Positions 1 to 64,000 of a stretch of 64,000 bases of DNA are shown here, one piece after another. The stretch's first letter is position 1, and every line of letters begins with the position of its first letter. The stretch is taken from positions 824,177-888,176 of the forward strand of contig CAWEES010000002.1 in the NCBI GenBank assembly GCA_963808245.1. The letters are read 5' to 3'. A program made the translations under genes and the position numbers. Source of the DNA: an uncultured Bacteroidota bacterium (GTDB lineage Bacteria > Bacteroidota > Ignavibacteria > Kryptoniales > JAKASW01). The notes under the pieces are model-generated. The model did not search any database. It saw only the letters and a list, made by a program, of their open reading frames with translations, and was not told where the DNA came from.

Positions 1-40
1 TGATGGACAAGAGTGGTATGAAACTCAGCGTGAATGGTTT

Positions 41-1354
41 CTAAATCCAGAGTCTCTTCTTAGCAAAGCAGGTCAGCTCTTCCCTGAATTTCGGATGGGC
101 AATGCTTATCAATGACTTCGCTCTTTCGCTGATTTTTTTACCGTGAAGGTTCACGACACCGAATTCGGTGGCGACGTAATGCACGTCACCCCGTGAAGTC
201 GTGACGCCCGCCCCTTCAGAGAGATGGACCGCGATCCTCGATATGGTTCCGTTCTTCGCCGTTGACGGAAGCGCAACGATAGGCTTGCCCCCTTCCGATC
301 TTCCCGCGCCGCGGATAAAATCCACCTGCCCGCCGAAGCCGCTATAAAAAGCGTAACCCATGGAATCGGCACAGACCTGACCCGTCAGGTCGATTTGAAG
401 TGCCGAATTTATCGCAACCATTTTTTTATTCTGGCTGATAATGAACGGATCGTTGACATAATGCGTCGGATGGAATTCCGCTATCGGGTTATTGTGGATG
501 AAATCGAAAAGTTTCCTGCTTCCGAGCACGAAACCCGCGACCATCTTACCGGGGTGAAGCGATTTCTTTTCGTTGTTTATTATTCCATTCTCAACGAGTT
601 TGATAACTCCATCCGAAAACATTTCAGAGTGAATACCAAGATCCTTCTTTCCTTCAAGGGACATCAAAACCGCCTCGGGTATTTTCCCGATACCAAGCTG
701 GAGTGTGGAACCGTCTTCGATGAGTCCCGAAATATTTTCGCCGATCTTCTTATAGACTTCTATTTCTTCTTTAGTCGTATCTGCCTCGATTTGAGGAAGC
801 TCGAGTATCGGCGCGTCGACTTCGACAACTTTATGGATTTTGCTGACATGGATGAAACTGTCGCCCAATGCCCGCGGCATGCCGTGATTCACCTGGGCAA
901 TAACGATTTTCGCCACATCCGTCGCGGATTTTGTTATATCGACTCCGACTCCGAAGCTGCAGAAGCCATGTTCGTCCGGAGGAGAAACATGGATCAACGC
1001 GACATCGATTTTTATTTCGCCGGTATAGAAAAGATTGGAAATCTCGGAAAGGAACACCGGGATATAATCTGCGCGTCCTTCATTTACGGCCTCACGCACA
1101 TTCTTACCGATGAACAACGCGGTATGCCTGAAGTGAGACGCCATTTCAGGTTCCGCATACTTTGCCTCTCCGACAGAAAGGACGTGGTAGACTTCGCAGT
1201 CGTGTAGTTCCGGGGCGCGTCCCACCATGGCATCAACCAGGATCCCGGGTACGGCGCATCCCGGGTGAAGATGAATCTTGTCGCCGGACTTTATCACCTT
1301 CACCGCTTCCTCGGCGGTCGTTATTCTGCTTCGATACGTGTCTATCCAGGCCAT
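41..1354 (-). CDS. Acetyl-CoA hydrolase/transferase family (4-hydroxybutyrate CoA-transferase-like)
   Basis: Motifs LQLGIG, DLGIHSEM, SGFGGQVDF, GAGVTTSRGDVHYVATEFG. Likely start is ATG 1354 (MAWID), overlapping the upstream stop as TAATG. Confidence 0.9.
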   Translation of the reverse strand: MAWIDTYRSRITTAEEAVKVIKSGDKIHLHPGCAVPGILVDAMVGRAPELHDCEVYHVLSVGEAKYAEPEMASHFRHTALFIGKNVREAVNEGRADYIPVFLSEISNLFYTGEIKIDVALIHVSPPDEHGFCSFGVGVDITKSATDVAKIVIAQVNHGMPRALGDSFIHVSKIHKVVEVDAPILELPQIEADTTKEEIEVYKKIGENISGLIEDGSTLQLGIGKIPEAVLMSLEGKKDLGIHSEMFSDGVIKLVENGIINNEKKSLHPGKMVAGFVLGSRKLFDFIHNNPIAEFHPTHYVNDPFIISQNKKMVAINSALQIDLTGQVCADSMGYAFYSGFGGQVDFIRGAGRSEGGKPIVALPSTAKNGTISRIAVHLSEGAGVTTSRGDVHYVATEFGVVNLHGKKISERAKSLISIAHPKFREELTCFAKKRLWI

Positions 1355-2493
1355 TAGACCAGCAACGGTTCTATCGGCATATATTTTTTTCCGAAAATCT
1401 TCGCCGCAGTTTCTTGCGTGAAGTTGCCGTCGAAAGCGCAAACCCCTTTCGCAAGTCCACGATTCCCCTTCAACGCATTTACAATCCCTTTCTGCGCAAT
1501 CTCGATGACATATTCCAAAATAGTATTTGTCAGTGCATAAGTCGCGGTCCTCGCGACTCCTCCCGTTATGTTCGGCACGCAATAGTGTACCACATCATGG
1601 AGTACAAAAACAGGATCCTGCAGCGTCGTCGGCCTGCTCGTCTCAACGCAGCCCCCCTGGTCTATGGAAATATCGACGATCACAGCTCCGGGCTTCATCG
1701 ACTTGACCATTTCTTCCGTTACAATATGCGGAGTACGTTCGCCTTTCATGGAAACCGCACCGATAAGAACATCGGCATAAGCAGTACTCTTCCTCACGTT
1801 TATCGGCGTTGCTAGTGCAGTTGTAACGCGCTTCGTTAGAAGCTGGTCGACATTTCTCAGATGTTTAACATCACGGTCAAGGACGATAACTTGCGCCCCA
1901 AGTCCGGCCGCGGTTCGTGCGGCTTCCGTTCCAACGACGCCCGCTCCAAGGATTACCACTGCCGCGGGGGCTACGCCGGGAGTTCCACCGAGAATTATTC
2001 CCCGCCCATTCCCGCGTGCAGGGTCCCCGACATTTCCCGTCTCAAGCAAACGGGCCGCAATAAAGATCGAAAGCTGCCCGGCAATCTCGCTCATCGAATG
2101 GACAACAGGCCTGTCACCATCATCCGTTTCGATAAACTCGTAGCCTATCATAGTTATCTTTTTCTGCAGGACCGATTCTATAAACTGCGGCCTGGCGACT
2201 GGAAGATTTAAAAAGCTGAAAGTTGTTTGGCCGCGTTCCATCATACCGAGCTCGTCCATCGTCGGGGCTTCGACGGAACAAATCATTTCGCACCGCCTGA
2301 AGGCTTCCTCTTTCGAATAGACTATAGTAGCGCCGGCTTTGCGATACGGCTCGTCTCCGAAGCGGCTTAATCTTCCCGCATGGGACTCCACATAAATCGA
2401 GTGCCCGAGCTGGGTCAATGTTGCAACCGCCGCCGGCGTCAGCGAGACCCGGTTCTCATGTTTCGCGAATTCGTTTGGGATACCGATGTTCAT
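1354..2493 (-). CDS. Alanine dehydrogenase-like (AlaDh/PNT family) protein with divergent active site
   Basis: MNIGIPNE..ENRVSLTP, MSEIAG, Rossmann GAGVVG, DISIDQGGCVETSRPTT, HYCVPN. Start taken at ATG 2493. Confidence 0.8.
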   Translation of the reverse strand: MNIGIPNEFAKHENRVSLTPAAVATLTQLGHSIYVESHAGRLSRFGDEPYRKAGATIVYSKEEAFRRCEMICSVEAPTMDELGMMERGQTTFSFLNLPVARPQFIESVLQKKITMIGYEFIETDDGDRPVVHSMSEIAGQLSIFIAARLLETGNVGDPARGNGRGIILGGTPGVAPAAVVILGAGVVGTEAARTAAGLGAQVIVLDRDVKHLRNVDQLLTKRVTTALATPINVRKSTAYADVLIGAVSMKGERTPHIVTEEMVKSMKPGAVIVDISIDQGGCVETSRPTTLQDPVFVLHDVVHYCVPNITGGVARTATYALTNTILEYVIEIAQKGIVNALKGNRGLAKGVCAFDGNFTQETAAKIFGKKYMPIEPLLV

Positions 2494-2514
2494 TTTTTTA
2501 CCAAATTGATAATG

Positions 2515-2566
2515 GTAGCAGCGGGCTTCAAACCTGCAAAGCCGCAACCATAAAGGTTGCGACTAC
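2515..2566. repeat. GTAG-type REP doublet (REPIN-like)
   Basis: GTAG followed by an imperfect hairpin on + (GTAGCAGCGGGCTTCAAACCTGC) and GTAG followed by a hairpin on - (GTAGTCGCAACCTTTATGGTTGCG), in inverted orientation. Confidence 0.55.
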
Positions 2567-3975
2567 CGTTGCAAATACACATGCATTGCTGCCGCGGACC
2601 TCTGGCCATCTTCCATCGCAAGGATCACCGTCGCGCCGCCGCGTGAAAGATCGCCGCCTGCAAAAACTCCCGGACGACTGGTCTGGCAATTCTTATCGAT
2701 TACGACCGTCCCGCGTTTCGACATATCAAGACCCGGCGTGGTCGATTGCAGTATTGGATTCGGGCGCTGGCCTATCGCGAGGATAACTGTGTCAACATCC
2801 ATGATGAAGTTGGAGTCTGGAATTACTACGGGCTTCCTTCTTCCCGATTCGTCCGGCTCGCCAAGCTGCATCTTGACGCACTCGATTGCCCTGACCCATT
2901 TGTTTTCACCGGCAATTATTCGAACGGGATTCGTCAGCATACGAAACTCTATTCCCTCCTCTTCGGCGTGGTGCACCTCCTCTTCGCGGGCAGGCATTTC
3001 TTCTTTGCTCCGCCGATATATAAGATAGGCCTTTTCGGTTCCGAGACGATTAGCGGTACGAACGGCATCCATCGCCGTGTTTCCACCGCCTATCACCGCA
3101 ACCCTCCTTCCGATCTTGACAGGAGTATCATATTCCGGGAATTTATATCCGTTCATGAAATTGACGCGGGTCAGGAACTCGCTCGCGGAAAAAACTCCGG
3201 GATAGTTCTCGCCGGGGATGCCGAGAAAAGTAGGAGTACCGGCTCCGGTCCCGAGAAATACCGCATCGAAGCCAAAATCGCTCATCAGCTCATCGACGGT
3301 CGACGTTCTTCCGATAACAAAGTTTGTAATAATTTCCACGCCAAGCTTCTTGATGTTTTCGATTTCCGCGTCGAGGATTGATTTAGGCAGACGAAATTCC
3401 GGAATCCCGTATCGCAGGACTCCACCGGCAGCGTGCAGGGCTTCGAAGATAGTGACGTTGTACCCGAGTTTTGCCAGCTCAGCTGCGCACGTTAAACCCG
3501 CAGGCCCCGAACCAACAATTGCGATCTTTTCTTTGCGCTTATGCTCGACGGTAAAACCGTTGAATGAATCATGCATCCTCTCGTAGTCAGCGACGTAGCG
3601 TTCCAGTTTTCCTATCGCGACCGGAAGATGTTTCTTGCCGATGGGACAAACCGCTTCGCATTGCGTCTCCTGTGGGCATACTCTCCCGGTTACCGCCGGC
3701 AAATAATTTTTCTCTTTTATTTTTCTCGCGGCTCCGAGATAATCCTTTTCAACGATCAACCGTATAAAACCCGGTATGTCTATTCCCACAGGACAACCAT
3801 CGACACAAAGTGGTTCCTTGCACTCGATGCAGCGGAGCATTTCCTGCGAAACAAGATTCTCATCGAAACCGAAGGAAACTTCCTCGAAGTTGTGCCTTCG
3901 AGCATTCGCGTCCTGTTCTATCGGAACCTGTCTCGGGATTTTCAATCTCTCGGAAGGTTTCAGCGTATTAGGCAT
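2563..3975 (-). CDS. nfnB: NfnB/SudA large subunit of electron-bifurcating transhydrogenase (GltD-like)
   Basis: CIEC...CVDGCP and GRVCP..QCEAVC Fe-S motifs, GSGPAG, GGGNTAMD. It sits next to an NfnA-like gene and no glutamate synthase large subunit is present. Confidence 0.85.
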   Translation of the reverse strand: MPNTLKPSERLKIPRQVPIEQDANARRHNFEEVSFGFDENLVSQEMLRCIECKEPLCVDGCPVGIDIPGFIRLIVEKDYLGAARKIKEKNYLPAVTGRVCPQETQCEAVCPIGKKHLPVAIGKLERYVADYERMHDSFNGFTVEHKRKEKIAIVGSGPAGLTCAAELAKLGYNVTIFEALHAAGGVLRYGIPEFRLPKSILDAEIENIKKLGVEIITNFVIGRTSTVDELMSDFGFDAVFLGTGAGTPTFLGIPGENYPGVFSASEFLTRVNFMNGYKFPEYDTPVKIGRRVAVIGGGNTAMDAVRTANRLGTEKAYLIYRRSKEEMPAREEEVHHAEEEGIEFRMLTNPVRIIAGENKWVRAIECVKMQLGEPDESGRRKPVVIPDSNFIMDVDTVILAIGQRPNPILQSTTPGLDMSKRGTVVIDKNCQTSRPGVFAGGDLSRGGATVILAMEDGQRSAAAMHVYLQR

Positions 3976-4885
3976 TCGCTGCCTCCTTCATACCCGATTT
4001 ACATTTAGTGGATGTTCTGTCTTGCTCTAAACTCGTCGGACCCGATGAATCCTTTTGGCTGAGCTCTTCCTCAAATCTCGCTAATGACAACTTTTCGGAA
4101 TCCATATAGCTTCGGTTCCTGGTGATGAGTTCGTCAAAGTCTACAATGTGCCCGTCGAATTCCGGGCCGTCGACACACGCAAACTTAGTTTCGTTCCCGA
4201 TCGAAACCCGGCAGGCCCCGCACATTCCGGTACCATCCATCATGATAGGATTCAAACTGACAAAAGTTTTGATGCCGACCGGCCTGGTAAAATCCGAAAC
4301 AGCTTTCATCATTATAATTGGCCCGATTGCATAAATAGCCTTGACACCAGAGTCCTTCTTCAGATACGCATCGAGCGCTCCCGTAACCAATCCTTTCGTT
4401 CCGTATGAGCCGTCGTCTGTCGTCACGAAAAATTCGTCGGATAGTTCCCGCAGCTCGCTTTCGAGTATCACCAAATCTTTTGTCCTCGCGCCGACTATCG
4501 TTACCAATTTATTTCCGGCTTTCTTCAAAGCCCTGGCTATCGGATAGACTTCTGCGGTTCCAACTCCGCCGCCGATGCAAACCACAGTTCCATAGTTATG
4601 AATCGGAGTCGGATTGCCGAGCGGCCCGGCGACATCTAAAAGGAAATCTCCTCTCTCCTGCATGCTCAAGAGCTTGGTAGTCTTCCCGATCGTCTGCACC
4701 ATTATAGTTATCGTGCCAGCTTCATGGTCCGAGTCCACGATCGTCAACGGGATTCGTTCGCCATGATCGTTAACTCGAAGGATTATAAAATTGCCGGCTT
4801 TATGTTTCTTTGCTACGTAAGGGGCTTTAATTACAAATTTTGTTATAGATTTCGCGGGAGTTTCCTTAGAGAGGATTTCAAACAT
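3968..4885 (-). CDS. nfnA: NfnA/SudB small subunit (FAD/NAD-binding, 2Fe-2S)
   Basis: GERIPLTI, GPLG, GGGVG, MMDGTGMCGACRV...FACVDGPEFDGH. Confidence 0.88.
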   Translation of the reverse strand: MFEILSKETPAKSITKFVIKAPYVAKKHKAGNFIILRVNDHGERIPLTIVDSDHEAGTITIMVQTIGKTTKLLSMQERGDFLLDVAGPLGNPTPIHNYGTVVCIGGGVGTAEVYPIARALKKAGNKLVTIVGARTKDLVILESELRELSDEFFVTTDDGSYGTKGLVTGALDAYLKKDSGVKAIYAIGPIIMMKAVSDFTRPVGIKTFVSLNPIMMDGTGMCGACRVSIGNETKFACVDGPEFDGHIVDFDELITRNRSYMDSEKLSLARFEEELSQKDSSGPTSLEQDRTSTKCKSGMKEAANA

Positions 4886-5175
4886 CAAATGACCTTTCCC
4901 CGAAGGGTTTCTTCGGATAAGTATGAAGTGGAGGTAGTTTCCTGGATGGCATCCAGATCACACACAGAGGCGGCACCTTTAAGGAATTCCACCTCGCGTT
5001 CCGTCTGCGGTTGGCGGGTAATAAAATATGAATAGGCAAATTCTACACAATCGAAGAAACCGGGTGCAGCACTTTTACACAATCCACACCCGTTACAATC
5101 TTCCGTTATATAGAATTCAGCCGGGGCTTCTTTCCGGTCATTCGAGACCTCCGACGAGGGTGTTCCTCCGAACAT
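4885..5175 (-). CDS. Single-cluster ferredoxin
   Basis: CNGCGLC...AP..F and a distal C(DL)DAI motif. SD AGGAGG lies 7 nt before the ATG. Confidence 0.8.
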   Translation of the reverse strand: MFGGTPSSEVSNDRKEAPAEFYITEDCNGCGLCKSAAPGFFDCVEFAYSYFITRQPQTEREVEFLKGAASVCDLDAIQETTSTSYLSEETLRGKVI

Positions 5176-5300
5176 ACATTATCCTCCTTTATTTCGTGAA
5201 AGCCGCTTTCATCCTGATAACCATTCGGCGCTCTCAATATCTCGATCATGAGCCACAGAATTATCATTCCTTCACTTGCTCCAATTATCAGCCAAACCAT
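5106..5300 (-). CDS. Small single-TM membrane protein (64 aa)
   Basis: GGAGG 5 nt before ATG 5300. Hydrophobic N-terminus MVWLIIGASEGMIILWLMIEIL, then RAPNGYQDESGFH. Overlaps the ferredoxin start. Confidence 0.5.
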   Translation of the reverse strand: MVWLIIGASEGMIILWLMIEILRAPNGYQDESGFHEIKEDNVCSEEHPRRRSRMTGKKPRLNSI

Positions 5301-5609
5301 CTCTTCCTCCATCACGTTTAGTTTCTTCACTACTCTAAGATCCTCATTCGAATCAACCATCATGAAGCTGGTACTATCTCAATCCCCTAAGGGGACAGGG
5401 TTGTCAATGACGACTGAAAGAACTCATATTTTTCATCGGATGATCGAGCCATCCACTTTAATATTCAGTCAATGGTTGTGCCGATTTGAACCGCTTTAAT
5501 CCACCTTTATGGAGTGCAATTTTGTTGAATAGGTCAATATTCCGCAAGAATTGGTGGCAAGTTTCCATTATTCATTGATTTTAAGGGGGCTTTTCTCAAT
5601 AAATCGTCT

Positions 5610-5636
5610 TTGGCAGTCGGACTGTTTGAGTGCTTG
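5610..5636 (+). promoter_or_regulatory. Degenerate upstream CIRCE (HrcA operator) overlapping the -35
   Basis: TTGGCAGTC-N9-GAGTGCTTG versus consensus TTAGCACTC-N9-GAGTGCTAA. Confidence 0.6.
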
Positions 5637-5662
5637 ACTTTTGAGCTCCCATGGGCTAGATT
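5634..5662 (+). promoter_or_regulatory. Sigma70-type promoter of groESL
   Basis: TTGACT-17 nt-TAGATT. Confidence 0.6.
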
Positions 5663-5687
5663 AGCACTCAGACTTAACAAGTGCTAA
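5661..5687 (+). promoter_or_regulatory. CIRCE element (HrcA operator)
   Basis: TTAGCACTC-AGACTTAAC-AAGTGCTAA directly upstream of groES. Confidence 0.92.
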
Positions 5688-5724
5688 TTAAACAAAAAAT
5701 GAATATTAAAAGGAGGGTTAATAA

Positions 5725-6009
5725 GTGAAGATTAAACCATTGGCAGACAGAGTTGTCGTAAAGCCGTTACCGGCTGAGGAGAAGACCAAGGGTGGACTCT
5801 TTGTTCCTGACACAGCGAAGGAACGCCCGCAGCAAGGCGAGATTGTTGCAGTCGGACCCGGAAGAGTAACCGACGAAGGAAAACAAATCCCGATTGAAGT
5901 AAAAGTCGGTGATAAGATTCTTTATGGAAAGTACTCGGGAACCGAAGTCAATTACGACGGAGTAGAGTACCTGATCATGCGCGAGAGCGACATTTTTGCA
6001 ATTATATAA
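5725..6009 (+). CDS. groES: Co-chaperonin GroES
   Basis: [31 protein letters not shown] precedes the GTG start. Confidence 0.98.
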
Positions 6010-6027
6010 AAATAAAAGGAGTGTTAA

Positions 6028-7656
<1,629 letters not shown>

Positions 7657-7680
7657 TCACACGCAAATAAGTACGTATAC

Positions 7681-7712
7681 AAAAAAGTCCCGCTTCAGCG
7701 GGACTTTTTTTT
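7681..7712. terminator. Bidirectional intrinsic terminator
   Basis: AAAAAAGTCCCGC-TTCA-GCGGGACTTTTTTTT between convergent genes. Confidence 0.9.
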
Positions 7713-7738
7713 GAGATAGATGCTTGTTAAGTGACGCG

Positions 7739-9868
7739 CTACTTAAGCAATACCATCTTCATTGTCCTGTCAAAATTTTTATTTATAAACCTGTAGAAAT
7801 ACACCCCGCTGGCGACCTCGACTCCGCCGGAATTTTTCCCGTTCCAAGTGACCTGGTAAGTCCCCGGCACATAGTTGTCGTTCGCAAGTACATCCACGAG
7901 CTGACCGATAGAGTTGTAGACGGATAAACTCACTCTCCCTGTAGTAGGCACTGAGAATTTTATAGTTGTGGAAGGGTTGAACGGGTTCGGATAGTTCTGT
8001 TCAAGTGCGAATGTGTGAGGAACCTGATCGGTGATCTGCTTCACCCCCGTTAGTGTTCCGATTGCTTTGGTCAGGAGCGCGAATGTGTATTTTGCATTGT
8101 GGACACCGTAACTGCCATCTTTGGAGATAAGAAGATAATCCCAGAGCGCCCCGAGCTGGTTTTGTGTAAGTCCCTTGCCGACAGTAGCGCTCGTCTGGTT
8201 CGCAAGAACGGAATCTGGGAGGAGCAATGCGACCTTACTCAACAATGCCTGGACTTCAGTTTGAACTCCAGGTACCGTACCTCCGTTGGCAATTCCCGCG
8301 TAGTCGTATGGTGCCTGCACCTGGTCGAAGTCGGTTATAGGTCCATGACAGGATTGACAGGCAGTAGTATTATCTGTCGTGTCTCCTGAGCTGTCCGGCC
8401 CGCTCATCTTCCATGTATGCCCTCCGAGAAGATTCATTGCTCTAAGGTCGACGCTGTCTGAAGCCATGTGGCACGTGACGCAAGCATCAGAAAGCTGGGT
8501 ATGCGTATTTTGACCGGCGATCGAGCTATCGCCAAACTGGTAACCATTCTCTCCAAAGAAAACATCCGTTTGAGGACCTTCATGCGGTCCAAATCTAGCA
8601 ATCCATCCTCCTTCGACCGACGCATTTGCGTCCGAGCGCGAGCGATGGCAATTCATGCAAAGTTCCCCAACACCTCCTCCGGATACCGCAAATCCATTTT
8701 CCAACGGATCAGCCGTCACTTTTCTAAGCTGGAACGGATTGGTTGCATCGTGAGGGTCATGGCACGATGCGCAAGTCAGAGGTATTCCGGCATAACTCGG
8801 CTGCAGCGAATTCCCGATTGCATAGTCTTCGAATCCCTCGCCGTTATGGCATCGAGCGCAAGTTGCGCTGCCGCTGTTTACCGTTGAAACCTCCGCTTGA
8901 ATCGCCGTCACACCGCTATCATGTGGGCTGCTTGTCCACATTCTTCCGATTGAATGGCCGGGGGGCGCATCGTGACACTGCATGCAGACTGAAGCGTTCA
9001 AGGAAACGGAAATCTTGGACGGATCGCCCCAGTGCTCGCTTCCCGGACCATGGCAGCTTTCACAGCCGATCGTTCCGAGCTGAGCGAGCTGCATTGATGA
9101 ATGGTACAAATGCGCAAAGTTAGTATCGACGAGTGTTGTTGGAAAAGTCCAGCCCGACTCAGACGCGACGGCCGCGAAGTTTCCATTCTGTGCTCCGGGA
9201 TTGTATCCAGTGGTGTGACACTTTATACAGTTCGAGGAATAATGAGAGCTGACCAATCCATTCACACCGTTCTTAAACATGGAGGCGTGTTCAGTTTGAA
9301 GCCAGTGAGAATAATCCGCAGTAGGATCAAATCCCAAACCGACCAACGCGCCCTGGTGGCAGGTTCCACATTCAGGAGCTACAGGAGATATTACTTTGCC
9401 GGTATTGTCTGATACCACACTGTCATTGCTAACTATTCCCATCGAACCAACCCCGACATAATCAGCGGAGTTCAACATAGCAGAAGCTTGCGATGTTCCA
9501 CCCGCAGTGGTAACAGAAACATTAATAGTATATTCACCTATCGTGTCCAACTTAATGGTTGTGAACGCTACTGATGGGCTATCTATCTGCGCATGGCCGC
9601 CCACCGGATCGATCACCGTCCAGCTTACACTTTGAATTGTTCCACCTGTCGAGTCGATCGCCCTAAGAAAGACAATTGTTTTCTCTCCCACGGTGCTCAA
9701 CCCCGTCGTGGCATACATCGAACTACCTGCGGACCCATACCTCTGCGTCAGGTCATACGGCGACATACCGACAATCATTACCCCCGCTCTAGGGGATACT
9801 GTCTGGGAAACCGCAAGCCCCGCATTCACACATATTACAGATAGACAAATCAGTAAATTCTTCCTCAT
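7739..9868 (-). CDS. Nonaheme c-type cytochrome with signal peptide and T9SS type-A C-terminal sorting domain
   Basis: Nine CxxCH motifs (CGTCH, CIKCH, CESCH, CMQCH, CARCH, CASCH, CMNCH, CVTCH, CQSCH), SYGVHN, and C-terminal EQNYPNPFNP...SGVYFY..KMVLLK. Confidence 0.9.
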   Translation of the reverse strand: MRKNLLICLSVICVNAGLAVSQTVSPRAGVMIVGMSPYDLTQRYGSAGSSMYATTGLSTVGEKTIVFLRAIDSTGGTIQSVSWTVIDPVGGHAQIDSPSVAFTTIKLDTIGEYTINVSVTTAGGTSQASAMLNSADYVGVGSMGIVSNDSVVSDNTGKVISPVAPECGTCHQGALVGLGFDPTADYSHWLQTEHASMFKNGVNGLVSSHYSSNCIKCHTTGYNPGAQNGNFAAVASESGWTFPTTLVDTNFAHLYHSSMQLAQLGTIGCESCHGPGSEHWGDPSKISVSLNASVCMQCHDAPPGHSIGRMWTSSPHDSGVTAIQAEVSTVNSGSATCARCHNGEGFEDYAIGNSLQPSYAGIPLTCASCHDPHDATNPFQLRKVTADPLENGFAVSGGGVGELCMNCHRSRSDANASVEGGWIARFGPHEGPQTDVFFGENGYQFGDSSIAGQNTHTQLSDACVTCHMASDSVDLRAMNLLGGHTWKMSGPDSSGDTTDNTTACQSCHGPITDFDQVQAPYDYAGIANGGTVPGVQTEVQALLSKVALLLPDSVLANQTSATVGKGLTQNQLGALWDYLLISKDGSYGVHNAKYTFALLTKAIGTLTGVKQITDQVPHTFALEQNYPNPFNPSTTIKFSVPTTGRVSLSVYNSIGQLVDVLANDNYVPGTYQVTWNGKNSGGVEVASGVYFYRFINKNFDRTMKMVLLK

Positions 9869-10016
9869 CGTCTCCGCTCCTTTTCATGACCAATAGCCGC
9901 TACCTTTTCAACAAAATATTACAAATAGAAAACGCCGCAGTGTAACCATTCGTTCCCTAACCTATTGAAGCTCTTGGAGTACGGGCAATGTTGTTGAGAA
10001 GATCACCAATATTGTA

Positions 10017-10400
10017 TCATGAAGGTTTTGTCTCGACTCTAATGAATCTGTGCAGGAATATTCCACATCCGCTGCCAACTGCCGCGATGACAAAAGTGAA
10101 TACTCCAAGCATAAGAATCGAGACGTAGGTGTTCGGGTGTATGGTGTCCGGCATACCGATGATATGCTTAATCAAATGGGCAAGCGGGAGACAAAACCAT
10201 GCGGTGATCGTGACGGGCCACGCACGCGAGCCCCAGACAACACCGGAGGCAGCAGTCGCAACAAACAACAAGGCGACAATTACGATTGGACTAACTTCAC
10301 CCCCAAATGCAAAATTGTCCACGGCAGATATAATTATTCCAAATGCAAGTCCGATGGCGGCCAGCGCCTGCCACCTAATTTGAGAATCGCTTTTGTTTAT
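10017..10400 (-). CDS. Small multi-pass membrane protein (start uncertain)
   Basis: Several hydrophobic segments. The frame stays open upstream of GTG 10322 to an ATA at 10400 that follows AGGAGG. Confidence 0.55.
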   Translation of the reverse strand: MNKSDSQIRWQALAAIGLAFGIIISAVDNFAFGGEVSPIVIVALLFVATAASGVVWGSRAWPVTITAWFCLPLAHLIKHIIGMPDTIHPNTYVSILMLGVFTFVIAAVGSGCGIFLHRFIRVETKPS

Positions 10401-10500
10401 GTTTACTCTCCTCCTTTCCTGTTATCGGACGGGACATCTTCGCCGGGTAATGTGGCGGGTCAAAGAAAACGAGGTACCCCTTCGTGCGGTTTACTTTCGT

Positions 10501-10782
10501 TTACAATAACAGTGACGTTTTTTCAGAGGCATCCTTCGAAGTAATCACTGTATGTACTTCGAAATCAACAATGTCTTTCCAGTTGTCCATCCATTGCTCA
10601 AGCAACTTTCGGTCACTTGTCTCCATGACCTGGTAGCAACAGGTCATCGATTCATTCACCCAGCTTGAAACATAGACTAACCCTTCCGGAGCAAGTCGTC
10701 CTTTGTCTCGAAAACGGCGATAGACCGGAACGGCATCTCCATTCTTATATCTTTCGATGATCATGTATATGGTTTTCTGCAC
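10501..10782 (-). CDS. DUF3303-like small protein
   Basis: YMIIERYKNGDAVPVYRRFRDKGR..PEGL.YVSSWV...CYQVME...W.DIVDFEV pattern. Confidence 0.7.
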   Translation of the reverse strand: MQKTIYMIIERYKNGDAVPVYRRFRDKGRLAPEGLVYVSSWVNESMTCCYQVMETSDRKLLEQWMDNWKDIVDFEVHTVITSKDASEKTSLLL

Positions 10783-10963
10783 TCGTAACTCCCGGCTTAA
10801 TAGCTATGTTAAAAAATCAAAATGTCTTGCGTGCAACGCATGGTGGTACAGAGTCGTGGCATATATTTGTATTTTGAACGGCGCGGATCTTGCCCCTGAT
10901 TCATTACGTTCGTTCATGAAATCAAGCCCATATCTCGCTCCTCAAGGCGTATCCGGTGGGTAT

Positions 10964-11737
10964 CTATTTCAACTCGAAGAGGAATTTCGCCAGTTCTCCC
11001 ACTAACTCCGCCGGTGATCCTATCCAATATTTCGCAGCGGTCCTCCGGTATTTCTTCCCGACAAAAACGCTCATCCCGCCTAATTCATTTACTCTTCTGA
11101 ATCCGTACTCATCCGTCGTATCGTCACCGAAGAATATCGGCAGCCCGGTTCTTTTTACCCTTCGCATAATTATCTCGATAGCATCGCCCTTGTCCCAGTC
11201 GACAGGTGCTTTTATCTCAACTACTTTCTTTCCGTGAAACACATCTATTTTCCCCCTGCGAAGCGGCTCCGAAATAATTTCGTTCAGCAAGCCTAAGAGC
11301 GGTTTTACTTTAACGGGCGCGACAGTGCGATAGTGAATGGAGACAGAGTAAATTTTAGAGTTTATCCTCGGTCGGTAAGGCCGAAGCTCACCTTCTATTC
11401 TTTTAGCAAGCGAAGTAATGTAAGAGGAAGATTTCGCTGAATTTGGCTCAACGAATTTCAATCCGGGCCCTTCGATTTCCACCCCGTGATTTCCCGAATA
11501 ATAGATACCTCTTATTCTCACAAGACTTTTTAATTCGCTAAGCTTTCGACCGCTAATAATTCCGACCGCCGATATCTTCGATAGCTCCTCAATAGCATGT
11601 CTCGCTATCGGCCTTAATCCGGCTTCTTCCGACGTTGGAACAATGTCTGCCAACGTCCCATCAAAGTCGAAAAAGAAAACGGGGATTTTGTCGGCAGCTT
11701 TTAAAAGAATTTTGTACGTGAATTTAGCAATAGACAT
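10964..11737 (-). CDS. otsB: Trehalose-6-phosphate phosphatase (HAD)
   Basis: FDFDGTL, ISGR, GNHGVE, WDKG, GDDTTDE. Confidence 0.92.
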   Translation of the reverse strand: MSIAKFTYKILLKAADKIPVFFFDFDGTLADIVPTSEEAGLRPIARHAIEELSKISAVGIISGRKLSELKSLVRIRGIYYSGNHGVEIEGPGLKFVEPNSAKSSSYITSLAKRIEGELRPYRPRINSKIYSVSIHYRTVAPVKVKPLLGLLNEIISEPLRRGKIDVFHGKKVVEIKAPVDWDKGDAIEIIMRRVKRTGLPIFFGDDTTDEYGFRRVNELGGMSVFVGKKYRRTAAKYWIGSPAELVGELAKFLFELK

Positions 11738-11835
11738 TCAAACTCGTTTCTAAAAAATGACGTCACAACGATATTCAATATGTTTGTGTTAATAAAACCA
11801 TTCCTAACGGCTAAAAGCTAATTGCAAACCGCCGC

Positions 11836-13056
11836 CTATAAATACTCAATGTCCTTATCATGGAACAGCGAAAGCGCAAGCAAAAGATAATCCCGCAGAT
11901 GTCGGGTAATCAGGAAATTTTGCCGTATATGTTCCCTGCCGTTTTTGCCAAGCTCTTCCGCAAAGTCCGGCTCATTGATCAGCTGCTTCATCCAGTATGC
12001 GGTTCCTTCGATGCTATGAGTCAGAATCCCGCTGTACTTATGTTTGACCTGCAGTGGAATCCCCCCCACCGCAGAAGCGATGACAGGCTTGGATTTCCAG
12101 AGCCCTTCCGCAACGGTCAATCCGAAACCTTCCTTCAACGACTTTTGCAGGATGACGCTCGAACCCCGCTGCAAGGCGTTTATTTCCAAATCACTCGAAG
12201 GAGGAAGGAGAAGCACGAATATATCTTTGTCGCCTTCGGCAGCCTGCCTGACTTCGCTCAAGACTTTTTCACCTTCCGGATCGTCCGTGGCGCCGCCGCC
12301 CGCGAGAACAAGCTGGCTGTCTATGTATCTTTTGATCAGTTTATAAGCTTTGATAACACCGACAGGATCTTTAAGATAATCGAAACGAGAGATCTGCGTG
12401 ATGACCGGACGGGACCTGTCGATCTTGAATCTCTCGAAGACGCTGTTGATATATGGCTCATCAAGGTCGCGATTCTTATCGCTTAACGGGTCGATTGACG
12501 GAGAGATCAGGAATTGCCTCGTCCTTAGCGGCCGGCTGAAAGCAGGAGCGGAAAAAATCGCCCCGTCGAATCTCTCTATGTAATCTTTCAGGAAGAGCCA
12601 GACATTTTCTCTCGGCTCGGAAAAATCTATGTGACATCGCCAGACCCATTTATTATCGAGATGAGTTCTCTCCTCGACCAACCCGATCGGCTGAGGGTCG
12701 TGTATGAATATCACGTTGCTGTCAAAATTCATCGTCCGGGCATTTTCCCTATCGACTTCCAGGAAATGATTCCATTCATCGTCTGTGAAACTTTCGTCCA
12801 CTCCATGCAGGGCATTATGCATTTTCTTCGTTATCGCGAAGAATCTCTCTCCTCCTTTTATGACATCCCATCTTGCCTGGACTCCCAGCTCGTTCATCAT
12901 CGGGACAAGACGTGTGAGGATTTCGGCAACGCCCCCGCCCACTGCGGTTGAATTGACATGCTGGATCGCCAGTGAATGCGCCTTGTCGCCAACCGTGAAC
13001 AGCTCGTCGATGATCGGCTTACCGACAATATCGATGTAATCTTTAACCTGGGCCAT
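11836..13056 (-). CDS. treT: Trehalose glycosyl-transferring synthase TreT (GT4)
   Basis: HVNSTAVGGGVAEIL, IHDPQP, WRCHID, SRFDYLKDP, KEGFGLTVAEGLWK. Confidence 0.88.
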   Translation of the reverse strand: MAQVKDYIDIVGKPIIDELFTVGDKAHSLAIQHVNSTAVGGGVAEILTRLVPMMNELGVQARWDVIKGGERFFAITKKMHNALHGVDESFTDDEWNHFLEVDRENARTMNFDSNVIFIHDPQPIGLVEERTHLDNKWVWRCHIDFSEPRENVWLFLKDYIERFDGAIFSAPAFSRPLRTRQFLISPSIDPLSDKNRDLDEPYINSVFERFKIDRSRPVITQISRFDYLKDPVGVIKAYKLIKRYIDSQLVLAGGGATDDPEGEKVLSEVRQAAEGDKDIFVLLLPPSSDLEINALQRGSSVILQKSLKEGFGLTVAEGLWKSKPVIASAVGGIPLQVKHKYSGILTHSIEGTAYWMKQLINEPDFAEELGKNGREHIRQNFLITRHLRDYLLLALSLFHDKDIEYL

Positions 13057-13702
13057 GGCCAACTATCCTCAGAAGTCTTTCTCTCAAGCCCTCAAGGGTG
13101 AAAGTGTAAGGGTCGAGTCGAGAGATCAGGTTCGCTTCCCTTTCCCTCCCAGCCTCACGAAGCCAGATCGAAAAATCATTATCGCCTTTCTCCAGCCGGA
13201 GCTTTGCCTCGAACATATGGAAATAAATAGAATGGATGCTTACGGTCTTCAGTCCCTCTCTGAATTCATTCACGTCGCCGGCAACCTTCCCTGTGGGAAC
13301 AACAAATATATGCGAGCTCATGAAGTGGAATTCTTCACCGTCAGGACATCTCCGCCTAACGCTGTGATCCACGGTCTTCAAATATTCGTCGAGCAGCTCA
13401 AGGAATCGCCGCCTGAGATCAGTCAGTTTGGTGAACTGCATAATGTCGATGCTTGCTAATTTTTCTCCCGCTACCTCATCATTAAGTTCATTTGTCGTCC
13501 AATATGCGAAATCGTTCGGCGGCTCCGGGGAAAGGAAATGATGCTGCTGCAAGAACCGATGCGTGTGATGATAAATGGACGAGAGCGGTACCGTCTTTAT
13601 CCCGTCCACCAGCTCAGGGAGTGTAGCTGCCCTTCGCCCGAGGAGTTCGGTGAGCACCAATCTCGATTTGAATTCAAAAGGCGTGGCGGTCACCTCACTC
13701 AC
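13043..13702 (-). CDS. DUF5752 / OrfY-like TreT-associated protein
   Basis: Two-fold internal repeat (SIYHH...NDFAYW; SIYFH...NDFSIW), located immediately upstream of treT. Confidence 0.75.
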   Translation of the reverse strand: MSEVTATPFEFKSRLVLTELLGRRAATLPELVDGIKTVPLSSIYHHTHRFLQQHHFLSPEPPNDFAYWTTNELNDEVAGEKLASIDIMQFTKLTDLRRRFLELLDEYLKTVDHSVRRRCPDGEEFHFMSSHIFVVPTGKVAGDVNEFREGLKTVSIHSIYFHMFEAKLRLEKGDNDFSIWLREAGREREANLISRLDPYTFTLEGLRERLLRIVGHGPG

Positions 13703-14717
13703 CTTCTTTATTCATGTACAGTGTACGAACCGGGAACGGGATGACGATACCTTCCTTATCGTACCTCTCTTTGAGTCTTTTTATAAACTCGTGCTTCATT
13801 AGATACTGGTCCACGTAAGTATTCCCGCGGAGAATTACTGAAAATTTTATCGCGGAATCTCCGAACTCGTTGTAGCGTACAAACGGCTCGAAATCCTTTT
13901 GCGCGCCCTTAACTGTTTTCTGGATGTCGCGGGCAACGTCAACTGTGATGGCCTCCACTTTCCGCAAATCACTCGAATAATCCACACCGAGATTAAACGA
14001 TATGGATACATCCGGCTTGGGTTTTTCGAAATTTGTTACAATAAGATTATCGATGTTTTTGTTCGGGACAATTACATGATTTCCCGAAAGCGTTCTGATT
14101 ACCGTCGCACGCCAATTTAAATCTTCAACGAAGCCTTCATCGCCGCTGCTAAGCCGGATATAATTTCCGACCTGTATTTGTCTGGCGACGAGTATCTGCA
14201 ATCCCGAGAAGAAATTTGATAGCGTCTCCTGCATTCCAAGTCCGATTGCAATGCCGCCGACACCCAATGCGGTCAGCATGGGAGCTATCGATACGTGCAA
14301 ATCGTCCAGGATGATGAGAATGCCTGTCGAATAAACAACAATCCTTACCACGTTTTTCAAAAGACTCGTCGCCGACGCGAGTCCTTCGATGACCGATTTA
14401 TAATACTCGACCATCTCAGTGCCGATATGAGACACGGCCACCGTTACCGAAAATATTACAAGAACCCCAAGGGTTTTCGCAAAATTCTCGCTCGCATCGC
14501 GTGGAAGGCCCTGAGTCTGGATCAGAATGTAAACCCCCAGCGCAAGCGACCAAAATAAAACGGAGCTTCTCAATGCACCGATGACAATATCGTCGAACCG
14601 CCACCTGGTCTTTTTTGCTAATCTTTGCAGGATAACGAGGACACCGTTCCGGAGAAAGATTCCGGCAATGAGTGAACCGACGATAACCGCCAACGGGACA
14701 ATCAACTGTTCAACCAT
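13695..14717 (-). CDS. mscS: MscS small-conductance mechanosensitive channel
   Basis: ALGVGGIAIGLGMQETLSNFFSG, G.VEDLNWRAT, VPN, GIVIPFP. Start uncertain (14717-14765). Confidence 0.9.
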   Translation of the reverse strand: MVEQLIVPLAVIVGSLIAGIFLRNGVLVILQRLAKKTRWRFDDIVIGALRSSVLFWSLALGVYILIQTQGLPRDASENFAKTLGVLVIFSVTVAVSHIGTEMVEYYKSVIEGLASATSLLKNVVRIVVYSTGILIILDDLHVSIAPMLTALGVGGIAIGLGMQETLSNFFSGLQILVARQIQVGNYIRLSSGDEGFVEDLNWRATVIRTLSGNHVIVPNKNIDNLIVTNFEKPKPDVSISFNLGVDYSSDLRKVEAITVDVARDIQKTVKGAQKDFEPFVRYNEFGDSAIKFSVILRGNTYVDQYLMKHEFIKRLKERYDKEGIVIPFPVRTLYMNKEGE

Positions 14718-16209
14718 TGATAACTTCAGCATCATACTCGACAAACTCGAAGTCAAATATTTCACTCAATAACTTAGCGGCCCATCTGTAAACGTTTTGG
14801 TGCCCCACTACTTCCCTCATCTTCAACATCCTCTTCTTTTGTTCCTCGGATGACATCTCGACCGCCGTCTTTATCGCACCGGCAATGCCATCAGTGTAGT
14901 ACGGATTAACCTGAAGTGCATCCGACAGTTCCCTGGCGGCGCCCGTGAACTCGCTGAGGACCAATGTTCCTGTCAAATCATTTTTTGAAGCGACAAATTC
15001 TTTTGCCACAAGGTTCATCCCATCATGAAGAGATGTGACCATCTCAATGTCTGCGATCCCATTCCATGCGGTTAACGATTCCTTGGAGTGATTAGCGCGA
15101 ACAAATATTATCGGCTTCCACCCCAAAGATTGGTATTTCTGGTTTATACTGATCATAAGATAATTCAGGGCATCGTTTAACTCTCTATATTCGGGAATTT
15201 GCATTCTGCTTAAGGCTCCTAATTGGACAAAGACGAACTTGCCGACATATTCCGGATTCATCTCCAGGAAACGATCGATTGCCTGGAACCTTTCCATTAT
15301 TCCTTTCGTGTAGTCGATCCGGTCAATACCGATGGCAACAATTTTGTTTTTCAAACGATATTTTAAAACAAGGTCCTGTCGAATATTTTCGATTTGTTTG
15401 TCGGATGAAAGCTGGGAGACCTGGTCGAGATCTATTCCGATAGGAAATGATCGCACCGTGGTTTTGCGACCGCCCTTCGTTATCTTCGACATATCATACT
15501 CTACCCGTGCCTCGAGAAACCGGTTAACGCTATCGAGAAAATTCATGACGTGAAATTGTGTTTGAAAGGCCAGGAGATCGTTGTACAAAAGGCTATCCAG
15601 CAGTTCTTCCTTGAAAGGGAGAATCCGTACCACTTCACTGTTGGGCCACGGGATATGCCAGAACTGGGCCGTGACGACATTTTTAACTCTTTCTTTCACC
15701 ATGCGGGCAAGATTTGCAAAGTGATAACCCTGTATGAACACAAACGCCGGTCGGTCGCCGGCTATTTCAGCGATCGCATCCGCAAATTTTCCCTGCACAG
15801 ATTTATACACCTGGTAATCGCCGGCCTCGAATTTCGGCCTTACATAAGCAACATGGCACAGCGGCCACAACCCCTTGTTGGCAAAATTATAGTAAAATCC
15901 GGTTTCCTCTTCCTTAGTCAGAAAGACCCGCTTCAGAGTAAATTCAGAACTACCCGGTGGACAGGCGAGTTCGTTCGCATTATTTATGACAAGCCTATCA
16001 GCTTCCCCGGAAGCCTGAGCAACCCAGTACCCCCCACTCGCTTCCATGATCGGACTAAGAGCGGTAACAAGTCCGCCGGGGGGAACGTAATATTTTATTT
16101 CATCGCCCTCGAAATAGTGGACATAAGGTTCGCGATTGGAGACAACTATAAGAAGCCGATCTCCGAGCTTGGATTTTATTAACTCTGATAATCTTCCTCT
16201 TGTCCACAT
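14710..16209 (-). CDS. otsA: Trehalose-6-phosphate synthase (GT20)
   Basis: [52 protein letters not shown]. Start ATG 16209. Confidence 0.9.
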
Positions 16210-16223
16210 ACTACCCAATATAT

Positions 16224-16297
16224 AAAAAAAAGACAAAAGTCAAAGGTTAAAACTTTTTCAGAATTCTTTCGAATTCTTATTATTAACCTTTGACTTT
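16224..16297 (-). terminator. ssrA terminator-like hairpin (15-bp perfect stem, 32-nt loop, T-tract)
   Basis: AAAGTCAAAGGTTAA (16236-16250) pairs with TTAACCTTTGACTTT (16283-16297). An 8-T run follows on the - strand. Confidence 0.6.
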
Positions 16298-16302
16298 ATT
16301 TA

Positions 16303-16667
16303 TGGTGGAGATGCGGGGACTCGAACCCCGGTCCGAAGATAGGACTCAATGAGCCTCTACGTGCATAGCTTCGACCAAAAATTTCACCGGACACTGCTCG
16401 CGAAGCAGAGTTGCGTCCAGCAATCCCGACAGATTATTTCCGGTCAGCCGTCGAGAACTTCCGACCGGAAAGCCTGCCTGAGCGACGCCCAGTTCAGTGC
16501 CGACAGACAGAACCTCTGAGTGGACGGGTTACCTTTTTTTAATTAGGCAGCCAATGCGTAGTTATAGTTCGCATTTACAGTTTTACCGATTTTTTAACGC
16601 GGCACCGGAAAACCGCGGCGCGCAACTCATCGTTTCCCAGATCCCCGTCGATTCCAATGTCATCCCC
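16303..16667 (-). ncRNA. ssrA: tmRNA
   Basis: 5' GGGGATGAC..GGAATCGAC, 3' GGACCGGGGTTCGAGTCCCCGCATCTCCACCA, and internal tag ORF ANYNYALAA*. Confidence 0.96.
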
Positions 16668-16746
16668 AAATTCAATTAATGGAATTACTTCAACAGAAAA
16701 ATCCGATTCGCCGAACTTTTTTAGGACGGAAACTAGTTCAACATTT

Positions 16747-17013
16747 TCAAAGAACAGACATTTCGGATATCTTATTGACCAAAACCGCCGCATCTTGTAA
16801 ACTAATTTTACCGACGGATCGTTCCAGCTCGTGGGCCGTAGTGGAAATTTCAGGATAACCGAAGGATTTTGCCGTACCTCCTATTTGATGCGATATCTTG
16901 CAGATCGTATCCCAGTTCGAATTGACTAAGGCCGTTTGCAGTGTCTTTATCTTCTCTGCCAAATCCTCGGCAAACAGATTTCTCAACTCCTCAAAGCCGC
17001 TGTCGTCACTCAC
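16747..17013 (-). CDS. Stand-alone Hpt (histidine phosphotransfer) protein
   Basis: SHQIGGTAKSFGYPEISTTAHELE matches the H-x-(L/I)-x-G-x-A Hpt motif. Confidence 0.8.
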   Translation of the reverse strand: MSDDSGFEELRNLFAEDLAEKIKTLQTALVNSNWDTICKISHQIGGTAKSFGYPEISTTAHELERSVGKISLQDAAVLVNKISEMSVL

Positions 17014-17375
17014 GAGTTATATATTTCCAAAATCTGATTCGCAAAAGTTTTCGGTTCGATAGGCTTCGGCAGATAACCGTCGAAACCCGCCCCCTCAAAT
17101 CTCTCTTTGTCGCCGCGCATCGTATAAGCGGTCAGGGCAATTACCGTAATTTCTTTTGTCAAAGCGTTTTCGCGAATGCGTTTGAGAACCTCCATGCCGT
17201 CGATTTCCGGAAGTTGAATGTCAAGAAGAATAACATCCGGTGATTGCTTGGTGAGGAATTCGAAGACTTGTTTGCCGGAATCGGCCTCGAAGACATTATA
17301 GCCGCTCTTCTTTAGCAAATAAACGGCAAGCTGCCTGTTTATGGCATTATCGTCAACAACTAAAATGTCTCGCAT
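17010..17375 (-). CDS. Single-domain response regulator (CheY/DivK-like)
   Basis: ILVVDDN, LLDIQLP.IDG, IALTA, YLPKPI. Confidence 0.92.
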   Translation of the reverse strand: MRDILVVDDNAINRQLAVYLLKKSGYNVFEADSGKQVFEFLTKQSPDVILLDIQLPEIDGMEVLKRIRENALTKEITVIALTAYTMRGDKERFEGAGFDGYLPKPIEPKTFANQILEIYNS

Positions 17376-17433
17376 GTATCTCCTTCTTAAAATATACTAT
17401 GCTCAGAGCGCAAAGGCAATCACCGGAACGGGG

Positions 17434-19698
17434 TCACTGGTTCATATCCAGCTTCCCGCAGTCTCCTTTGAGATAAAGATCCAAATACTCATCGTAGGTT
17501 TTCAATAAAAGCAAGTAGGTTGCAAAGCTATAAACCGCACCGTGAGCGCCGGGAGGAAAAATACGAAGATCGACGTCTTTGCCTGCATTCTCTAACGCTG
17601 TCAGCAGATGCATGGTATTTATCGGGTGCACATTATCATCCATCATCGAGTGTACGAGAAGTAGTTTCCCTTTAAGGCTGTCCGCGTAGGTCATCGCTGA
17701 ACTCTTGACATAGCCCGAGTCATTGTCAGGAAGCAACCCCATGTAGCGTTCGGTATAAATATCATCGTACAACCGCCAATCGGTTACCGGGGAATTCGCA
17801 ATCCCGACTTTGAAAACTCCGGGGTGAGTGAGCATCGTAAAGACTGTGCTGTAGCCGCCATAACTCGTACCCATTATCGCCATCTCGTTTCCGTTAACGT
17901 AAGGAAGGGAGGACAGGTAATGCGCCGTCTCTACAAAGTCGTGGCTTTCCCAGTACCCGAGATTTTTATAGACAATTTTCATGAAAGCGCTCCCGTAGTT
18001 TGCAATCCCGCGATTGTTGACGTCCACAACGATGTACCCCTCTTGCGCAAGCCACTGGTCCCAACCTGAATAATCGAATGAGTTATAAACCGAGTGCGAT
18101 TCCGGCCCGCCATATATCGCGAGAATAACCGGATACTTCCTGGTCGAATCAAAATTAAACGGCTTTACCATGGAACAGTCCAATTTAACAGAGTCGGATG
18201 TCGTGAAGCTGAAAAGCTCACGCGGAGAATACTCGTGTGTCTGAATGAATTCACTGACCGAGGCATTGTCTTGAAGTTTTTTAATCATTTTGCCGCCGGT
18301 ATCCCATAGCTCAACCTGCCGCGGCTGTTCTGTATTTGAATATGTGTCGATATAGTACCTGCTGTTCGGCGACATATCGAACTGGTGAAAGCCCGACGCA
18401 TTCGACAATCTCTCCTCATTTGTGCCGTCGAATTTTATGGAGTAAAGATTCTCTTCTAACGGAGATGCCTCGGCGGATGTGTAATAAATAGTCTTGCTTT
18501 CGGTATCGATCCCGAAGACTTTTACGACCTCCCAGTTCCCATCTGTCACACGATTCATGAGCGTACCATCATAATTGTATCGATATATTTGGTAATATCC
18601 GCTTCTGTCCGAGACCCAGAAAAATTGATGCAGTGACTGCGGGAAAAACATCATATCGTTTACGTCCGTGTAAAAATTAAAAATTGCCACCCAGGTATTA
18701 TTTTTCTCTTCCATGACGAGCCGGCGATTTCCGTTTGTCACATCGAAGAAATAAAGTTTGAGATCGTTTTGTGCGCGATTGAGAACGATCATAGCGAGAG
18801 TATTCAGTTCACTTGTCCAATAAATTCTTGGAATGTAGAAATCCCCCGTTTCGCCCGTATCAAGCCAGATATTCTTTTGGGTCTTTACGTCAACTACGCC
18901 AATTCGAACTTTAGGATTTGGATCGCCAACCTGGGGAATGGGAATTTTATCCCATTCGTTGTGCAACCCTTCGTAATTTGAGATTTGTATCAGAGGTACG
19001 GGACTTTCGTCGAACTGCCAATAAGCGATGTGCTTATTATCGGGCGACCAGTTCCACGCCTGTGCTTGTCCGAACTCTTCTTCATAAACCCAATCGTAGT
19101 GGCCGTTAAAAATATTCTCAGTTGCGTCCTTAGTCAGCTGCGTCTCTTTCTTCGAACCGAAATCGTAGACAAACATATTTCCGCCTCTCTCGTAACCGAC
19201 CATTGATCCATCGGGAGAAAGCTCGGCTGTCCGCGCGTCCTTCGCTGCGGTTTTCAATGAACCATTATCAAGCGAATAAACGTAATAATCTGAAATGCCT
19301 GACCGCCTGTAAATTTTCCTGAAGTTCGTTTCGAACAGGAGGTGTTTCGAGTCATGTGCCCATTGGAATGATTGATATTCAAACTGTTTGTTCGTATCAG
19401 GAAAAGTCAATCCTTCAGCATCAAACACGAGACCGTCCTTTCCTGTCTCCGGATTAAAGGATCGTATTTCTTCGCGCTTCGTGGAGTCATTGACGGAAAT
19501 GTAGGAGTACTGGTTGCCGCCATCGATCCAATTCAAGCTTCGCGGCGCCGATTTTCCCGCCAATGCCGCGGTCGCACGCATTGCTTCTTGAATATTCTTA
19601 TAACCGACTTTCTCCTGTGCACGCACAAAGCCGGTCATGAAAAGTACCGCCATCGTGATTGACAATGAATGTTTGCCAAATATCATCATCTTACTCAC
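17434..19698 (-). CDS. Dipeptidyl peptidase IV (S9B), secreted
   Basis: DWVYEEEF, GTSYGG nucleophile, DDNVH, GAH, and a signal peptide. Confidence 0.92.
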   Translation of the reverse strand: MSKMMIFGKHSLSITMAVLFMTGFVRAQEKVGYKNIQEAMRATAALAGKSAPRSLNWIDGGNQYSYISVNDSTKREEIRSFNPETGKDGLVFDAEGLTFPDTNKQFEYQSFQWAHDSKHLLFETNFRKIYRRSGISDYYVYSLDNGSLKTAAKDARTAELSPDGSMVGYERGGNMFVYDFGSKKETQLTKDATENIFNGHYDWVYEEEFGQAQAWNWSPDNKHIAYWQFDESPVPLIQISNYEGLHNEWDKIPIPQVGDPNPKVRIGVVDVKTQKNIWLDTGETGDFYIPRIYWTSELNTLAMIVLNRAQNDLKLYFFDVTNGNRRLVMEEKNNTWVAIFNFYTDVNDMMFFPQSLHQFFWVSDRSGYYQIYRYNYDGTLMNRVTDGNWEVVKVFGIDTESKTIYYTSAEASPLEENLYSIKFDGTNEERLSNASGFHQFDMSPNSRYYIDTYSNTEQPRQVELWDTGGKMIKKLQDNASVSEFIQTHEYSPRELFSFTTSDSVKLDCSMVKPFNFDSTRKYPVILAIYGGPESHSVYNSFDYSGWDQWLAQEGYIVVDVNNRGIANYGSAFMKIVYKNLGYWESHDFVETAHYLSSLPYVNGNEMAIMGTSYGGYSTVFTMLTHPGVFKVGIANSPVTDWRLYDDIYTERYMGLLPDNDSGYVKSSAMTYADSLKGKLLLVHSMMDDNVHPINTMHLLTALENAGKDVDLRIFPPGAHGAVYSFATYLLLLKTYDEYLDLYLKGDCGKLDMNQ

Positions 19699-19881
19699 CT
19701 CTTTTTGGAAATAACTTCGTAATGTTGAAGGAAATATTCTGGCCTGAAGATGCGGCCATGCAGTAATTGGAAATCATTTTAAGAACAGGGAAAGTTACTC
19801 GATGGGGGATCAATTCACAAGTGGGAGGCACAAAATGTGCTTAGTTTCTTCTTAAAACGTTGAAAGCGGCACTTCTCGTTT

Positions 19882-22032
19882 TTATTTCACTTTTATTTTA
19901 AGATTCGCCATGGCTTGAACGGAGATTGAGTTTGATTTTACAAAGATAACCGTTTGATATCCTGACGTCGTTGAAGCATTGATGTTAATCTTTAGATAAG
20001 CATGCGTCAGCATAGCAGCCTGCCCGGGTGAAATATACGCAGTGTTCCGGCTGAACATCTGAGTCCTTACGGTTCCATCTGAAAAGAAATCGTTTGCCGC
20101 TCCAACGACGAAACTTCCGGTATCCGGCAAAGTAAACATCACACGCTTTGTGAGCGTATCGATCACCTGCGCCGACAATTTTATTTCGAGCGGTATCCCG
20201 TTATTCGTATCAAAAACAATCTGCCCGCTGTCGATATCACCGAGACTTTTATTGATAGTTTGAGTGAGGACGATGTTCGAAGTTGATTCGGAATAATTAA
20301 AATTAGCGAAACCGATGTTCAATGGACAAAACACCATTGCAGTTCCGTAATACCCGTCGGTCTTACAAACAGTCCCCTCCATGCCGGTCGGATTGATCAA
20401 AGTGGTTTTGGATATTATGAATTCATCCGGTAATGTCCCCGTCGTTGCGACAAAATCGTTCAGCATGTTAACGAAACATTTTCCCAGTACAACCGCGTTG
20501 CCTTGAGCACCGGGATAAAGCATCTGATCCACAACCGCGCTATCCGATGAAACAATATTTGAAGTCGTGGATCTTGCTTTTATGCAGATGTGGGCATCCA
20601 TGGGAAGATTCCCTGTAAGATTGAGGTTGAGCGTGAGCTTTGTCGAATCGCCAAAAGGTTTGTCATTTCCGAATGACGCCCCTTTCAAAAATGAAAGGTC
20701 AACCCTTTGAGTATCGGGCAGAATTACAACCGGAGTTTTGAGATGCACGATGCCCGTAACCGAGTTCAGCTTCAATTTGGAAATTTGCAGACTTGCCTTT
20801 ATTGAATTCAAACTTGATATATTTACAAATTTTGAGTCGGAGCCGAGAATGGTCGCGGTAACAGAATATGGCATCGAATCAAGCGGTGTCGCGCCCAAAT
20901 CAATCGACCAATTCTGCAGAGATATCTGCTGTGAATATCGACTTGCCGGATTTGGACTTTCAGGGTTCCCGATGTTATCAAGGTCTATATCCTTCGTGAA
21001 GTAATTCCCCTGGGGGTCCTTTAGTCCATTCACAGCCAAATGAACACTACAAGGCAGATCAAATCCGTTTGTGAAAGAAATATTAACTAACCCGCTGTCG
21101 ACGCCGGCGTGTTCCACCTTGTCAGAGTCGGGAAATCCCAGCATTCCCTCGATAACAACGGGAGCTTGAGGTTGGATGATGGTCATCGCGGAGCTGGCTT
21201 TTATATTATTCAGTTTAACCGTTATCAAAATCAGCGTATCAGATTTTACCAGCACCGGTGATTGTCCTCCCGGTGAGCTAATCGAAGCAGATAATTTAAA
21301 ATTATTGGGAAAAGTTATGTTAGCAATTGACTCCTTAGTCGAATATGATTGATATGGTTGAAGGCTATTTCCTGGGATCGGGACACTTAATAAAGTGTTG
21401 CCGGCCGAGTCTTCAATCGAAAGTCCGTCTGGAAAATTAATCGTCGCACAAAAGCCGTTCTCGACAGTCACCGACAGCTCGGCAGAACTTATAGTGACAG
21501 TCTTGAACTGGTTAAATGAACTCGATGGGTCGGATGTATATTTCATAGACTGAATCGGCGGAGGTATTATGATCCTGCCGACAATGCTATTCGAGCCGAG
21601 TAGATCGCCGACATCCAGAAGGAATGTGGCAGACGAAGTCGATCCTACATCAAATATTCCCAACTGATGGACGACATTGGCGGCCGGAGGAGCCGATATT
21701 TTTAGACAATTTCCGAAGGTCACGGGGGCTAATTTCATATCGTTAGAAGTAGCAAGAGTTCCGGTTGACCATATTGGTTGGGCGTAAGTTGTGCCGCCGC
21801 TGCCCGAGGAGAGCACGGAGTCTCCTCCAACAATATCACTTAAGGTGTAGGTGTGGTCAAATAACGGCATACTTAGGTTGGTATCCCACGTCGGCATTAC
21901 AAATTTTTGGAGAAATTCGCGGGAACAACCGATAGCAAAAAACAACAGGAACAGAATCAGTCCATGAGTCGCATGCTTTGTTATTTCGCAGCGGGGCTTT
22001 CTTAAATCGAATTTTGTCAGAGGCGGCATCAA
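19882..22032 (-). CDS. Large beta-rich lipoprotein of unknown function
   Basis: Lipobox-like LLFFAIGC, 716-aa ORF rich in S/T/N and beta-strand patterns. Confidence 0.65.
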   Translation of the reverse strand: MMPPLTKFDLRKPRCEITKHATHGLILFLLFFAIGCSREFLQKFVMPTWDTNLSMPLFDHTYTLSDIVGGDSVLSSGSGGTTYAQPIWSTGTLATSNDMKLAPVTFGNCLKISAPPAANVVHQLGIFDVGSTSSATFLLDVGDLLGSNSIVGRIIIPPPIQSMKYTSDPSSSFNQFKTVTISSAELSVTVENGFCATINFPDGLSIEDSAGNTLLSVPIPGNSLQPYQSYSTKESIANITFPNNFKLSASISSPGGQSPVLVKSDTLILITVKLNNIKASSAMTIIQPQAPVVIEGMLGFPDSDKVEHAGVDSGLVNISFTNGFDLPCSVHLAVNGLKDPQGNYFTKDIDLDNIGNPESPNPASRYSQQISLQNWSIDLGATPLDSMPYSVTATILGSDSKFVNISSLNSIKASLQISKLKLNSVTGIVHLKTPVVILPDTQRVDLSFLKGASFGNDKPFGDSTKLTLNLNLTGNLPMDAHICIKARSTTSNIVSSDSAVVDQMLYPGAQGNAVVLGKCFVNMLNDFVATTGTLPDEFIISKTTLINPTGMEGTVCKTDGYYGTAMVFCPLNIGFANFNYSESTSNIVLTQTINKSLGDIDSGQIVFDTNNGIPLEIKLSAQVIDTLTKRVMFTLPDTGSFVVGAANDFFSDGTVRTQMFSRNTAYISPGQAAMLTHAYLKININASTTSGYQTVIFVKSNSISVQAMANLKIKVK

Positions 22033-22460
22033 AGCGTTGAAACCTTCTTAAGTCATTTTTGAAAGATGGCACTTCGCTTCCCCTCCTCTTTATCCAATGT
22101 GCTCAGGTTTTCCAACAGGCCGTCAGAATTAACATTGAAGAATCTCTAAAAGCGAACCTATTCCCCGTTAACGGGAATAAATTTCTATTCCTTACCGTTT
22201 ATTTCGGAATTCTTTCATCATTCTTAAGCAAAATGAACTTGAATAAACTCGCCGCACCTTCACATGGCTGATCATTCCTTCTTCGACAGTACCGCATGAA
22301 CCTTTGTCGTAAATGCTGGCAATACGACTTCATCTTGCAAATCTTGTTCTTCTAACATTAAAGAGGTTCAACATCCATGCCGGGAAGCAAGTTACATTTT
22401 TGAGCGAATGATTTGAATTTTTGCACTACGTTTTATAAATAATAGAAACCGAAGGAAAAA

Positions 22461-23153
22461 ATGAAACTACTCTGTTTACTTTTTACCTCCCTGTTCATCG
22501 TTGGAGTGAGCTATTCACAGTCCACCAACGAAGAACGCAATTCAGAGATTACAGTATCTGCTGAGGCCACGGTTTCGGCCGAGCCCGATATAGCCGAATT
22601 TCATCTTGCCATAATATCCAGGAAGCCGCTTGCAACTGAGGCATTCATCAGTTACCTGAAAGTTTACGAAGCACTTCACAGTTCTCTCAATAAATTAATT
22701 GACTCGACAAAGTTAGAGACAGGTAACCTGTCGGTTACTCCGCATTTCAGCGACAAAAACCCCGAGCAAACAATACCTGAATACTACCAGGTATCGGCTT
22801 TGATGTCCCTCTCAATTCCTCTTTCACAGCTCAACAACATTCTGGGGAAAATCACTTCGGTGGAAGGAGTAACGATAAACGGGATTGAATTCCGTGCTAG
22901 TAATCAGGATAGCCTGCAGACTTCCGCACTTGAAGAGGCCGTAGTGAAAGCTCGTACAAAAGCGGAGGCGATTTCAAAGTTAGAAAACCTTAGAGACTTG
23001 AAAGTGAAGACCATAAACACTTCCTACTCCCGGCCTCCCATCCCATTTTATGGCGCACGCACAGAATCATTAGCAATGGTTCCATCATTAAATGCTTCCG
23101 ATGTGACAGTTTCAGCGTCAATCACTGTAACGTATACCGCCGTCCCAAAGTGA
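22461..23153 (+). CDS. SIMPL (DUF541) domain periplasmic protein
   Basis: Signal peptide, ITVSAEATVSAEPD, ALEEAVVKARTKAEAI, C-terminal VSASITVTY. Confidence 0.85.
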   Translation: MKLLCLLFTSLFIVGVSYSQSTNEERNSEITVSAEATVSAEPDIAEFHLAIISRKPLATEAFISYLKVYEALHSSLNKLIDSTKLETGNLSVTPHFSDKNPEQTIPEYYQVSALMSLSIPLSQLNNILGKITSVEGVTINGIEFRASNQDSLQTSALEEAVVKARTKAEAISKLENLRDLKVKTINTSYSRPPIPFYGARTESLAMVPSLNASDVTVSASITVTYTAVPK

Positions 23154-24376
23154 AATTGCTTCTTAGAAACCCTGAACTAGTAGTCACGTGTTCAGGTAAC
23201 GGGAAAGCGTTTAAACGCGGTTCAGAAATGAATGATGTGGGAATTGCTGAAGGCGTCGATATTTATATTGAAGACGGGACGATAAGACAAATCGGAAAGG
23301 TTGAACCGGATTCTGACTGCGATATAATCGATGTCTCAGGAAAAATCCTGATGCCCGGGTTTGTCGATGCACATACTCATGCGATATTTGCAGGCACAAG
23401 AGAACATGAATTCTCTGCGCGAGCGAGAGGAATCAGTTACACCGAAATCGCGTCCAACGGAGGTGGAATCCTCGAGACTGTCAAGAAAACACGCGAGATG
23501 CAAAAATCAAGACTCCGTTCATATGCCGCGCACCGATTGGACAAAATGCTTAAATGGGGAACTACGACGGTCGAATTGAAAAGCGGATATGGACTTGATT
23601 TTAAGACTGAAGTTAAGCTCCTCGAAGCAATTCAGGAATTAAAGGAGGAGTCGATAACCGATATAGTCGCAACTTTTCTTGGCGCTCACGCAATTCCGCC
23701 TGAGAATGATTGTGACAGTTACATTAAAGTTCTTACGGACGAACTTATCCCATATATCACGAAAAAAAAACTTGCAGAATTCTGCGATGTTTTTTGTGAC
23801 GAAGGTTTCTTTACTATCGATGAGGCAAGAAAGATCCTCACAACCGCTCGCGAATTCGGACTTAAGTTGAAGATGCACGCTGAAGAACTTTCCGCAAACG
23901 ACGGCGTAACACTTGCGGTGGAACTTTGTGCAACGTCGGTTGACCACTTGGAGAAAATCTCCTCAACTGAGATCGGACTTCTTGCCGCAAGCGATACCAT
24001 CGGAGTAATTTTACCGGCCGTTCCCGTTTATTTAAAAGCGGCGCCGGCACCGGCGAGAGAAATGATTGACCGTAATTGCGCGATTGCGATTGCCAGCGAT
24101 TTCAACCCCGGGACATCGATGGTCGACAACATGCAGACGATAATGTGGCTCGCAGTGTGTTTCAATAAGATGACCGTCGAGGAAGCACTGAATGCCGCAA
24201 CACTCAACGCCGCGGCAGCTTTGGGATTGTCGGATAAATTGGGAAGCATCGAAGTAGGAAAGCAAGCTGATATTCTTATCGTGGACACAAAAGATTACGC
24301 ATACGTCCCATACCATTTTACTGAAAACAAAATAACGAATGTGGTAAAGCATGGAACAGTTCTGGAATTTTCTTGA
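23150..24376 (+). CDS. hutI: Imidazolonepropionase
   Basis: PGFVDAHTH, GTTTVELKSGYGL, TFLGAHA, DVFCD, HAEEL, ASDFNPG. Confidence 0.95.
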   Translation: MKLLLRNPELVVTCSGNGKAFKRGSEMNDVGIAEGVDIYIEDGTIRQIGKVEPDSDCDIIDVSGKILMPGFVDAHTHAIFAGTREHEFSARARGISYTEIASNGGGILETVKKTREMQKSRLRSYAAHRLDKMLKWGTTTVELKSGYGLDFKTEVKLLEAIQELKEESITDIVATFLGAHAIPPENDCDSYIKVLTDELIPYITKKKLAEFCDVFCDEGFFTIDEARKILTTAREFGLKLKMHAEELSANDGVTLAVELCATSVDHLEKISSTEIGLLAASDTIGVILPAVPVYLKAAPAPAREMIDRNCAIAIASDFNPGTSMVDNMQTIMWLAVCFNKMTVEEALNAATLNAAAALGLSDKLGSIEVGKQADILIVDTKDYAYVPYHFTENKITNVVKHGTVLEFS

Positions 24377-25319
24377 AGAGCCCGATACCTCGCTTCTTTA
24401 CAAACGAGGGGAGCGAGAAGATCTCAGGTTCGGAGAAGTCACCGAAACTAAACGGAAAAATTTCGGAGAAGATTTTAAGGTAGTACTCATCGGGTTTCCC
24501 CATGAAGAAGGCGCCATACGAAATCGCGGACGTGGTGGAAGTGCTTCAGGCCCGGATGAAATACGAAGGGCGTTCTACAAACTGACCCCGACTAAATCTA
24601 CGGCGCTGAGGGACGCGGGCATCAAGATATTTGATGCGGGAAATTTTAGACGCGACATAAGTCTTGATGACGCTCTGTCTGTTCTTGAAAATGCGGTCGC
24701 CTCCCTCTTGAGACACGGCCATATACCGGTCGTCCTTGGCGGAAGCAACGACCTGAGTTACGCGGACTTCCGGGCCTGTCACACGGTCCATAAAAATTGC
24801 GGAGCCATTAACATAGATTCGCATTTAGATGTTAGAGAATATTCTAAAGGAATAAACAGCGGAACACCTTACAGAATGCTCATTGATTCGGGCGACCTGA
24901 CCGGGAAAAATTTTGCCGAATACGGGATACAAGAGTTTGTGAACTCGAGAGGGCATCTTGCTTATGCAGCCGAACATGGGATCCTGGTCCATACACTTAC
25001 ACAAATTCATTCACAGAAGAATTCTGAATCGTTCATGGAGGCTTACAGGACCGTGAGCGGCGAGACTCAACGTATTTACGTTAGTTTTGATATGGACAGT
25101 GTAAGGAGTTCAGATGCACCCGGAGTCAGTGCTCCGACACCTACGGGATTAACCGCCGAGGAAATTTTAGAATGTGCTTATCTCGCAGGATCCGAGGAAA
25201 AAACAGCGATGGTAGATATTTGCGAACTTAATCCGAAGTTTGATATCGACGGGCACACCGCAAAACTGGCTGCAATGATCGTGGCAAATTTTCTCGCCGG
25301 AATTGCCAACAGGCATTGA
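24351..25319 (+). CDS. hutG: Formimidoylglutamase (arginase fold)
   Basis: RNRGRGG...GPDEIR, NIDSHLDVR, SGTPY, FDMD, APGVSAP, ELNP. Follows hutI. Confidence 0.88.
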   Translation: MEQFWNFLEEPDTSLLYKRGEREDLRFGEVTETKRKNFGEDFKVVLIGFPHEEGAIRNRGRGGSASGPDEIRRAFYKLTPTKSTALRDAGIKIFDAGNFRRDISLDDALSVLENAVASLLRHGHIPVVLGGSNDLSYADFRACHTVHKNCGAINIDSHLDVREYSKGINSGTPYRMLIDSGDLTGKNFAEYGIQEFVNSRGHLAYAAEHGILVHTLTQIHSQKNSESFMEAYRTVSGETQRIYVSFDMDSVRSSDAPGVSAPTPTGLTAEEILECAYLAGSEEKTAMVDICELNPKFDIDGHTAKLAAMIVANFLAGIANRH

Positions 25320-25369
25320 TAGCCGGCGCAGCATAAATTGAACGCCCTGATTTTCTCTTATTCGTACGT

Positions 25370-26323
25370 TTAACTTACTGCAGCCTCATCTATAGAAAAC
25401 TGTTTTCTTATAGGATCGACTGAGACAAGCAGCCCTATGGGCAAAGTTAATTTCACAGGCACATGCCCGTAAGGAATATTTAAAACGGAAGCCTTTCCGG
25501 AGGAGAACAAATCTTCCCTGAGAATTTCTTCGAGAGTTCTATAGGGTTTGTTCGGCTCTTCAGGAGCACAATTTGTAAACTGACCGAGTGCGAGCGCAGA
25601 AACATTTGACAAGACCCCTGCAAGACGAAGCTGTGTCAACATTCTATCAATTGAATACGGTTCCTCCGACACTTCCTCGATAAGGAGAACACTTTCCCCA
25701 AAATCCGGGATATATTCGGTACCGAGAATCGAAGCAATCAAAGATAAATTTCCACCAAGCAATCTACCCTGCGATTTCTTTTTTCCTCTGAACGAAAGCT
25801 TGAAATCTTTATTACTTTTTACATTCCCGATCTTTTTATGACTCGTGACTAAATCAAAGAATCTCTCTTCGGTGAACGGATCAAGCTTTTTATCGAATTC
25901 TCCCCCAAACTCCACCGCCATCATTGGCCCGCTGAAGGTGACGAGTCCGGTCTTCTTGAAAATCGCAAGCTGTAACGCAGTAACGTCCGAATAGCCGACA
26001 AAAATTTTCGGATTCCTCTTTATTATCTCATAATCGATTTTATCCAGAATGCGCGGAGTTCCGTAACCGCCACGCGAGCAGATTATTGCTTTCACATTCT
26101 TATCGGCAAAGGCCTGATTTATATCTTCAGCCCGTTCATCGTCGGAACCTGCAAGGTATCCATTAACATTAAAAACATTCTTACTGATTGTCACCCTGTA
26201 ACCCAACGATTCGAAATACCGGACTCCCCTATGTACCTTGGAAGCATCAAGAGGTGGGCTCGCAGGTGAAACCACGGATATTAGATCGCCCTTTTTGAGA
26301 CGTGACGGTTTAATTATGTTCAT
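25370..26323 (-). CDS. ldcA: LD-carboxypeptidase (peptidase S66)
   Basis: SRGGYG, GYSDVT, GGNLS, EEVSE, YGH. Confidence 0.88.
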   Translation of the reverse strand: MNIIKPSRLKKGDLISVVSPASPPLDASKVHRGVRYFESLGYRVTISKNVFNVNGYLAGSDDERAEDINQAFADKNVKAIICSRGGYGTPRILDKIDYEIIKRNPKIFVGYSDVTALQLAIFKKTGLVTFSGPMMAVEFGGEFDKKLDPFTEERFFDLVTSHKKIGNVKSNKDFKLSFRGKKKSQGRLLGGNLSLIASILGTEYIPDFGESVLLIEEVSEEPYSIDRMLTQLRLAGVLSNVSALALGQFTNCAPEEPNKPYRTLEEILREDLFSSGKASVLNIPYGHVPVKLTLPIGLLVSVDPIRKQFSIDEAAVS

Positions 26324-26378
26324 TACGTTATTGTCTGAATGAAAATAAGCAGTTCAGCGATGAAAATGCAAATAATTC

Positions 26379-26407
26379 TTGAAGAATTACCCTCGCAAAA
26401 TTATATT
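26379..26407 (+). promoter_or_regulatory. Putative sigma70 promoter of tRNA-Phe
   Basis: TTGAAG-17 nt-TATATT. Confidence 0.5.
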
Positions 26408-26433
26408 AGTAGAGGCAGTAAATCTTTACGATT

Positions 26434-26506
<73 letters not shown>

Positions 26507-26611
26507 CTGAAAACGCACCTCTTTATGGATCCGTCACAGATTTAACATATCATGGTACAATTTATGGAATCGATCGTGGCGATGCCGCAAGAGGCGAAGT
26601 CTTTTGGGGTA

Positions 26612-27664
26612 CTACGGGTTTATAGCGAGTACTCCGGAAACCGATTTGCTGGAGGCAACAGAAGACTGATTATATCGCCTGGAAGAAGCAACCGGGAACT
26701 CGTTAGAAAACTTAAACGTGTAGAAACCATCCCTCGCTGCCGCGAAACTCTGGGATACATAGTTACCACTGACAAGTCTGTCGAACAAAATATTCGACTC
26801 CGGATCATAAATAATTAAGTAAATGTTATCGTCCGAATTGCCAGAGATGTTCAGCCGCAACTGGTAATTCATGTCAGCCACAAGAATTCTTGAGAACGAG
26901 GCGCTGGAGTCCGAAGCGATGGAGGGATAATTAAACGGAACCATGATACTTGTAGAAAGACTATCACTTGTGGGGGGATAGCTGCTAAAATCCATAATAA
27001 TTTCCCCGGAGTAAGCAGTTTGAGCTGCTCCCGAATCGTAAACCACCATTGCCCAACCACCGCACAAGTTACTCATAAATTCCTGGGTGAAATTAGCCCC
27101 CGTAACCATTTGATCAAGTTTATAAGAACCGTCCGGGCTTACTACAGTAATGTGAACAGGATTTGTCACAGTATCCAGCTGAATAGTAACCTTGACATCG
27201 TGGCTCAAGATACCGTTAGAACACTGGACAAAAGAATAGCTGTCAAAACTAAATTTCTGCATTGAGTAAGAATTCGGATCAATTGTGCTATTTACAAAAG
27301 TTGTTTCTTGCACCGCCTGGACGTAGAAATCCATGGTCTGTGTCGTGTCAGGAATCACCTTAACCTGTTCCGAAGCGGTTTGATATCCTGACGCCAATAC
27401 TTCCATAAGGTAGGTACCGGATTGTACTAGCGAATATGGGAAAGAGTAAGTCCCATTTGATGATGTTTTTACAGCGTGCGAACCTAGCTCAACAATCGCG
27501 AATGGAACAGGAGTATGAGTCGTGGAATCAAAGACACTTCCTTGAATAGGGACACTGACAGGTGGTGGTGTGGCCAGGTTGCTCTTGTTGCAACCCTGTG
27601 ATCCCAGGAAAATTAGGAGAAGCAAAGGCAAAAGGGGCATCACTTTTTTAAAGCGCTCTCTCAT
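26612..27664 (-). CDS. Lipoprotein: carboxypeptidase-regulatory-like domain plus beta-sandwich (GOLD-like) domains
   Basis: Lipobox GSQGC, IQGSVFDSTTHTPVPFAIV...GTYLMEVLASGYQT, C-terminal DGFYTFKFSNEF. Confidence 0.6.
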   Translation of the reverse strand: MRERFKKVMPLLPLLLLIFLGSQGCNKSNLATPPPVSVPIQGSVFDSTTHTPVPFAIVELGSHAVKTSSNGTYSFPYSLVQSGTYLMEVLASGYQTASEQVKVIPDTTQTMDFYVQAVQETTFVNSTIDPNSYSMQKFSFDSYSFVQCSNGILSHDVKVTIQLDTVTNPVHITVVSPDGSYKLDQMVTGANFTQEFMSNLCGGWAMVVYDSGAAQTAYSGEIIMDFSSYPPTSDSLSTSIMVPFNYPSIASDSSASFSRILVADMNYQLRLNISGNSDDNIYLIIYDPESNILFDRLVSGNYVSQSFAAARDGFYTFKFSNEFPVASSRRYNQSSVASSKSVSGVLAINP

Positions 27665-28131
27665 ACTAACCTATCGTACTTTGTTCGTTGGAACCCAAAG
27701 AGTGGGAGGATGTGACTGCTGCTTCATTTTGTACAGTCAAAGTTAATTATCCTTCCAAACATTGGCAAGATGACCGGGAAAAAGCATCCGGGACCTGCGG
27801 CATATTAATTTTGTGAAATATAAATAATCGCGCGTTTGCAATCACTTTTGGTTCGACATAGTTATGAATAGCGATTTACAACATAGTCAGGAAAAACAGC
27901 AGTAAGATTGTCGGCAACATGCGAAGTCTTTTATTTCATGACAATTCGAATGCTTGATTAGACGACCAACTTACCTTTGTTCTACACTAATAGGGATTGC
28001 GTTAGATTGTTGATCTGGGTAGAAGCACTTTCAAGACAGACCTCTTAAAGAATTCGAAATCAATTCATGTATATCTCATAGATACTTGATTTTCAGGCTA
28101 TTATGAGATAATTTGAATAGTTCAAAAAATA

Positions 28132-28144
28132 TAAAACCGTTTCA
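28132..28144. promoter_or_regulatory. Candidate LacI-family operator (autoregulation)
   Basis: Imperfect palindrome TAAAAC-C-GTTTCA about 20 nt upstream of the lacI-family start. Confidence 0.4.
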
Positions 28145-28164
28145 AATAACAATTCGAAAAAGCG

Positions 28165-29205
28165 GTGGGTTTAGTGAAAAGAATAACGATAGACGATGTC
28201 GCCAAGGAAGCAGGGGTTTCAAAAGGAACTGTCTCCGCTGTTATTAACACAAAAAATTCCGTAAAGCCGGGGACACGCGATCACATATTGGGAGTAATGA
28301 AAGACCTTAACTTCCGTCCGAGGGGAGTTGCAAGAAATTTAAAAAATGGAATCCAAGATAAAGCAATCGCCATAATAATAAAAGATTTGAATTATCCTTT
28401 CTACACTTCGATAGCTACCGGCGTAAAAGATTACGCAAGCAGCAAAGGATACTCCGTGATCATTACAAGCTCCGATGATAATCACGAAAGCGAAAAAAAA
28501 CTATCACATCTTTTTTCTACAAAGGACATCAAGGGGACCATCATAGCCCCCGTTGTTGAGGGCACCGCGGAGATCGAACATCTCTTCAAATTAAAAATGA
28601 TAAATTATCCTTTTGTCCTGTTAGAGGGTGTTAAAGGAATTCAAGCTAATGTTGTTGCGATTGACAACTTAAGAGCAATCAAGAAAGCCGTGAAGTATTT
28701 GATAGAAGGGGGCCATAAAAAAATTGTGCACTTCGCCGGGCCTCCGCAATCGTCCCATACTCAGGAACGTATTGAAGGTTTCCGTGATGCCTTTAGTGAA
28801 AGCACTTCCGTATTCAATAAAGATATGATCGTATCGATAGGTTCTCACTACGATGAAAGCTTTGCCAAGACGATAGAGTATTTTAAGAGAAGACCGAGGG
28901 AACAATATCCGACAGCGATTGTATGTTTTAACGATCACCAAGCTCTTGCCGTCATGGCGGCACTTAAAGAGCTGAATATTTCCGTGCCGCGTGATATATC
29001 CATTATCGGAAATGACGATATCTATTACGCAAGAATTTATCCCATCCCGTTAACAACAATAAGAGCCCCTCAACATGAGATCGGCACAATGGCCGCAGAG
29101 ATATTGATTCGTAACATAGAGTCTCCGAAGTTGTTGCCGGTAGAAAAAGTTGTTTTAGAAACCGAATTCATTATCAGAGAGTCTACAAGGGTTTTAAACG
29201 ACTGA
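28165..29205 (+). CDS. LacI-family transcriptional regulator
   Basis: ITIDDVAKEAGVSKGTVSAV HTH, NFRP..VAR, IIGNDD, LTTI. Confidence 0.95.
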   Translation: MGLVKRITIDDVAKEAGVSKGTVSAVINTKNSVKPGTRDHILGVMKDLNFRPRGVARNLKNGIQDKAIAIIIKDLNYPFYTSIATGVKDYASSKGYSVIITSSDDNHESEKKLSHLFSTKDIKGTIIAPVVEGTAEIEHLFKLKMINYPFVLLEGVKGIQANVVAIDNLRAIKKAVKYLIEGGHKKIVHFAGPPQSSHTQERIEGFRDAFSESTSVFNKDMIVSIGSHYDESFAKTIEYFKRRPREQYPTAIVCFNDHQALAVMAALKELNISVPRDISIIGNDDIYYARIYPIPLTTIRAPQHEIGTMAAEILIRNIESPKLLPVEKVVLETEFIIRESTRVLND

Positions 29206-29315
29206 TAAAGTGCTCGGAATTACTGCCTTCCCGGTATTCGCGCGGCAACCAATAAAATTTTTCGGTACCAAAAAAAATGCAAGAGGACTATCATTCCTAC
29301 GTGGGGAAAAATCGA

Positions 29316-30509
29316 ATGACATTTGAACAAACCTGGAGATGGTTCGGTCCGAACGACCCTATCTCTCTAAAAGAAATCAGGCAGACGGGGGCAACAGGTA
29401 TCGTCACTGCCCTTCATCAAGTTCCAATCGGGGAAACCTGGACTATCGAAGAGATTACGGATAGAAAGCAACTGATAGAGAAGGAAGCCCTGACATGGTC
29501 TGTAACTGAAAGCATCCCGGTTCACGAAGATATTAAGAAGCGCAATGGTAATTTTCGAAAGCGCGTGGAAAACTACAAAGAGACAATAAGAAATCTCGGC
29601 AAGTGCGGGATTGATATCGTCTGCTATAATTTCATGCCCGTCCTCGATTGGCTACGGACCGATCTGAGGGTCATTTTTGAAGACGGATCGATTACAACAA
29701 AGTTCGAGAGAAAGGTTTTAGCAGCATTCGACATTTTCATTCTAAAACGAAATAAAGCGGAGAATGATTACAGCGACCAGGAAGTTAAGGAGGCTGAACG
29801 GTACTACAAAAGCATGACAGACAGTCAGCACGAGACATTGCTTCAGACGATTCTTCTTGGATTGCCCGGTTCATTAGAGGCTTATACCTTAGAAACGTTT
29901 AGATCTGAACTGGGGAAGTATGAAAACATCGGCGCCGGCGAACTCCGTGAGAACCTGAAATATTTTTTGAAGGAAATCATCCCGGTCGCCGAAGAATCCG
30001 GCGTGTTCCTTGGAATTCATCCCGACGATCCGCCATTCCCGCTGTTCGGTTTGCCGAGAGTTGTTAGCAGCAAAACCGACTTTGAACAAATCCTTGCAGT
30101 GGCTGATTCACCTTCCAACGGGATTACGCACTGCCCTGGCTCGTTGGCCGCTTCTTCCAGCAATGACGTTGTCGATATGTCGGAGAAACTCGCACAAAGA
30201 ATTAACTTCATCCACTTGCGGAATGTGAAGAGAGATGGTAACGGCGGGTTTGTCGAAGACAATCATCTTGATGGAGACGTAGACATGTACGGTGTTATGA
30301 AACCGCTCATACTTGAGCAAAAACGTCGAATAGACAAGGGGTTGAAGAACTCGCGACTACCGATGCGACCGGATCACGGACACCTTATGATTCCTGACCA
30401 AAACAGAAAAGGTATCTACCCGGGTTATTCCTTATTCGGCAGGATGAGGGGTCTGGCTGAACTGCGAGGATTGGAACTCGGAATCAGGCGCTCTTTAGGT
30501 TTTAAATAG
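29316..30509 (+). CDS. uxuA: Mannonate dehydratase
   Basis: TWRWFGP.D, ESIPVHE, CYNFMPVLDW, HPDDPP, HLRN, MRPDHGH, PGYS. Confidence 0.95.
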   Translation: MTFEQTWRWFGPNDPISLKEIRQTGATGIVTALHQVPIGETWTIEEITDRKQLIEKEALTWSVTESIPVHEDIKKRNGNFRKRVENYKETIRNLGKCGIDIVCYNFMPVLDWLRTDLRVIFEDGSITTKFERKVLAAFDIFILKRNKAENDYSDQEVKEAERYYKSMTDSQHETLLQTILLGLPGSLEAYTLETFRSELGKYENIGAGELRENLKYFLKEIIPVAEESGVFLGIHPDDPPFPLFGLPRVVSSKTDFEQILAVADSPSNGITHCPGSLAASSSNDVVDMSEKLAQRINFIHLRNVKRDGNGGFVEDNHLDGDVDMYGVMKPLILEQKRRIDKGLKNSRLPMRPDHGHLMIPDQNRKGIYPGYSLFGRMRGLAELRGLELGIRRSLGFK

Positions 30510-30534
30510 TCCCGATTTGCCGCTCCATTTTACT

Positions 30535-31947
30535 TCATAGTTTATACGCCTTCTTGACGAGATTGTAAGTCAAGTCCTTTGCTATGGTAAGCGCTTCGCC
30601 CATGCTTATTATATGTTTAGCGACAAGCCCCCCAAGAAAATTCGAGTCAACTCTCCTGGCGACATCGTGTCTTGCCGGGATAGATACAAAAGCTCGTGTG
30701 TCATCGTTGAACCCAACGGTATTGTAGAACCCGGCAGTCTCGGTGACCATCTGCCGGTATCTCGTCATTCCCTGGATGCTGTCGTTGAACCACCATGGAG
30801 GCCCTAACTTCATCGCCGGATAATATCCAGCCAGCGGCGCGAGCTCGCGCGAGTAAGTACTCTCATCGAGTGTAAATACAATAACTGTCAACGAGGAATT
30901 ATTCCCATATTTATTCAGCAGCCCTTTCAAGTTGTAGGTGAATTCCGTCTGCACCGGAATATCGTTGCCTTTATCAGGTCCCCATTTCTCGGTAAATCCG
31001 GTATTGTGACCGCGGCAGGAACCGGGATGAATCTGCATCACTATCCCATCTTCCGTGCTCATCCTCGCCATCTCCATCAGCATATGAGCCGTAAACAATT
31101 TTGCGTCGTCCGGCGTGCTCGTTCCCTTCAAACCCCTTTTGAAAATTTCTTCAGCTTCCCTACCGGTTAATTCATGAGTGTAAGGAGATACCACTCCATG
31201 ATCGGATGCCGTGGCTCCCATTTTCTTGAAATACGAGCGGCGATCCTGAAGTGCGTCAACATACTTTTGAAACGAAGTTAACTCCAGTCCGGTTCTTTCT
31301 CCAAGCAGTTTTACATTCTTAGCCCAATCCCTGTTCATTAAATCCGTAACTGCATCCGGGCGGAAACATGGTATGATTCTCCCGTCCCAGCCGGAGTCTT
31401 TAATCCTTCTATGATGTTCAAGAGGATCGGAAGCGCCATCCGTAGTCGATAAGACTTCCATATTAAACCTTTTGAAGAGCGCTCTCGGAAGGAACTCCGG
31501 AGAATTAATTTTCTCGTTGAGTTGCTCGTAAATCTTCATGGCGTTGCCGCCGTTCAGCTTCTCCTTCACTCCGAAGACCACGTTGAATTCATAGTCGAGC
31601 CAAACACCGCTCGGCGTACCATTGAACAAATAATAATGCTCGGCGAAAATTTGCCAGATCCTTTTCGGATCTTTCTCCACCCTGCTTCCATCGGCCATAG
31701 GCACGCCGAGAGATTCGAGGCTGATCCCCTGGGAATACAGCATCCTGAAAAGATAATGATCCGGGATCAATATAAGTTCGGTCGGATTGGGGAAAGGTTT
31801 ATTCTCCGAAAAGATCCTCGGGTCGACATGTCCGTGAGGACTGATTATCGGGAGATCTTTGACGCTCTCATAAATTTCCCTTGCGTTTTGCCTGACTACC
31901 GGATTCGAATCGAAAAATCTGTCCGGATGAAGTTCGTATTTTTCCAT
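30535..31947 (-). CDS. uxaC: Glucuronate (uronate) isomerase
   Basis: IISPHGH, PDHYLFRMLYSQG, MQIHPG, LGPPWWF, GFNDDTRAF.SIPARHD. Confidence 0.95.
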   Translation of the reverse strand: MEKYELHPDRFFDSNPVVRQNAREIYESVKDLPIISPHGHVDPRIFSENKPFPNPTELILIPDHYLFRMLYSQGISLESLGVPMADGSRVEKDPKRIWQIFAEHYYLFNGTPSGVWLDYEFNVVFGVKEKLNGGNAMKIYEQLNEKINSPEFLPRALFKRFNMEVLSTTDGASDPLEHHRRIKDSGWDGRIIPCFRPDAVTDLMNRDWAKNVKLLGERTGLELTSFQKYVDALQDRRSYFKKMGATASDHGVVSPYTHELTGREAEEIFKRGLKGTSTPDDAKLFTAHMLMEMARMSTEDGIVMQIHPGSCRGHNTGFTEKWGPDKGNDIPVQTEFTYNLKGLLNKYGNNSSLTVIVFTLDESTYSRELAPLAGYYPAMKLGPPWWFNDSIQGMTRYRQMVTETAGFYNTVGFNDDTRAFVSIPARHDVARRVDSNFLGGLVAKHIISMGEALTIAKDLTYNLVKKAYKL

Positions 31948-32175
31948 TTGACACCTCTGTTAACATACTTGAGAATATTTATTATATGATTCTGAATCTT
32001 TCCTATATAGCGACCGTTTCCATTTTCGACACAAGGAGATGGAAAAGGAGTAACCAATCAGATATAACGATCCACCTTTCGCAAAGCGGCCTTGTGAACC
32101 TACGGGCAGAGTATCTTCGACAAATGAACTATTTCCTTTCATCTTACGAGCGCTTCCTTGATCGGTCTGACATCA

Positions 32176-33312
32176 TCAGTGGAACCTTTCTAAGGTGCTC
32201 ACCTTGTAATAAGACTCAAGCCGTAGATTGTGGAATTTACCAGTTTCGTCTTTCGCATCTCCGGAATCATTCGCTGAACATATGAGCATATAAGAACCTA
32301 CGACGTAAAACTCTTTGTTGCTCACTGAATGTAATATTAATTTTCTTTTTGCGGGATTTGTAAAAACAAGGTGATCGTGATCTAACGCAATGCTGTAAAC
32401 TGCGCCCGCAGAATCTTTATAGCTCCCGGTGTACCGCACTAGAATGGATCGATCGACGTGAAATGGTACACGGGCAAAAACCGTTTGAAGTCCCCATGTA
32501 TACCCTAAAGCCTTCGTTCCGGAATGTCCTACTCCGTTAAGCACTTTCGCTTCAAGACTCAGTCCTCGGTAGTGCCTCGATTTCAGAAGTTGCACAAATT
32601 TCTGGAACGTGGGCACATCTTCATATTCACCGATTCCCATGAATACTCTTGCTGGAATAGCGGCGTCCTTTCCCGCAAAAGTCTTTTCATATTTATAGAT
32701 GATTCCATTGTCCCATGTCAATGCCGGGCTCGTCAGTATGTAACGATTGAACAATGTGGTTTCGTTAAAGATCGTATACAGGGTAAACAGTCCGCCAAGA
32801 GAAGTTCCGAGAAGTGTCCGGTCGTTTCTATCAACCCGGTACTTCGATTCGATAAGTGGAATCAACTCGGTCTTGATGAATTGAAGAAACTTTGGAGCTC
32901 CGCCTCCCTGCGGGACTTCCTTAGTAGGACTGGGAGTGAGATCTCCGGCTCTCAGGGAATCATAGTTCGCATTTGCCCCGCTGCAGGTTATTCCGACAAC
33001 AACCATTCCCGGTATAAAACCGTCATAGAATTGGGATCCGTAAATGCTCTCCACTAGAGGGAAATCCCATTGCCCATCTAATAAATAGACTACCGGAAAA
33101 ATCTTGCTCGTATCTCCGTATCCTCTCGGGAGATTAACGTAAAGGTCGTACTTCTCATTAGTGATCGCGGAAGTAATACTCAGAAATTGAGTCCCAGCAA
33201 TTTTTACCTCAGGCGGCGACACTTCGGACATTGCAGTATCCGTTTGAGCAAACAGAGTCGTTCCCGAGAGTAACAAAAAGGTGAACCTTAGAAATGGGAT
33301 TATTCGAGCCAT
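32176..33312 (-). CDS. Secreted alpha/beta-hydrolase esterase (IroE/BesA-, CE1-like)
   Basis: Signal peptide, VVYLLDG, GTSLGG nucleophile elbow. Confidence 0.8.
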   Translation of the reverse strand: MARIIPFLRFTFLLLSGTTLFAQTDTAMSEVSPPEVKIAGTQFLSITSAITNEKYDLYVNLPRGYGDTSKIFPVVYLLDGQWDFPLVESIYGSQFYDGFIPGMVVVGITCSGANANYDSLRAGDLTPSPTKEVPQGGGAPKFLQFIKTELIPLIESKYRVDRNDRTLLGTSLGGLFTLYTIFNETTLFNRYILTSPALTWDNGIIYKYEKTFAGKDAAIPARVFMGIGEYEDVPTFQKFVQLLKSRHYRGLSLEAKVLNGVGHSGTKALGYTWGLQTVFARVPFHVDRSILVRYTGSYKDSAGAVYSIALDHDHLVFTNPAKRKLILHSVSNKEFYVVGSYMLICSANDSGDAKDETGKFHNLRLESYYKVSTLERFH

Positions 33313-33431
33313 TATGTCTCCTTCAAGTGCAGTTGTGATTTGCGATCATCTCTTCCGAACAGGTATTATTCTCTCCTGAGAAAGGATGCCGTTCCATTAA
33401 ACAAGGGGAAAGGATGCAGATGCCTTCCATG

Positions 33432-34307
33432 CTAACTGGCAATGCTTGCGGCCGGGATCCTCGTCACGAGGTCCAGCATTTCGTCCTGATTTTCCTGTCC
33501 GATAGTAAACGCATCGACAAAATCGAGACCGAGAATATATTTCAAGCATTCATCCTTTTTATTGACAAGCCGTCCGGCTCCAAAAATTTTCATCCCGACA
33601 ATCCCTTTTCCAACGTCGTGCATTTTCTTCAGTACCTTCGAGACAGTCGAGACTTCTGCGTCCATGATGATTCCTTCCGGATTGATCCGCGCAAAGTCAA
33701 CCTGTACCCAATCTGAATTCGATGCTGCCTGCAGCGCTCCCAGCGTATGACATGAGACCCCATGCGCACGAATTATACCGTTTTCCCGGGCTCTCTCCAG
33801 CACCTCCATGGCACCTTCCTTTTCAATCGGCCAATCGGTGTTTGTCATCATGTGCAAAAGGATTACGTCAATATAATCTGTACCGATCTCCTTACGAAAA
33901 CGGTCCAGGTCGTATTTCATTTCATCGGCTGTGGTCGACTCGGCCTTAGTTAGAATCGCGACTTTTTCACGCGGGATACTCTTCAGGGCTTCCTTAAGAT
34001 CAGGATGCGTTCCGTATTGATCTGCCGAATCCCAGAAATTAATGCCCTGGTCGTAAGCTTTACGCAATAGATCAGGAAGACTTCCAGGGCCGGACTCTCT
34101 CGATTGGTCCGATTGATGATTAAAACCATGAGTTCCCGTTCCCATCGCGAGCCGTGAGACTTTAATTCCGGTTTTACCGAGCGTCACGACATCGTTTGCA
34201 TATTTTTTCTTTGCCTCGTTGCCAAACACTTTCGCATGGGGCGAGAGCGTTAACGCCCCGGCGGTTAGTGCGGTGTATTTTATAAATTCACGTCTTCTCA
34301 TCTTCAC
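33432..34307 (-). CDS. Aldo/keto reductase with twin-arginine signal
   Basis: RRREFIK Tat motif, LGKTGIKVSRL.MGT, DSADQYG, TDYIDVILLH. Confidence 0.85.
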   Translation of the reverse strand: MKMRRREFIKYTALTAGALTLSPHAKVFGNEAKKKYANDVVTLGKTGIKVSRLAMGTGTHGFNHQSDQSRESGPGSLPDLLRKAYDQGINFWDSADQYGTHPDLKEALKSIPREKVAILTKAESTTADEMKYDLDRFRKEIGTDYIDVILLHMMTNTDWPIEKEGAMEVLERARENGIIRAHGVSCHTLGALQAASNSDWVQVDFARINPEGIIMDAEVSTVSKVLKKMHDVGKGIVGMKIFGAGRLVNKKDECLKYILGLDFVDAFTIGQENQDEMLDLVTRIPAASIAS

Positions 34308-34391
34308 ATCTCCTTATTCATCTCGTATCAAATTACCTGAACATCTAAACGATTCGTTACAAAATTTGGTTCTCCTGGATCTTTAGCCGGG

Positions 34392-35420
34392 TTAATTCCC
34401 TTTGACCGCCCGGATAAAAGCTCTTATGTTTTCCGAGCTTACAGCGGGCGGCATTCCTCCTCCGCATGAAAGCATCACCCTGGACTTGTCTTTAACCGAA
34501 CTTACTAGATCAACCGTTGTCTTCGTTACTTGTTCAGGAGTTCCGCCTGCAAGAACATCGCGCGGCGGTATGTTGCCGAGAAGGGTAACTTTGTTTTGTG
34601 TCAGTTGTTTCAGCTCATTCAGCGTGACATCGAATCCCATATTGAATAAATTGACTCCCATTTCGGGAAGAAACTTAGCGGACTCTTTGCAGGGCGCGTC
34701 ATTGTGAAGGAACCTGACCGAGACATTCGCGTCGAAGAGTTCCTTGAAATACGGCAGCCCGAAGGTCTCAAACTCCGCTGCTCCCATGAACCCGATTATG
34801 TCGTCAAGCATAAAAATCCCGTCTATCGAAGGAAATGTTTCCATCTGCAGATGGAGCCAATCTTTCAAGTAGGCAGTGATTTTCTTCATGAGTATCTCTG
34901 CCTTTTCAGGTTCCATCATAATCATCGTAAGAAATTCGGTTGAACCCATCAGGTAGCTGGCCACATTCAGCGGTCCGCGACAAACCGCGAACCGGATCTT
35001 GTGTCCGGCAGCCTCAATTTTCGGTTCCGCGAGTTTAAGCCTGTTAACGACAAAGGGTAAAAGACCATCCGTTTTCGGATTCGGCTGAGGCAGAGAATCA
35101 ATGTCTTCGGATGATTGAATGATTTTATGCGCGAAAGGAAATTCGTTTTGTGGAAAGGTACACCTCACTCCGAATGCCGATGGCTCAGTACACATGCCGA
35201 ACTCCGACCAAAATCCCGGAAGAAAAGTGGCTTCGGGAAACTCATTCATTGCTTCCAGGTTCGCATTCAACCACAGCCCGTCATTTGAGAAATAATCCAA
35301 AATGCTTATACCGAACCAATTAGGAAGCCATGGACTGTCAATTATAAAACCTACCGGCAAAGGATCCACGATTTCTCCCTTAATAACCTGCAAAAGTTCT
35401 TCCCACTGCTGTTCTGTCAT
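34392..35420 (-). CDS. URO-D superfamily protein, MtaA/CmuA-like putative methyltransferase
   Basis: RGPLNVASYLMG, LHNDA, LLGNIPP...GTPEQV, LSCGGGMPP...ENI. Lacks the HemE RQAGRY motif. Confidence 0.75.
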   Translation of the reverse strand: MTEQQWEELLQVIKGEIVDPLPVGFIIDSPWLPNWFGISILDYFSNDGLWLNANLEAMNEFPEATFLPGFWSEFGMCTEPSAFGVRCTFPQNEFPFAHKIIQSSEDIDSLPQPNPKTDGLLPFVVNRLKLAEPKIEAAGHKIRFAVCRGPLNVASYLMGSTEFLTMIMMEPEKAEILMKKITAYLKDWLHLQMETFPSIDGIFMLDDIIGFMGAAEFETFGLPYFKELFDANVSVRFLHNDAPCKESAKFLPEMGVNLFNMGFDVTLNELKQLTQNKVTLLGNIPPRDVLAGGTPEQVTKTTVDLVSSVKDKSRVMLSCGGGMPPAVSSENIRAFIRAVKGN

Positions 35421-35434
35421 TTTAACCGTCCTTT

Positions 35435-36328
35435 TTATTCAAAAACAATCGTTCGTTTGCCATGTACCAATATGCGATGCCGTGCATGGTGGTACAAGGC
35501 GCGGGCTAATATCAGGCGTTCAATGTCTCTCCCTTTCCGCACCAGATCGCTCACCGTATCTTTATGCGAAATACGGATAATGTCTTGCTCTATTATCGGA
35601 CCCTCATCGAGTTCTTCCGTAACATAGTGGCTCGTTGCGCCGATAATCTTTACGCCGCGCTCGTAAGCTTGCCGGTAGGGATCACCTCCCGCAAATGCCG
35701 GCAGGAATGAGTGGTGGATATTTATGATCCGATTCGGATATTCGCGGACAACCTGCGCAGTTAAAACTTGCATGTAGCGCGCCAGCACGATGGTATCAAT
35801 TTTGTGTTCCATTAGTAAAGCTAATTCTTTTCTCTCAAGTTCGAGCTTATTCTCATTTACAACGGGAAATACATGATACGGGATGGAATAGTGCTCGGCA
35901 AGTCCGCGTAAATCTTCATGATTGGAGATGATGATAGGGATCTCGATATTGAATTCCCCCAGCCGCTGTCGCCACAAAATTTCCTGGAGACAATGATCGA
36001 ATTTTGATACAAAAATCGCCACCCGAAGATTCTTTCCGGTGAAGTTAATCTTGAACGCGGCATCGAATTCTTTCGCCAATGGTGAAAACGCCTCTGTCAC
36101 TTCTGACTCTGGTACCGAAAAATTCTTCATATCCCAGGCGATGCGGATGAAAAACTGTTTATCCTCGACGTCAACATGCTCATCCAAATCAAGGATGTTG
36201 CCGCCTCGTTCGAAAACAAAATGAGAAATCCTGGAAATTAAACCGGTTCGGTCCTTGCAGGAAAGGAGAAGGATCGCACTTCCGGACGTTTTGTTAGAAT
36301 AGTTATTTTCAGGCACGACAAACTCCAT
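35435..36328 (-). CDS. purU: Formyltetrahydrofolate deformylase
   Basis: N-terminal ACT domain (SCKDRTGL), VSK.DHCL, LARYMQVL, INIHHSFLPAF.G..PY.QA, DEGPIIEQ. Confidence 0.95.
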   Translation of the reverse strand: MEFVVPENNYSNKTSGSAILLLSCKDRTGLISRISHFVFERGGNILDLDEHVDVEDKQFFIRIAWDMKNFSVPESEVTEAFSPLAKEFDAAFKINFTGKNLRVAIFVSKFDHCLQEILWRQRLGEFNIEIPIIISNHEDLRGLAEHYSIPYHVFPVVNENKLELERKELALLMEHKIDTIVLARYMQVLTAQVVREYPNRIINIHHSFLPAFAGGDPYRQAYERGVKIIGATSHYVTEELDEGPIIEQDIIRISHKDTVSDLVRKGRDIERLILARALYHHARHRILVHGKRTIVFE

Positions 36329-36453
36329 TATTAATTAAAGATAAGATGATTCTGCTATGAATCAACTCGTCCGCACAGTTTCAATAAGCGCCCTTTCTCT
36401 GACAACACCATTACCGATGGGCTGTTAAGCAAACACAATAACAGTAGATGTCT

Positions 36454-38310
36454 CTATTGTATTGGCGGATATGCTCCGACATACAGTCCTTCTCTCCTGG
36501 AACCGTCAAGAAGTGTCTTGACCTCTTCCGGAAGGTCGGTTCCCATTCTCGCCCCCGAAAAATCCGATAACAATCGATAATGTCCTAATTCCGCACTCTT
36601 GAACAAAGGGCCGTCGTATTTAACATAGGATCGCCCGCCAGCCTCAAAGTTCGTATACATCTTTCGGAGATCCCCTAATGAATCAAATCCCGTCTGGCAG
36701 TTCTCATCCGCTGCGGGGCTCCACAAAATCATCGGATAAAGAGGATTCCCAGCCTGACGAACATAAACGTTGTGATCAAGCTGGCTAAGTTCCGGTTTCG
36801 TAAGTTGACTGCACAAAGCAGCAGGCTGCCAAACGAAAAGAAGCGGTCTCGTGAAACTCTCATCGCCTGTAAGCAGATTATTGATAAATACGTGTCCCTC
36901 GCGTTTATCGACGTCAGGCCCCGTGCTGGAGTGCCAGCCAAAACGATCTCCTGCCGGAACTCGCGCGTTCCTACCGATGCAAGCGATACTATTTACAAAA
37001 GTGTTCTGGTAAATTTTTGCGTTGGAACTATTCAGTATCATCATGCCATGGTCACAATTCACAAAGACATTCCCCGCTACCGTAACTCCTTTTGATATTT
37101 CAAAGAAGAATCCGTTGTTGCTCGGCCAGAGCTGATCGGTTGGGGTTGTCTTACTGACTTTACCGACTCCCTCGACCCAGTTATTGACGAAAACACCGTC
37201 TACTTCACCGACATCATACCACACGCCGTTCGAATTCGGGAGGTCGATAATCAGGTTGTCCCGGCAAACCGCCCTGTGACATTGATTGAATATCTTAACT
37301 GCGGCAGGAAAATACCCGCTTGTGCTGTCAATGTTATTCCGTGTGAAGATGTTCTTTTCCAGTAATATATCATTTGAACCTATTACGTAAACACCTTCAG
37401 TCCTCGTATCGCTTATTTTACAGTGCCGAATAATCAGATGATCCCCGCGGAAGTATCCTGCGACGCGGGAGCAATAAGAAATTGTGCAATTTTCCAAAGT
37501 TGTACCGACTACATCTTTTCCGAACTTCGACTCATCGGTTACTCCCACAGGTTCTGTGCCTTCGACCTCGAGGGCGCGATACGCGTACTGCGTGAAGGTG
37601 ATACCGCGAATGTCGTATCCTTTGTGGTCCGATTCCTTACCATGACATTTCCCGGTAATCCTGACGATAGCTGCATCATGGTCAGTGATTTCGACCAGCC
37701 GATTCGTAGGATCGGTACCGATGTAGACAAGACTATCTTCGTAATCGATGTAGTAAGAATTCGAATCAACAGCCCCCAGCCAGCCGGTCGGCAATAAGTA
37801 CCTTCCATCGATAAACACCATATCGTTGTTGAAACGCCATAGCGGAGTTTTTCTTCCGTCGATACCGCGCGGCCACCAACTCTCAGGTTTTGATGGGAAC
37901 AGATGAGACCATTTTGTTACCCAAACACCGTTTTTGAGATCCTTCCAGTTCGTGGCAACCCCGGTCCCTTTCAGTATCGGCTGTTCATTTTCGTAGGGTT
38001 GTATCGTGATACCCTGGTTCAGCACCAGGTTACCTGTACGGTACGTACCGCCGCGCATAACGATTGCATCGCCCGATCGTACACGATCAATCGCGGCCGC
38101 AAGCGTTGTCGGGTTGCTTAATGACTCCCCGGACCGGGCTGAGTCCCCGTCGACTGCGACGTAATATATTTTTCCTGCCACCGTCGGCAATCTGTAAAAT
38201 TGTCGAATTGGACCGTATGGCCCGCCGGATGGCTGTGCCATGACTGTCGTCCAACTTAAACTCAGGCACAAAGTAGAAAGGATGAATAAGAATCGAAGAA
38301 AACATTTCAT
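36454..38310 (-). CDS. Secreted right-handed parallel beta-helix protein, function unknown
   Basis: Signal peptide, YYVA..G...GES...PTTL..AI, IVMRGGTY, repeated Asn-ladder strands. Confidence 0.75.
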   Translation of the reverse strand: MKCFLRFLFILSTLCLSLSWTTVMAQPSGGPYGPIRQFYRLPTVAGKIYYVAVDGDSARSGESLSNPTTLAAAIDRVRSGDAIVMRGGTYRTGNLVLNQGITIQPYENEQPILKGTGVATNWKDLKNGVWVTKWSHLFPSKPESWWPRGIDGRKTPLWRFNNDMVFIDGRYLLPTGWLGAVDSNSYYIDYEDSLVYIGTDPTNRLVEITDHDAAIVRITGKCHGKESDHKGYDIRGITFTQYAYRALEVEGTEPVGVTDESKFGKDVVGTTLENCTISYCSRVAGYFRGDHLIIRHCKISDTRTEGVYVIGSNDILLEKNIFTRNNIDSTSGYFPAAVKIFNQCHRAVCRDNLIIDLPNSNGVWYDVGEVDGVFVNNWVEGVGKVSKTTPTDQLWPSNNGFFFEISKGVTVAGNVFVNCDHGMMILNSSNAKIYQNTFVNSIACIGRNARVPAGDRFGWHSSTGPDVDKREGHVFINNLLTGDESFTRPLLFVWQPAALCSQLTKPELSQLDHNVYVRQAGNPLYPMILWSPAADENCQTGFDSLGDLRKMYTNFEAGGRSYVKYDGPLFKSAELGHYRLLSDFSGARMGTDLPEEVKTLLDGSRREGLYVGAYPPIQ

Positions 38311-38393
38311 GGATTGTACCTATAATTTATTTTGATTCCGAGAATTACAGTTTCTTTTCTCATTGATGCAAGTATCTTAGCAAAGCATTGCTT

Positions 38394-39398
38394 TTAATTT
38401 CTCTCACCTACCGGATGGGAAGATACATATTGACAAAGCCACTCAAGAGCCGGCCTTTCTCTGAGGTCTGTGTGAACTAAGTAAGTATTCGGACGCCACG
38501 TCTGTCTCTCAACGTAACCCCACAATGTTATGCCTTCTACTTGAGGGTCATTCCAGAATATCGGAATCTGCTCCTTGAAAATCTCAAGTTGCCTGGCATC
38601 ATTAGCCTCGTCAACATCGTATTCGGATATATAAATCGGAAGCCCTGCCCCTTCAAGCAGCTTTAGATTCGATTTTATGGTGTTTGTATCTACCCTCTCA
38701 AGACCATGCCCCTGGCAACCGATGCCGTCGATAAGATTTCTTGCCTTTAGCAGATTAACGATCTCAATATACTCCCGAGTATTTACAGAATCGCTCAAGA
38801 TATTGTAATCATTAATAAGGAGCTTTGCATTTGGAAAAGCCTTTCGTGCCTTTTCAAATGACCATATTACCCAATCCCAACCTGTCCGGCCATCGCCCCC
38901 GAGAGCATTTTTGTAGAAAGCCGGTTTCTGTATCGGCTCGTTCACTACATCAACATACGTCGACTTCGAGTATCTTTCTCCACAGAGCCTGATCCATGCT
39001 TCGACCATTTTCTTCTGTTGAACCAGGTCAAGGCCACCGGTCCATGAGGGTTGTTGTTGTCCCCAGACAAGGTTATGAAATTTAAACGGATAACCTTTCT
39101 GGAGTGCATAATCATATATTCTATCCAGTTGCGACCAGTCCCATAGATTCGTATCGGGGCTAATCCCGACCACACCCCATTTGCCTGCATTCTCTGGAGT
39201 AACCTGGCTCCAATATTTTCCGAAGTCGGCCGGGATAGACGAACCGATGATATTTCCAAGAAACTTGCGATTCCCCTCGTGAGTCTGGCAAAACAGCTGC
39301 ACCGGCAAAAGCACCAACGAACTGAAAAGCATAAGGGTGATGGACCTATCAATTTTGACTATATGTTGTTTCATTCCTCGTGACATAATTATTTCCAC
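38394..39398 (-). CDS. GH10 endo-1,4-beta-xylanase (catalytic domain only)
   Basis: VTPENAGKW, HNLVW, DVVNEP (acid/base), YISEYD (nucleophile). Confidence 0.93.
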   Translation of the reverse strand: MEIIMSRGMKQHIVKIDRSITLMLFSSLVLLPVQLFCQTHEGNRKFLGNIIGSSIPADFGKYWSQVTPENAGKWGVVGISPDTNLWDWSQLDRIYDYALQKGYPFKFHNLVWGQQQPSWTGGLDLVQQKKMVEAWIRLCGERYSKSTYVDVVNEPIQKPAFYKNALGGDGRTGWDWVIWSFEKARKAFPNAKLLINDYNILSDSVNTREYIEIVNLLKARNLIDGIGCQGHGLERVDTNTIKSNLKLLEGAGLPIYISEYDVDEANDARQLEIFKEQIPIFWNDPQVEGITLWGYVERQTWRPNTYLVHTDLRERPALEWLCQYVSSHPVGERN

Positions 39399-39491
39399 CT
39401 AAAGACTTTGAGCCAGGAAGACGGAACCCGTGATCTGGTTTCATTCATTTCAATAGTCTGACTCAGTCCGTTTCCATCAAACCATGTACCA

Positions 39492-41438
39492 TTAGTTCGA
39501 AACGAATGTCGTCACACTCGATGGACCCAGTGTAGTTATGAAGCTGCCGTTAGATAGCGCGATATTATTCCCTTGCAAACAATTCTCTGTGCTCGATGTA
39601 ACGTATGGCGTATACGAACTTGCCGTTCCACCTTGCACAGTGAACGGTAGAGTCACCGCAGTGGAGCCCATATTTAAAGCTACGATCACTACTTTTGCGC
39701 CATTCCTGTAAGCTGTCACAAACGTATTCGACACGGGGCTCGCGGTAGCACTGACGCGATAAAACCCGGGACGAACAAATCTGGCGAATTGAGATATGAC
39801 ATATCCTTTATGAGTTACATTGCCGGTGTTTGCGGAATTGAATTGACCATCATCGATTGGACCATAAAATCTTACAATGTACCACCAAACGTAGGCGCTC
39901 ATATTGTAACTCATGCAATCATTAATAGTCTTCGCTGTCTGCATGGCGCCAGCCCAGCCCGTGTCAACACTAGTAGGATTTGTGTTGGAGCCGCTATTTA
40001 TCAAATATTCCGTCATCCACAACTCTTTTCCTTTTTGCAGAGCAAGGGGATATTGAACTGACGATTGAACGTCACCTTTAGTATCGACATCTCCGTACAA
40101 ATGTCCGCCTATAAAGGCAACATGCGCCGCGGCAAGAGAATCGTTGAGCGTTGAATCAGAGAGCGAATGTCTATAACCCTCAGATTCAGGCATGAAAACA
40201 GGGACGCCAACCGCCGGTGCATTGTACCTCATGAAGTTCATAAATTGCGTCGCATTCCAGTCACACGATTGATAAGATACGCCGGCATCCGGTTCGTTTT
40301 GAACGGAGATACCGTATAATGATACCCCATGTTCAGTCATGGTATCGGCGAATGCCTTCAGATGTGCGGCGTATGCCGCATAATCACTCTGAATAAGAGA
40401 GCCGCCAGCAGTGGTATCATTGGTCTTCATCCATGAAGGAGGCGTCCATGGTGTTGCAATAATTGTCGCGCCGAGATTCTGAGCGGCCAGCGCCGAAGGG
40501 GCATTAGCGGCAAACTGTGTAGAGTCAGGCGGAATGGAAAGGCGCATTATGGTCAGCCCAACCTGTCCTGTGCCATTGCCGAATGCCGTCTGCACTTCGG
40601 CGGGTGTCATGTCTGGACGGAAAATTAAAGTGTTTGCTCCGCCGAATCCTCTTATGATTTGTTTGGTACTGTCAAGATATACGATTGCTTGAGGGAGGCT
40701 AACACTGAAATTGATTGACGTGTCGCTTTGAATGACGGTGTTGCCGAATTGTTTGGACACGATTGTGGGCGAAGTGCTGTCGGTATTTGATATTTCGACC
40801 ACAAAAGTTTCTGAACTGGAAAGAATCCCATTAGGAGCACTTTGAATTTCGTCAGCTCCCATCATTGCTTGCGATGATACTATCCCTGGAAGCAGGACTG
40901 AATTCGCGCTTCCTCCCACTCCGAATACCATTTTCCTAACTTGAGCTTCACCGCCGGCTTGAAGCTTATAGAAATAGACTCCGGGCACAACCTCTTTGCC
41001 AAAATCGTTTCTGCCATTCCACACTATGCCGTGAGATCCTGCCGCCTGGTAACCGGCATCGAATCTCCGTATCTCTCTCCCAAGGACATCGTAAATCGAC
41101 ACCTTTACATCTGACTGATTTTTCAACGCGTACGATATGGCGGTAGAGGATGAAAACGGGTTTGGATAATTCTGCTCGAGTTTGAAATCTTTAGGCGGCT
41201 GACTCGCTTGCTTCACTGCCGTAATCGGACTGAGTGAAAAAGCTCCCGTTGAGTCTGTCACCGCATTGTATTGGATGGAGAAGTTATAACTGTCTAAGAA
41301 AGTGATCGACGCATACCGGACAGGGATCCCGGATGCAGTCACGATACCCTTGACGGAATACGTATTCGCACGAACGGAAAACGGAATAGCTGCCAGCATT
41401 GTTAGAGCCAACAAAAGATTTATTTGTGCATTTTTCAT
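39492..41438 (-). CDS. GH30_8 glucuronoxylanase with internal T9SS-CTD-like domain (paralog A)
   Basis: IRGFGG, TPWTPP.WMK, SVQNEPD, WMTE, AYVWWYIVRFYG. EQNYPNPF lies near the N-terminus. Confidence 0.9.
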   Translation of the reverse strand: MKNAQINLLLALTMLAAIPFSVRANTYSVKGIVTASGIPVRYASITFLDSYNFSIQYNAVTDSTGAFSLSPITAVKQASQPPKDFKLEQNYPNPFSSSTAISYALKNQSDVKVSIYDVLGREIRRFDAGYQAAGSHGIVWNGRNDFGKEVVPGVYFYKLQAGGEAQVRKMVFGVGGSANSVLLPGIVSSQAMMGADEIQSAPNGILSSSETFVVEISNTDSTSPTIVSKQFGNTVIQSDTSINFSVSLPQAIVYLDSTKQIIRGFGGANTLIFRPDMTPAEVQTAFGNGTGQVGLTIMRLSIPPDSTQFAANAPSALAAQNLGATIIATPWTPPSWMKTNDTTAGGSLIQSDYAAYAAHLKAFADTMTEHGVSLYGISVQNEPDAGVSYQSCDWNATQFMNFMRYNAPAVGVPVFMPESEGYRHSLSDSTLNDSLAAAHVAFIGGHLYGDVDTKGDVQSSVQYPLALQKGKELWMTEYLINSGSNTNPTSVDTGWAGAMQTAKTINDCMSYNMSAYVWWYIVRFYGPIDDGQFNSANTGNVTHKGYVISQFARFVRPGFYRVSATASPVSNTFVTAYRNGAKVVIVALNMGSTAVTLPFTVQGGTASSYTPYVTSSTENCLQGNNIALSNGSFITTLGPSSVTTFVSN

Positions 41439-41518
41439 AAAGTTTCTCCTTAAATATCAACAAGTAATATCCAGCAAGCTTGAAAGATTCCGACCATTGC
41501 CTTTGGAACCTCGCAAGA

Positions 41519-42868
41519 TCAAGATTTTTTTTTAACTAAAACAAGTTCTTTCATCGTGCTAAATCTCTCCGACGCAATACGGTACAAGTAAACGCCGCTC
41601 GGAAGACAATCGGCATTGAATGTGACATTGTAATATCCCGCGTTTTGAGTTTCGTTTACCAGTGTCGCGACCTCTCGGCCTATTGAGTCGTGTACTTTCA
41701 AAGTAACATGGCTCGCTGCGGGAATCTGGTAATCGATGATCGTGGACGGATTGAATGGGTTCGGATAGTTTTGCAGGAGCTCCGTCGACGATGGTATGTC
41801 AAACAGGTGTTGCCGTTTCATCCCTACGGTGGTGGCTCCGACAAGAACAGCACTTCCGCTATTGGGAATTACATCAAATATGACGTATTCCAGGGAATCT
41901 ACTTTCACTATCTGTGAATTTAACTGTTTTCCATTTTGATAGACATCGGCTGAAGACCAATTCTTTGGAAGTTGTCTGCGGACAGTAAGAGGCAAATCGA
42001 AGAGAGAATCGTTGAGGCTGTCGGTCAACTGCACGACAATAGTGTCTTCCTGATTGGCGATTTCCGATACCTTCGCCGAATTTCTTTCTTTTATATATTT
42101 GACAACATTTCCGAACGTCGAGACCCAGAACTTTTCAGGATTCGCACTCAAATACTGCAGGCTTGCCCTGAGCGTATCTGAAGAGAGCGGCGAGTACCCA
42201 CCGTCATTATCAATTCCATGAATTAGATAGACACACCAACCGTTCGACTTAACCGCGTTGTCGGCATTGGTTTTGAAATCCGCGCCCGTTTTCACTGACC
42301 CAACTGCCCCGCAGATTATAGAACTAATATTCATAAAATCCCTGGGGGTCTTAGCTTCTATATATCCCTGGCAGCCGCGTGCGGCAATATAATACTGAGA
42401 AATCATTGCGGCGTTCCCTTCAGCGCAATACGGATATGCTACCGTGGTACATTTCTGTCCGTTGATATGAGCATTAATAATGCTTTGTGAATTTTGCAAC
42501 TCAGTCAATTGCAGGGAGTCAGACAGACTGTCTAAGTAAGGGTGTGACATGGTGTGACTGCCAATTTCATTTCCCCTTGCGGCGGCACCCTGCAAGCCAG
42601 ACCAATTCGGGCTCCAATTTACGACCGTGAACAGGGTTAAGTTGAAATTGAACTGGTTGAACATGGGCACCGCGATGGCAAGCTGGTTGGAGCAATTATC
42701 GTCGAACGTATAGCTTATCGCTGCCGACCGGAATCCCCGCCAAGTGCCGATTTGATAAGAGTCGGGAACCGATTGTGATAGGCACCTGTAATTGGACAAT
42801 AGTAAAAGGACTAAAACACTGCGCCGCAACCAATGGCGAGTGAGACCTTTCAAAATTAAAATGTACAT
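41519..42868 (-). CDS. CE4 polysaccharide deacetylase (likely acetylxylan esterase) with T9SS CTD
   Basis: YTFDD, GSHTMSH, AYPY, C-terminal QNYPNPFNP. Confidence 0.85.
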   Translation of the reverse strand: MYILILKGLTRHWLRRSVLVLLLLSNYRCLSQSVPDSYQIGTWRGFRSAAISYTFDDNCSNQLAIAVPMFNQFNFNLTLFTVVNWSPNWSGLQGAAARGNEIGSHTMSHPYLDSLSDSLQLTELQNSQSIINAHINGQKCTTVAYPYCAEGNAAMISQYYIAARGCQGYIEAKTPRDFMNISSIICGAVGSVKTGADFKTNADNAVKSNGWCVYLIHGIDNDGGYSPLSSDTLRASLQYLSANPEKFWVSTFGNVVKYIKERNSAKVSEIANQEDTIVVQLTDSLNDSLFDLPLTVRRQLPKNWSSADVYQNGKQLNSQIVKVDSLEYVIFDVIPNSGSAVLVGATTVGMKRQHLFDIPSSTELLQNYPNPFNPSTIIDYQIPAASHVTLKVHDSIGREVATLVNETQNAGYYNVTFNADCLPSGVYLYRIASERFSTMKELVLVKKKS

Positions 42869-43024
42869 TTTAGATTCATTGTTATCCGGTCAATAAATTC
42901 TATCATACCCCGACTTCCCTGGAAGGATGTTCCTTGCCGGATAATTGATAAAAGGACCGATTAGATCGCTTTCAGAAGAATGAGTATTCAAAATTTCTTT
43001 CCTGTTCAATACACTTTCGGGTGT

Positions 43025-44908
43025 TTAGTTCGACACAAACGTCGTCACACTCGAGGCGTCCAGAGTAGCTTCAAAATTGCCGCCAGATACGCTCACGTTG
43101 TTTCCCTGGGCGCAACTCTTGGTGCTCGAGGTTTCATAAGGTATAAATGAACCGACTGATCCATTTTGCAGACTAAATTCCATAGTGACCGGGGTTGACC
43201 CCTGGTTAACCACAACAATAACAACCTTTGCGCCATCCTTATAAGCCGTCACGTACACATTCGATACAGGGCTCTGGGTAGCACTAACGCGGTAGTACCC
43301 CGGCCTCACAAATCTCGCATTCTGGGACATGATGTATCCTCTTTTCGTGGGATTGCCGCTTTGATCGAGCGGGCCCCACGATACCATTATGTACCACCAC
43401 ACATAAGCGGACATATCGGCATTCATGCAATCGTTGATTTCTTTGCCAACAGGAAGCGCAGCGACCCAGTTGTTTCCGGAATCTGCGTCGGTGGTGTAAT
43501 GTTCGGTCATCCACACTTCTTTCCCTTGCTTTATCGCAAGCGGATAAGTAGATGGGCTCATTCCATAAATGTGTTCGCCAATAAAAGCAACATGGGAAGC
43601 GGCAACCGAATCATTTAATGTCGAATCCGACAATTGACGGACGAAGCTTTCAGACTCGGGCATGAAGACCGGCACACCGACAGACGGTGCATAGTTCTTC
43701 ATGAAATTGACAAACTGCGTCGCATTCCAGTCGCATGATTCGTAAGTCACGTTAGCATCAGGCTCGTTTTGGACCGAGATCGCATAAATCGAAACGCCAT
43801 GGCTTGACATTGTGTCTGCGAATGCTTTCAGATGTGCGGCGTATGCCGCGTAATCACTTTGAACAAGATAGCCGCCAGCAATGTTGTCGTTGGTCTTCAT
43901 CCAAGCGGGGGGCGTCCATGGCGTCGCAATAATCGCGGCACCTAAGTCCTGAGCCGTCAGGGCCGACCGAACATTGGCGCTGAACTGCGTGGAATCAGGT
44001 GAGATCCGAAGACGCATTATCGTGAACCCTAATTGCCCAACACCGTTGCCGAAGGCTGTCAGCACCTCGGTCGAAGTCATGTCGGGGACCCAGCCCACTA
44101 TGTTTGCGGCTCCAAACCCTCTTATGATTTGCTGGGTACTGTCAAGATACACGATAGCTTGCGGAAGAGCCACGCTGAAGTCGAGTGTCGTGTCGCTTTG
44201 AAGGACGACACCGCCTACTTGTTTTGGTACGATTGTGGGTGAAGTGCTGTCGGTATTCGATATTTCAACCACAAATGTCTCTGAACTAGAAAGAGTCGTG
44301 CCAGGCACGCTCCGAATTTCACCAACTCCTGTCTTCGTTTGGGAATGCATTACTCCCGACAGCAGTCCTGAATTCGTGTTTTCCCCTACTCCAAATAACA
44401 TCTTCCTGACCTGAGTTTTACCGTCCGCTTGAAGACGGCATAAATATACCCCCGGCATCACCACTCTCCCCAAATCGTTTCTTCCATTCCAAACTACCCC
44501 ATAAGTTCCCGCCGACTGAAATCCAACTTCGAATGTCCTTATCTCTCTCCCAAGAACATCGTATATGGTCACCTTCACATCCGACTGCTCCTCCAATTTG
44601 TACGATATGGAGGTCGAGGCTGAAAACGGATTTGGATAATTCTGTTCGAGATGAAATTTTTGAGGCAGCTGACTCTCCTGCTTCACTGCCGTGATCGAGC
44701 TCAGCGTAAACGCTCCTGTCGAATCAGTCTCCGCATTGTATTGAATGGAAAAATCATAACTGTCGTAGAAGGTGATCGATGCATATCGGACAGGGTTTCC
44801 CGATGTGGTTACTGTGCCTTTGACCTTGTACGTCTCCGCGCGAACAGAAAATGGAACAATCGCAAACATCGATAGAACCACCAAAATATTTAAGTAAATA
44901 CTCTTCAC
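43025..44908 (-). CDS. GH30_8-type xylanase with internal T9SS-CTD-like domain (paralog B)
   Basis: Same architecture as paralog A with long shared nucleotide tracts. SVQNEPD, WMTE, AYVWWYIMVSWG. Confidence 0.9.
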   Translation of the reverse strand: MKSIYLNILVVLSMFAIVPFSVRAETYKVKGTVTTSGNPVRYASITFYDSYDFSIQYNAETDSTGAFTLSSITAVKQESQLPQKFHLEQNYPNPFSASTSISYKLEEQSDVKVTIYDVLGREIRTFEVGFQSAGTYGVVWNGRNDLGRVVMPGVYLCRLQADGKTQVRKMLFGVGENTNSGLLSGVMHSQTKTGVGEIRSVPGTTLSSSETFVVEISNTDSTSPTIVPKQVGGVVLQSDTTLDFSVALPQAIVYLDSTQQIIRGFGAANIVGWVPDMTSTEVLTAFGNGVGQLGFTIMRLRISPDSTQFSANVRSALTAQDLGAAIIATPWTPPAWMKTNDNIAGGYLVQSDYAAYAAHLKAFADTMSSHGVSIYAISVQNEPDANVTYESCDWNATQFVNFMKNYAPSVGVPVFMPESESFVRQLSDSTLNDSVAASHVAFIGEHIYGMSPSTYPLAIKQGKEVWMTEHYTTDADSGNNWVAALPVGKEINDCMNADMSAYVWWYIMVSWGPLDQSGNPTKRGYIMSQNARFVRPGYYRVSATQSPVSNVYVTAYKDGAKVVIVVVNQGSTPVTMEFSLQNGSVGSFIPYETSSTKSCAQGNNVSVSGGNFEATLDASSVTTFVSN

Positions 44909-44935
44909 GTTAATCTTTTCACTTCCAATTGATCT

Positions 44936-46507
44936 TCATTTCAAAAGTGTAAGTTTCCTTGTTTCACCGTTTGAACCAGCGATCAATCGGTAAAAGTAAA
45001 CTCCGCTTGGTAAACCAGCCCCATTGAACGTTATGCTATGTGTTCCAGCACTCTGTCTCTCATCAACGAGCGTGGTTATCTCTCTACCAAGTGCATCATA
45101 AACTTTCAAAACGACGTGAGTCGCAGCAGGAATCTGATAATCGATGACTGTCGTCGGGTTGAAAGGATTTGGATAGTTTTGAGATAAAGAGAACGAGGCA
45201 GGGATTTCTTTGGAGTCTCTCACGCCGGTGGTTATAGAGTCTCCCGTTGTAAAACTCACGGGGGCAGCGAAATCGCCTGTGTCGCTTGCATTCATCGCGG
45301 CAACATGCCAGTAATACTTTGTATTCGCGTTTAGCGGTGACAGCTGAAAAACAGTATCCGATACCGTCGAATCTAGCACTATGGAAGAGAACATGTTGTC
45401 GGTTGCCACCTGCAAACGATATGAAGATGCGGCAATTGATGAATGCCACATGATAAGAGGATTGCGCGGTTCACCTGTTGTATCGGCAGCCGGGGATATT
45501 ACAACAGGCTGCAACAAGTACTTTACTAAATATGTTCGCAGCCACTGGAGAGCTGGACGCTCTGACCCGTCTGAGTTCACTAAATACGCATACGGCTCCC
45601 ACGTCTGACCGTAAGTATATCCCCAAAAAGTTATTCCCTTGACGCCCGGGTTCTCAAATAGCATCGGGAATATTGACTTGTAATCATTCAACTGATGTGT
45701 GTCGTTTGTGTCGTTGATTGCAAATTCGGAAATGTAAATAGGCAACCCAGTGGCAGCTAACTTATTTAAGTTTGCTTTCATCGTAGATAGAGAGGCGCCA
45801 CCGGTCGCAACTTCAAAAGAATGCGCTTGTACCCCTATGCCGTCAATCAGCCCTCTTACCTTCAACGAGTCGATGAGGTTGATATATGTTGCGGTGTTAC
45901 TGTTGCTATTGATTATACTATATTCGTTCACAAGAAGCTTTGTATTGGGCGACCAGTATTCCCTTGCCAGTTTGAACGCGTTGATTACCCAGTCCCAGCC
46001 TGTCTTGCCGGTTCCGCCGAGGGCAGTCTTATAAATTGTAGGAAGGGGAGTATGTATCGGCTCGTTGACAACATCACAGAGAGCCGCGTCGGGATATCTT
46101 TGTCCACAAGAGTCGATCCAGTTTACTATTTCCTGGTACAGTTGCGCCGAATCAAGACCTGTAATGAAGCTCGGATATTGCGAGCCCCAGATCAGATTAT
46201 GCTCCTTGAAAGGGAAACCGTTTAGGATAGCATAATTGTAATCATTATCGAGAGCGGTCCAGCTGTAAACACCGGGATTGCTTTCGACGCTCCCCCACTT
46301 ACCGTCATTCTCCGGAGTTACCTGATCCCAATAAGTGGCAAAATCCGAGCGAATGCTGTAGGCATTATGAATAACATTTCCCACGAATTTGCTCCTGCCA
46401 AGGGCCAATTGCGAAAAAGACCGGGACGGGAAGATAAAAATAATAAGTAAAGCACATACGTGAATGGTCAATAAACCTCTGATGAATAACCTGAAATTAA
46501 ATAACAT
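44936..46507 (-). CDS. GH10 xylanase + Fn3-like domain + T9SS CTD
   Basis: VTPENDGKW, DVVNEP, YISEF, TKYYWHV, QNYPNPFNP. Confidence 0.93.
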   Translation of the reverse strand: MLFNFRLFIRGLLTIHVCALLIIFIFPSRSFSQLALGRSKFVGNVIHNAYSIRSDFATYWDQVTPENDGKWGSVESNPGVYSWTALDNDYNYAILNGFPFKEHNLIWGSQYPSFITGLDSAQLYQEIVNWIDSCGQRYPDAALCDVVNEPIHTPLPTIYKTALGGTGKTGWDWVINAFKLAREYWSPNTKLLVNEYSIINSNSNTATYINLIDSLKVRGLIDGIGVQAHSFEVATGGASLSTMKANLNKLAATGLPIYISEFAINDTNDTHQLNDYKSIFPMLFENPGVKGITFWGYTYGQTWEPYAYLVNSDGSERPALQWLRTYLVKYLLQPVVISPAADTTGEPRNPLIMWHSSIAASSYRLQVATDNMFSSIVLDSTVSDTVFQLSPLNANTKYYWHVAAMNASDTGDFAAPVSFTTGDSITTGVRDSKEIPASFSLSQNYPNPFNPTTVIDYQIPAATHVVLKVYDALGREITTLVDERQSAGTHSITFNGAGLPSGVYFYRLIAGSNGETRKLTLLK

Positions 46508-46545
46508 AACAAATCTCCTTTGAAAATTTCTTAAACATTTAAATT

Positions 46546-47337
46546 CTAAAACCCTATTGAGTTTCCGCCGTCAACCGGAAGGACTACTCCCGTTATGTAT
46601 TTCGACTGCGATGATGCAAGGAACAAGACTGCGTTTGCCACGTCGGAAGGCTCACCAAGTTTACCGACCGGTGTCCGGGACAGAACCTTGCTTTTCCTCT
46701 CGGAATCACTATCCAGTGCTTTCGACGACATTGCAGTTTTAATGAAACCGGGGGCGATGCAATTGACCCGTACACCGTGCGGCGACCATTCGACCGCCAA
46801 CGCACGCGTCATCCCTTCGATGGCTGACTTTGATGCTGTGTACGCAACCACTTTCGGAATTCCATATTGTGACGCCATTGAGCTAATCATGATGATGCTT
46901 CCGGAACGGCGGGCAACCATCGTCCTGCCAATTTCCCTCGTCAATGCGAATACGGCTGTCTGGTTGGTTTTCACTATGTTTTCATACTCGTTGTTCGAAA
47001 CATCGAGCGCGTCTTTCTTCATATTAATCCCGGCGTTGTTTACCAACACATCAACCTCTCCCACGACATTTCTGATTTCCTTCGTCAAATCAGAGAGTAG
47101 ATCGATCTCACTCAAATCGAAGCGGATGCAGGTGACTTCTCTCCCGATTTCCTTCCTGGCGGATTCGAGTTTCTCATTATCTCTTCCCACAATAATAACC
47201 TTCGAACCATTCGCCGAGAAAGCCTGCGCGATTGAATATCCGATCCCGCTTGCGCCGCCGGTTACAAGGACAATCTTATCTCCGAGATCTCCATATGTTT
47301 CTGTACGCAACAAATCATTTTTTATACGCTTCATCAT
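46546..47337 (-). CDS. SDR oxidoreductase, candidate fructuronate reductase (UxuB role)
   Basis: TGGASGIG, NNAG, YTASK. The role is inferred from the missing step between uxaC and uxuA. Confidence 0.8.
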   Translation of the reverse strand: MMKRIKNDLLRTETYGDLGDKIVLVTGGASGIGYSIAQAFSANGSKVIIVGRDNEKLESARKEIGREVTCIRFDLSEIDLLSDLTKEIRNVVGEVDVLVNNAGINMKKDALDVSNNEYENIVKTNQTAVFALTREIGRTMVARRSGSIIMISSMASQYGIPKVVAYTASKSAIEGMTRALAVEWSPHGVRVNCIAPGFIKTAMSSKALDSDSERKSKVLSRTPVGKLGEPSDVANAVLFLASSQSKYITGVVLPVDGGNSIGF

Positions 47338-49105
47338 TTCCTTTATATTTAAACCAATCGAAGTAAGCCTTGCTTTTGCTCGGTTCACCGAGCGACGTGA
47401 CATAAAGTGCGTACATGCAACCCACGAATCCTCCGGCGAATTTCGTGCTCAAAAACGTTCCATCAACGCTGTCTTTCAACATGTACCATCTTTCGGGTCC
47501 AAATGAAAAAGAGAAGGAATAAGAATTCCCATGAGCTTCTATTTTCAAAGACATCTTTTTGTTGGGATTGCCGGTAAACTTCTGCATAGCCATAAGTTCC
47601 ATCTCTTTGGAATTGGCAGCAGTATCGATGGATTTAAACAATTGCACGACACCTCCGCCATTTTCCACGGATTTGCACAAATAATAAAAATGAGTCTCAT
47701 TTTGAAATATGAGCAACCCGGCCTTTTCGTTTTCCGCCACAGGTGAAAATTCTATTGATGTACTGGCAGAACAATCTGCGTGCTGTTGACGACGACCTAT
47801 GAAACTTGGATTCATTTTCCCTGAACATGTTTCAGGCCCTAAATTCATAGTGAGATACCCGGGTTTCTCACTAAGACTATACCATTTCTCCAATAGTGCT
47901 CTTAAAAATTCCCAGTTGATATCGAGTGTCTTCGCATCAAAGTTGTCCGTGTATTCGAAGTCCCCACTATAATGAAGCTGATCTTTTTCCTCCAAGGATG
48001 GAAAAGGATACGGATAGTGGTACGCAACAATTTGACCGTACGATATTATCGACGGCCATCCATCTTTCCATGTGACGGGAGCAAGAAATGTTTCTCTCCC
48101 GGTGTTGAAGTAATCGTCCGCGTAAGGCCGGCAGCCAAGGAACACTGCCCACCATGCGCCATTTTGCGTCTCAACAAGATCGGCATGACCTGTACAAGTA
48201 ATAGGATCTTTTCTATCCGGGCTCAAATCCCTTTGTGTCAGAATCGGATTGCCTTCAAAGGGCGCGTAAGGTCCATTCACATTCTTACTTTTGAAAACAA
48301 CCTCGGAATGTTTTTCCGCCGTACCTCCCTCCGCGCATATTAAGTAATAGAAGCCGTCTTTCTTAAATATATGCGGCCCTTCTATCCAGACCGGATGTTT
48401 ACTTATGTCCGTTCCACCGTTAACGAGGATTCTTTCATCATCAAGTACTCCAGGTCTATCGATGTCAAACCCTCGCATCCTGATTGTTCTATGGCCCTGA
48501 TAGAGCGGTTTGTTCTCCGGTGCGACGCTGTTGAAAATGATATATGCCTGTCCATTATCATCGAAGAAAAGAGATGGATCTATTCCGTTGACTTGCGGAA
48601 GCCAAACCGGCTTCGACCATGGACCCGCGGGATTTTTTGCGGTGGTGACAAAGTTTCCTCCTCCGTCAACGAATGTACAGGTAACGTAAAATGTCCCATC
48701 ATGGTATCTAATTGCCGGAGCAAAAATACCGCGCGAGACGCCGAGACTGTCATAGTTCAATTGGTCAGGCCGATCAATAACATATCCTATCAGTTTCCAA
48801 TTCACAAGATCCTTGCTGTGGAAAACCGGGATGCCGGGGAAATACGCAAATGTCGAATTCACCAAATAATAATCGTCGGCGACTCGGCAAACGCTCGGAT
48901 CGGGATAAAAACCAGATAGTATTGGATTTGTGTATTCCATTTTTGTTTGTGTGAATGCACTAGAAGTCAGAAGCAAAAAAACATAAACAAGAGATAGAAC
49001 GCGGGCGAGGCGGACTGTGTCGATTTCGATGGATCTGAAAGAATAGTACATGTAATTCCGAGAGCACCTGTTCCTTCTGCAAAATCCATCTTCTATTTTT
49101 CGCAT
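47315..49105 (-). CDS. GH43 beta-xylosidase/arabinofuranosidase with C-terminal beta-sandwich
   Basis: NPILSGFYPDPS, IFAP, GIDPSLFFD, IEGPH, TGHADLV, GRETFL, GGFVG. Confidence 0.93.
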   Translation of the reverse strand: MRKIEDGFCRRNRCSRNYMYYSFRSIEIDTVRLARVLSLVYVFLLLTSSAFTQTKMEYTNPILSGFYPDPSVCRVADDYYLVNSTFAYFPGIPVFHSKDLVNWKLIGYVIDRPDQLNYDSLGVSRGIFAPAIRYHDGTFYVTCTFVDGGGNFVTTAKNPAGPWSKPVWLPQVNGIDPSLFFDDNGQAYIIFNSVAPENKPLYQGHRTIRMRGFDIDRPGVLDDERILVNGGTDISKHPVWIEGPHIFKKDGFYYLICAEGGTAEKHSEVVFKSKNVNGPYAPFEGNPILTQRDLSPDRKDPITCTGHADLVETQNGAWWAVFLGCRPYADDYFNTGRETFLAPVTWKDGWPSIISYGQIVAYHYPYPFPSLEEKDQLHYSGDFEYTDNFDAKTLDINWEFLRALLEKWYSLSEKPGYLTMNLGPETCSGKMNPSFIGRRQQHADCSASTSIEFSPVAENEKAGLLIFQNETHFYYLCKSVENGGGVVQLFKSIDTAANSKEMELMAMQKFTGNPNKKMSLKIEAHGNSYSFSFSFGPERWYMLKDSVDGTFLSTKFAGGFVGCMYALYVTSLGEPSKSKAYFDWFKYKGNDEAYKK

Positions 49106-49111
49106 GGCATT

Positions 49112-51067
49112 TCAATATTCCCTTTCTACCCATTCCCCAGTCTCGAATGGTGACGCAGGCAAGCCTTCTTTATTGTACAGGTTTGCGCCTTGCGGCGTGT
49201 CTGCCCAAGCATAGCGAACGCCAGTTGGATTTGAGATCAAGTCACTCCGGACAATTACTTTAGCTCCTTTAATTACCGCGGTAGCCCACCCATTCACACC
49301 ATCTGCTCCGCAAACTTCAAAAGATTTCAGCCGCCCGCCTTTGGCCACCAAACCTTTCCCTATATTGGTGAATGAAATAATCACTTCATTTCCGTCAATC
49401 TCCATCGATTTGTAAATCGGACCGGAATAAATGACTGTGTTGTCGCCGTACGCAACATGTTCGGCAACAAGTGCAAGCCGCTTTCCTACATCACCTTTGT
49501 CGAGCGGATGAATATCATTCCATTCTCCGATGTCGATTGTAACCGCCATTCCGGTGTTTGGAAGTGAGAGAGTTTGAAGCTGTGCTTCCCTGAGACCTGC
49601 CATACCGCTTTCGACAGGATGGTCGAATAGCTCGCCGTAGTTCGGAAGCTGGACAAATAAGAACGGGAAATTTCCTTCGTGCCACTTTTCTCTCCAATCT
49701 GTAATCATAGCTGCAAATTCCTTACCGTACCACCCGGGACTGCCCGCGTTAGATTCGCCCTGGTACCAAATGACCCCTTTGATTGTAAAGTTCAATAAGG
49801 GAGCAATCATCGCGTTGAAACATCCAGTTGGCTGATAGATAATTGTAGGCCCACCAAACGGCATCGGCGGCGCTGCAACACCCACCTTGTATTTCCAATT
49901 CCCGGCGAGATTTATTATGTGCTTTCCGATCACTAGTGCGTATTGTTTGTCCTTTATGAATCCTCCCCGACCGCCTGAGTTAATCACTCGAACAACCACG
50001 TTATTCCTGCCGGCTTTGAGCAACCCGGGTGCCACTTCGTACCTTCGCGGTGGATATTGATATGAAACCAAACCGACGAAAACGCCATTGACATAGTCAT
50101 AATCTCCATCCACGATTCTGCCCATGATCAGCATCGCCGGTTTTCCTGCAAGGGAAGCCGGGACGTTGAATTCTTTTCTGAACCAGATAACTCCGTTGGT
50201 ATTCTTCAATCCTTCATCCGCCCAATATGCCGGCAAGTTAATCGTTGACCAATCGGCATCATTATAAGTTGGATCGTACCAGGGCTTTTCTCCTTTCAAG
50301 CCTTCATCCTGCTGCCATATCTTGCTAGTCCACCCACTCCCTGCTGAATTGTTCAGCTTCGTAACGCTGTCTCTGAAAGCAGTGTCGTTAAACTTTTCGC
50401 CTCTTTCCAGAATAGCTGGAAATTCTTTCAGCGCGTTCTTGCCCATCCATGCCTCGATGGGCGTCCCGCCAACGCTCGCGTTGATCAAGCCGATCGGCAC
50501 GTGGTATTTTTCGTAAAGTGTCCTCGCAAAGAAGTAACCCGCGGCGGTAAATTGAAGTACAGTCCAGGGATTTGCCGGCTGCCATTGCGCCCACTGTAAG
50601 TCTTCCTGAGGTGAGCTAAAATCATATTTCTCCGGAACCGCAAATTGCCTTATGTAAGGATTCTCGGAATGAGATATCACATCAGAGTATTTCCACGCTA
50701 CTCTCGCCATTGGCAGTTCCATATTCGACTGGCCTGAACAAACCCACACATCCCCGATTAAAATATTATTTAGCACAATATGATTGCTGCCGTCAACCTC
50801 CATGCTGTAGGGACCTCCCGCCTTCATCGGTGAAAGCATGATCGCCCACTTTCCATTGGAACCAGTTGTTGTGGAATCGGTCCGCCCCAGGAATCTGATG
50901 GTGACCTTTTCTCCGGGCGAAGCCCAACCCCAGATTCGCACGGAGTCCTCTCGTTGTAAAACCATCCCATCACTTACGAGACGCGGAAGTCTAACATAGC
51001 AGACCCCGACTTGTGAAGCGACAAGCAAAATGGAACACACCGTATAACATAAAACATTCTTCTTCAT
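49112..51067 (-). CDS. SGNH O-acetylesterase (sialate O-acetylesterase/CE20-like) with inserted beta-domain
   Basis: CSGQSNM, GGTPIEAW, WYQGESN, DIHP. Confidence 0.88.
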   Translation of the reverse strand: MKKNVLCYTVCSILLVASQVGVCYVRLPRLVSDGMVLQREDSVRIWGWASPGEKVTIRFLGRTDSTTTGSNGKWAIMLSPMKAGGPYSMEVDGSNHIVLNNILIGDVWVCSGQSNMELPMARVAWKYSDVISHSENPYIRQFAVPEKYDFSSPQEDLQWAQWQPANPWTVLQFTAAGYFFARTLYEKYHVPIGLINASVGGTPIEAWMGKNALKEFPAILERGEKFNDTAFRDSVTKLNNSAGSGWTSKIWQQDEGLKGEKPWYDPTYNDADWSTINLPAYWADEGLKNTNGVIWFRKEFNVPASLAGKPAMLIMGRIVDGDYDYVNGVFVGLVSYQYPPRRYEVAPGLLKAGRNNVVVRVINSGGRGGFIKDKQYALVIGKHIINLAGNWKYKVGVAAPPMPFGGPTIIYQPTGCFNAMIAPLLNFTIKGVIWYQGESNAGSPGWYGKEFAAMITDWREKWHEGNFPFLFVQLPNYGELFDHPVESGMAGLREAQLQTLSLPNTGMAVTIDIGEWNDIHPLDKGDVGKRLALVAEHVAYGDNTVIYSGPIYKSMEIDGNEVIISFTNIGKGLVAKGGRLKSFEVCGADGVNGWATAVIKGAKVIVRSDLISNPTGVRYAWADTPQGANLYNKEGLPASPFETGEWVEREY

Positions 51068-51121
51068 CTATGTCAAACTCCTTTGGCGTACCACGATCCT
51101 CTACTCAATGATGCCGATTAT

Positions 51122-52753
51122 TTATTTGTAACTATAAAGTTTGATCCTCTGGATAGTAAATTCTTCACCAGGTAAGAAGACCTGCCTTCCCTGGTTTGTC
51201 TGGTCTCCGTTTAAACTGAGTCCGGGCACCCATTTACCATCAACAAAACTTCCCTCATAATCGCTGCCGATCCCTGCTATTGAGTCTCCACCAGCGCGCG
51301 TTTCAAATGTAACGAGTAATCCCGTGCCGGCAATGATAAACTCATCCGGGGACTGCATGATTATCAAGCCCCCTACTCTTGGCGGCGGCCCGCTTTCCCG
51401 TTTCCAGTATCTCCATGCGTATTCGTGTTTTATCGTGAAGATATAATCTCCAAGAGTAACGCGTGCCTCTTGACTTGCGCTATCGAGCAGAACTCCTGCC
51501 ATCGTTCCCGTACCCTGGTTTTCAAGTATCAACGGAGTGAGCTCGTGAAGGACTTTGTATCCCTGAGAGACCTGATTATGTTCGGGATCCTCCAGAGACT
51601 CGATGGAAAACGGACTGAAACCCATCGCATTGTGTTCGCCGAATGCGAAATAAGCATTTGCGACACTCTGGCTGTTGGCGCACTCAGGAATGAAAAGTGG
51701 ATTCCCTGCACGATCGTATTTTCCAATCCACTCTGAGAAGTTGGCAAAATAGACATCAGGCGACAGGAAATCCAGATGAGGAGCCGCCACTTTCCATAGA
51801 TCAAAAAGATGAGGGAGCGGTCCCGCACTCGGGTATTGCCCTGGTCTATATCCAGGACGCATCAACGCTGCATTCACGTACATCGGCAGAGGATATTCAT
51901 GCTTTCCAGCCTCGGCCACATGATCCGTGTATTTCCCAAAGTACCACGCCATGAACAACTCGTCAGTGCTCAATCCTTGACCGAATAATTCCTCCCACGT
52001 TCCCGAGGTCTTAGATCCATTCTCCTCCCAACTCTGTCGAAGCGCAGGCTCAATCGAATCCCTGTGTGCCTGGAGGTAATTGATCAATTCCTGGGGTACC
52101 GCTCCTCCGAAAGCTTTATTTGCCTCTGGTGAATAATCTCTGGCATCCGGTATCATTCCAATTTCGTTTTCCACCTGAACCAAGATGACAGTATGATTCT
52201 TGCCGTCTATTATCCGGACATGTTTCATCAACGCTGCGAAGACTCTTGCATCGGCGTCACGCGATTCATCATCGAACGGAGTCAATATCTCAAGTGCCGC
52301 TCCGCTCTTTGTCCGCGCTCGCGGGAACCTCTTCTCATCGGTCTTCACCCAAAGTGGAACATAGCAGGACATGCTGTTCTTCCACGAACCAAACCACAAG
52401 AAAACAATTTTCAATTTATGCTGCCGAGCCGCGTGGATGATGCTGTCAACCAAAGTGAAATTGAAATGCCCCTCTACCGGTTCGATCAACTCCCAGTAAA
52501 CCGGAACTATTAGGGTATTCATACGCATCTGTTCGAAATTCTTCCAGAAGGGATCCAGGTAACCCATATATGAGGCGGAGGAATTGCCAAGTTCACCGGC
52601 AAGAGCAAGAAAAGGTTTACCGTCGACCATCAGCTGTATGGCTGTTCCATGTTTCACTAAGTGGGGCATACCATTGTCGCTTGACTGAGCATTCGAGCAC
52701 ATCATTGCAGCGAGAACCAAAACTAATAAGAGTCTAACGGCGTACGAATTCAC
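51122..52753 (-). CDS. GH35-like beta-galactosidase with DUF5597
   Basis: GELGNSS, WFGSWKNSMSCY.P.W, QVENE, YPSAGP, PLFIPE, LNGDQT. Confidence 0.8.
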   Translation of the reverse strand: MNSYAVRLLLVLVLAAMMCSNAQSSDNGMPHLVKHGTAIQLMVDGKPFLALAGELGNSSASYMGYLDPFWKNFEQMRMNTLIVPVYWELIEPVEGHFNFTLVDSIIHAARQHKLKIVFLWFGSWKNSMSCYVPLWVKTDEKRFPRARTKSGAALEILTPFDDESRDADARVFAALMKHVRIIDGKNHTVILVQVENEIGMIPDARDYSPEANKAFGGAVPQELINYLQAHRDSIEPALRQSWEENGSKTSGTWEELFGQGLSTDELFMAWYFGKYTDHVAEAGKHEYPLPMYVNAALMRPGYRPGQYPSAGPLPHLFDLWKVAAPHLDFLSPDVYFANFSEWIGKYDRAGNPLFIPECANSQSVANAYFAFGEHNAMGFSPFSIESLEDPEHNQVSQGYKVLHELTPLILENQGTGTMAGVLLDSASQEARVTLGDYIFTIKHEYAWRYWKRESGPPPRVGGLIIMQSPDEFIIAGTGLLVTFETRAGGDSIAGIGSDYEGSFVDGKWVPGLSLNGDQTNQGRQVFLPGEEFTIQRIKLYSYK

Positions 52754-54318
52754 TTGGAGTTTGAATCCTCCTTCTGATTGAAATATCTATCTGCAAACTT
52801 CAAGAAGTACGGCCAGTTCGGGCCGACCGTATGTCCATCTTCATGTTGACGAAATGCAAGTGTACCATCCAGAAGTGAAGTGCCTATTGGCGGCATTGCT
52901 GATGTATCCAGTGCTTTCTCGCCGAGTAATTCATAAACAGGTCCTGCTGCAACGTCTGCCATGAACTGTCCTTTGTCATCTACCCAGTTTCCTTCGTGCT
53001 CAGGTGAACCACCGCTTATGAAGACAGGTCGGGGCGCACAAAGATCGATCAGCTCGTGCGAATCGACAGACAAATCGTTTGGAGTCAAAATGTATTTGAG
53101 AAAATTTCCGGCAAACCAATGATACTCGCCCGACGAACAGATGTTACCCATGTCTTCACCGAAATCGCGTCGGTAAAGTGCTGCTCCTCCTTTTCCGGAC
53201 GAACCGATGAGAACGATCGCAAACCGTTGATCCTCAGCCATAGTCAGTAGGACTCCTTTGCCATATCTTGAAACGCCTTCGATGCCGACCTTCTTTGAAT
53301 CCACAGAGCTATCGGTTTCAAAATAGTCCAAGACTCTGCTCGCACCCCATGCCCATGCCCGCAGCGCGCCCCACTGATCGAGTGGGCGAGACTGCCCCTT
53401 GTTCACGAGTCCTATAATTCCTTCTGAAAGTCCAGCGCCGTTATCAGCTTGAACACTGGTGGGAACATAGATGGCGTAGCCCCAACCCTTGTCAAGAACC
53501 TGCTCTTGCCAGCTCGGACCGGTCTCTTGCGGCATTCCCGGAAACTTGAATCCTGGAGGAAATACAAAACCGAATTCCATTATTACCGGGACTGGATGTT
53601 CAGCCTTTGCTGGAGTCGTCAAAGTCACCTGTATATTAACATCGATACTTGTGTCCGTTGAATTGTCAACTCCACCTACAAGCTCTCTAGTAATAACAGG
53701 AACCTTTCCGACAATCGTGTCTTTTGTACTGACAACCTCCCAGTGGACTGCAGGGACGTCTGCTGGGACTTCGCCATATATCTCACTGTCGAACTGTGCC
53801 ATGATCTCTGGCCGCTTTTCCTTCCACCATGTTTCTGCGGTCGTCACGGGTTTGCCGTTATCCAATTTCAAAGGATCAGGTAAATTCGGAAATGGATTTG
53901 CTTTTGATTCGTCGTAGTTGTTCCAAGTTCCCCAGTCGGAACGAGTATATGTATTGCCCGTACTGTCATACCAGTTGGTAGATCCCGCCTTCTGAAATGT
54001 GTTCCTGGGACGGTTTGGATCTTCGGCGACAGGCGGGAGCGAATCAAGTAATTTCATATTGAGAAGGTTAATCGTCCTCTGCCAGTCCTTTTCGGACTCG
54101 ACATTAATCTTAGCGAAATAAGCGGCACGCTCCTTCGGTGACATCAGAAAAATGCCCGTTGTCTGAGCACTACAAATGAATGGAGAGGATAACGCGCTAA
54201 TGACAAGAATAAAAGTCAAGAGAAGATGAGAAGCCACGCAGGTCTTATCTTCAGAATAACTTATCCTCACGACTTCAAATTCTTTGCCTAATCCGGATTG
54301 CATCTTTTCTCTTCTCAT
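52750..54318 (-). CDS. CE15 glucuronoyl esterase-like protein
   Basis: NYDESKANP, WGALRAWAWGASR, GVSRYGK catalytic motif, APRP, QHEDGH. Confidence 0.85.
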   Translation of the reverse strand: MRREKMQSGLGKEFEVVRISYSEDKTCVASHLLLTFILVISALSSPFICSAQTTGIFLMSPKERAAYFAKINVESEKDWQRTINLLNMKLLDSLPPVAEDPNRPRNTFQKAGSTNWYDSTGNTYTRSDWGTWNNYDESKANPFPNLPDPLKLDNGKPVTTAETWWKEKRPEIMAQFDSEIYGEVPADVPAVHWEVVSTKDTIVGKVPVITRELVGGVDNSTDTSIDVNIQVTLTTPAKAEHPVPVIMEFGFVFPPGFKFPGMPQETGPSWQEQVLDKGWGYAIYVPTSVQADNGAGLSEGIIGLVNKGQSRPLDQWGALRAWAWGASRVLDYFETDSSVDSKKVGIEGVSRYGKGVLLTMAEDQRFAIVLIGSSGKGGAALYRRDFGEDMGNICSSGEYHWFAGNFLKYILTPNDLSVDSHELIDLCAPRPVFISGGSPEHEGNWVDDKGQFMADVAAGPVYELLGEKALDTSAMPPIGTSLLDGTLAFRQHEDGHTVGPNWPYFLKFADRYFNQKEDSNSK

Positions 54319-57300
54319 TTGTTGCTAGCAACTTCTCTGTGGAAACTTTCCGGCGGCCCGAGATAGCTCGGCTTGACACCACCGCAATTCACAACAATTT
54401 TCTCGAGCACGACACCAGGATCAACCATCCAGATCTTCAGCGTGTGGTAACCCGGCTTGTCAACAGTGAGAGAAGTATGGCTGTGGCGCACATTATCCGC
54501 CACCGATTCTTCCCAGTCCCTGCCATAACCTGCCACGTATTTGGCCGGAACAAGCGTCACGATCTCCGGGGAAGCATCATCAAATGAAACCGCATACCGG
54601 AGACCTAGATCCGGCATGAAGTTCAGCGACGAACCGAAGATCCCTTCCACATCGACCTTACCTGTATCAAACAGAAACATTTTGTACTCTAAGCAAGGAG
54701 AAGCTTTTCCCGGCGTGGCGGCTGGCGCGTCGAAAGGTGAAGTTGCTCTCATACCGGAAAGCGTGTTTCCATAATCTTCGACATTGATCCAGCGGTCCGC
54801 CCCCGCTTCGGTCTTTCCAGTGTAGTGCTCGGCTTCGATTGAAACAAAACCTTCTCCTTCCACAAAACCTCTCAGACCTTCGCGCGATAATTTTGCCGTA
54901 TTATTGGCTTTTACTTTCACGGGAACACTTTGACCCGCACCCGTAATCTTTACGATACCACTGTCCGTACCACCCGGTGCTTTGGTCCAATCCACACTGA
55001 CCTGGAGTGTTGTTTGCTTTTCGACTTCACCTTCAGTCGAAGATATTTTTATCCACGGCACATCAGCATCCACAGAATATTGGAATGGACTTTTCCCGCG
55101 ATTAAATATGTCGATGGAATAACTTTGTCGATTGTACTCGTCATACGGCGGCAATACCGCGTCATCTTGAGTCTCCAGGCCATGATTCTTCTGAGCCCTC
55201 GAGTGCGACGCCCATTGATGCCGCATCCGGATTACTGGTTTCGTTAAGATGGATAGCATTTAAGTTATTGCTGTTGGGCTGGTTCCAGCCTGTATACCCA
55301 AGCACTGGTTGATCCATGAAGTGGTCCCATTTACCATTCGCAAATGTTCGATTAAAATATCCCATCAAACTCGTATCTGACTGAAATAGAGAACGAACCT
55401 GGTCTGCCATTTCGTCCGTACTTGCCCTTCCCTGTTTGGCATACAACGCGTTCTTCCCGGCTGCAACATACAACTCATTCACAATCTCACTCGCCTTTGT
55501 CGGGAACAACACCAGCTCATAAAACGCATCGCGTTCATCGGCCGGAAGTTTGTTGTAAATCTCTTCTGCTTTCTCCGTGATAGATTTGAAATCTGCGATG
55601 ACGTTCTCTGCTTCATGGTAATTGGTAAGGCTATAAGTTGTAGGGGTAAGCAATTCGGGTTTACGTCGACCGTTATACTGCGTGTACTTAGAAATAATAT
55701 CTGCAATTTCTTTGGCATAAGTTGGTCCGAATTGCTGCTCCGCCCACAGTCGAGTGTATTCGTCAATATTGCTGTTTGTCCATTTTGGGGTATCCCAGGC
55801 AAGATCCAAGAAGTACTGCATTGGAAGCTCATAGCCCTTCAGGTGTCCCACATTTACAATCCAGATCCTGTCCGCACCATAATCTTTCGCCAGCGACATC
55901 TGGTCCCAAATTTTTGAAATCGGGTTCGTGTTGATCCACTCATAGTTTCTCGGGCCGCCATGATAATCAAAATGATAATAAACCCCGGCGCCACCGTTGC
56001 GTTTTCGTTCCTCGGAAGTCGGCAGCCGGCGAATGTTCCCCCAGTTGTCATCAGTCCACAGGATTGTTACATCCTCAGGGACACGAAATCCCGCATTATA
56101 GAAATCGAGGACTTCTTTGTACGGGCACCACAGCTGGGGTACCTTCGTAACATCAGGGTTCATTTCTTCTTTTAATATGTTGCGCTGGACATCCACAATT
56201 TTTCCCAGCAATGCCATGTTCGCTTCCGGACCTCCTGGAGCCATCGGCGTGTCGTTTGGTCCGCGAAGTCCGATCGTAACAATACTCTCGTAATTCCTAT
56301 TCCGCCTGATCCCTTCGCGCCAAAAATTTGTAACCGTGTCCGGATACTTCGCGAAGTTCCATGGTCCTATCGTCATCGAATATCGTCTGTCCCATTCTTT
56401 CTGCGCCCGCAGCATCGGTTCCTGATGAGAAGTCCCCATGACAATGCCATATTCATCTGCAAGTTTCGGATTCAATGAATCGTCCTCATTGAACGCGTTG
56501 TTCCACATTGCAGGCCAGAGGTAATTTCCTTTGAGGCGAAGAATCAATTCGAACACCTTCTCATAAAAAAGATGGTTATAGTTCGCAACACCGGACGGGA
56601 TCGGAGGATTCTGACTAACCGGAACGGTACCAAATTTAGAATAGACCCAGTTCGACAAATCGGGAGCTTCGTCATTTAGAAAGATTCCACGATACTTAAC
56701 CGACGGCGGCCCCTGCACATACCTGATCGGTTTCACGTACAAAGCGTTCTCATGCCGGATAGGCACATCTCCCCACCAATACCAGGGAGACACACCGATT
56801 TTCTCGGAGAGGTCATAGATTCCATATATTGTCCCGCGCTTATCGCTGCCGGCGATTACGAGAGCGCGTTCGACACCGGGTAGCGGCTTGTCAACTACCT
56901 GTATAATATATGACTCCCACTTGCCTTCAATGTCGCTAAGGTTAAATTTTTTGTCCTGTACCAGTTTGTCAATCAATGGACTCTGGCCTATCGTTCCGAC
57001 CAAGACCAATTCGTCCATTCCCTGAAGACTATCAAACACAACGTCCGATTTCGCGCCCGTGACCTTGCCAATGTCCGATTGAAGATCTCTCAAAGCTCGA
57101 ATGACTCCAGGATAGTCCTTAGAACTGATACATAATGGCACAGATTTGCCCAACACTGATAACGCAAATTCCCCTTTCCCATTCTCGTGGCTGACGTACG
57201 TCAAGCCGCCGATCGCAAACGCATCGAGCGGGATAATAAACGTGCAAATCCAAAGGACAAATTCCAAAATAACGAGACCCGAAGATGCTGAAAGAATCCG

Positions 57301-57363
57301 TCTTTTTAATTGTATAGAACTCTTTACTCGCTGTGATTCTGCAGAATTATCCAGAGTTTTCAT
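54315..57363 (-). pseudogene. GH115 alpha-(4-O-methyl)glucuronidase split by a frameshift near 55165-55175 (ORFs 55162-57363 and 54315-55259)
   Basis: GSDKRGTIYGIY, YRGIFLNDE, LWPAMW, DDNWG, YYHFDY in the first ORF. VSIEAEHY and LKIWMVDPGV in the second. The frames join at SWPG..|DDAVLP. Confidence 0.8.
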
Positions 57364-57375
57364 CCTAAACCTATT

Positions 57376-58662
57376 TTAATTTGAGCATGCCGGGATCGGG
57401 CTGCTTGTAAGATTATAAATTTTAAAGTTGCCGCTGACCTGCAGCATCCCAAGCATATACAACATGCCATCGTAATATCTATAGAATCCGGTCGGAACAG
57501 GAGTATTCCATAATTCTTCCACAAATTCCTTCCGGTCATCATTCATTGACGCCAGTGCCGCAACCGCATTCATTGCTACAAGACCTGCACTGTGATCATT
57601 TGCCAGCTTTTTTCCACTCAATGTATACTGATTCCCATATTCCTTCAGTCCTTGCGAGCGGAAAAAGTTTAGTATTGTGTCAGCTTCCGTTACTTCCCAC
57701 GGGTCTCTGGTAAACCATTCGTAATCCACTGCGAGATTCATCGCGACCCGCCATGCATCGAATCGAAAATCATCATGTCCACTATGCCACCCGCCTACAG
57801 GAGTACCATCGAAGTGAGCATAATCGGGGAACAGACCAGTGGTAGGATTAGCTGATCTCTTCAGAAGTTCCCGGCTAGCAGCGGCAGCGTCACACCAGAA
57901 TTGATTATCTTTGTCGGCCCATCTCGCCCAGAGTTCGTAGTAATGAGGGAGCTGATATGACGGGTCCGTAAATCCGGATGCTTGAACAGCAGGAACGAAG
58001 ACAACCAACTTCTCATTTGCATTAAACATGTTCGTTACATTTTCATGACCGGGCTCGGCTTCCTTGTGAAGCATAGTGTTCAATATGTGCTGTGCTTCGG
58101 ATTTATAAGCAAAAATTCCCGCTCCATCCCCCCAGCGTGCGGGAGCAAAAAAGAGAGACATTACAAACCATTGCTCGCCGTCCGAAGCGGCGGTGGAATC
58201 AAGCACTTCGCCGTCAGTTTTGCAATGCCAGGCAAAGTAACCTTTATGAGGTCCCTCTTTTAACTGCATGTAAGTCTTAGCCCATTTCCATAAACGGTCG
58301 AATATTTCCTTCTTGTCCATCTGGACCGCAATCATCATTCCGTACGACATGCCTTCAGTACGCACATCATGATTTGCAATGTCCTCGATATATGCCATGT
58401 CGGAACCGACGGGATAATAAACTCGCTGCGTACTATCGTTACCAAAAAACAATTGCTCGAATGAGTTATCCAGTTTAGATTTTACCTCGGATTCGCTTTT
58501 ACTCAACAGGTCAACAAAAAGATTTTTATAAATTCCTGAATAGTATGACCCGTGGTTTTTAGGATCGGATGCGGAGAAAGTTTTCCTGAAGCTGATGGGT
58601 ATAACTGCAAGAGCTAAAAGAAACAACACACCCCATTTTTTCACTTTCATGACCTTACGCAT
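57376..58662 (-). CDS. GH8 xylanase / reducing-end exo-oligoxylanase, secreted
   Basis: DVRTEGMSYGM, ASDGE, FTDPSY, FDAWR, YRYYDG, and a signal peptide. Start is 58662 or 58650. Confidence 0.88.
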   Translation of the reverse strand: MRKVMKVKKWGVLFLLALAVIPISFRKTFSASDPKNHGSYYSGIYKNLFVDLLSKSESEVKSKLDNSFEQLFFGNDSTQRVYYPVGSDMAYIEDIANHDVRTEGMSYGMMIAVQMDKKEIFDRLWKWAKTYMQLKEGPHKGYFAWHCKTDGEVLDSTAASDGEQWFVMSLFFAPARWGDGAGIFAYKSEAQHILNTMLHKEAEPGHENVTNMFNANEKLVVFVPAVQASGFTDPSYQLPHYYELWARWADKDNQFWCDAAAASRELLKRSANPTTGLFPDYAHFDGTPVGGWHSGHDDFRFDAWRVAMNLAVDYEWFTRDPWEVTEADTILNFFRSQGLKEYGNQYTLSGKKLANDHSAGLVAMNAVAALASMNDDRKEFVEELWNTPVPTGFYRYYDGMLYMLGMLQVSGNFKIYNLTSSPIPACSN

Positions 58663-58737
58663 AACCTTTTGATAAATAAACCCGTCCACAGATCATGCAG
58701 ACCACCATGGACGGGCTGATGTTACATTTACAAATCT

Positions 58738-58769
58738 ATTATGTCCCGACTTTGGAGCCGGGACATAAT
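58738..58769. other. Intergenic stem-loop without U-tract
   Basis: ATTATGTCCCG-N10-CGGGACATAAT. Confidence 0.6.
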
Positions 58770-58866
58770 CAACAAAGGAGAAGAAACTAATTCACTAGAA
58801 TCAGCTTCGACTCACTCCCTACCCCTCCCTGATTCCAGGGAGGAGCAAAGAGTAGAGTCAATGTTC

Positions 58867-61800
58867 TTACTTCAAGAAAAGGAGCTTTTTCAACGCCGTG
58901 AAATTACTGGAACCATCGACAGGACGAGCTTGAATCCGGCAGAAGTAAACGCCGCTGCTCAAAGTTGATGGATTCCACTGGACGCTTTGCTCACTTGCTT
59001 GCTGCATCCCATCGACTAATTTCGCGACCTCTCGACCGAGTACGTCGTAGATTATGACCTGAACATAAGCGTTCTTCGGAAGGTCATAACGAATCGTCGT
59101 TGAGGGGTTGAACGGGTTCGGATAGTTCTGGTATAGTGCGAACACCTTCGGAACTACGCCGTTGCCGAATGCACGTACACCCAAAACTCCAGTCCCAGTT
59201 TTGAAAACTGTAGGAGACGAGAATGCACCTTCGCCACCCAAATTGATGGAGCTTGCGCGCCAGTAATAGGTCGTGCTTGCTGCAAGCGTATCTGAAATTT
59301 GCAGTGTTGTGTCTGCAATCATCGTAGTGTCTGCTACAACGTCACCAGAGAAATCGCTGGCTGTTGCAACTTGCAGATGATACCACTGCGCGTTCACTGC
59401 CGGGCTCCATGTGAATGTCGACTTTCTCGGCCACGTTGGGACGCCAGCCGCCGATTTCGGTGACACCGTTAGAGGCGATATGGGGACTTCAATGACGCTT
59501 GTGAATGAATCGACCGCAGTGTAGTTACTCGGACCACCTTGGTTGAAGCAGAGTACTTTCCAATAATAGTAGGCACGATTCAACAACCCGCTATTAATCG
59601 TCCATGAGGTATCATGCTTCGTCGTATCGACCATGAGAACCTGACCGCCGGTGTTGTAGGTCCATAATTGGGCAACATAGTTGCTATCCCCAGCTTCATG
59701 GCGCCATGTCAGAGTCAGAGGATTGACCGGTACGTTGGCCTGATTGACCGATGGATGTATAAGCGTGGGCACCGCTGGTAGATACATAATTGTAAATGAA
59801 TCCACCGGTGAGAATGCTGACGATCCGGCAGGATTGTATCCACGCACACGCCAGTAGTAGGTGTGGCTTGGTGTCAAAGCTGTTGTGATCGCCCAGGTCG
59901 TATCGAAATCACTGGTCGAATCGTTGACAACGAATCCACTCGTGTTCGTGAATCCTTTCGCTGAATCAGACCTGACCTGGAAATGATAAGTAGATGCTAT
60001 AGGTACATAGCTGACTACCAATGTAGGTTTGTTGCCCACAGTTGTTGATTGGTTCGCCGGCAATAGCTGTACCGGGGTTATGGTATCAGCCACTACTCTC
60101 GTACGGAAGCTGTCGATCGCCGAATATGGTCCCGGGACGAGATTGTCGAGCGCCTGCACGCGCCAATAGTACTTGGTGGAAAGTCCAAGTCTGGTTGTCG
60201 TGCTGGTTCCTGCCACTCCTGAGAGTGTCTTCACTATCGTGGAGAATGCCAGGTTTGAAGCGATTTGGACCTGATACGTGGTGGTACCACTTCCAGTTGT
60301 CGCAGCGTTCCAGCTCAATGTATCAGTGTTTGCCAGAGAGGTATCGTGCACCGCATATGACGGCCTTATAGTCGTAGGTGCAGATGGGATGACCGATCCT
60401 TCCTGAATCTTGTAGTACGCGTTTAGCGGAATAGTATTATTCGCAGCACCGAACACATATGTGTGGCTTGTGTTATCCGGCCACCAAACATTAACACTGT
60501 CAATCTTCGAAGCTGTGCCGAGACCGAAGTTTGCGTTCAATGATCCGGCCATGCCTGCGGACCCGCCTTCTGCTTTGATGACGCGGATTTGCTTCGTCGC
60601 TCCCGTGTACACGGTGAACTTTGCTCCGATCGCCGACATGTTGTGGCCTGTACCGACCGGGATAAAGCCAACCCATTTGTTGGCGTTGCCGTTGTTCTTC
60701 TGTATCCATGCAGAGCCACCAGTATACTGGAATATGTCAAGGAAGCCGTCTTTATTGTAGTCAACAAAGCCTCCCGCTCGCGAATTATTTCCCGCAACGG
60801 CATCGAGGGTTGCTACATCAGTGAACGTGCCATCACCGTTGTTCCTGTACAAATGTGCGCCTCCGTTGGTCACGCTTGTGTATATATCTTCCAACCCGTC
60901 ATTATTGTAGTCGCCTACGTCGATTGCGCGTTGGTGTGTGTCTTGAACCAATCCGTTGTTGGCAACGACGGCTGTTCCATTCCACTTATACGTGTATGTG
61001 CCGTCTCCTTTTCCGTACAGGATAACATCGCCCACTAGTTTTCTATTGCCGTCCCTGTTATCGTTCGCGTTAAGTCCGTTCAAAACGAGATCTTCGTTTC
61101 CATCATTGTTGAGGTCACCCCATTGCTCGCCAATGGCAGCGAAGTGGCGCAGTGTATCGTCAACAATAATACCTGTATCAGAATGGGTAAGGGTTTCAAG
61201 GCTGGCATATTCAATACTGTCAATAGTCCCGGCCTTATTAAGCACTACAGAATCGAGGACATAGATTGGACGGCCCAGGGATGTGAAATTTGGAACAATA
61301 AATTTGCCGGTTCCATCATTCAGGAACATGACGCATCCCTTTCGACCACCATCTGTACTGGCACCAACTCTGGTATATCCATTTCGAAAGCTCGGCATCA
61401 ATAAGTCCTGCCAGCCGTCATTATTTGCATCGAAGAAGCGGACATCCCAAGATTCATATGAAAGGCTACTGTCTATGCCATAATTTGCACCAGTTGCTCC
61501 TTTTCCTATATCGGTAAAGCCGCTTGGACCTCCTTTAAGGAGCCATATACCTCCGTTGCGGGCATATGGTCCTGAACTGGCATCAATATTTGTGAAGTTT
61601 CCGGGCCACGCAACACTGAGGTAATTGCTGTGATCAATTGGTGCTGCCGCAAGCCCCTGGAAGACTTCGCCGGTGACTCCCGCCGTAGCGAGATCGCCTA
61701 TCCCGGTTGCTGCCTTGAATACTCCGGCCGTGTCATAAAATAAACCACCGCTTGGACTTCCGCCATTGGTGGTAAACAAGTCAGGAACTCCGTCACCATT

Positions 61801-62103
61801 AAAATCGGCAAGGAGTAAACCTGTCGAGTTAGTATTAATCGGAATATTTACCGTTGCTGTTGACGCCGCCGCAGTAAATGCCGTGGTGCTATTATATAGG
61901 AGAATATTAACAGGAATAAAGAGATCGAGAACACCGTCTCCATTCAGATCTCCCCACGCGAACCCGCCGTTTGCGCCGGGTGCTCCCCCTGTGAGGGAAA
62001 CTGCCGGTCCGGACTGGAACGTCGCTTCCTGCGCGTATACCGTACTCAATCCCAACAAAAGCATGAATGCTCCTGCGGTGAATGAGCGTAAAAAGCTTTT
62101 CAT
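58867..62103 (-). CDS. FG-GAP/VCBS repeat + ASPIC/UnbV + four Fn3-like + T9SS CTD protein
   Basis: Repeated D(L/F/Y)N.DG..D motifs, AIGAK...NFGLG...V.WP, four YYW(R/K) modules, QNYPNPFNP. Confidence 0.85.
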   Translation of the reverse strand: MKSFLRSFTAGAFMLLLGLSTVYAQEATFQSGPAVSLTGGAPGANGGFAWGDLNGDGVLDLFIPVNILLYNSTTAFTAAASTATVNIPINTNSTGLLLADFNGDGVPDLFTTNGGSPSGGLFYDTAGVFKAATGIGDLATAGVTGEVFQGLAAAPIDHSNYLSVAWPGNFTNIDASSGPYARNGGIWLLKGGPSGFTDIGKGATGANYGIDSSLSYESWDVRFFDANNDGWQDLLMPSFRNGYTRVGASTDGGRKGCVMFLNDGTGKFIVPNFTSLGRPIYVLDSVVLNKAGTIDSIEYASLETLTHSDTGIIVDDTLRHFAAIGEQWGDLNNDGNEDLVLNGLNANDNRDGNRKLVGDVILYGKGDGTYTYKWNGTAVVANNGLVQDTHQRAIDVGDYNNDGLEDIYTSVTNGGAHLYRNNGDGTFTDVATLDAVAGNNSRAGGFVDYNKDGFLDIFQYTGGSAWIQKNNGNANKWVGFIPVGTGHNMSAIGAKFTVYTGATKQIRVIKAEGGSAGMAGSLNANFGLGTASKIDSVNVWWPDNTSHTYVFGAANNTIPLNAYYKIQEGSVIPSAPTTIRPSYAVHDTSLANTDTLSWNAATTGSGTTTYQVQIASNLAFSTIVKTLSGVAGTSTTTRLGLSTKYYWRVQALDNLVPGPYSAIDSFRTRVVADTITPVQLLPANQSTTVGNKPTLVVSYVPIASTYHFQVRSDSAKGFTNTSGFVVNDSTSDFDTTWAITTALTPSHTYYWRVRGYNPAGSSAFSPVDSFTIMYLPAVPTLIHPSVNQANVPVNPLTLTWRHEAGDSNYVAQLWTYNTGGQVLMVDTTKHDTSWTINSGLLNRAYYYWKVLCFNQGGPSNYTAVDSFTSVIEVPISPLTVSPKSAAGVPTWPRKSTFTWSPAVNAQWYHLQVATASDFSGDVVADTTMIADTTLQISDTLAASTTYYWRASSINLGGEGAFSSPTVFKTGTGVLGVRAFGNGVVPKVFALYQNYPNPFNPSTTIRYDLPKNAYVQVIIYDVLGREVAKLVDGMQQASEQSVQWNPSTLSSGVYFCRIQARPVDGSSNFTALKKLLFLK

Positions 62104-62288
62104 ATTTCCTCCAAAGTTTTTTTTGTTATCGGAATAACTGTTAATTAATCAACCTTGAATCTTCAACAATTTCCGATACATTTTCAAAGAGTGTTAAAAA
62201 ACAAAATCTGATTCACAACAAATTGCACTTAAAACCTGACCACCTCCTTTGCTTCCACAAAACCATAATTATAAGTTTAATAAGTCCA

Positions 62289-62331
62289 TCCTGTCCCGGC
62301 TTCGACACGAAGATCTCCGACCGGGACAGGA
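62289..62331. other. Intergenic stem-loop without U-tract
   Basis: TCCTGTCCCGG-N21-CCGGGACAGGA just after the stop of the last gene. Confidence 0.6.
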
Positions 62332-62348
62332 GTACTTAGGGAGAAGTA

Positions 62349-64000
62349 TTACTTCATTAGAACTAATTTCTTGGTTATCGAAACACCGCCAGCTTTCAAT
62401 TGATAGAGATACACTCCGCTCGCGAATTTGGCGCCGTCAAATGTGGCAACATAATTCCCGGCGTGTTGAATACCTGAATATAATGTGGCGACCTCCTGCC
62501 CGAGAACGTTATAAACTTTTAACGTCACAAAGCCGTTCTTCGGGACCGAATAATTAATCTGCGTCGTCGGATTGAACGGGTTGGGATAGTTCTGTGAAAG
62601 CGAGTAAGCCACAGGAACGCCACCGCTTCGTGCCTTTACGGCAGTGATTCCGGTATTCAGCCATTCCGAGATATTGGTATGCTCAGCAGCTTCTTGAGCC
62701 TGCCACGCGGGATATTGAACAGGGTACCAGTGGTAAAGGTCTCCGAGTGGGAAGCCGCCAAGACCCGCACTTAACAAGGCCGAGTTGTTATAAGAAAGGT
62801 CTTCACTAAGAGGCCAAGCCTGCTGCACATCCACAGAAGGATCAAATGCCCAGTTGACGTTCTGACCCGTCACCCATCTTCCCATCAGGAAAGATTCGAT
62901 GCTATCTATGTTTGTCGGGGACAAAACAAAGCCAGGATTGGTCGAGTCATAAAGGTTTGCTCTGTTCATATAAGGAAACGCTTTCGCTCCGCCTGTCAGG
63001 ACAGAGTCAAAGAAAACTTCTGTCTTTCTGCTCATGATAGGCATGAGACCTATTTTGCCAAATCCTACGGCAGTATCGTTATAAGCGTTGTGAGCTAGGA
63101 AATTGGTGTACCAGTTCTCAAAGCCGTAGCTGCTATTCGCAAAAAGTATGTGACGCTGCAGTGACGCTGAGGCTGTAGAGGAATCGGTGAACGGGACCGT
63201 AAACCCGAATGTCGACACGCTGTCGATATTTATTGTACCGCCAACCGGAACCATATTAGTCCCGTCTTGCGCAGGAATATCTCCCATTAAATAAGAATTC
63301 ACAAAGACGCAATTCGTCACTGCCAGATTCCACCAATAAGATGACTCGAGAGTGTACATCATCGAGTTTAGAAAAGTGCAATGATTGAATGAGACGTAGT
63401 CTGCATATTCCGGTGCTTCTTGCATGTAGGCATATCCCACGTTTGCAATCGTGCAATTCTCAAAAGAGATACTGTCTGTGTGCCATGTCGTGCTTTGATA
63501 GGTCCACGAAACAGGTCTGCCATAGTAACGATAATGCGGATCGGTGCAATTCCGAAAATATGTGTTTGTAAAGTTCCCGTGAAAGTGTTTGCATGACGGC
63601 TCTATCGCTCCGCCGCCATTACCTATACTCATGTAATCGATTATGCAATCGTCGAACTGCGCGATTTCACCTTTGCCGCTCAGATCCGCGAGGGAATCGT
63701 CTTCTATCACGATGCTCGATCCGACCTGAGCGCCAATCGTAGTTGCTTCCATAATCCAAACGTTCTTCATGGTAAGGTCGCCATAACAGTCGAAATTGTA
63801 TGTTGTAGTGACGCCACCACTGGTGGTCCAGGCTATTTGGGGTAAAGCGGTTTGTTGCGTTGTACCCGGCTGAGGCCCGACAAGGTAAAGATGCGAGTGC
63901 GGCGGAGTTGTAATGGTCCCGGTAAGAATATAATAGCCATAGGCCTGCAACATAAAAACGGTATTGGATAGATTATTGGTATGATTCACAGAATCAGCCG
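62349..64000 (-). CDS. T9SS cargo protein with beta-helix-like region (5' end beyond window)
   Basis: Frame is open to the window edge. Repeated F.NC(T/V)(F/I).N strands, GFPLGDL..W, C-terminal SQNYPNPFNP...KKLVLMK. Confidence 0.8.
   Translation of the reverse strand, partial: ADSVNHTNNLSNTVFMLQAYGYYILTGTITTPPHSHLYLVGPQPGTTQQTALPQIAWTTSGGVTTTYNFDCYGDLTMKNVWIMEATTIGAQVGSSIVIEDDSLADLSGKGEIAQFDDCIIDYMSIGNGGGAIEPSCKHFHGNFTNTYFRNCTDPHYRYYGRPVSWTYQSTTWHTDSISFENCTIANVGYAYMQEAPEYADYVSFNHCTFLNSMMYTLESSYWWNLAVTNCVFVNSYLMGDIPAQDGTNMVPVGGTINIDSVSTFGFTVPFTDSSTASASLQRHILFANSSYGFENWYTNFLAHNAYNDTAVGFGKIGLMPIMSRKTEVFFDSVLTGGAKAFPYMNRANLYDSTNPGFVLSPTNIDSIESFLMGRWVTGQNVNWAFDPSVDVQQAWPLSEDLSYNNSALLSAGLGGFPLGDLYHWYPVQYPAWQAQEAAEHTNISEWLNTGITAVKARSGGVPVAYSLSQNYPNPFNPTTQINYSVPKNGFVTLKVYNVLGQEVATLYSGIQHAGNYVATFDGAKFASGVYLYQLKAGGVSITKKLVLMK

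Follow-up and report, generated by a model that had tools for sequence, protein, structure and literature searches.

The nonaheme cytochrome gene and its neighborhood

The window, which is the whole stretch of 64,000 nucleotides analyzed here, carries on its minus strand a gene for a c-type cytochrome precursor with nine heme motifs. The features of the gene are as follows.

7739..9868, minus strand, whole gene, nonaheme cytochrome c precursor of 709 aa (open reading frame listing and translation)
7739-7741, minus strand, stop codon of the nonaheme cytochrome gene
9806..9868, minus strand, predicted Sec signal peptide, residues 1-21, likely cleaved between AVS and Q (inspection)
9464..9787, minus strand, PKD/Ig-like beta-sandwich N-domain, residues ~28-135 (AF2 and Foldseek)
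8039..9391, minus strand, nonaheme core, residues 160-610, with nine CxxCH motifs and a C-terminal helical bundle containing GVHNAKY
7742..8008, minus strand, type A T9SS C-terminal sorting domain (CTD), residues ~621-709 (TIGR04183)

The sequence AAGGAG lies ~8 nt 5' of the ATG. Compared with its orthologues the gene has a dN of ~0.19 and a saturated dS, which fits purifying selection. A Sec signal had been proposed in the sequence-only reading and was borne out by inspection of the N-terminus, which has MRK, a hydrophobic core and the AVS/Q cleavage site; residues 2-19 form a helix in the AF2 model. The cytochrome sequence contains neither a lipobox nor a membrane anchor.

The groES/groEL genes are convergent to the cytochrome gene on one flank. 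The other flank has a small unannotated membrane-like open reading frame, a DUF3303 gene and trehalose genes. Within ~10 kb there is no gene for a porin, another cytochrome or a quinol oxidase, and the cytochrome gene stands alone with no neighboring redox partner. A scan for promoters and terminators around the gene gave results at chance level, and base composition at the gene has no island signal.

The N-terminal region was also described beforehand as Ig/PKD-like, and the AF2 model is compatible with this. Residues ~28-135 are modeled as a confident beta-sandwich (block pLDDT 73-93) which resembles the solved PKD domains of ColG/ColH and AAVR in a Foldseek search (TM on target 0.6-0.7). 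The Pfam PKD matches are sub-threshold, with an E-value of 0.05 in the target and 1.6e-4 in its paralogue; PKD_4 on the target N-region gives an E-value of 0.052 and 14 bits, under the Pfam cut-off. The PKD-like domain is found with the core in nearly all members of the family.

The nonaheme core

The nine CxxCH motifs claimed earlier were confirmed by counting in the translation and are positioned at residues 167, 214, 269, 295, 337, 366, 404, 463 and 504. Every Cys beyond the signal peptide is part of a CxxCH, and no CxxCK or longer heme-motif variant is present in the 709 residues. Across 241 core domains, motifs 2-9 are conserved in 237 or more and motif 1 in 209; since the motifs are kept across relatives, they are not a product of chance. 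Conservation in 236 or more of the 241 domains is also seen for His194, 279, 316, 373, 429, 484 and 590 and for Met468. The seven near-invariant His are outside the motifs and are candidate distal ligands.

A family profile built from 21 members was searched against solved structures. The strongest relationship was with OcwA of Thermincola potens (PDB 6I5B; E-value 7.2e-22, 80.8 bits), followed by OmhA of Carboxydothermus ferrireducens (PDB 6QVM; E-value 1.7e-18). Cytochrome c554 (2.8e-7) and NrfA (4.7e-7) also match, and the E-values for NrfA, octaheme nitrite reductase, MccA and cytochrome c554 together run from 2.8e-7 to 2e-5. Searched alone, the target has its best match among solved structures in OmhA (E-value 7.9e-7, residues 213-607), and the match to OcwA has an E-value of 0.007 at low identity. 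These profiles place the core in the OcwA/OmhA family, whose two namesakes are surface terminal reductases from Gram-positive thermophiles, within the superfamily that includes NrfA, c554 and the octaheme enzymes.

The target shares several features with OcwA. Both have nine c-type hemes, the motifs of which pair one to one in the profile alignment, and at least five of the seven candidate ligands align with a His of OcwA. Both have CxxCHM at heme 8 and a C-terminal helical bundle with a GVHN motif; GVHNAKY in the target aligns to GVHNYDL in OcwA, and the AF2 model has helices at residues 535-607. A role outside the cytoplasmic membrane is also common to both, as a prediction in the case of the target. 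OcwA differs from the target in sitting on a Gram-positive wall and in lacking both the PKD-like N-domain and the T9SS tag.

OcwA is described in PMC6703420 as a characterized cell-surface terminal reductase from a Gram-positive thermophile, with hemes 1-4 resembling c554 and hemes 5-9 resembling NrfA. According to PMC7829351, OmhA is a secreted 11-heme cytochrome that is up-regulated on ferrihydrite and linked to ferrihydrite respiration. It differs from the target in having eleven hemes and no CTD, and in its association, stated in the PDB entry title, with a Gram-positive S-layer.

The AF2 model, made with a 21-sequence alignment, has a mean pLDDT of 62 and a pTM of 0.46, and most of the heme core is below 50. 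Because of this low confidence, the fold comparison of the core rests on the sequence profiles. The top Foldseek hit of the model is 6qvm with a core TMq of 0.18, but the core model is unreliable and this is not a fold test. The model is reliable for the PKD-like domain and the CTD only.

The protein may instead act on small molecules. It could be a T9SS-exported surface or extracellular enzyme for the reduction or detoxification of soluble compounds (nitrite, hydroxylamine, sulfur oxyanions or peroxide) rather than a mineral or electrode reductase. In favor of this, the core falls within the NrfA/c554/octaheme superfamily, some homologues among the matches listed are automatically named nitrite reductase c552 with PF02335, and OcwA reduces nitrite and hydroxylamine at its open hemes 2 and 5, although its nitrite turnover is very slow at ~1 per min (PMC6703420). 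The His-His pair of the OcwA heme-2 pocket is Gly-His in the target, with His305 at the second position; both His occur in 95 of the 241 cores, and 186 of them retain the second one, with or without the first. However, the heme-5 pair is replaced by Phe-Gly, the paralogue in the same genome has Asn-Glu and not even one His at heme 2, and the CxxCK catalytic motif is missing. Such an enzyme, if located beyond the outer membrane, would depend on the same electron supply. A small-molecule enzyme is quite unlikely.

The target was not identified as an NrfA pentaheme nitrite reductase, as it is without CxxCK. NrfA, octaheme nitrite reductase, MccA and c554 share a superfamily with the target core, but the NrfA-type enzymes have other heme numbers, are periplasmic and are encoded in operons with partners. 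Membership in the MtrC/OmcA decaheme family was also rejected, since TIGR03507 reaches 19.3 (cut-off 209.3), the hemes number nine and not ten, and there is no lipobox. PF22113 (MtrC/MtrF domains II/IV) nevertheless gives 54.7 bits on the target. MtrC/OmcA of Shewanella also resembles the proposed arrangement in being a surface multiheme cytochrome fed by a periplasmic decaheme in an outer-membrane barrel. MtrC is exported by the T2SS.

The sorting domain and its distribution

The terminal T9SS sorting domain noted from the sequence was upheld by TIGR04183, which scores 30.3 bits (cut-off 23) over residues 626-706 of 709. Pfam PF18962 gives 25.7 on the same domain, slightly below its cut-off of 27. 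The CTD of PorU (6za2) is among the matches of the family profile, and the CTD model resembles the Ig-like domains of PorZ, PorU and FlgD in a Foldseek search. The NYPNPFNP and KMxLLK motifs are kept in 21 of 21 aligned sequences.

The cytochrome family is large; the nearest Atlas cluster comprises 1184 proteins, of which 98% carry PF18962. A terminal CTD is found in 113 of the 114 full-core proteins among the 120 close homologues listed. Among the best 150 diverse homologues, it occurs in 79 of 127 full-core representatives and is absent from 48. The target belongs to a clade of 34 representatives (support 99), all with a CTD, and the members without one fall into clades apart from it that have other C-terminal modules. 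The matches listed include proteins named for Latescibacterota and KSB1. A related-loci search of genome contigs found no named cultured carrier, and 78 of the 80 loci kept match the CTD only.

Within the genome there are ~148 CTD matches. Of 139 open reading frames that end in a CTD, CxxCH occurs only in the target gene and its paralogue. A recent duplication within the genome was rejected as the origin of the target copy, because the other copy groups with the syntenic orthologues of other species (support 99) and the target is outside this clade. The history of the target gene reads as that of a relocated copy.

Type IX secretion and heme maturation genes

In studied species, the GldLM motor with its ring and hub powers transport through the T9SS. 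The genome encodes SprA (910.5 bits), PorU (925.7 bits), PorZ (311.1 bits) and PorD (213.8 bits). A PorV gene adjoins PorU and scores 247 bits, slightly under the cut-off of 250. Cytochrome c maturation is represented by four PF01578 matches and a row of ccmB-C-E-F-like genes. No GldK, GldL, GldM or GldN was detected in the genome (TIGR03517, PF12081, TIGR03513 with a best E-value of 0.01, and TIGR03523); these models derive from Bacteroidia, and divergent forms may have escaped them. Three FGE-sulfatase matches were considered as PorK and rejected, two being kinase-associated proteins and one an EgtB-like gene. The sequence-only reading was made to depend on the T9SS core and cytochrome c maturation genes, of which sprA, porU, porV and the maturation genes are present but gldKLMN were not found.

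The gap extends to the class, in which GldM was found in 0 of ~98 sampled genomes and PorU exceeds its cut-off in 97 of 101. With PorU present in almost every genome of a class that shows the gap throughout, the T9SS is more likely to be divergent than defunct. A review of the T9SS (PMC5445135) does not mention Chlorobi, Fibrobacteres or Ignavibacteria. Deletion of gldL in Flavobacterium stalls substrates on the translocon, and folded mCherry-CTD fusions serve as model T9SS substrates (both described in PMC10994853).

The lack of recognizable Gld genes bears on whether the cytochrome leaves the periplasm at all. If the CTD is not used, or if a T9SS without a motor does not move such cargo, then the protein would be an ordinary periplasmic electron carrier. 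GldKLMN were not found in the genome, nor GldM in the class sample, and the 48 diverse members without a CTD show that the core works without one. On the other hand, those members form clades of their own with other C-terminal modules, close full-length homologues have the CTD almost without exception, and its terminal motifs are invariant. The genome also retains the numerous CTDs along with SprA, PorU, PorV, PorZ and PorD, PorU is near-universal in the class, and it is difficult to see why all this would persist if export did not work. A periplasmic cytochrome is very unlikely.

With a Sec signal and a terminal TIGR04183 domain, the target has the layout of known type A CTD cargo such as the gingipains, RemA/RemZ and chitinase. 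It differs from this cargo in that the passenger is predicted to be a redox protein covalently loaded with heme, and in that its host lineage is without detectable GldKLMN.

Candidate electron supply

The claim that no porin neighbors the gene is correct for the ~10 kb neighborhood but does not extend to the genome. Elsewhere in the genome there is a cluster of a 20-heme cytochrome, a 10-heme cytochrome and a 22-strand barrel, as well as a fusion of an 18-heme cytochrome with cytochrome b561. The barrel model has a mean pLDDT of 78 and 22 strands, and its best 50 Foldseek matches are all outer-membrane barrels. A barrel of the MtrB/PioB family was not found in the genome. The decaheme and barrel cluster could feed the nonaheme cytochrome. 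In another family of the class, a homologue adjoins NapC/NirT-type multiheme genes and a cytochrome b.

Of the class genomes sampled, 20 carry the cytochrome together with the barrel, 27 have the cytochrome only, 10 have the barrel only and 41 have neither. Both genomes of the same family have the cytochrome without the barrel. The co-occurrence is weak and the sampled genomes are related to one another; it is not counted as support.

Many type A CTD proteins of species other than Porphyromonas, as known from Flavobacterium, are released and not anchored. The cytochrome could likewise be released to the medium, the matrix or vesicles and serve as a soluble or matrix carrier, as do the secreted cytochromes of Geobacter. 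This would agree with the Flavobacterium precedent, the missing lipobox and membrane anchor, the solitary gene that is not tied to a conduit operon and the weak co-occurrence with the barrel. PorU, PorV and PorZ are all present, however, which fits anchoring although it is not decisive for the nonaheme cargo. Release seems unlikely.

Proposed function

The explanation we favor, with moderate confidence, is that the gene encodes an OcwA-family nonaheme cytochrome that is T9SS cargo with a putative role in extracellular electron transfer. Sec would carry the precursor to the periplasm, where a Ccm-type maturation system would attach the hemes covalently and the protein would fold. PorV at the SprA translocon would then recognize the type A domain, the cytochrome would cross the outer membrane and the PorU sortase would remove the tag. 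The de-tagged protein may be attached to the surface through the PorU/PorV/PorZ attachment complex or may be released. Its nine closely packed hemes would hand respiratory electrons to acceptors excluded from the cell; Fe(III)/Mn(IV) minerals, humic substances, electrodes and partner cells are examples. As in OcwA, one of the heme pockets may be open and may bind small molecules. The decaheme and 22-strand barrel module is a candidate for carrying electrons across the outer membrane.

The sequence-only reading had the T9SS delivering a heme-loaded multiheme cytochrome to the surface as a distinct route to metal or humic redox chemistry. The cargo architecture, the conserved tag, the translocon and maturation genes and the OcwA/OmhA core are in its favor; on the other side, GldKLMN were not found, and porin-cytochrome genes occur elsewhere in the genome. 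That the holo-protein is exported and resides at the surface, which way and to which partners its electrons flow, how they cross the outer membrane and whether the cytochrome reduces metals or humics are all matters of inference.

A broader proposal is possible but doubtful. Across the Ignavibacteria/Kryptonia-type class, a T9SS without recognizable GldKLMN may export folded, heme-loaded OcwA-like cytochromes that PorU/PorV/PorZ fix to LPS, forming an electro-active coat wired through decaheme-in-barrel conduits unrelated to MtrB. If true, this would be a third independent Gram-negative pathway of extracellular electron transfer beside the Mtr-type and Geobacter-type pathways.

Environmental context and significance

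Metagenomes of soil and freshwater sediment contain the gene; they come from a single study, possibly that of the source sample, and no RNA data sets carrying it are listed. Known Gram-negative routes outward use the T2SS (Shewanella, Geobacter) or polymerization. Literature searches found no work that links the T9SS or type IX secretion with multiheme cytochromes; Gram-negative relatives with nine hemes may appear in Table S5 and Figure 7A of PMC7829351. Nothing relevant was found on OcwA in Ignavibacteria or on Kryptonia cytochromes and iron. The account of Melioribacter respiration in PMC5492636 deals with oxygen and arsenate and not with the nonaheme family.

If the favored reading is true, the T9SS route extends extracellular electron transfer to Ignavibacteria/Kryptonia-type and other FCB lineages, and the SprA translocon can pass a redox protein that is covalently loaded with cofactor. 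The near-universal PorU without detectable GldLM raises the question of how type IX export is powered outside Bacteroidia. The kinship with OcwA provides a concrete biochemical template. Overall, the findings suggest that soil and sediment bacteria of this group have a route, so far little studied, for moving electron-transfer proteins out of the cell.

Architecture and genomic setting of the cytochrome

The target gene encodes a nonaheme cytochrome c precursor and is located in the window as follows.

7739-9868, minus strand, nonaheme cytochrome c ORF, 709 aa
10017-10322, minus strand, small hydrophobic, membrane-like ORF of about 100 aa without a family
10501-10782, minus strand, DUF3303 gene
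10964-16236, minus strand, trehalose-synthesis set (trehalose-phosphatase, TreT-like synthase, DUF5752, MscS channel and OtsA-type GT20)

The small hydrophobic ORF lies between the cytochrome and DUF3303 genes, and groES/groEL are convergent with the target. No redox partner gene adjoins the target in this neighbourhood. The nine CxxCH motifs are at residues 167, 214, 269, 295, 337, 366, 404, 463 and 504. Every cysteine outside the signal peptide falls within one of them, and the protein contains no CxxCK. By eye, the N-terminus is Sec/SPI-like (MRK, a hydrophobic core and AVS before the mature Q), and inspection found no lipobox there. Residues ~28-135 form a confident beta-sandwich in the AlphaFold2 (AF2) model (block pLDDT 73-93) that resembles solved PKD domains (TM on target 0.6-0.7); Pfam PKD models gave only sub-threshold matches to this domain. 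The T9SS type A C-terminal sorting domain (CTD) is matched by TIGR04183 at residues 626-706 (30.3 bits vs a cut-off of 23), and the PF18962 score of 25.7 is slightly below its cut-off of 27. The features described by the sequence-only reading, namely an apparent Sec signal, an Ig/PKD-like N-region, nine CxxCH motifs and a terminal CTD in a stand-alone gene, are confirmed.

Relation of the heme core to known multihemes

The heme core is related to multiheme cytochromes of Gram-positive thermophiles. As a single sequence, the target matches OmhA (6qvm), the S-layer undecaheme of Carboxydothermus ferrireducens, with an E-value of 7.9e-7, and OcwA (6i5b) of Thermincola potens with 0.007. A profile built from 21 family members matches OcwA at 7.2e-22 and OmhA at 1.7e-18, followed by cytochrome c554 (2.8e-7), NrfA (4.7e-7), octaheme nitrite reductase (5e-6) and MccA (2e-5); it also matches the CTD of PorU (1.3e-5). 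In the profile alignment the nine heme motifs of OcwA pair one to one with the nine of the family, and the OcwA three-helix bundle aligns with the helical C-terminal region holding GVHNAKY. Membership in the MtrC/OmcA family was ruled out, since the TIGR03507 score of the target, 19.3, is far below the cut-off of 209. AF2 models the core with low confidence (mean pLDDT 62, pTM 0.46).

OcwA is described as a nonaheme terminal reductase at the cell surface with six bis-His hemes, one His-Met heme and two that are open, hemes 2 and 5, with a His-His pair capping each (PMC6703420). One account places OcwA among nonahemes of Gram-negative bacteria, and the part that does so does not mention secretion (PMC7829351). 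Residue conservation was counted over 241 full cores from 267 stored proteins. Heme motifs 2-9 are retained in at least 237 of the 241 and motif 1 in 209, which accounts for the family members with eight hemes. His194, 279, 316, 373, 429, 484 and 590 and Met468 are each retained in at least 236 cores. The position of the second His of the OcwA heme-2 pocket is His in 186 cores, the target included, and the full HH pair is found in 95. Unlike OcwA, the target has Phe-Gly in place of the heme-5 HH pair. These residues suggest that the family has the scaffold of OcwA and perhaps one open heme, not both pockets. It is unlikely that the target is instead a surface or extracellular small-molecule reductase, a reading that the profile matches to NrfA and octaheme nitrite reductase favour and that the absence of CxxCK and of the heme-5 HH pair disfavours.

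Family size, sorting domain and distribution

Of 7998 candidates scored in a protein search with the target, 509 are homologues at E <= 0.001; their sources are named Candidatus Kryptoniota/Kryptonia, Bacteroidota, Ignavibacteriales, Latescibacterota and KSB1, among others. Among the 120 homologues listed of the 509, 114 carry the core in full, and all but one of them (113) end in a CTD; these 113 comprise 88 with nine hemes, 24 with eight and one with eighteen. Members already carry the NCBI name 'T9SS type A sorting domain-containing protein'. A library of 50%-identity representatives gave 393 matches at E <= 1e-30; the best 150 of these include 148 with the core and 127 with a full core, of which 79 have a terminal CTD and 48 lack it. 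Members without a CTD recurrently end in a ~150-aa module (...FYRVxxxP), and others have a short tail (...DYPxxxLRGP...W..Y). These alternative ends, seen in proteins P0124, P0175, P0177, P0208, P0209, P0227, P0229, P0232, P0236, P0250 and P0259, might serve other lineages for sorting or anchoring. Some members without a CTD have tandem N-domain and core units with up to 24 hemes; the whole unit of PKD-like domain and nonaheme core is found two to three times in P0122 (1946 aa, 24 hemes), P0123, P0124, P0128, P0130 and P0134.

Mapped on a FastTree phylogeny of 119 representatives, the presence or absence of the CTD requires 10 changes, vs 34.6 with shuffled labels, and the clade of the target (34 members, support 99) has a CTD throughout. 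The nearest Atlas cluster has 1184 members, with PF18962 in 98% and Ignavibacteriota as the commonest label. The core is present in 49 genomes, the source genome counted, of 401 sampled evenly across Bacteroidota: 47 among ~98 genomes of the same class (Ignavibacteria) and one among ~302 of other classes. Several large families of this sample have no core (e.g. 0/87, 0/61 and 0/28), and one core-free family is GldM-positive in 28/28 genomes. Literature word searches for T9SS together with multiheme cytochromes found no linking paper; absence of the core from lineages like these would account for the silence of the T9SS literature on cargo of this kind.

History of the target copy

Loci were compared in 12 genomes of the same genus, two of them too short for flanks. 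The order PFK - cytochrome(s) - RNase HII - NfeD is found in 10 of the 12, PorD lies a few kb beyond in all four loci with long flanks, and groEL is beside the orthologue in none of the examined loci. The conserved locus carries a tandem pair in 10 of 24 same-genus genomes, with one 52-55% copy and one 66-75% copy; one of these ten pairs has a fragmented second copy. The source genome has its own copy at this locus (fetched locus L004:7975-10074), a 699-aa paralogue with nine hemes and a CTD that is 70% identical to the target. In the tree the paralogue groups with syntenic orthologues of other species (support 99), and the target falls outside this clade on a longer branch. The DUF3303 gene next to the target is found in 1 of 24 congeners. 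Therefore, the target is an extra, dispersed copy at a variable spot beside groEL, either an old paralogue or acquired from a congener. The gene is intact, with a dN to orthologues of ~0.19 and saturated dS.

Secretion and cytochrome maturation machinery

The source genome (4.05 Mb, 2 contigs, 97.7% complete) encodes PorU (925.7 bits), SprA (910.5 bits, 2435-aa frame), PorZ (311.1 bits), PorD (213.8 bits) and PorV, which scores 247 bits vs a cut-off of 250 and directly adjoins PorU. TIGR04183 has 148 matches, all except one above cut-off. Cytochrome c maturation is represented by four PF01578 hits above cut-off and a ccmB-C-E-F-like gene row below the equivalog cut-offs. Some twenty ORFs have two or more CxxCH motifs. 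Among the 139 CTD-ending ORFs found with our own CTD profile, only the target and one paralogue contain CxxCH.

In the same genome there is no match to GldM (TIGR03517, PF12081), GldL (TIGR03513, best E 0.01) or GldN (TIGR03523). None of the ~98 sampled class members has a GldM match, and 103 genomes from other classes in that sample do; for PorU, 97 of 101 class genomes are above cut-off. The sequence-only reading held that T9SS places a holo-multiheme at the surface, and that a missing T9SS core or cytochrome c maturation would refute it. It is supported in part: the CTD is widespread in the family and SprA, PorU, PorV, PorZ, PorD and the maturation genes (PF01578) are present, but the models used found no GldKLMN. 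In Flavobacterium the GldLM motor is reported to drive transport, and its deletion leaves substrates stalled on SprA (PMC10994853). The proposed export is least secure on this point, the energy source for transport in the class. If the target were kept in the periplasm, this would agree with the lack of GldM, GldL, GldN and PorK matches in the genome and of GldM in the class; however, the retention of ~148 tagged proteins, the translocon and the attachment genes argues that the T9SS of this lineage works, and periplasmic retention seems very improbable. The T9SS of the class may dispense with the known motor and ring, or its versions of them may be too divergent to recognise.

Three FGE-sulfatase-domain proteins were considered as PorK and rejected; two are kinase-associated and one is EgtB-like beside nirK. 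NirK, at L005:2550-4073 (contig 2, C2:3244549-3246072), is a copper nitrite reductase (364.9 bits) whose C-terminal part is a cytochrome c domain, and its gene has a Crp/Fnr regulator upstream. PorD and a weak PorV/PorQ-family barrel are at L004:14266-16157 (C2:2222265-2224156), with the conserved cytochrome locus ~4 kb away. The source genome also has another PorU-like protein (~1630 aa, C2:2332336-2336604), which is matched by the N-terminal two thirds of the PorU model at ~240 bits and is kept across many members of the class. The window also has CTD-ending ORFs (TIGR04183), all minus strand, at 41519-42868, 44936-46507, 58867-62103 and 62349-63989, and ORFs with a TIGR04183-like match close to the N-terminus at 39492-41438 and 43025-44908; these six form a T9SS cargo gene cluster.

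Candidate electron supply and function

Three modules on contig 2 might supply electrons to the target. Module (a) is a row of multiheme genes at ~470-478 kb (C2:470800-478210; L027:6804-14172). Its 906-aa fusion of 18 c-type hemes and a cytochrome b561 domain appears to be a CbcL-like quinol oxidase. Next in the row come a c554-like tetraheme, a 488-aa protein without known family, and 14-, 4- and 2-heme proteins. The last of these, the 2-heme ORF, has the Geobacter CxxxxCH...CxxCH motif. Module (c) is a Rieske/cytochrome b cluster with 11- and 4-heme proteins.

Module (b), at 672.7-678.2 kb (C2:672720-678200; L028:6805-12220), is a conserved cluster that encodes a 20-heme cytochrome, a decaheme cytochrome of 289 aa, a 537-aa protein and a flavin/Fe-S oxidoreductase. 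No Pfam/NCBIfam family covers the 537-aa protein. It has a signal peptide and ends in ...RF or ...HF, likewise in 11/11 homologues fetched. In its AF2 model (mean pLDDT 78) a small N-domain precedes 22 long strands, and its best Foldseek matches (ranks 1-50 of 357 at E <= 0.001) are all outer-membrane barrels, ushers and porins. The order multiheme - decaheme - barrel - oxidoreductase is also found in two genomes (G269 and G392) of another family of the class. Module (b) looks like a candidate porin-cytochrome conduit, analogous and not homologous to MtrAB; PF11854 (MtrB/PioB-type barrel) has no hit in the source genome. That the target has no porin or quinol oxidase neighbour, as the sequence-only reading noted, holds for its surroundings; elsewhere the genome has the candidate modules (a) and (b).

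The barrel is only weakly associated with the nonaheme cytochrome across the class sample (both 20, cytochrome only 27, barrel only 10, neither 41), the sampled genomes being related and not independent. Both same-family genomes in the sample have the cytochrome and lack the barrel; therefore, the cytochrome does not depend on the module (b) conduit. A genome from a different family of the class has the homologue beside a sigma-54 regulator, two NapC/NirT-type multihemes and a cytochrome b, the only direct gene-neighbourhood link to respiration among the loci seen. That homologue also adjoins two more CTD proteins.

A variant of the reading preferred here, in which the target is released as a soluble or matrix carrier, is rather unlikely. 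On sequence grounds we lean towards the target being an OcwA-like extracellular electron-transfer cytochrome, which would be loaded with heme and exported by T9SS for electron transfer outside the cell.

What the first reader, a model, noticed from the sequence alone, without database searches (positions are those of the whole stretch)
34392..36328. Candidate 4-O-methylglucuronate demethylation / C1-disposal module inside a glucuronoxylan locus
Seen: purU and a URO-D-fold gene sit 14 nt apart, co-oriented, between the xylanases and uxaC. The URO-D protein lacks HemE's RQAGRY. It has H-N-D...SC where Zn-dependent MtaA/CmuA methyltransferases have HxC...C. Established: GH115 and CE15 act on 4-O-methylglucuronoyl groups, the UxaC/UxuB/UxuA route processes unmethylated glucuronate, and PurU converts formyl-THF to formate and frees THF. 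Inference: the URO-D protein removes the 4-O-methyl group via a corrinoid or THF, and PurU vents the C1 unit. I know of no characterised bacterial enzyme for this step. No corrinoid protein or activator is visible in this window.
Basis: partly seen in the sequence, partly recalled or inferred. Interest (0 to 1): 0.85.

Follow-up and report, generated by a model that had tools for sequence, protein, structure and literature searches.

The report
Candidate B12-dependent methyl-sugar demethylase in xylan locus
A gene that looks like a haem-synthesis enzyme but sits in a xylan-degradation locus is most likely the methyl-removing part of a vitamin-B12-dependent system that strips the methyl group from the wood sugar 4-O-methylglucuronic acid and passes it to homocysteine, a step for which no enzyme is known; the neighbouring purU gene is probably not part of it.

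Summary
A 342-aa URO-D-fold gene (34392..35420, -) lies 14 nt after a true purU (35435..36328, -) inside a glucuronoxylan locus (GH8, GH115, CE15, GH43, GH10, GH30, uxaC, uxuA). The protein is neither HemE nor MtaA.

New evidence comes from 80 orthologous loci (68-84% identity). In 40 of the 60 with at least 4 kb upstream, the gene follows a corrinoid protein, a homocysteine S-methyltransferase domain or a MetH-type activation protein. All three are present in 30, usually right after GH115-GH43.

- In 151 genomes of the class, 13 of 15 with the ortholog have GH115, against 2 of 136 without it.
- 73 of 80 ortholog-bearing genomes have GH115 or GH67.
- purU is adjacent in only 4 of those 60 loci.

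The window's genome keeps the corrinoid, activation and homocysteine-methyltransferase genes 1.7 Mb away. A complex model docks that corrinoid protein on the URO-D protein (0.77; best control 0.11).

Best reading: this is methyltransferase I of a split, MetH-like O-demethylase for 4-O-methylglucuronate, with homocysteine rather than folate as acceptor. The PurU/THF "venting" idea is not. No activity was measured. The substrate is inferred, and ferulate is the main rival.

The parts
34392..35420 (-). URO-D-superfamily protein (342 aa), candidate methyltransferase I (methyl-sugar:corrinoid methyltransferase). No signal peptide by inspection.
   Evidence: PF01208 126 bits; far below the HemE and MtaA cut-offs. 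AlphaFold pLDDT 96.9. Z 32.6 to MtaA 4ay7 and 32.2 to human UROD. Orthologue context.
35421..35434 (-). 14-nt spacer between the purU stop and the URO-D start, with an AAGGA-like ribosome-binding site
   Evidence: no terminator-like site here
35435..36328 (-). purU, formyltetrahydrofolate deformylase (ACT + formyltransferase domains); the only purU found in the genome
   Evidence: TIGR00655 389.7 bits > 285.95. A tblastn of the genome finds no second copy, only distant formyltransferase paralogues.
33432..34307 (-). Aldo/keto reductase with a twin-arginine-like leader (MKMRRREF...). It follows the URO-D gene in 6 of 80 related loci.
32176..33312 (-). PF00756 'putative esterase' with a signal peptide; a frequent downstream neighbour of the orthologues (18 of 80 loci)
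30535..31947 (-). UxaC glucuronate isomerase
29277..30509 (+). UxuA mannonate dehydratase
28165..29205 (+). LacI-family regulator
36454..38310 (-). Secreted right-handed beta-helix protein, recurrent in related xylan loci (8 loci)
38394..46507 (-). GH10, GH30 (T9SS), CE4 (T9SS), GH30 (T9SS), GH10 (T9SS) xylanase/deacetylase block
46546..47403 (-). Short-chain dehydrogenase (KduD/UxuB-like)
47315..54318 (-). GH43 beta-xylosidase/arabinofuranosidase, SASA-type acetylesterase, GH35-like/DUF5597, CE15 glucuronoyl esterase
54315..57363 (-). GH115 alpha-glucuronidase, split into two overlapping ORFs by one frameshift near 55173. It has an N-terminal hydrophobic leader.
57376..58689 (-). GH8

Best explanation
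The URO-D-fold protein is the substrate-specific methyltransferase I of a four-part, corrinoid-dependent methyl-transfer system built like a split methionine synthase. Proposed cycle, with each step marked as shown or inferred. (1) Exported GH115 (and GH67) release 4-O-methylglucuronate from glucuronoxylan. This is the known activity of those families; the genes are shown here. (2) The acid is imported. An anion:cation-symporter-type MFS gene accompanies the orthologues in 21 of 80 loci, but none is in this window. (3) Inferred: the cytoplasmic URO-D protein moves the 4-O-methyl group onto Co(I) of a ~220-aa corrinoid protein, leaving glucuronate for UxaC/UxuB/UxuA. (4) Inferred from conserved linkage and intact Zn-Cys ligands: a stand-alone homocysteine S-methyltransferase domain passes the methyl from methyl-Co(III) to homocysteine, giving methionine. 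(5) Inferred: a MetH-activation-domain protein with an intact RxxxGY motif re-methylates oxidised cofactor with SAM. In most relatives the four genes form one operon directly behind GH115-GH43. In this genome and its close relatives, purU sits where the three partner genes usually are. Here the partners are encoded 1.7 Mb away (C2:2550864-2555640), in a second cassette next to GH31 and a sugar transporter. purU is most likely a lineage-specific neighbour, not a step of the pathway.
For: (a) Not HemE or MtaA: 64 bits against 303 for TIGR01464 and 69 against 235 for TIGR01463. It has no RQAGRY, while a true HemE exists elsewhere. It carries HND where the in-genome MtaA-like paralogues carry HxC.
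(b) Conserved operon. Of 60 orthologous loci with >=4 kb upstream, 37 have the corrinoid protein, 35 the Hcy methyltransferase and 34 the activation protein within 4.5 kb upstream on the same strand. 40 have at least one and 30 have all three. Gaps are -1 to ~80 nt.
(c) Partner identities: PF02607+PF02310, PF02574, PF02965. In the alignments (36, 35 and 32 sequences), at least 95% keep DxHDxGK (corrinoid protein), Cys210/Cys276/Cys277 with GGCCGTTP (Hcy methyltransferase), and RYSPGY = RxxxGY plus a CxxCx4C tail (activation protein).
(d) Link to alpha-glucuronidase. GH115 lies in 24 of 80 loci, often immediately upstream; minimal arrangements are GH115-UROD-MFS or GH115-UROD-GH3. In 151 genomes of the class, 13 have both, 2 have the URO-D orthologue only, 2 have GH115 only and 134 have neither. 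69 of 80 orthologue-bearing genomes have GH115 and 4 more have GH67.
(e) Orphan orthologues still have partners. 5 of 5 genomes whose orthologue lacks an adjacent cassette encode a stand-alone corrinoid protein (47-52% identity) and a stand-alone Hcy methyltransferase (37-59%).
(f) This genome has corrinoid protein - URO-D paralogue a - activation protein - URO-D paralogue b - Hcy methyltransferase at 2.55 Mb. In the closest relative, L001, the orthologous cassette (74-85% identity) lies 3.7 kb downstream of its purU-UROD pair.
(g) Complex prediction of the window protein with this genome's corrinoid protein: score 0.77, best of 3 controls 0.11. The mark was reached by 58 of 80 solved complexes and 2 of 110 mismatched pairs. 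The runs agree in >=83% of contacts and the partner's pLDDT is >=83. The interface joins the barrel's C-terminal face to the DxHDIGK loop and the cap helix.
(h) Family-wide conserved residues D/E73, E79, D/E206, H239, D/E241 and N283. By my reading of the strand ends in the secondary structure they sit at the C-terminal ends of the barrel strands. R148, R127, R143 and H140 are conserved among close orthologues (R148, R127 and H140 invariant, R143 in >=90%) but not across the wider family, which fits an anionic substrate.
(i) Precedent: the UroD superfamily holds corrinoid-dependent methyltransferases I that cleave methyl ethers and methyl halides (OdmB, VdmB, MtvB, MtoB, CdmB). Sources: PMC13222342 (passages read) and bioRxiv 10.1101/2023.07.31.551370 (first of three parts of the Results, plus passages).
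Against: No activity was measured and no expression data were obtainable.
- As far as I know (recalled, and in line with the passages read), every characterised UroD-type methyltransferase I acts on aryl methyl ethers or halomethanes. A secondary sugar alkoxide is a much poorer leaving group.
- The protein is not close in sequence to that clade (CdmB chain E 0.63).
- 35 of 80 loci show no homologue of the window's xylan/uronate genes within the DNA held. Many of these loci are short, but 12 with long flanks have heterogeneous neighbours.
- 7 of 80 orthologue-bearing genomes show neither GH115 nor GH67, and two more have only 45-bit GH115-like matches. Their completeness is unknown.
- The commonest downstream neighbour is a PF00756 esterase, a family that I recall includes feruloyl esterases. 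Co-occurrence with xylan degradation therefore cannot exclude ferulate as the methyl donor.
- In the window itself the partners are absent. The distant cassette has two URO-D paralogues of its own and sits in a GH31 locus.
- The window's GH115 carries a frameshift.
- By my rough stoichiometry (an inference, not computed by any search), the methyl supply from xylan would far exceed the cell's methionine demand. A further sink is needed and is not identified.
- The fold does not separate methyltransferase from decarboxylase (Z 32.6 vs 32.2).
Confidence: 0.5

Rival explanations
1. Same corrinoid/homocysteine machinery, but the methyl donor is an aryl methyl ether released from xylan. The candidates are ferulate, freed by the neighbouring PF00756 esterase from feruloylated arabinoxylan, or lignin-derived methoxy-aromatics freed with the help of CE15. 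The URO-D protein would then be a classical phenyl-methyl-ether O-demethylase with an unusual acceptor.
For: All characterised UroD-type O-demethylases use aryl methyl ethers (PMC13222342 passages; bioRxiv 10.1101/2023.07.31.551370). This chemistry is easier. A PF00756 esterase is the most frequent downstream neighbour: 12 of 73 immediate neighbours and 18 of 80 loci. GH43 is frequent in the loci.
Against: The tightest and most widespread CAZyme link is to GH115. Minimal loci are GH115-UROD-MFS, without an esterase. The genome-level tie is to GH115/GH67. An acid-sugar-type MFS (TIGR00893-like) and the uxuA/uxaC/SDR genes accompany the gene. No aromatic-catabolism genes stood out among the neighbours. 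The protein is not close to CdmB, the one solved chain of the aryl-ether/haloalkane methyltransferase I clade in the PDB copy searched. Basic residues conserved among close orthologues but not family-wide suit a sugar acid, though ferulate is also an acid.
Confidence: 0.17
2. The methyl group goes via a corrinoid to tetrahydrofolate, is oxidised through MetF and FolD to 10-formyl-THF, and PurU releases it as formate. This is a cmu-like C1-disposal module.
For: purU-UROD are 14 nt apart and co-oriented. The pair is kept while the upstream neighbour differs in L001, L002, L004 and L046. purU sits exactly where the three partner genes sit in other genomes. MetF (fused to an Hcy methyltransferase) and FolD exist in the genome. 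Recalled, not tested: the chloromethane pathway of Methylobacterium couples a UroD-type methyltransferase to metF, folD and purU. A sink for surplus methyl groups is needed.
Against: purU is adjacent in 4 of 60 informative loci. The window and three of those loci form one clade, and the fourth is unresolved. No PurU over the cut-off was found in 2 of 5 cassette-bearing genomes; in the other 3 it lies on places not in the loci. The conserved acceptor module binds homocysteine, not pterin. Pterin_bind occurs only in FolP and canonical MetH here, so there is no CmuB/MtvA-type methyltransferase II. This purU is the genome's only copy, so it is a housekeeping gene.
Confidence: 0.08
3. A corrinoid-dependent methyltransferase for some other donor that merely travels with glycan loci. 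Candidates are another O-methyl sugar, methanol from methyl esters, or a methylated thiol. Alternatively the cassette is simply an alternative methionine synthase with no tie to xylan.
For: Related URO-D/corrinoid clusters sit beside GH31 in this genome and beside GH38 in the genome of L046. 12 long-flank loci have no xylan genes nearby. A canonical MetH shows that methionine synthesis is the shared output.
Against: The orthologue group defined at >=60% identity tracks GH115/GH67, not GH31 or GH38. The paralogues in the other clusters are only 20-30% identical to the window protein, so they probably have other substrates. A canonical MetH is already present.
Confidence: 0.15
4. Not a methyltransferase at all: a cofactor-less decarboxylase or other enzyme of the URO-D fold that acts on a uronic acid or a xylan side group.
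For: The fold is as close to HemE as to MtaA. No Cys-rich zinc site is present.
Against: The HemE substrate-binding motif is absent. The conserved operon with a corrinoid protein, an Hcy methyltransferase and a cobalamin-reactivation protein has no rationale for a decarboxylase. The predicted docking places the corrinoid protein's cobalamin loop on the barrel mouth.
Confidence: 0.05

Closest known systems
Corrinoid-dependent aryl O-demethylase systems of anaerobes (OdmABCD/VdmB of Acetobacterium dehalogenans, MtvABC of Moorella thermoacetica, MtoABCD of Methermicoccus) and the chloromethane system CdmBCA
   Same: A UroD-superfamily methyltransferase I plus a separate ~22-kDa corrinoid protein, a second methyltransferase and an activating protein, encoded together. 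The methyl group is taken from an ether or halide by Co(I).
   Different: Here the presumed donor is a carbohydrate (alkyl) methyl ether. The acceptor module is a homocysteine-binding PF02574 domain instead of a pterin-binding THF/H4MPT methyltransferase. The activator is a SAM-type MetH activation domain instead of an ATP-dependent RACo/RamA (none found). The protein is compact (342 aa) and not close in sequence to CdmB (E 0.63). The hosts are non-acetogenic polysaccharide degraders of the Bacteroidota/Ignavibacteriota group.
Cobalamin-dependent methionine synthase MetH
   Same: The same three modules are present as separate proteins: an Hcy domain with its Cys triad, a B12-binding cap plus Rossmann domain with DxHxxG, and an activation domain with RxxxGY. 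The product would be methionine.
   Different: The methyl-THF (pterin) barrel is replaced by a URO-D barrel. The genes are embedded in xylan loci. A canonical MetH is present as well.
MtaA/MtbA/CmuA-type methylcobamide:thiol methyltransferases (TIGR01463)
   Same: Same fold (Z 32.6, rmsd 2.7 A over 326 residues to M. mazei MtaA 4ay7); works with a corrinoid protein.
   Different: 69 bits against a cut-off of 235. It has HND...SC instead of HxC...C. The partner Hcy methyltransferase already supplies the thiol-methylating half reaction, so this protein should run the donor half reaction.
Uroporphyrinogen decarboxylase HemE
   Same: Fold (Z ~32) and Pfam family.
   Different: No RQAGRY; 64 bits against 303. 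The genome has its own HemE.
cmu chloromethane pathway (CmuA, CmuB, MetF, FolD, PurU) of Methylobacterium (recalled, not checked here)
   Same: A UroD-type methyltransferase gene next to purU, as in this window.
   Different: No CmuB-type pterin methyltransferase is found in this genome. The purU linkage is confined to the window's own clade plus one other locus.
Oxidative demethylation of 6-O-methyl-galactose by cytochrome P450 in marine Bacteroidetes (recalled, not checked here)
   Same: It solves the same problem, removing a methyl ether from a sugar so that the standard catabolic route can proceed, and it is encoded in a polysaccharide locus.
   Different: It is O2-dependent and releases formaldehyde. 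The system here would be oxygen-independent and would conserve the methyl group.

Membership tests
URO-D superfamily (PF01208) | Profile match over the gathering score and the (beta/alpha)8 URO-D fold | tested here: met
   126.2 bits against 23.9 over residues 7-340. Model pLDDT 96.9. Z 32 to MtaA and UROD.
HemE uroporphyrinogen decarboxylase | Equivalog score (TIGR01464 >= 302.95) | tested here: not met
   64.2 bits
HemE uroporphyrinogen decarboxylase | N-terminal RQAGRY substrate-binding motif (the motif's role is recalled) | tested here: not met
   Absent from the window protein; present in the genome's true HemE.
MtaA/CmuA methylcobamide:CoM methyltransferases (TIGR01463) | Subfamily score >= 235.4 | tested here: not met
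   68.8 bits, and only residues 145-340 match.
MtaA/CmuA methylcobamide:CoM methyltransferases (TIGR01463) | HxC...C zinc ligands for thiol activation (motif recalled) | tested here: not met
   H239-N240-D241. The in-genome MtaA-like paralogues align with HNC/HIC and a later GC.
Corrinoid-dependent methyltransferase I (substrate:corrinoid protein methyltransferase) | Encoded with a cognate corrinoid protein | tested here: met
   Corrinoid protein within 4.5 kb upstream in 37 of 60 orthologous loci. A stand-alone corrinoid protein was found elsewhere in 5 of 5 orphan genomes and in this genome.
Corrinoid-dependent methyltransferase I (substrate:corrinoid protein methyltransferase) | Physical interaction with the corrinoid protein | tested here: inconclusive
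   Prediction only: score 0.77, best control 0.11. The mark was reached by 58 of 80 solved and 2 of 110 mismatched pairs. Contacts agree >=83% and the partner's pLDDT is >=83.
Corrinoid-dependent methyltransferase I (substrate:corrinoid protein methyltransferase) | Methyl transfer from substrate to Co(I) | not testable with these tools
   Needs an anaerobic enzyme assay.
Aryl-ether/haloalkane methyltransferase I clade (OdmB, VdmB, MtvB, MtoB, CdmB) | Sequence kinship with characterised members | tested here: inconclusive
   Only CdmB is in the PDB sequence set searched: E 0.63, 12 bits.
Split MetH-like methionine-forming system (partners) | Hcy domain with three Zn-binding Cys; B12 domain with DxHxxG; activation domain with RxxxGY (motif roles recalled) | tested here: met
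   Each is kept in at least 95% of the sequences aligned (35, 36 and 32): Cys210/276/277, D112-x-H114-D115-x-G117, and R165-Y-S-P-G169-Y170. Pfam PF02574, PF02607+PF02310, PF02965.
Split MetH-like methionine-forming system (partners) | Pterin-binding methyl-THF domain | tested here: not met
   No PF00809 gene in the cassettes. In the genome it occurs only in FolP and canonical MetH.
cmu-like C1-disposal module (methyltransferase + MetF + FolD + PurU) | Conserved linkage of purU to the methyltransferase, and a methylcorrinoid:THF methyltransferase | tested here: not met
   purU adjacent in 4 of 60 loci. No dedicated pterin methyltransferase. metF and folD are unlinked.

The most novel reading that the evidence does not exclude
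Anaerobic and facultative polysaccharide degraders of the FCB group and neighbouring phyla possess a previously undescribed class of cobalamin-dependent carbohydrate O-demethylases. A URO-D-fold methyltransferase takes the methyl ether off a sugar (here 4-O-methylglucuronate from glucuronoxylan). A dedicated corrinoid protein and a stand-alone homocysteine methyltransferase then turn it into methionine. Sister cassettes beside GH31 and GH38 genes may do the same for other methylated sugars. This would fill the missing step between alpha-glucuronidase and the UxaC pathway, and would make plant-wall methyl ethers a direct methyl source for SAM metabolism and a new B12-dependent trait in glycan degradation.
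Probability: 0.45. Interest if true: 0.9.

Novelty: new variant of a known kind. Interest (0 to 1): 0.8.

Why it matters
4-O-methylglucuronic acid decorates roughly every sixth to tenth xylose of hardwood xylan (recalled). alpha-Glucuronidases release it in methylated form, whereas the UxaC/UxuB/UxuA route takes glucuronate.

I know of no enzyme for removing this methyl ether. Eight full-text searches aimed at that question found no paper on such an enzyme. The one paper holding both terms is a 2010 review on lignin, seen only in the listing. The library lacks most subscription journals.

If the reading is right, it would have four consequences.
- It identifies the missing catabolic step and makes it directly testable with four small soluble proteins.
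- It extends corrinoid-dependent ether cleavage from aromatic to carbohydrate methyl ethers.
- It shows a natural methionine synthase that uses a plant-wall methyl group instead of methyl-THF.
- It predicts a vitamin-B12 requirement for full glucuronoxylan use in peat, sediment and digester communities.

It would also give biomass conversion an oxygen-independent demethylase. The family is large: a single search returned 7,999 proteins with E <= 0.001 among the 8,000 candidates scored, and the best 120 were 76-100% identical to the query, the top one being the window's own protein. All are annotated only as 'uroporphyrinogen decarboxylase family protein'.

Tried and rejected
HemE function was rejected. 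MtaA-type thiol methyltransferase was rejected on score and motif.

Fold comparison (Foldseek, VIA) cannot separate decarboxylase from methyltransferase. CdmB was not among the rows.

No cobalamin or other riboswitch was found in the window, the second cassette or three related loci; only tmRNA and one tRNA matched. Promoter and terminator scans gave nothing decisive.

Expression: no RNA holder was listed for window:34392-36328.

Atlas: the window protein is not held. The stored homologue P0005 only returned 'URO-D family' clusters.

Neighbours of the stand-alone corrinoid proteins in five orphan genomes were not homologous to the cassette genes at E 1e-6. Pfam showed sugar-type enzymes in one case and a URO-D paralogue with GH38 in another.

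The tally of 106 neighbour proteins from 12 long-flank loci without xylan markers showed no dominant alternative context. From the 13 loci listed I dropped all L071 rows, as a near-duplicate of L070. I then dropped two proteins of 1360 and 1537 aa for the size limit.

The first context count lost 7 of 80 loci to my crude ORF calling (L040, L066, L069, L072, L074, L075, L076). It was replaced by the tblastn count over all 80.

The tree is the quick tree; the careful search did not finish, and I did not rerun it.

Supplementary files of the two papers were not opened and may hold family trees that bear on where this clade sits. Most subscription-journal papers are not in the library, so 'not in print' means only 'not found'.

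Papers: I read the outline, the first of three parts of the Results and found passages of bioRxiv 10.1101/2023.07.31.551370. For PMC13222342 I read found passages only. The other titles were seen only in listings.

Full report
OBSERVATION. A 342-aa ORF lies at 34392..35420 (-) and a 297-aa ORF at 35435..36328 (-). They are separated by 14 nt with a ribosome-binding-like AAGGA and no terminator-like hairpin. The upstream gene is a bona fide purU: TIGR00655 389.7 bits against a cut-off of 285.95, with ACT and formyltransferase domains. A tblastn of the whole genome finds no second copy. The downstream gene matches Pfam URO-D (126 bits) but falls far below every curated family: hemE 64 against 303, MtaA/CmuA 69 against 235.

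The surrounding 30 kb is an unmistakable glucuronoxylan locus on the same strand. It holds GH8, GH115, CE15, a GH35-like protein, a SASA esterase, GH43, an SDR, GH10, GH30, CE4, GH30, GH10 and a beta-helix protein. Then come purU, the URO-D gene, an AKR with a twin-arginine-like leader, a PF00756 esterase and uxaC, with uxuA and a LacI regulator opposite.

The genome has a separate HemE with the RQAGRY motif, which the window protein lacks. H239-N240-D241 and S318-C319 are present. Two MtaA-like paralogues of the same genome align there with HNC/HIC and a later Cys.

WHAT THE RELATIVES SHOW. The protein belongs to a large, tightly conserved family. One search returned 7,999 proteins with E <= 0.001 among the 8,000 candidates scored. 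The best 120 were 76-100% identical, the top one being the window's own protein, and all are annotated only as 'uroporphyrinogen decarboxylase family'. I fetched 80 orthologous loci of 68-84% identity from Bacteroidota, Ignavibacteriota, Kryptoniota, Calditrichota, KSB1, Fibrobacterota, Spirochaetota, Verrucomicrobiota and Lentisphaerota.

Clustering their ORFs revealed a recurrent operon: (GH8)-GH115-GH43-c1-c2-c3-UROD-(esterase/AKR/MFS).
- c1 is a 222-aa corrinoid protein (PF02607+PF02310).
- c2 is a 294-aa homocysteine S-methyltransferase domain (PF02574).
- c3 is a 250-aa MetH-activation-like protein (PF02965).

In the alignments (36, 35 and 32 sequences), at least 95% keep the signatures:
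- DxHDxGK in c1;
- Cys210 and Cys276-Cys277 (GGCCGTTP) in c2;
- RYSPGY (RxxxGY) plus a CxxCx4C tail in c3.

The functional meaning of these motifs in MetH is recalled. Gaps between the genes are -1 to about 80 nt.

A tblastn recount over all 80 loci gave these figures for the 60 loci with at least 4 kb upstream:
- c1 in 37, c2 in 35, c3 in 34;
- at least one in 40, all three in 30;
- purU in 4;
- neither cassette nor purU in 16.

Homologues of the window's xylan and uronate genes occur as follows, each out of 80 loci:
- GH115: 24
- GH43: 26
- GH10: 18
- GH8: 15
- PF00756 esterase: 18
- LacI: 17
- SDR: 16
- UxuA: 11
- At least one marker: 45
- The MFS transporter of the galactonate/hexuronate type: 21

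Minimal arrangements such as GH115-UROD-MFS and LacI-GH8-GH115-UROD-GH3 occur in several lineages.

GENOME-LEVEL TESTS. In a sample of 151 genomes of the window's class, 15 have the orthologue and 15 have GH115. Thirteen have both and two have only the orthologue; of those two, one copy is truncated and that genome has GH67. Two have only GH115 and 134 have neither. These genomes are related, so no P value is given, but the 13 are spread over six families. In a 401-genome sample of the phylum, orthologues of at least 60% identity were found in 13 genomes, all in the window's class.

Of the 80 genomes behind the loci, 69 have GH115 over the Pfam cut-off. Two of those have only 45-bit partial matches. 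Four of the remaining 11 have GH67, and seven have neither. Completeness of these assemblies is unknown.

A falsification test for corrinoid dependence used five genomes whose orthologue has no adjacent cassette. All five encode a stand-alone corrinoid protein of 47-52% identity and a stand-alone c2-like homocysteine methyltransferase of 37-59% identity.

THIS GENOME. The window has no corrinoid gene, but the genome has a second cassette at C2:2550864-2555640. Its order is corrinoid protein (53% to c1), a 122-aa ORF, URO-D paralogue a, activation protein, URO-D paralogue b, and homocysteine methyltransferase (54% to c2). A secreted DUF4380 protein and a GH31 lie upstream; a sugar transporter and a phosphofructokinase lie downstream.

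In the closest relative (L001, 84%), the orthologous cassette (74-85% identity to this genome's) lies only 3.7 kb beyond its own purU-UROD-AKR-uxuA-lacI block. In this clade, therefore, the partners belong to the same neighbourhood and have been separated in the window's genome.

A structure-based complex prediction of the window protein with this genome's corrinoid protein passed. The score was 0.77 and the best of three controls 0.11. The mark was reached by 58 of 80 solved complexes and 2 of 110 mismatched pairs. The runs agree in at least 83% of contacts and the partner's pLDDT is at least 83. My own alignments were used, so the counts hold only roughly. The interface joins the C-terminal face of the barrel (residues 160-170, 211-216, 246, 287-288, 325) to the corrinoid protein's cap helix and its DxHDIGK loop. 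This supports binding but does not show it.

The genome also has canonical MetH with a pterin domain, a YitJ-like homocysteine methyltransferase-MTHFR fusion and FolD. No RACo/RamA was found.

MECHANISM. The cassette has the three MetH modules that handle homocysteine, cobalamin and reactivation. It lacks the pterin barrel, and a URO-D barrel stands in its place. The homocysteine domain supplies the acceptor half reaction, so the URO-D protein should run the donor half reaction, as methyltransferase I.

That UroD-superfamily proteins do exactly this for methyl ethers and methyl halides is established for OdmB, VdmB, MtvB, MtoB and CdmB. The sources are PMC13222342 (passages read) and bioRxiv 10.1101/2023.07.31.551370 (first of three parts of the Results, plus passages).

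The model (pLDDT 96.9) is a compact TIM barrel, equally near MtaA (Z 32.6) and human UROD (Z 32.2). The family-wide conserved residues are D/E73, E79, D/E206, H239, D/E241 and N283. By my reading of the secondary structure they sit at the C-terminal ends of the strands. This acid/His cluster differs from the Cys-rich site of thiol methyltransferases and would suit protonation or metal activation of an ether oxygen.

R148, R127, R143 and H140 are conserved among close orthologues (R148, R127 and H140 invariant, R143 in at least 90%) but not across the wider family. That fits an anionic substrate.

The donor that best explains the context is 4-O-methylglucuronate. The arguments are:
- the adjacency to GH115;
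- the genome-level tie to GH115/GH67;
- the acid-sugar transporter;
- the uxaC/uxuA/SDR genes, which need the demethylated product.

The protein has no signal peptide, whereas GH115 has a hydrophobic leader (by inspection). Demethylation would therefore follow import.

WHAT SPEAKS AGAINST.
- Nothing was measured.
- A sugar alkoxide is a poor leaving group compared with phenolate.
- The PF00756 esterase next door keeps ferulate in play as donor.
- 35 of 80 loci show no xylan marker in the DNA held, and 12 long ones have heterogeneous neighbours.
- Seven carrier genomes show no alpha-glucuronidase.
- In the window the partners act in trans, and its GH115 is frameshifted.
- By my rough estimate (an inference, not computed), xylan would deliver far more methyl groups than methionine synthesis can absorb, so an unidentified sink is needed.

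PURU. The purU-UROD pair is found in the window and in L001, L002, L004 and L046. The window and the first three form one clade (SH-aLRT 95, quick tree only). The position of L046 is unresolved, so one origin is not excluded. The upstream neighbour differs among them, and purU occupies the slot of c1-c3, which is curious.

Even so, the case against a pathway role is stronger. The pairing is rare (4 of 60). PurU was not found over the cut-off in 2 of 5 cassette-bearing genomes and lies elsewhere in the other 3. It is this genome's only purU. No methylcorrinoid:THF methyltransferase exists here. I rate a direct 'venting' role at under 10%. An indirect role in rebalancing folate pools when methionine is made from another methyl source is possible but untested.

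COMPARISON AND NOVELTY. The system works like an aryl O-demethylase crossed with a split MetH. It is not a member of HemE or MtaA/CmuA, since both tests were not met. Kinship to the OdmB/MtvB/CdmB clade could not be established.

Eight searches aimed at methyl-sugar demethylation found no paper on such an enzyme. The single hit is a 2010 lignin review seen only in the listing, and most subscription journals are outside the library. I file it as a new variant of a known kind.

VERDICT. Observation confirmed. Interpretation partly supported: corrinoid-dependent demethylation yes, PurU/THF disposal no, and the acceptor is most likely homocysteine. Confidence is about 0.8 that this is a corrinoid-dependent methyltransferase, and about 0.5 for the full statement with 4-O-methylglucuronate as donor. 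Interest 0.8.

Noticed in passing
window 54315-57363 (-): GH115 is split into two overlapping ORFs (733 aa and 314 aa). Homology to a 990-aa relative switches from frame -2 to frame -3 at about 55171-55175 with no loss of residues. This is a single frameshift: either a real pseudogene or an assembly error. The genome also has a GH67 at C2:3682540-3683496.
   Followed up: partly
own genome C2:2546001-2558681 (locus L085): A second corrinoid cassette (corrinoid protein, two MtaA-like URO-D paralogues with HxC motifs, activation protein, Hcy methyltransferase) lies between a T9SS-secreted DUF4380 protein plus a GH31 with a PA14 insert and a sugar transporter plus a phosphofructokinase. It may demethylate a different methylated sugar.
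   Followed up: partly
L099 (genome of L046), 4181-8620: A URO-D paralogue, a GH38 alpha-mannosidase and a corrinoid protein lie side by side. This is a third kind of glycoside-hydrolase locus with URO-D/corrinoid genes.
   Followed up: no
13 of the loci L001-L080 (e.g. L011, L014, L019, L023, L037, L054): A second URO-D paralogue, only 22-27% identical to the window protein, lies a few genes downstream of the orthologue in the same xylan locus. Its role is unknown.
   Followed up: no
window 33432-34307 (-): The aldo/keto reductase next to the URO-D gene starts with MKMRRREFIKYTALTAGALTL, a twin-arginine-like export signal. A periplasmic AKR in a xylan locus is unusual. It recurs in 6 of 80 related loci.
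   Followed up: no
L059 and L073 (GH115 ORFs): The GH115 genes directly upstream of the URO-D orthologue are about 1450-1510 aa long, half as long again as usual, which suggests a fused extra domain.
   Followed up: no
window 16303-16667 (-) and 26434-26506 (+): A tmRNA gene and a tRNA gene (Rfam, over gathering score).
   Followed up: no
window 7739-9868 (-): A multihaem cytochrome (MtrC/MtrF-like domains, paired CXXCH) with a T9SS sorting domain, that is, a secreted multihaem protein in a T9SS organism.
   Followed up: no
window 10964-16236 (-): A trehalose cluster (trehalose phosphatase, TreT-like GT, DUF5752, MscS channel, GT20 trehalose-6-phosphate synthase), unrelated to the finding.
   Followed up: no

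Follow-up and report, generated by a model that had tools for sequence, protein, structure and literature searches.

Targeting to the T9SS depends by definition on a C-terminal domain (CTD) that is cleaved off, and all characterised T9SS cargo known to us carries this domain at the C-terminus. Two paralogous GH30 ORFs in the window, the whole 64,000-nucleotide stretch of DNA analysed here, instead carry a type-A CTD close to the N-terminus, raising the question of whether the embedded domain is an internal secretion signal or a repurposed domain. We know of no experiment in which the T9SS accepts a non-terminal CTD.

Architecture of the GH30 paralogs

The two ORFs, P0001 and P0002, share 66% identity across 648 aa and are confirmed to have the same layout, with a signal peptide followed by half of a sandwich domain, a type-A T9SS CTD, a tether of ~30 aa, the rest of the sandwich, and a GH30 domain running to the stop (Table 1). 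This order had been claimed in the initial annotation and is borne out in both paralogs by the reading frames and HMM positions, with the CTD coordinates given there (40925-41190 and 44395-44660) corresponding to aa 84-171 of each protein. GH30 is the last domain of both proteins, and a terminal CTD is therefore absent.

Table 1. Positions in the window of the two GH30 ORFs, their domains and the neighbouring CTD-bearing genes
Feature	Position	Strand	Basis
P0001 (paralog 1, 648 aa), cassette and GH30_8 xylanase, whole ORF with stop	39492..41438	-	
P0001 aa 1-24, predicted Sec signal peptide (SPase I type, ...SVRA/N)	41367..41438	-	Sequence inspection; helix 2-16 in models
P0001 aa 25-75, N-half (4 strands) of transthyretin/CarboxypepD_reg-like sandwich	41214..41366	-	Profile match, AF2 model, superposition, P0130
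P0001 aa 76-85, tether 1 (8-12 aa across the 218 cassettes)	41184..41213	-	
P0001 aa 86-173, type-A T9SS CTD embedded at full length (Ig-like sandwich with invariant K169)	40920..41183	-	
P0001 aa 174-207, tether 2 (median 29 aa, range 21-37; of low conservation and low pLDDT)	40818..40919	-	
P0001 aa 208-248, C-half (3 strands) of transthyretin-like sandwich	40695..40817	-	AF2 model, superposition, P0130
P0001 aa 249-648, GH30 subfamily 8 catalytic barrel and side sandwich, up to stop	39495..40694	-	
P0002 (paralog 2, 627 aa, GTG start), P0001-like architecture, whole ORF with stop	43025..44908	-	
P0002 aa 25-75, N-half of sandwich	44684..44836	-	
P0002 aa 86-173, embedded type-A CTD	44390..44653	-	
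P0002 aa 208-248, C-half of sandwich	44165..44287	-	
P0002 aa 249-627, GH30_8 domain	43028..44164	-	
Neighbour, CE4-type deacetylase, canonical C-terminal CTD (aa 368-443 of 449)	41519..42868	-	
Neighbour, GH10 xylanase with fn3-like domain, canonical C-terminal CTD (aa 445-519 of 523)	44936..46507	-	

The catalytic domain matches the GH30_8 XynC-type model over aa 250-648, and is homologous over its whole length to the solved glucuronoxylanases XynA and XynC, which align with P0001 at aa 253-648 (294 bits against 1nof_A and 275 bits against 3gtn_A) but lack the N-terminal cassette. PF02055 scores 49.9 and 34.9 bits on P0001 and P0002 respectively (cut-off 23), and scores of 335.6 and 362.2 bits against the XynC equivalog NF052681, below its cut-off of 650, mark both proteins as related enzymes rather than equivalogs of Bacillus XynC. 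Residues E382 and E477 (NEP and TE motifs), which we take to be the catalytic Glu pair of GH30_8, are invariant in 71 sequences and both present in P0002, and the passenger is a GH30_8 endoxylanase within a glucuronoxylan utilisation locus.

The embedded CTD and the sandwich around it

The embedded segment scores above cut-off near the N-terminus of both paralogs, as anticipated in the initial annotation, with TIGR04183 giving 40.3 and 39.4 bits for P0001 and P0002 (aa 91-171 and 91-170, cut-off 23), PF18962 29.6 and 28.3 bits (cut-off 27), and FlgD_ig 42.9 and 43.9 bits (cut-off 27). A profile derived from the cassette CTDs matches the 143 canonical tails of the same genome over its full length (median 67 bits), with every motif common to both. 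A six-frame scan of this genome places a CTD in 147 ORFs, ending no more than 20 aa before the stop in 143 of them, and a complete CTD far from the protein end occurs only in P0001 and P0002, where it does not lie at the extreme C-terminus but at aa 86-173 of 648 and 627 residues respectively. The internal placement is not due to chance.

Residue K169 is invariant (105/105 and 71/71 sequences) and lines up with the KK in the canonical tails; it is a candidate equivalent of RemZ K1110. As described in Lauber 2024 (PMC10994853), a near-invariant Lys close to the CTD end touches PorV, the conserved CTD motifs determine the fold, and the CTD is bound as a folded domain. Canonical CTDs of this genome end in KK[LM]xL[LVI]K-stop whereas the embedded CTD has KKMxFGxGG, and the terminal Lys and free carboxylate are therefore lost.

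The AF2 model of the insert is confident (pLDDT 86-93 at aa 100-172). Its best solved match in both sequence and fold is the Ig-like domain of the FlgD hook cap (PF13860; 3osv, 7eha), with 31% identity, an E-value of 6e-5 and a VIA-align Z of 9.3 against 3osv, and it also superposes on the CTD of PorU (6za2_B, Z 9.1, rmsd 2.3, 81 aligned); matches found by Foldseek include 5m11 and 6za2. FlgD is, however, a flagellar protein, and the insert carries the opening QNYPNPF and closing KKM motifs of T9SS tails, both absent from the FlgD_ig repeats of giant proteins. The profile scores, the shared motifs and the invariant K169 indicate that the embedded unit is a bona fide CTD rather than a remote Ig domain.

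The flanks were proposed to be the two halves of one carboxypeptidase-regulatory-like domain into which the CTD is inserted. CarboxypepD_reg (PF13620) matches aa 28-73 over profile positions 1-46 of 82 only, scoring 19.2 and 23.0 bits for P0001 and P0002, below the cut-off of 32.3. No Pfam family is matched by aa 200-255 alone, even at E 10, and the second half of the fold thus rests on structure prediction and on natural uninterrupted copies. The AF2 model contains confident strands at 25-74 and 210-246, and the flanks (model range 27..250) superpose as a single domain on the transthyretin-like domain of carboxypeptidase D, their best VIA-align match (5aq0_B, Z 10.4, rmsd 1.9 Å, 78/82 aligned), with 1qmu_A (Z 9.5) and a SusC N-terminal extension (9hfj, Z 9.3) also matched, these superpositions having been made on the model and not on a solved structure. 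The flanks thereby resemble the seven-strand sandwiches of the transthyretin-like family, but are split by an insert of ~130 aa. P0130 was the only protein in which this subfamily appeared uninterrupted, in two copies with a hairpin of 5-6 aa where the CTD sits in cassettes; a word-indexed search with P0130 aa 245-345 returned P0130 alone among 134 candidates, a search of low sensitivity from which rarity cannot be deduced. When 217 cassettes (Meff 192) were analysed by mean-field DCA, the pattern was uninformative, the top 120 pairs lying within the signal peptide, N-half and C-half, with none between the halves and none even inside the well-folded CTD. The model and P0130 agree in supporting the proposal that the stretches aa 25-75 and aa 208-248 belong to a single sandwich domain interrupted by the CTD.

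Distribution of the cassette and exclusivity with tail CTDs

Reuse of the N-terminal cassette on other catalytic domains had been predicted, and the passenger survey does find several passenger types, namely GH30, PD40 and BNR propellers, PKD/LRR, and unknown ones. Cassette matches number 757 proteins at E<=0.001 among the candidates, and 127 representatives at E<=1e-30. The first ~250 residues constitute a portable N-terminal module. A second CTD occurs in none of the 218 cassette proteins present among 267 fetched. Thirty-one GH30 ORFs at 30 class loci comprise 20 with the cassette (plus one disrupted), six with a C-terminal CTD, four with neither and none with both, and 78 GH30 ORFs at 79 named loci comprise 50, 14, 12 and none respectively, plus two with a partial cassette; the two sets may overlap, and the counts, drawn from related genomes, are not independent. 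GH30 forms without a CTD carry lipoboxes, and on a quick GH30 tree the label (cassette, tail CTD or no CTD) switches at least three times.

Across 71 proteins, the embedded CTD has a mean pairwise identity of 0.63, compared with 0.58 for GH30 and 0.37 and 0.23 for the tethers, the lengths of which fall within narrow ranges; tail CTDs on the same passenger reach 0.51, although with n=6 only. The conservation and tether limits fit a functional unit, and the higher conservation of the embedded than of the tail CTD could equally reflect a new, non-signal job.

Giant proteins with 6-15 tandem internal CTD/FlgD_ig-like copies were also observed, among them the S8 peptidase P0122 with 14, and a further protein, P0230, combines one full CTD at aa 51-136 with a second, C-terminal one. 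The tandem repeats span only positions 7-79 of the profile (87-88 in all), with scores of 22-47 bits, compared with 118-155 bits over the full length for the cassette CTD.

Export by an internal CTD and competing explanations

The genome encodes PorU (925.7 bits, cut-off 420), SprA (910 bits summed, cut-off 200), PorQ (234 bits, cut-off 220) and, adjoining PorU, a PorV-like gene just under its cut-off (247 against 250 bits). The predicted fold of this PorV with CTD aa 80-178 supports binding, with an ipSAE of 0.88 (runs 0.89, 0.88, 0.88) where the best of three controls reached 0.01, a partner pLDDT of at least 84, at least 77% of contacts common to the runs, and an interface taking in residues 88-94 and 169-171; in calibration, 58 of 80 solved complexes and 2 of 110 mismatched pairs attained the mark used. 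The score may reflect memory of solved CTD-PorV complexes, and speaks to likeness, not function. A PorU2/PorV2-like pair dedicated to the cassette was also considered; 13 of 26 genomes of the genus have both PorU2 and the cassette, two the cassette only, seven PorU2 only and four neither, and the idea was dropped for want of a strict link.

In family, motifs, Ig-like fold, invariant Lys, predicted Sec signal peptide and genomic complement of SprA, PorV, PorU and PorQ, the paralogs resemble canonical type-A cargo such as the GH10 and CE4 neighbours, RgpB and RemA/RemZ, differing in that the CTD of P0001 is looped out from another domain with the chain continuing beyond it. We consider it moderately probable that the embedded CTD still works as an internal signal for T9SS export and retention, although the lipoprotein GH30 forms show that the enzyme is able to work without any CTD. 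The protein would first be exported by Sec, after which the flanking strands would fold as one transthyretin-like sandwich, leaving the CTD hanging off one sandwich hairpin via a short (~9 aa) and a long (~29 aa) tether. The PorV/SprA translocon would still read the CTD as a folded domain, which would take the enzyme over the outer membrane as the C-terminal CTD does on sister enzymes. A single PorU cut cannot shed the CTD, because it lies upstream of the passenger and the chain continues from its C-terminus, and the mature enzyme, whether at the surface or extracellular, probably keeps the domain, intact or merely nicked. A precedent is offered by PorU and PorZ, T9SS components that retain their own CTDs on the mature surface protein, docked to PorV/PorQ; their CTDs (6za2, 5m11) match the embedded one in fold, but are C-terminal and belong to machine components rather than to enzymes with swappable passengers.

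A repurposed domain, in which the embedded CTD is no secretion signal but an Ig-like module with a structural, adhesive or carbohydrate- or protein-binding role, and the proteins are periplasmic or exported otherwise, is a tentative alternative to which we give a minority share of belief. Internal tandem repeats of FlgD_ig/CTD-like folds in large proteins, and P0230 with its N-terminal full CTD beside a terminal one, show that such domains serve internally elsewhere, and the lost "LLK-stop" and the conservation of the embedded CTD above that of tails on the same passenger, expected if it is kept in the mature protein, point the same way. The tandem repeats are partial, however, unlike the cassette CTD, and none of the 218 cassette proteins has a tail CTD, though these are usual on secreted enzymes of those lineages. 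GH30 orthologs switch among cassette, tail CTD and lipobox, K169 is invariant, and GH30_8 glucuronoxylanases are endo-acting, such that the enzyme would need polymeric xylan beyond the outer membrane. Between the two functions, the exclusivity with C-terminal CTDs, the invariant Lys, the T9SS in the genome and the PorV docking model favour a working T9SS signal. An artefact, whether gene fusion, mis-assembly or a decaying pseudogene uniting a small CTD protein with a xylanase, finds its one support in an ortholog from genome G488, the cassette of which is split over two frames near aa 95-98. It is negligibly probable: both paralogs have intact frames, all three parts are conserved under selection, and the abundance of cassette matches and the flanks being complementary halves of one fold refute it for practical purposes.

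The initial annotation further suggested that cleavage before the CTD could anchor the small N-fragment, with the enzyme released or held by the split sandwich. In this special case of the internal signal, PorU would cut tether 1, the 55-residue N-terminal half-domain would be linked to a surface glycolipid, and the C-half would complete the sandwich and hold the enzyme non-covalently, turning a C-terminal sortase system into an N-terminal non-covalent anchor movable between passengers. Tether 1 and the first CTD strand do resemble the junction that precedes the CTD in canonical cargo (...P..F.L.QNYPNPF), the length of tether 1 is very constant, PorU, PorV and PorQ are encoded, and the lipoboxes of sister GH30s imply that N-terminal tethering of the enzyme is tolerated. 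We nevertheless regard this as unlikely, as it relies on a hypothetical nicked sandwich of 4+3 strands retaining a 45-kDa enzyme, the CTD would stay on the enzyme unlike in any known processed cargo, and A-LPS-type attachment is not known to us outside Bacteroidia.

Were the internal signal real, CTD recognition would need no free C-terminus, PorU processing would have another outcome, tail-only census methods would overlook a class of cargo, and proteins requiring a free C-terminus would have an export route, widening the view of how the T9SS reads cargo, with a front-end module seemingly replacing the tail tag. An abstract by Rakitin from 2015 is said to mention a Por sorting domain for MrXyn30A of Melioribacter roseus. 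This enzyme appears as characterised in a table of PMC12921914; in the portions of the T9SS and TIGR04183 literature searched no description of a non-terminal T9SS CTD or N-terminal cassette was found, and the Melioribacter genome paper, in the sections covered, mentions Por domains as C-terminal only. The cassette-GH30 form is encoded by two cultured Melioribacter sp. genomes (L139 and L151), making the question of an internal CTD directly testable.

Domain organisation of the two GH30 paralogs

The GH30_8 xylanases P0001 and P0002 are paralogs sharing 66% identity, and both begin with a hydrophobic, signal-peptide-like stretch, recognised by inspection and modelled as a helix at residues 2-16. 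Profile searches place a type-A T9SS sorting domain (CTD) at residues 91-171, with TIGR04183 scoring 40.3 and 39.4 bits (cut-off 23) in P0001 and P0002 respectively, PF18962 29.6 and 28.3 bits (cut-off 27), and FlgD_ig 42.9 and 43.9 bits (cut-off 27). A XynC-type GH30_8 domain extends from residue 250 to the last residue of each paralog, with the solved GH30_8 xylanases 1nof_A (294 bits) and 3gtn_A (275 bits) aligning with residues 253-648, and neither ORF has a terminal CTD. These searches confirm the initial annotation, which had placed embedded CTDs at about 40925-41190 and 44395-44660 of the window, near the N-terminus of two proteins whose GH30 domain runs to the stop. Within this domain, Arg523 of P0001 is kept in at least 90% of 71 homologs and is replaced by Val in P0002 (WWYIVRFYGP versus WWYIMVSWGP). 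An Arg in this loop of GH30_8 enzymes binds the glucuronate side chain, and, given the Val at this site, the substrate requirement of P0002 may differ from that of P0001.

Residues 28-73, preceding the CTD, match only the first half of CarboxypepD_reg (profile positions 1-46 of 82; 19.2 and 23.0 bits, under the cut-off of 32.3), and residues 200-255 match no Pfam family even at an E value of 10, so that insertion into a single domain could not be decided by sequence alone. An AlphaFold2 model of residues 1-255 (105-row alignment; mean pLDDT 73.1, pTM 0.43) contains confident strands at 25-74 (four), 100-172 (six) and 210-246 (three), with low-confidence tethers at 74-95 and 175-208, and the full-length model shows the same layout (pLDDT 81.3, pTM 0.71). 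The best match in an all-against-representatives structure search was the transthyretin-like domain of human carboxypeptidase D (5aq0_B; Z 10.4, rmsd 1.9 Å, 78 of 82 residues aligned), with the alignment spanning model residues 27..250, which requires both flanks to pack as one sandwich with the insert left out. The next matches were duck carboxypeptidase D domain II (Z 9.5) and a SusC N-terminal extension (Z 9.3); the insert by itself matched FlgD (3osv; Z 9.3, 31% identity) and the PorU CTD (6za2_B; Z 9.1), and Foldseek was concordant with these matches.

A natural control, or “empty site”, is provided by P0130, a metagenomic protein of 1030 aa in which two copies of the same transthyretin-like domain, both uninterrupted, lie downstream of the cassette (signal peptide, sandwich N-half, tether 1, CTD, tether 2 and sandwich C-half) at residues 249-338 and 633-724, together with a BNR/YCF48-like propeller. 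The uninterrupted copies align with both cassette flanks and carry a hairpin of 5-6 residues at the exact position of the insert. The nesting of the CTD inside one N-terminal sandwich domain, as first proposed from the nucleotide sequence, is thus supported by these copies and by the predicted superposition of the flanks.

Coordinates of the paralogs and of related features
Feature	Location	Strand	Description
P0001	window 39492-41438	minus	648 aa ORF
P0002	window 43025-44908	minus	627 aa ORF
Arg523 site	P0002 aa ~502-505 vs P0001 aa 521-524		alignment
M19 dipeptidase loci with nested CTD	L104-L107, L109, L110		class genomes
Lipoprotein GH30_8 orthologs	L031, L049, L050, L051		416-433 aa; same-genus genomes
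Ortholog with broken cassette	L023 (genome G488, C1:1576611-1577364)		two frames, break near aa 95-98
PorU2/PorV2-like pair	L191 743-6621 = own genome C2:2331742-2337620
GH115 ORFs	window 54315-55259, 55162-57363	minus	overlapping, different frames
CarboxypepD_reg protein	window 26612-27664	minus	350 aa

Resemblance of the embedded unit to canonical CTDs

A profile made from the CTD of the cassette matched 147 ORFs of the organism's own 4.05-Mb genome, with the match ending within 20 residues of the stop in 143 and within 5 in 137. The two GH30 ORFs are the only ones in this genome with a complete CTD far from the ORF end, the remaining two outliers being an 88-aa ORF fragment and a partial match. 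All motifs are common to the embedded unit and the canonical tails (..F.L.QNYPNPF..T.I.Y....V.L.IYD.LGRE.......AG.H......SGVYFYRL.AG....KK), and Lys169 is unchanged in 105 of 105 sequences. The two differ at the C-terminal edge, where canonical tails end as KK[LM]xL[LVI]K-stop whereas the cassette runs on as KKMxFGxGG, with the terminal Lys and free carboxylate lost. According to Lauber et al. 2024 (PMC10994853), the CTD is bound in folded form, both in the SprA pore and by PorV loops, with the conserved motifs specifying the fold and a near-invariant Lys close to the CTD end touching PorV.

In giant proteins, tandem FlgD_ig repeats match the profile only at positions 7-79, with scores of 22-47 bits, compared with 118-155 bits for the cassette CTD. 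One such protein, P0122 (2194 aa), is an S8 subtilase with 14 tandem FlgD_ig repeats, and about 20 similar proteins were seen, their repeats lacking the first and last CTD motifs.

Three runs folding the organism's own PorV with CTD residues 80-178 gave an ipSAE of 0.88, compared with 0.01 in the best of three controls, although, as a like complex has already been solved, this fold is a likeness and not a proof. Partner pLDDT did not fall below 84, at least 77% of contacts were common to the runs, and the interface takes in residues 88-94 and 169-171; when the tool was calibrated, 58 of 80 solved complexes attained the ipSAE mark, as did 2 of 110 mismatched pairs.

Across 218 cassettes, tether 1 measures 8-12 aa and tether 2 21-37 aa (median 29); the length of tether 2 would be required by the wide separation between the ends of an Ig-like sandwich. 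Sequence conservation is nevertheless lowest in the tethers (mean identity 0.37 and 0.23) and highest in the embedded CTD (0.63, versus 0.58 for GH30), with values of 0.51 for the CTD and 0.62 for GH30 in six tail-CTD GH30s. The higher conservation of the embedded CTD is consistent with its staying in the mature protein.

Distribution of the cassette and the role of its CTD

With the first 250 residues as query, 757 proteins of 355-1133 aa were found at E<=0.001 (6264 candidates), and a library of 1.84 billion proteins yielded 127 representatives at E<=1e-30; the order N-half, CTD, C-half is present in 218 of 267 fetched proteins. Passengers other than GH30, which the initial annotation had thought worth seeking, include PD40 (TolB-like) and BNR/YCF48-like propellers, PKD+LRR, an additional CarboxypepD_reg domain and unknown regions. 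Among 401 genomes sampled from the phylum, eight have the cassette, all of them in the class of the window; it also occurs in 25 of 301 genomes sampled from the class and in 15 of 26 of the genus. Related loci are titled as Kryptoniota, Ignavibacteria (two cultured Melioribacter sp. among them), Neomarinimicrobiota and Calditrichota. A second family with this architecture, in divergent form, comprises M19 dipeptidases of 540-552 aa (at 6 of 30 loci inspected), whose CTD lies close to the N-terminus, at about residues 87-173, flanked by transthyretin-like halves. The cassette of one GH30 ortholog (L023) is split between frames by a frameshift or sequencing error.

A second CTD was found in none of the 218 cassette proteins. 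Among 31 GH30 ORFs from 30 fetched loci (of 42 matches in 25 genomes), 20 carry the cassette and one a disrupted copy, six a C-terminal CTD, four neither and none both; 78 GH30 ORFs from 79 named loci comprise 50 with the cassette, 14 with a C-terminal CTD, 12 with neither, two partial cassettes and none with both, these being sets that may overlap and whose relatives are non-independent. The four CTD-less forms carry lipoprotein signals (..AGCSKK..), a third localisation mode of the same enzyme, and the tail-CTD forms carry SPase I signals. Mapping the cassette label onto a quick maximum-likelihood tree of 30 GH30 domains requires four changes, with at least three forced by well-supported branches. 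Together with the exclusivity, this indicates that the GH30 domain has been repeatedly swapped among three localisation devices, with the cassette behaving as one of these.

The exclusivity of cassette and tail CTD is the strongest functional argument, and the embedded CTD rather probably acts as an internal T9SS signal. Against this role stand the missing terminal Lys and carboxylate, the use of CTD-like folds as plain repeats elsewhere, the protein P0230, which combines a full N-terminal CTD with a tail CTD, the failure of the genome's PorU2/PorV2-like pair to track the cassette, and the conservation of the embedded CTD, which could equally mark a new function. We know of no experiment showing export from an internal CTD, and no published description of such a cassette was found in the literature searched. 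Alongside the signal role, the initial annotation had suggested that a cut ahead of the CTD might anchor the short N-terminal piece, with the enzyme either set free or retained by the split sandwich; such cut-and-hold anchoring we consider unlikely.

Genomic setting

The window is a glucuronoxylan locus, with genes for GH115, GH8, CE15, GH43, two GH10, two GH30, CE4, an acetyl esterase, UxuA, UxaC and LacI, and with ordinary tail CTDs on the GH10 and CE4 neighbours. The genome encodes PorU, SprA, PorQ and a PorV-like gene adjoining PorU. Immediately downstream of secA are a PorU2-like sortase paralog of 1624 aa and a PorV2-like barrel; a strict tie between this pair and the cassette was rejected, as within the genus the presence of the one does not follow that of the other. 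The GH115 catalytic and C-terminal domains lie in separate ORFs, suggesting a frameshifted or mis-sequenced alpha-glucuronidase gene. Additionally, the 350-aa protein of the window carries an ordinary, uninterrupted CarboxypepD_reg domain scoring above the cut-off (43.5 bits).
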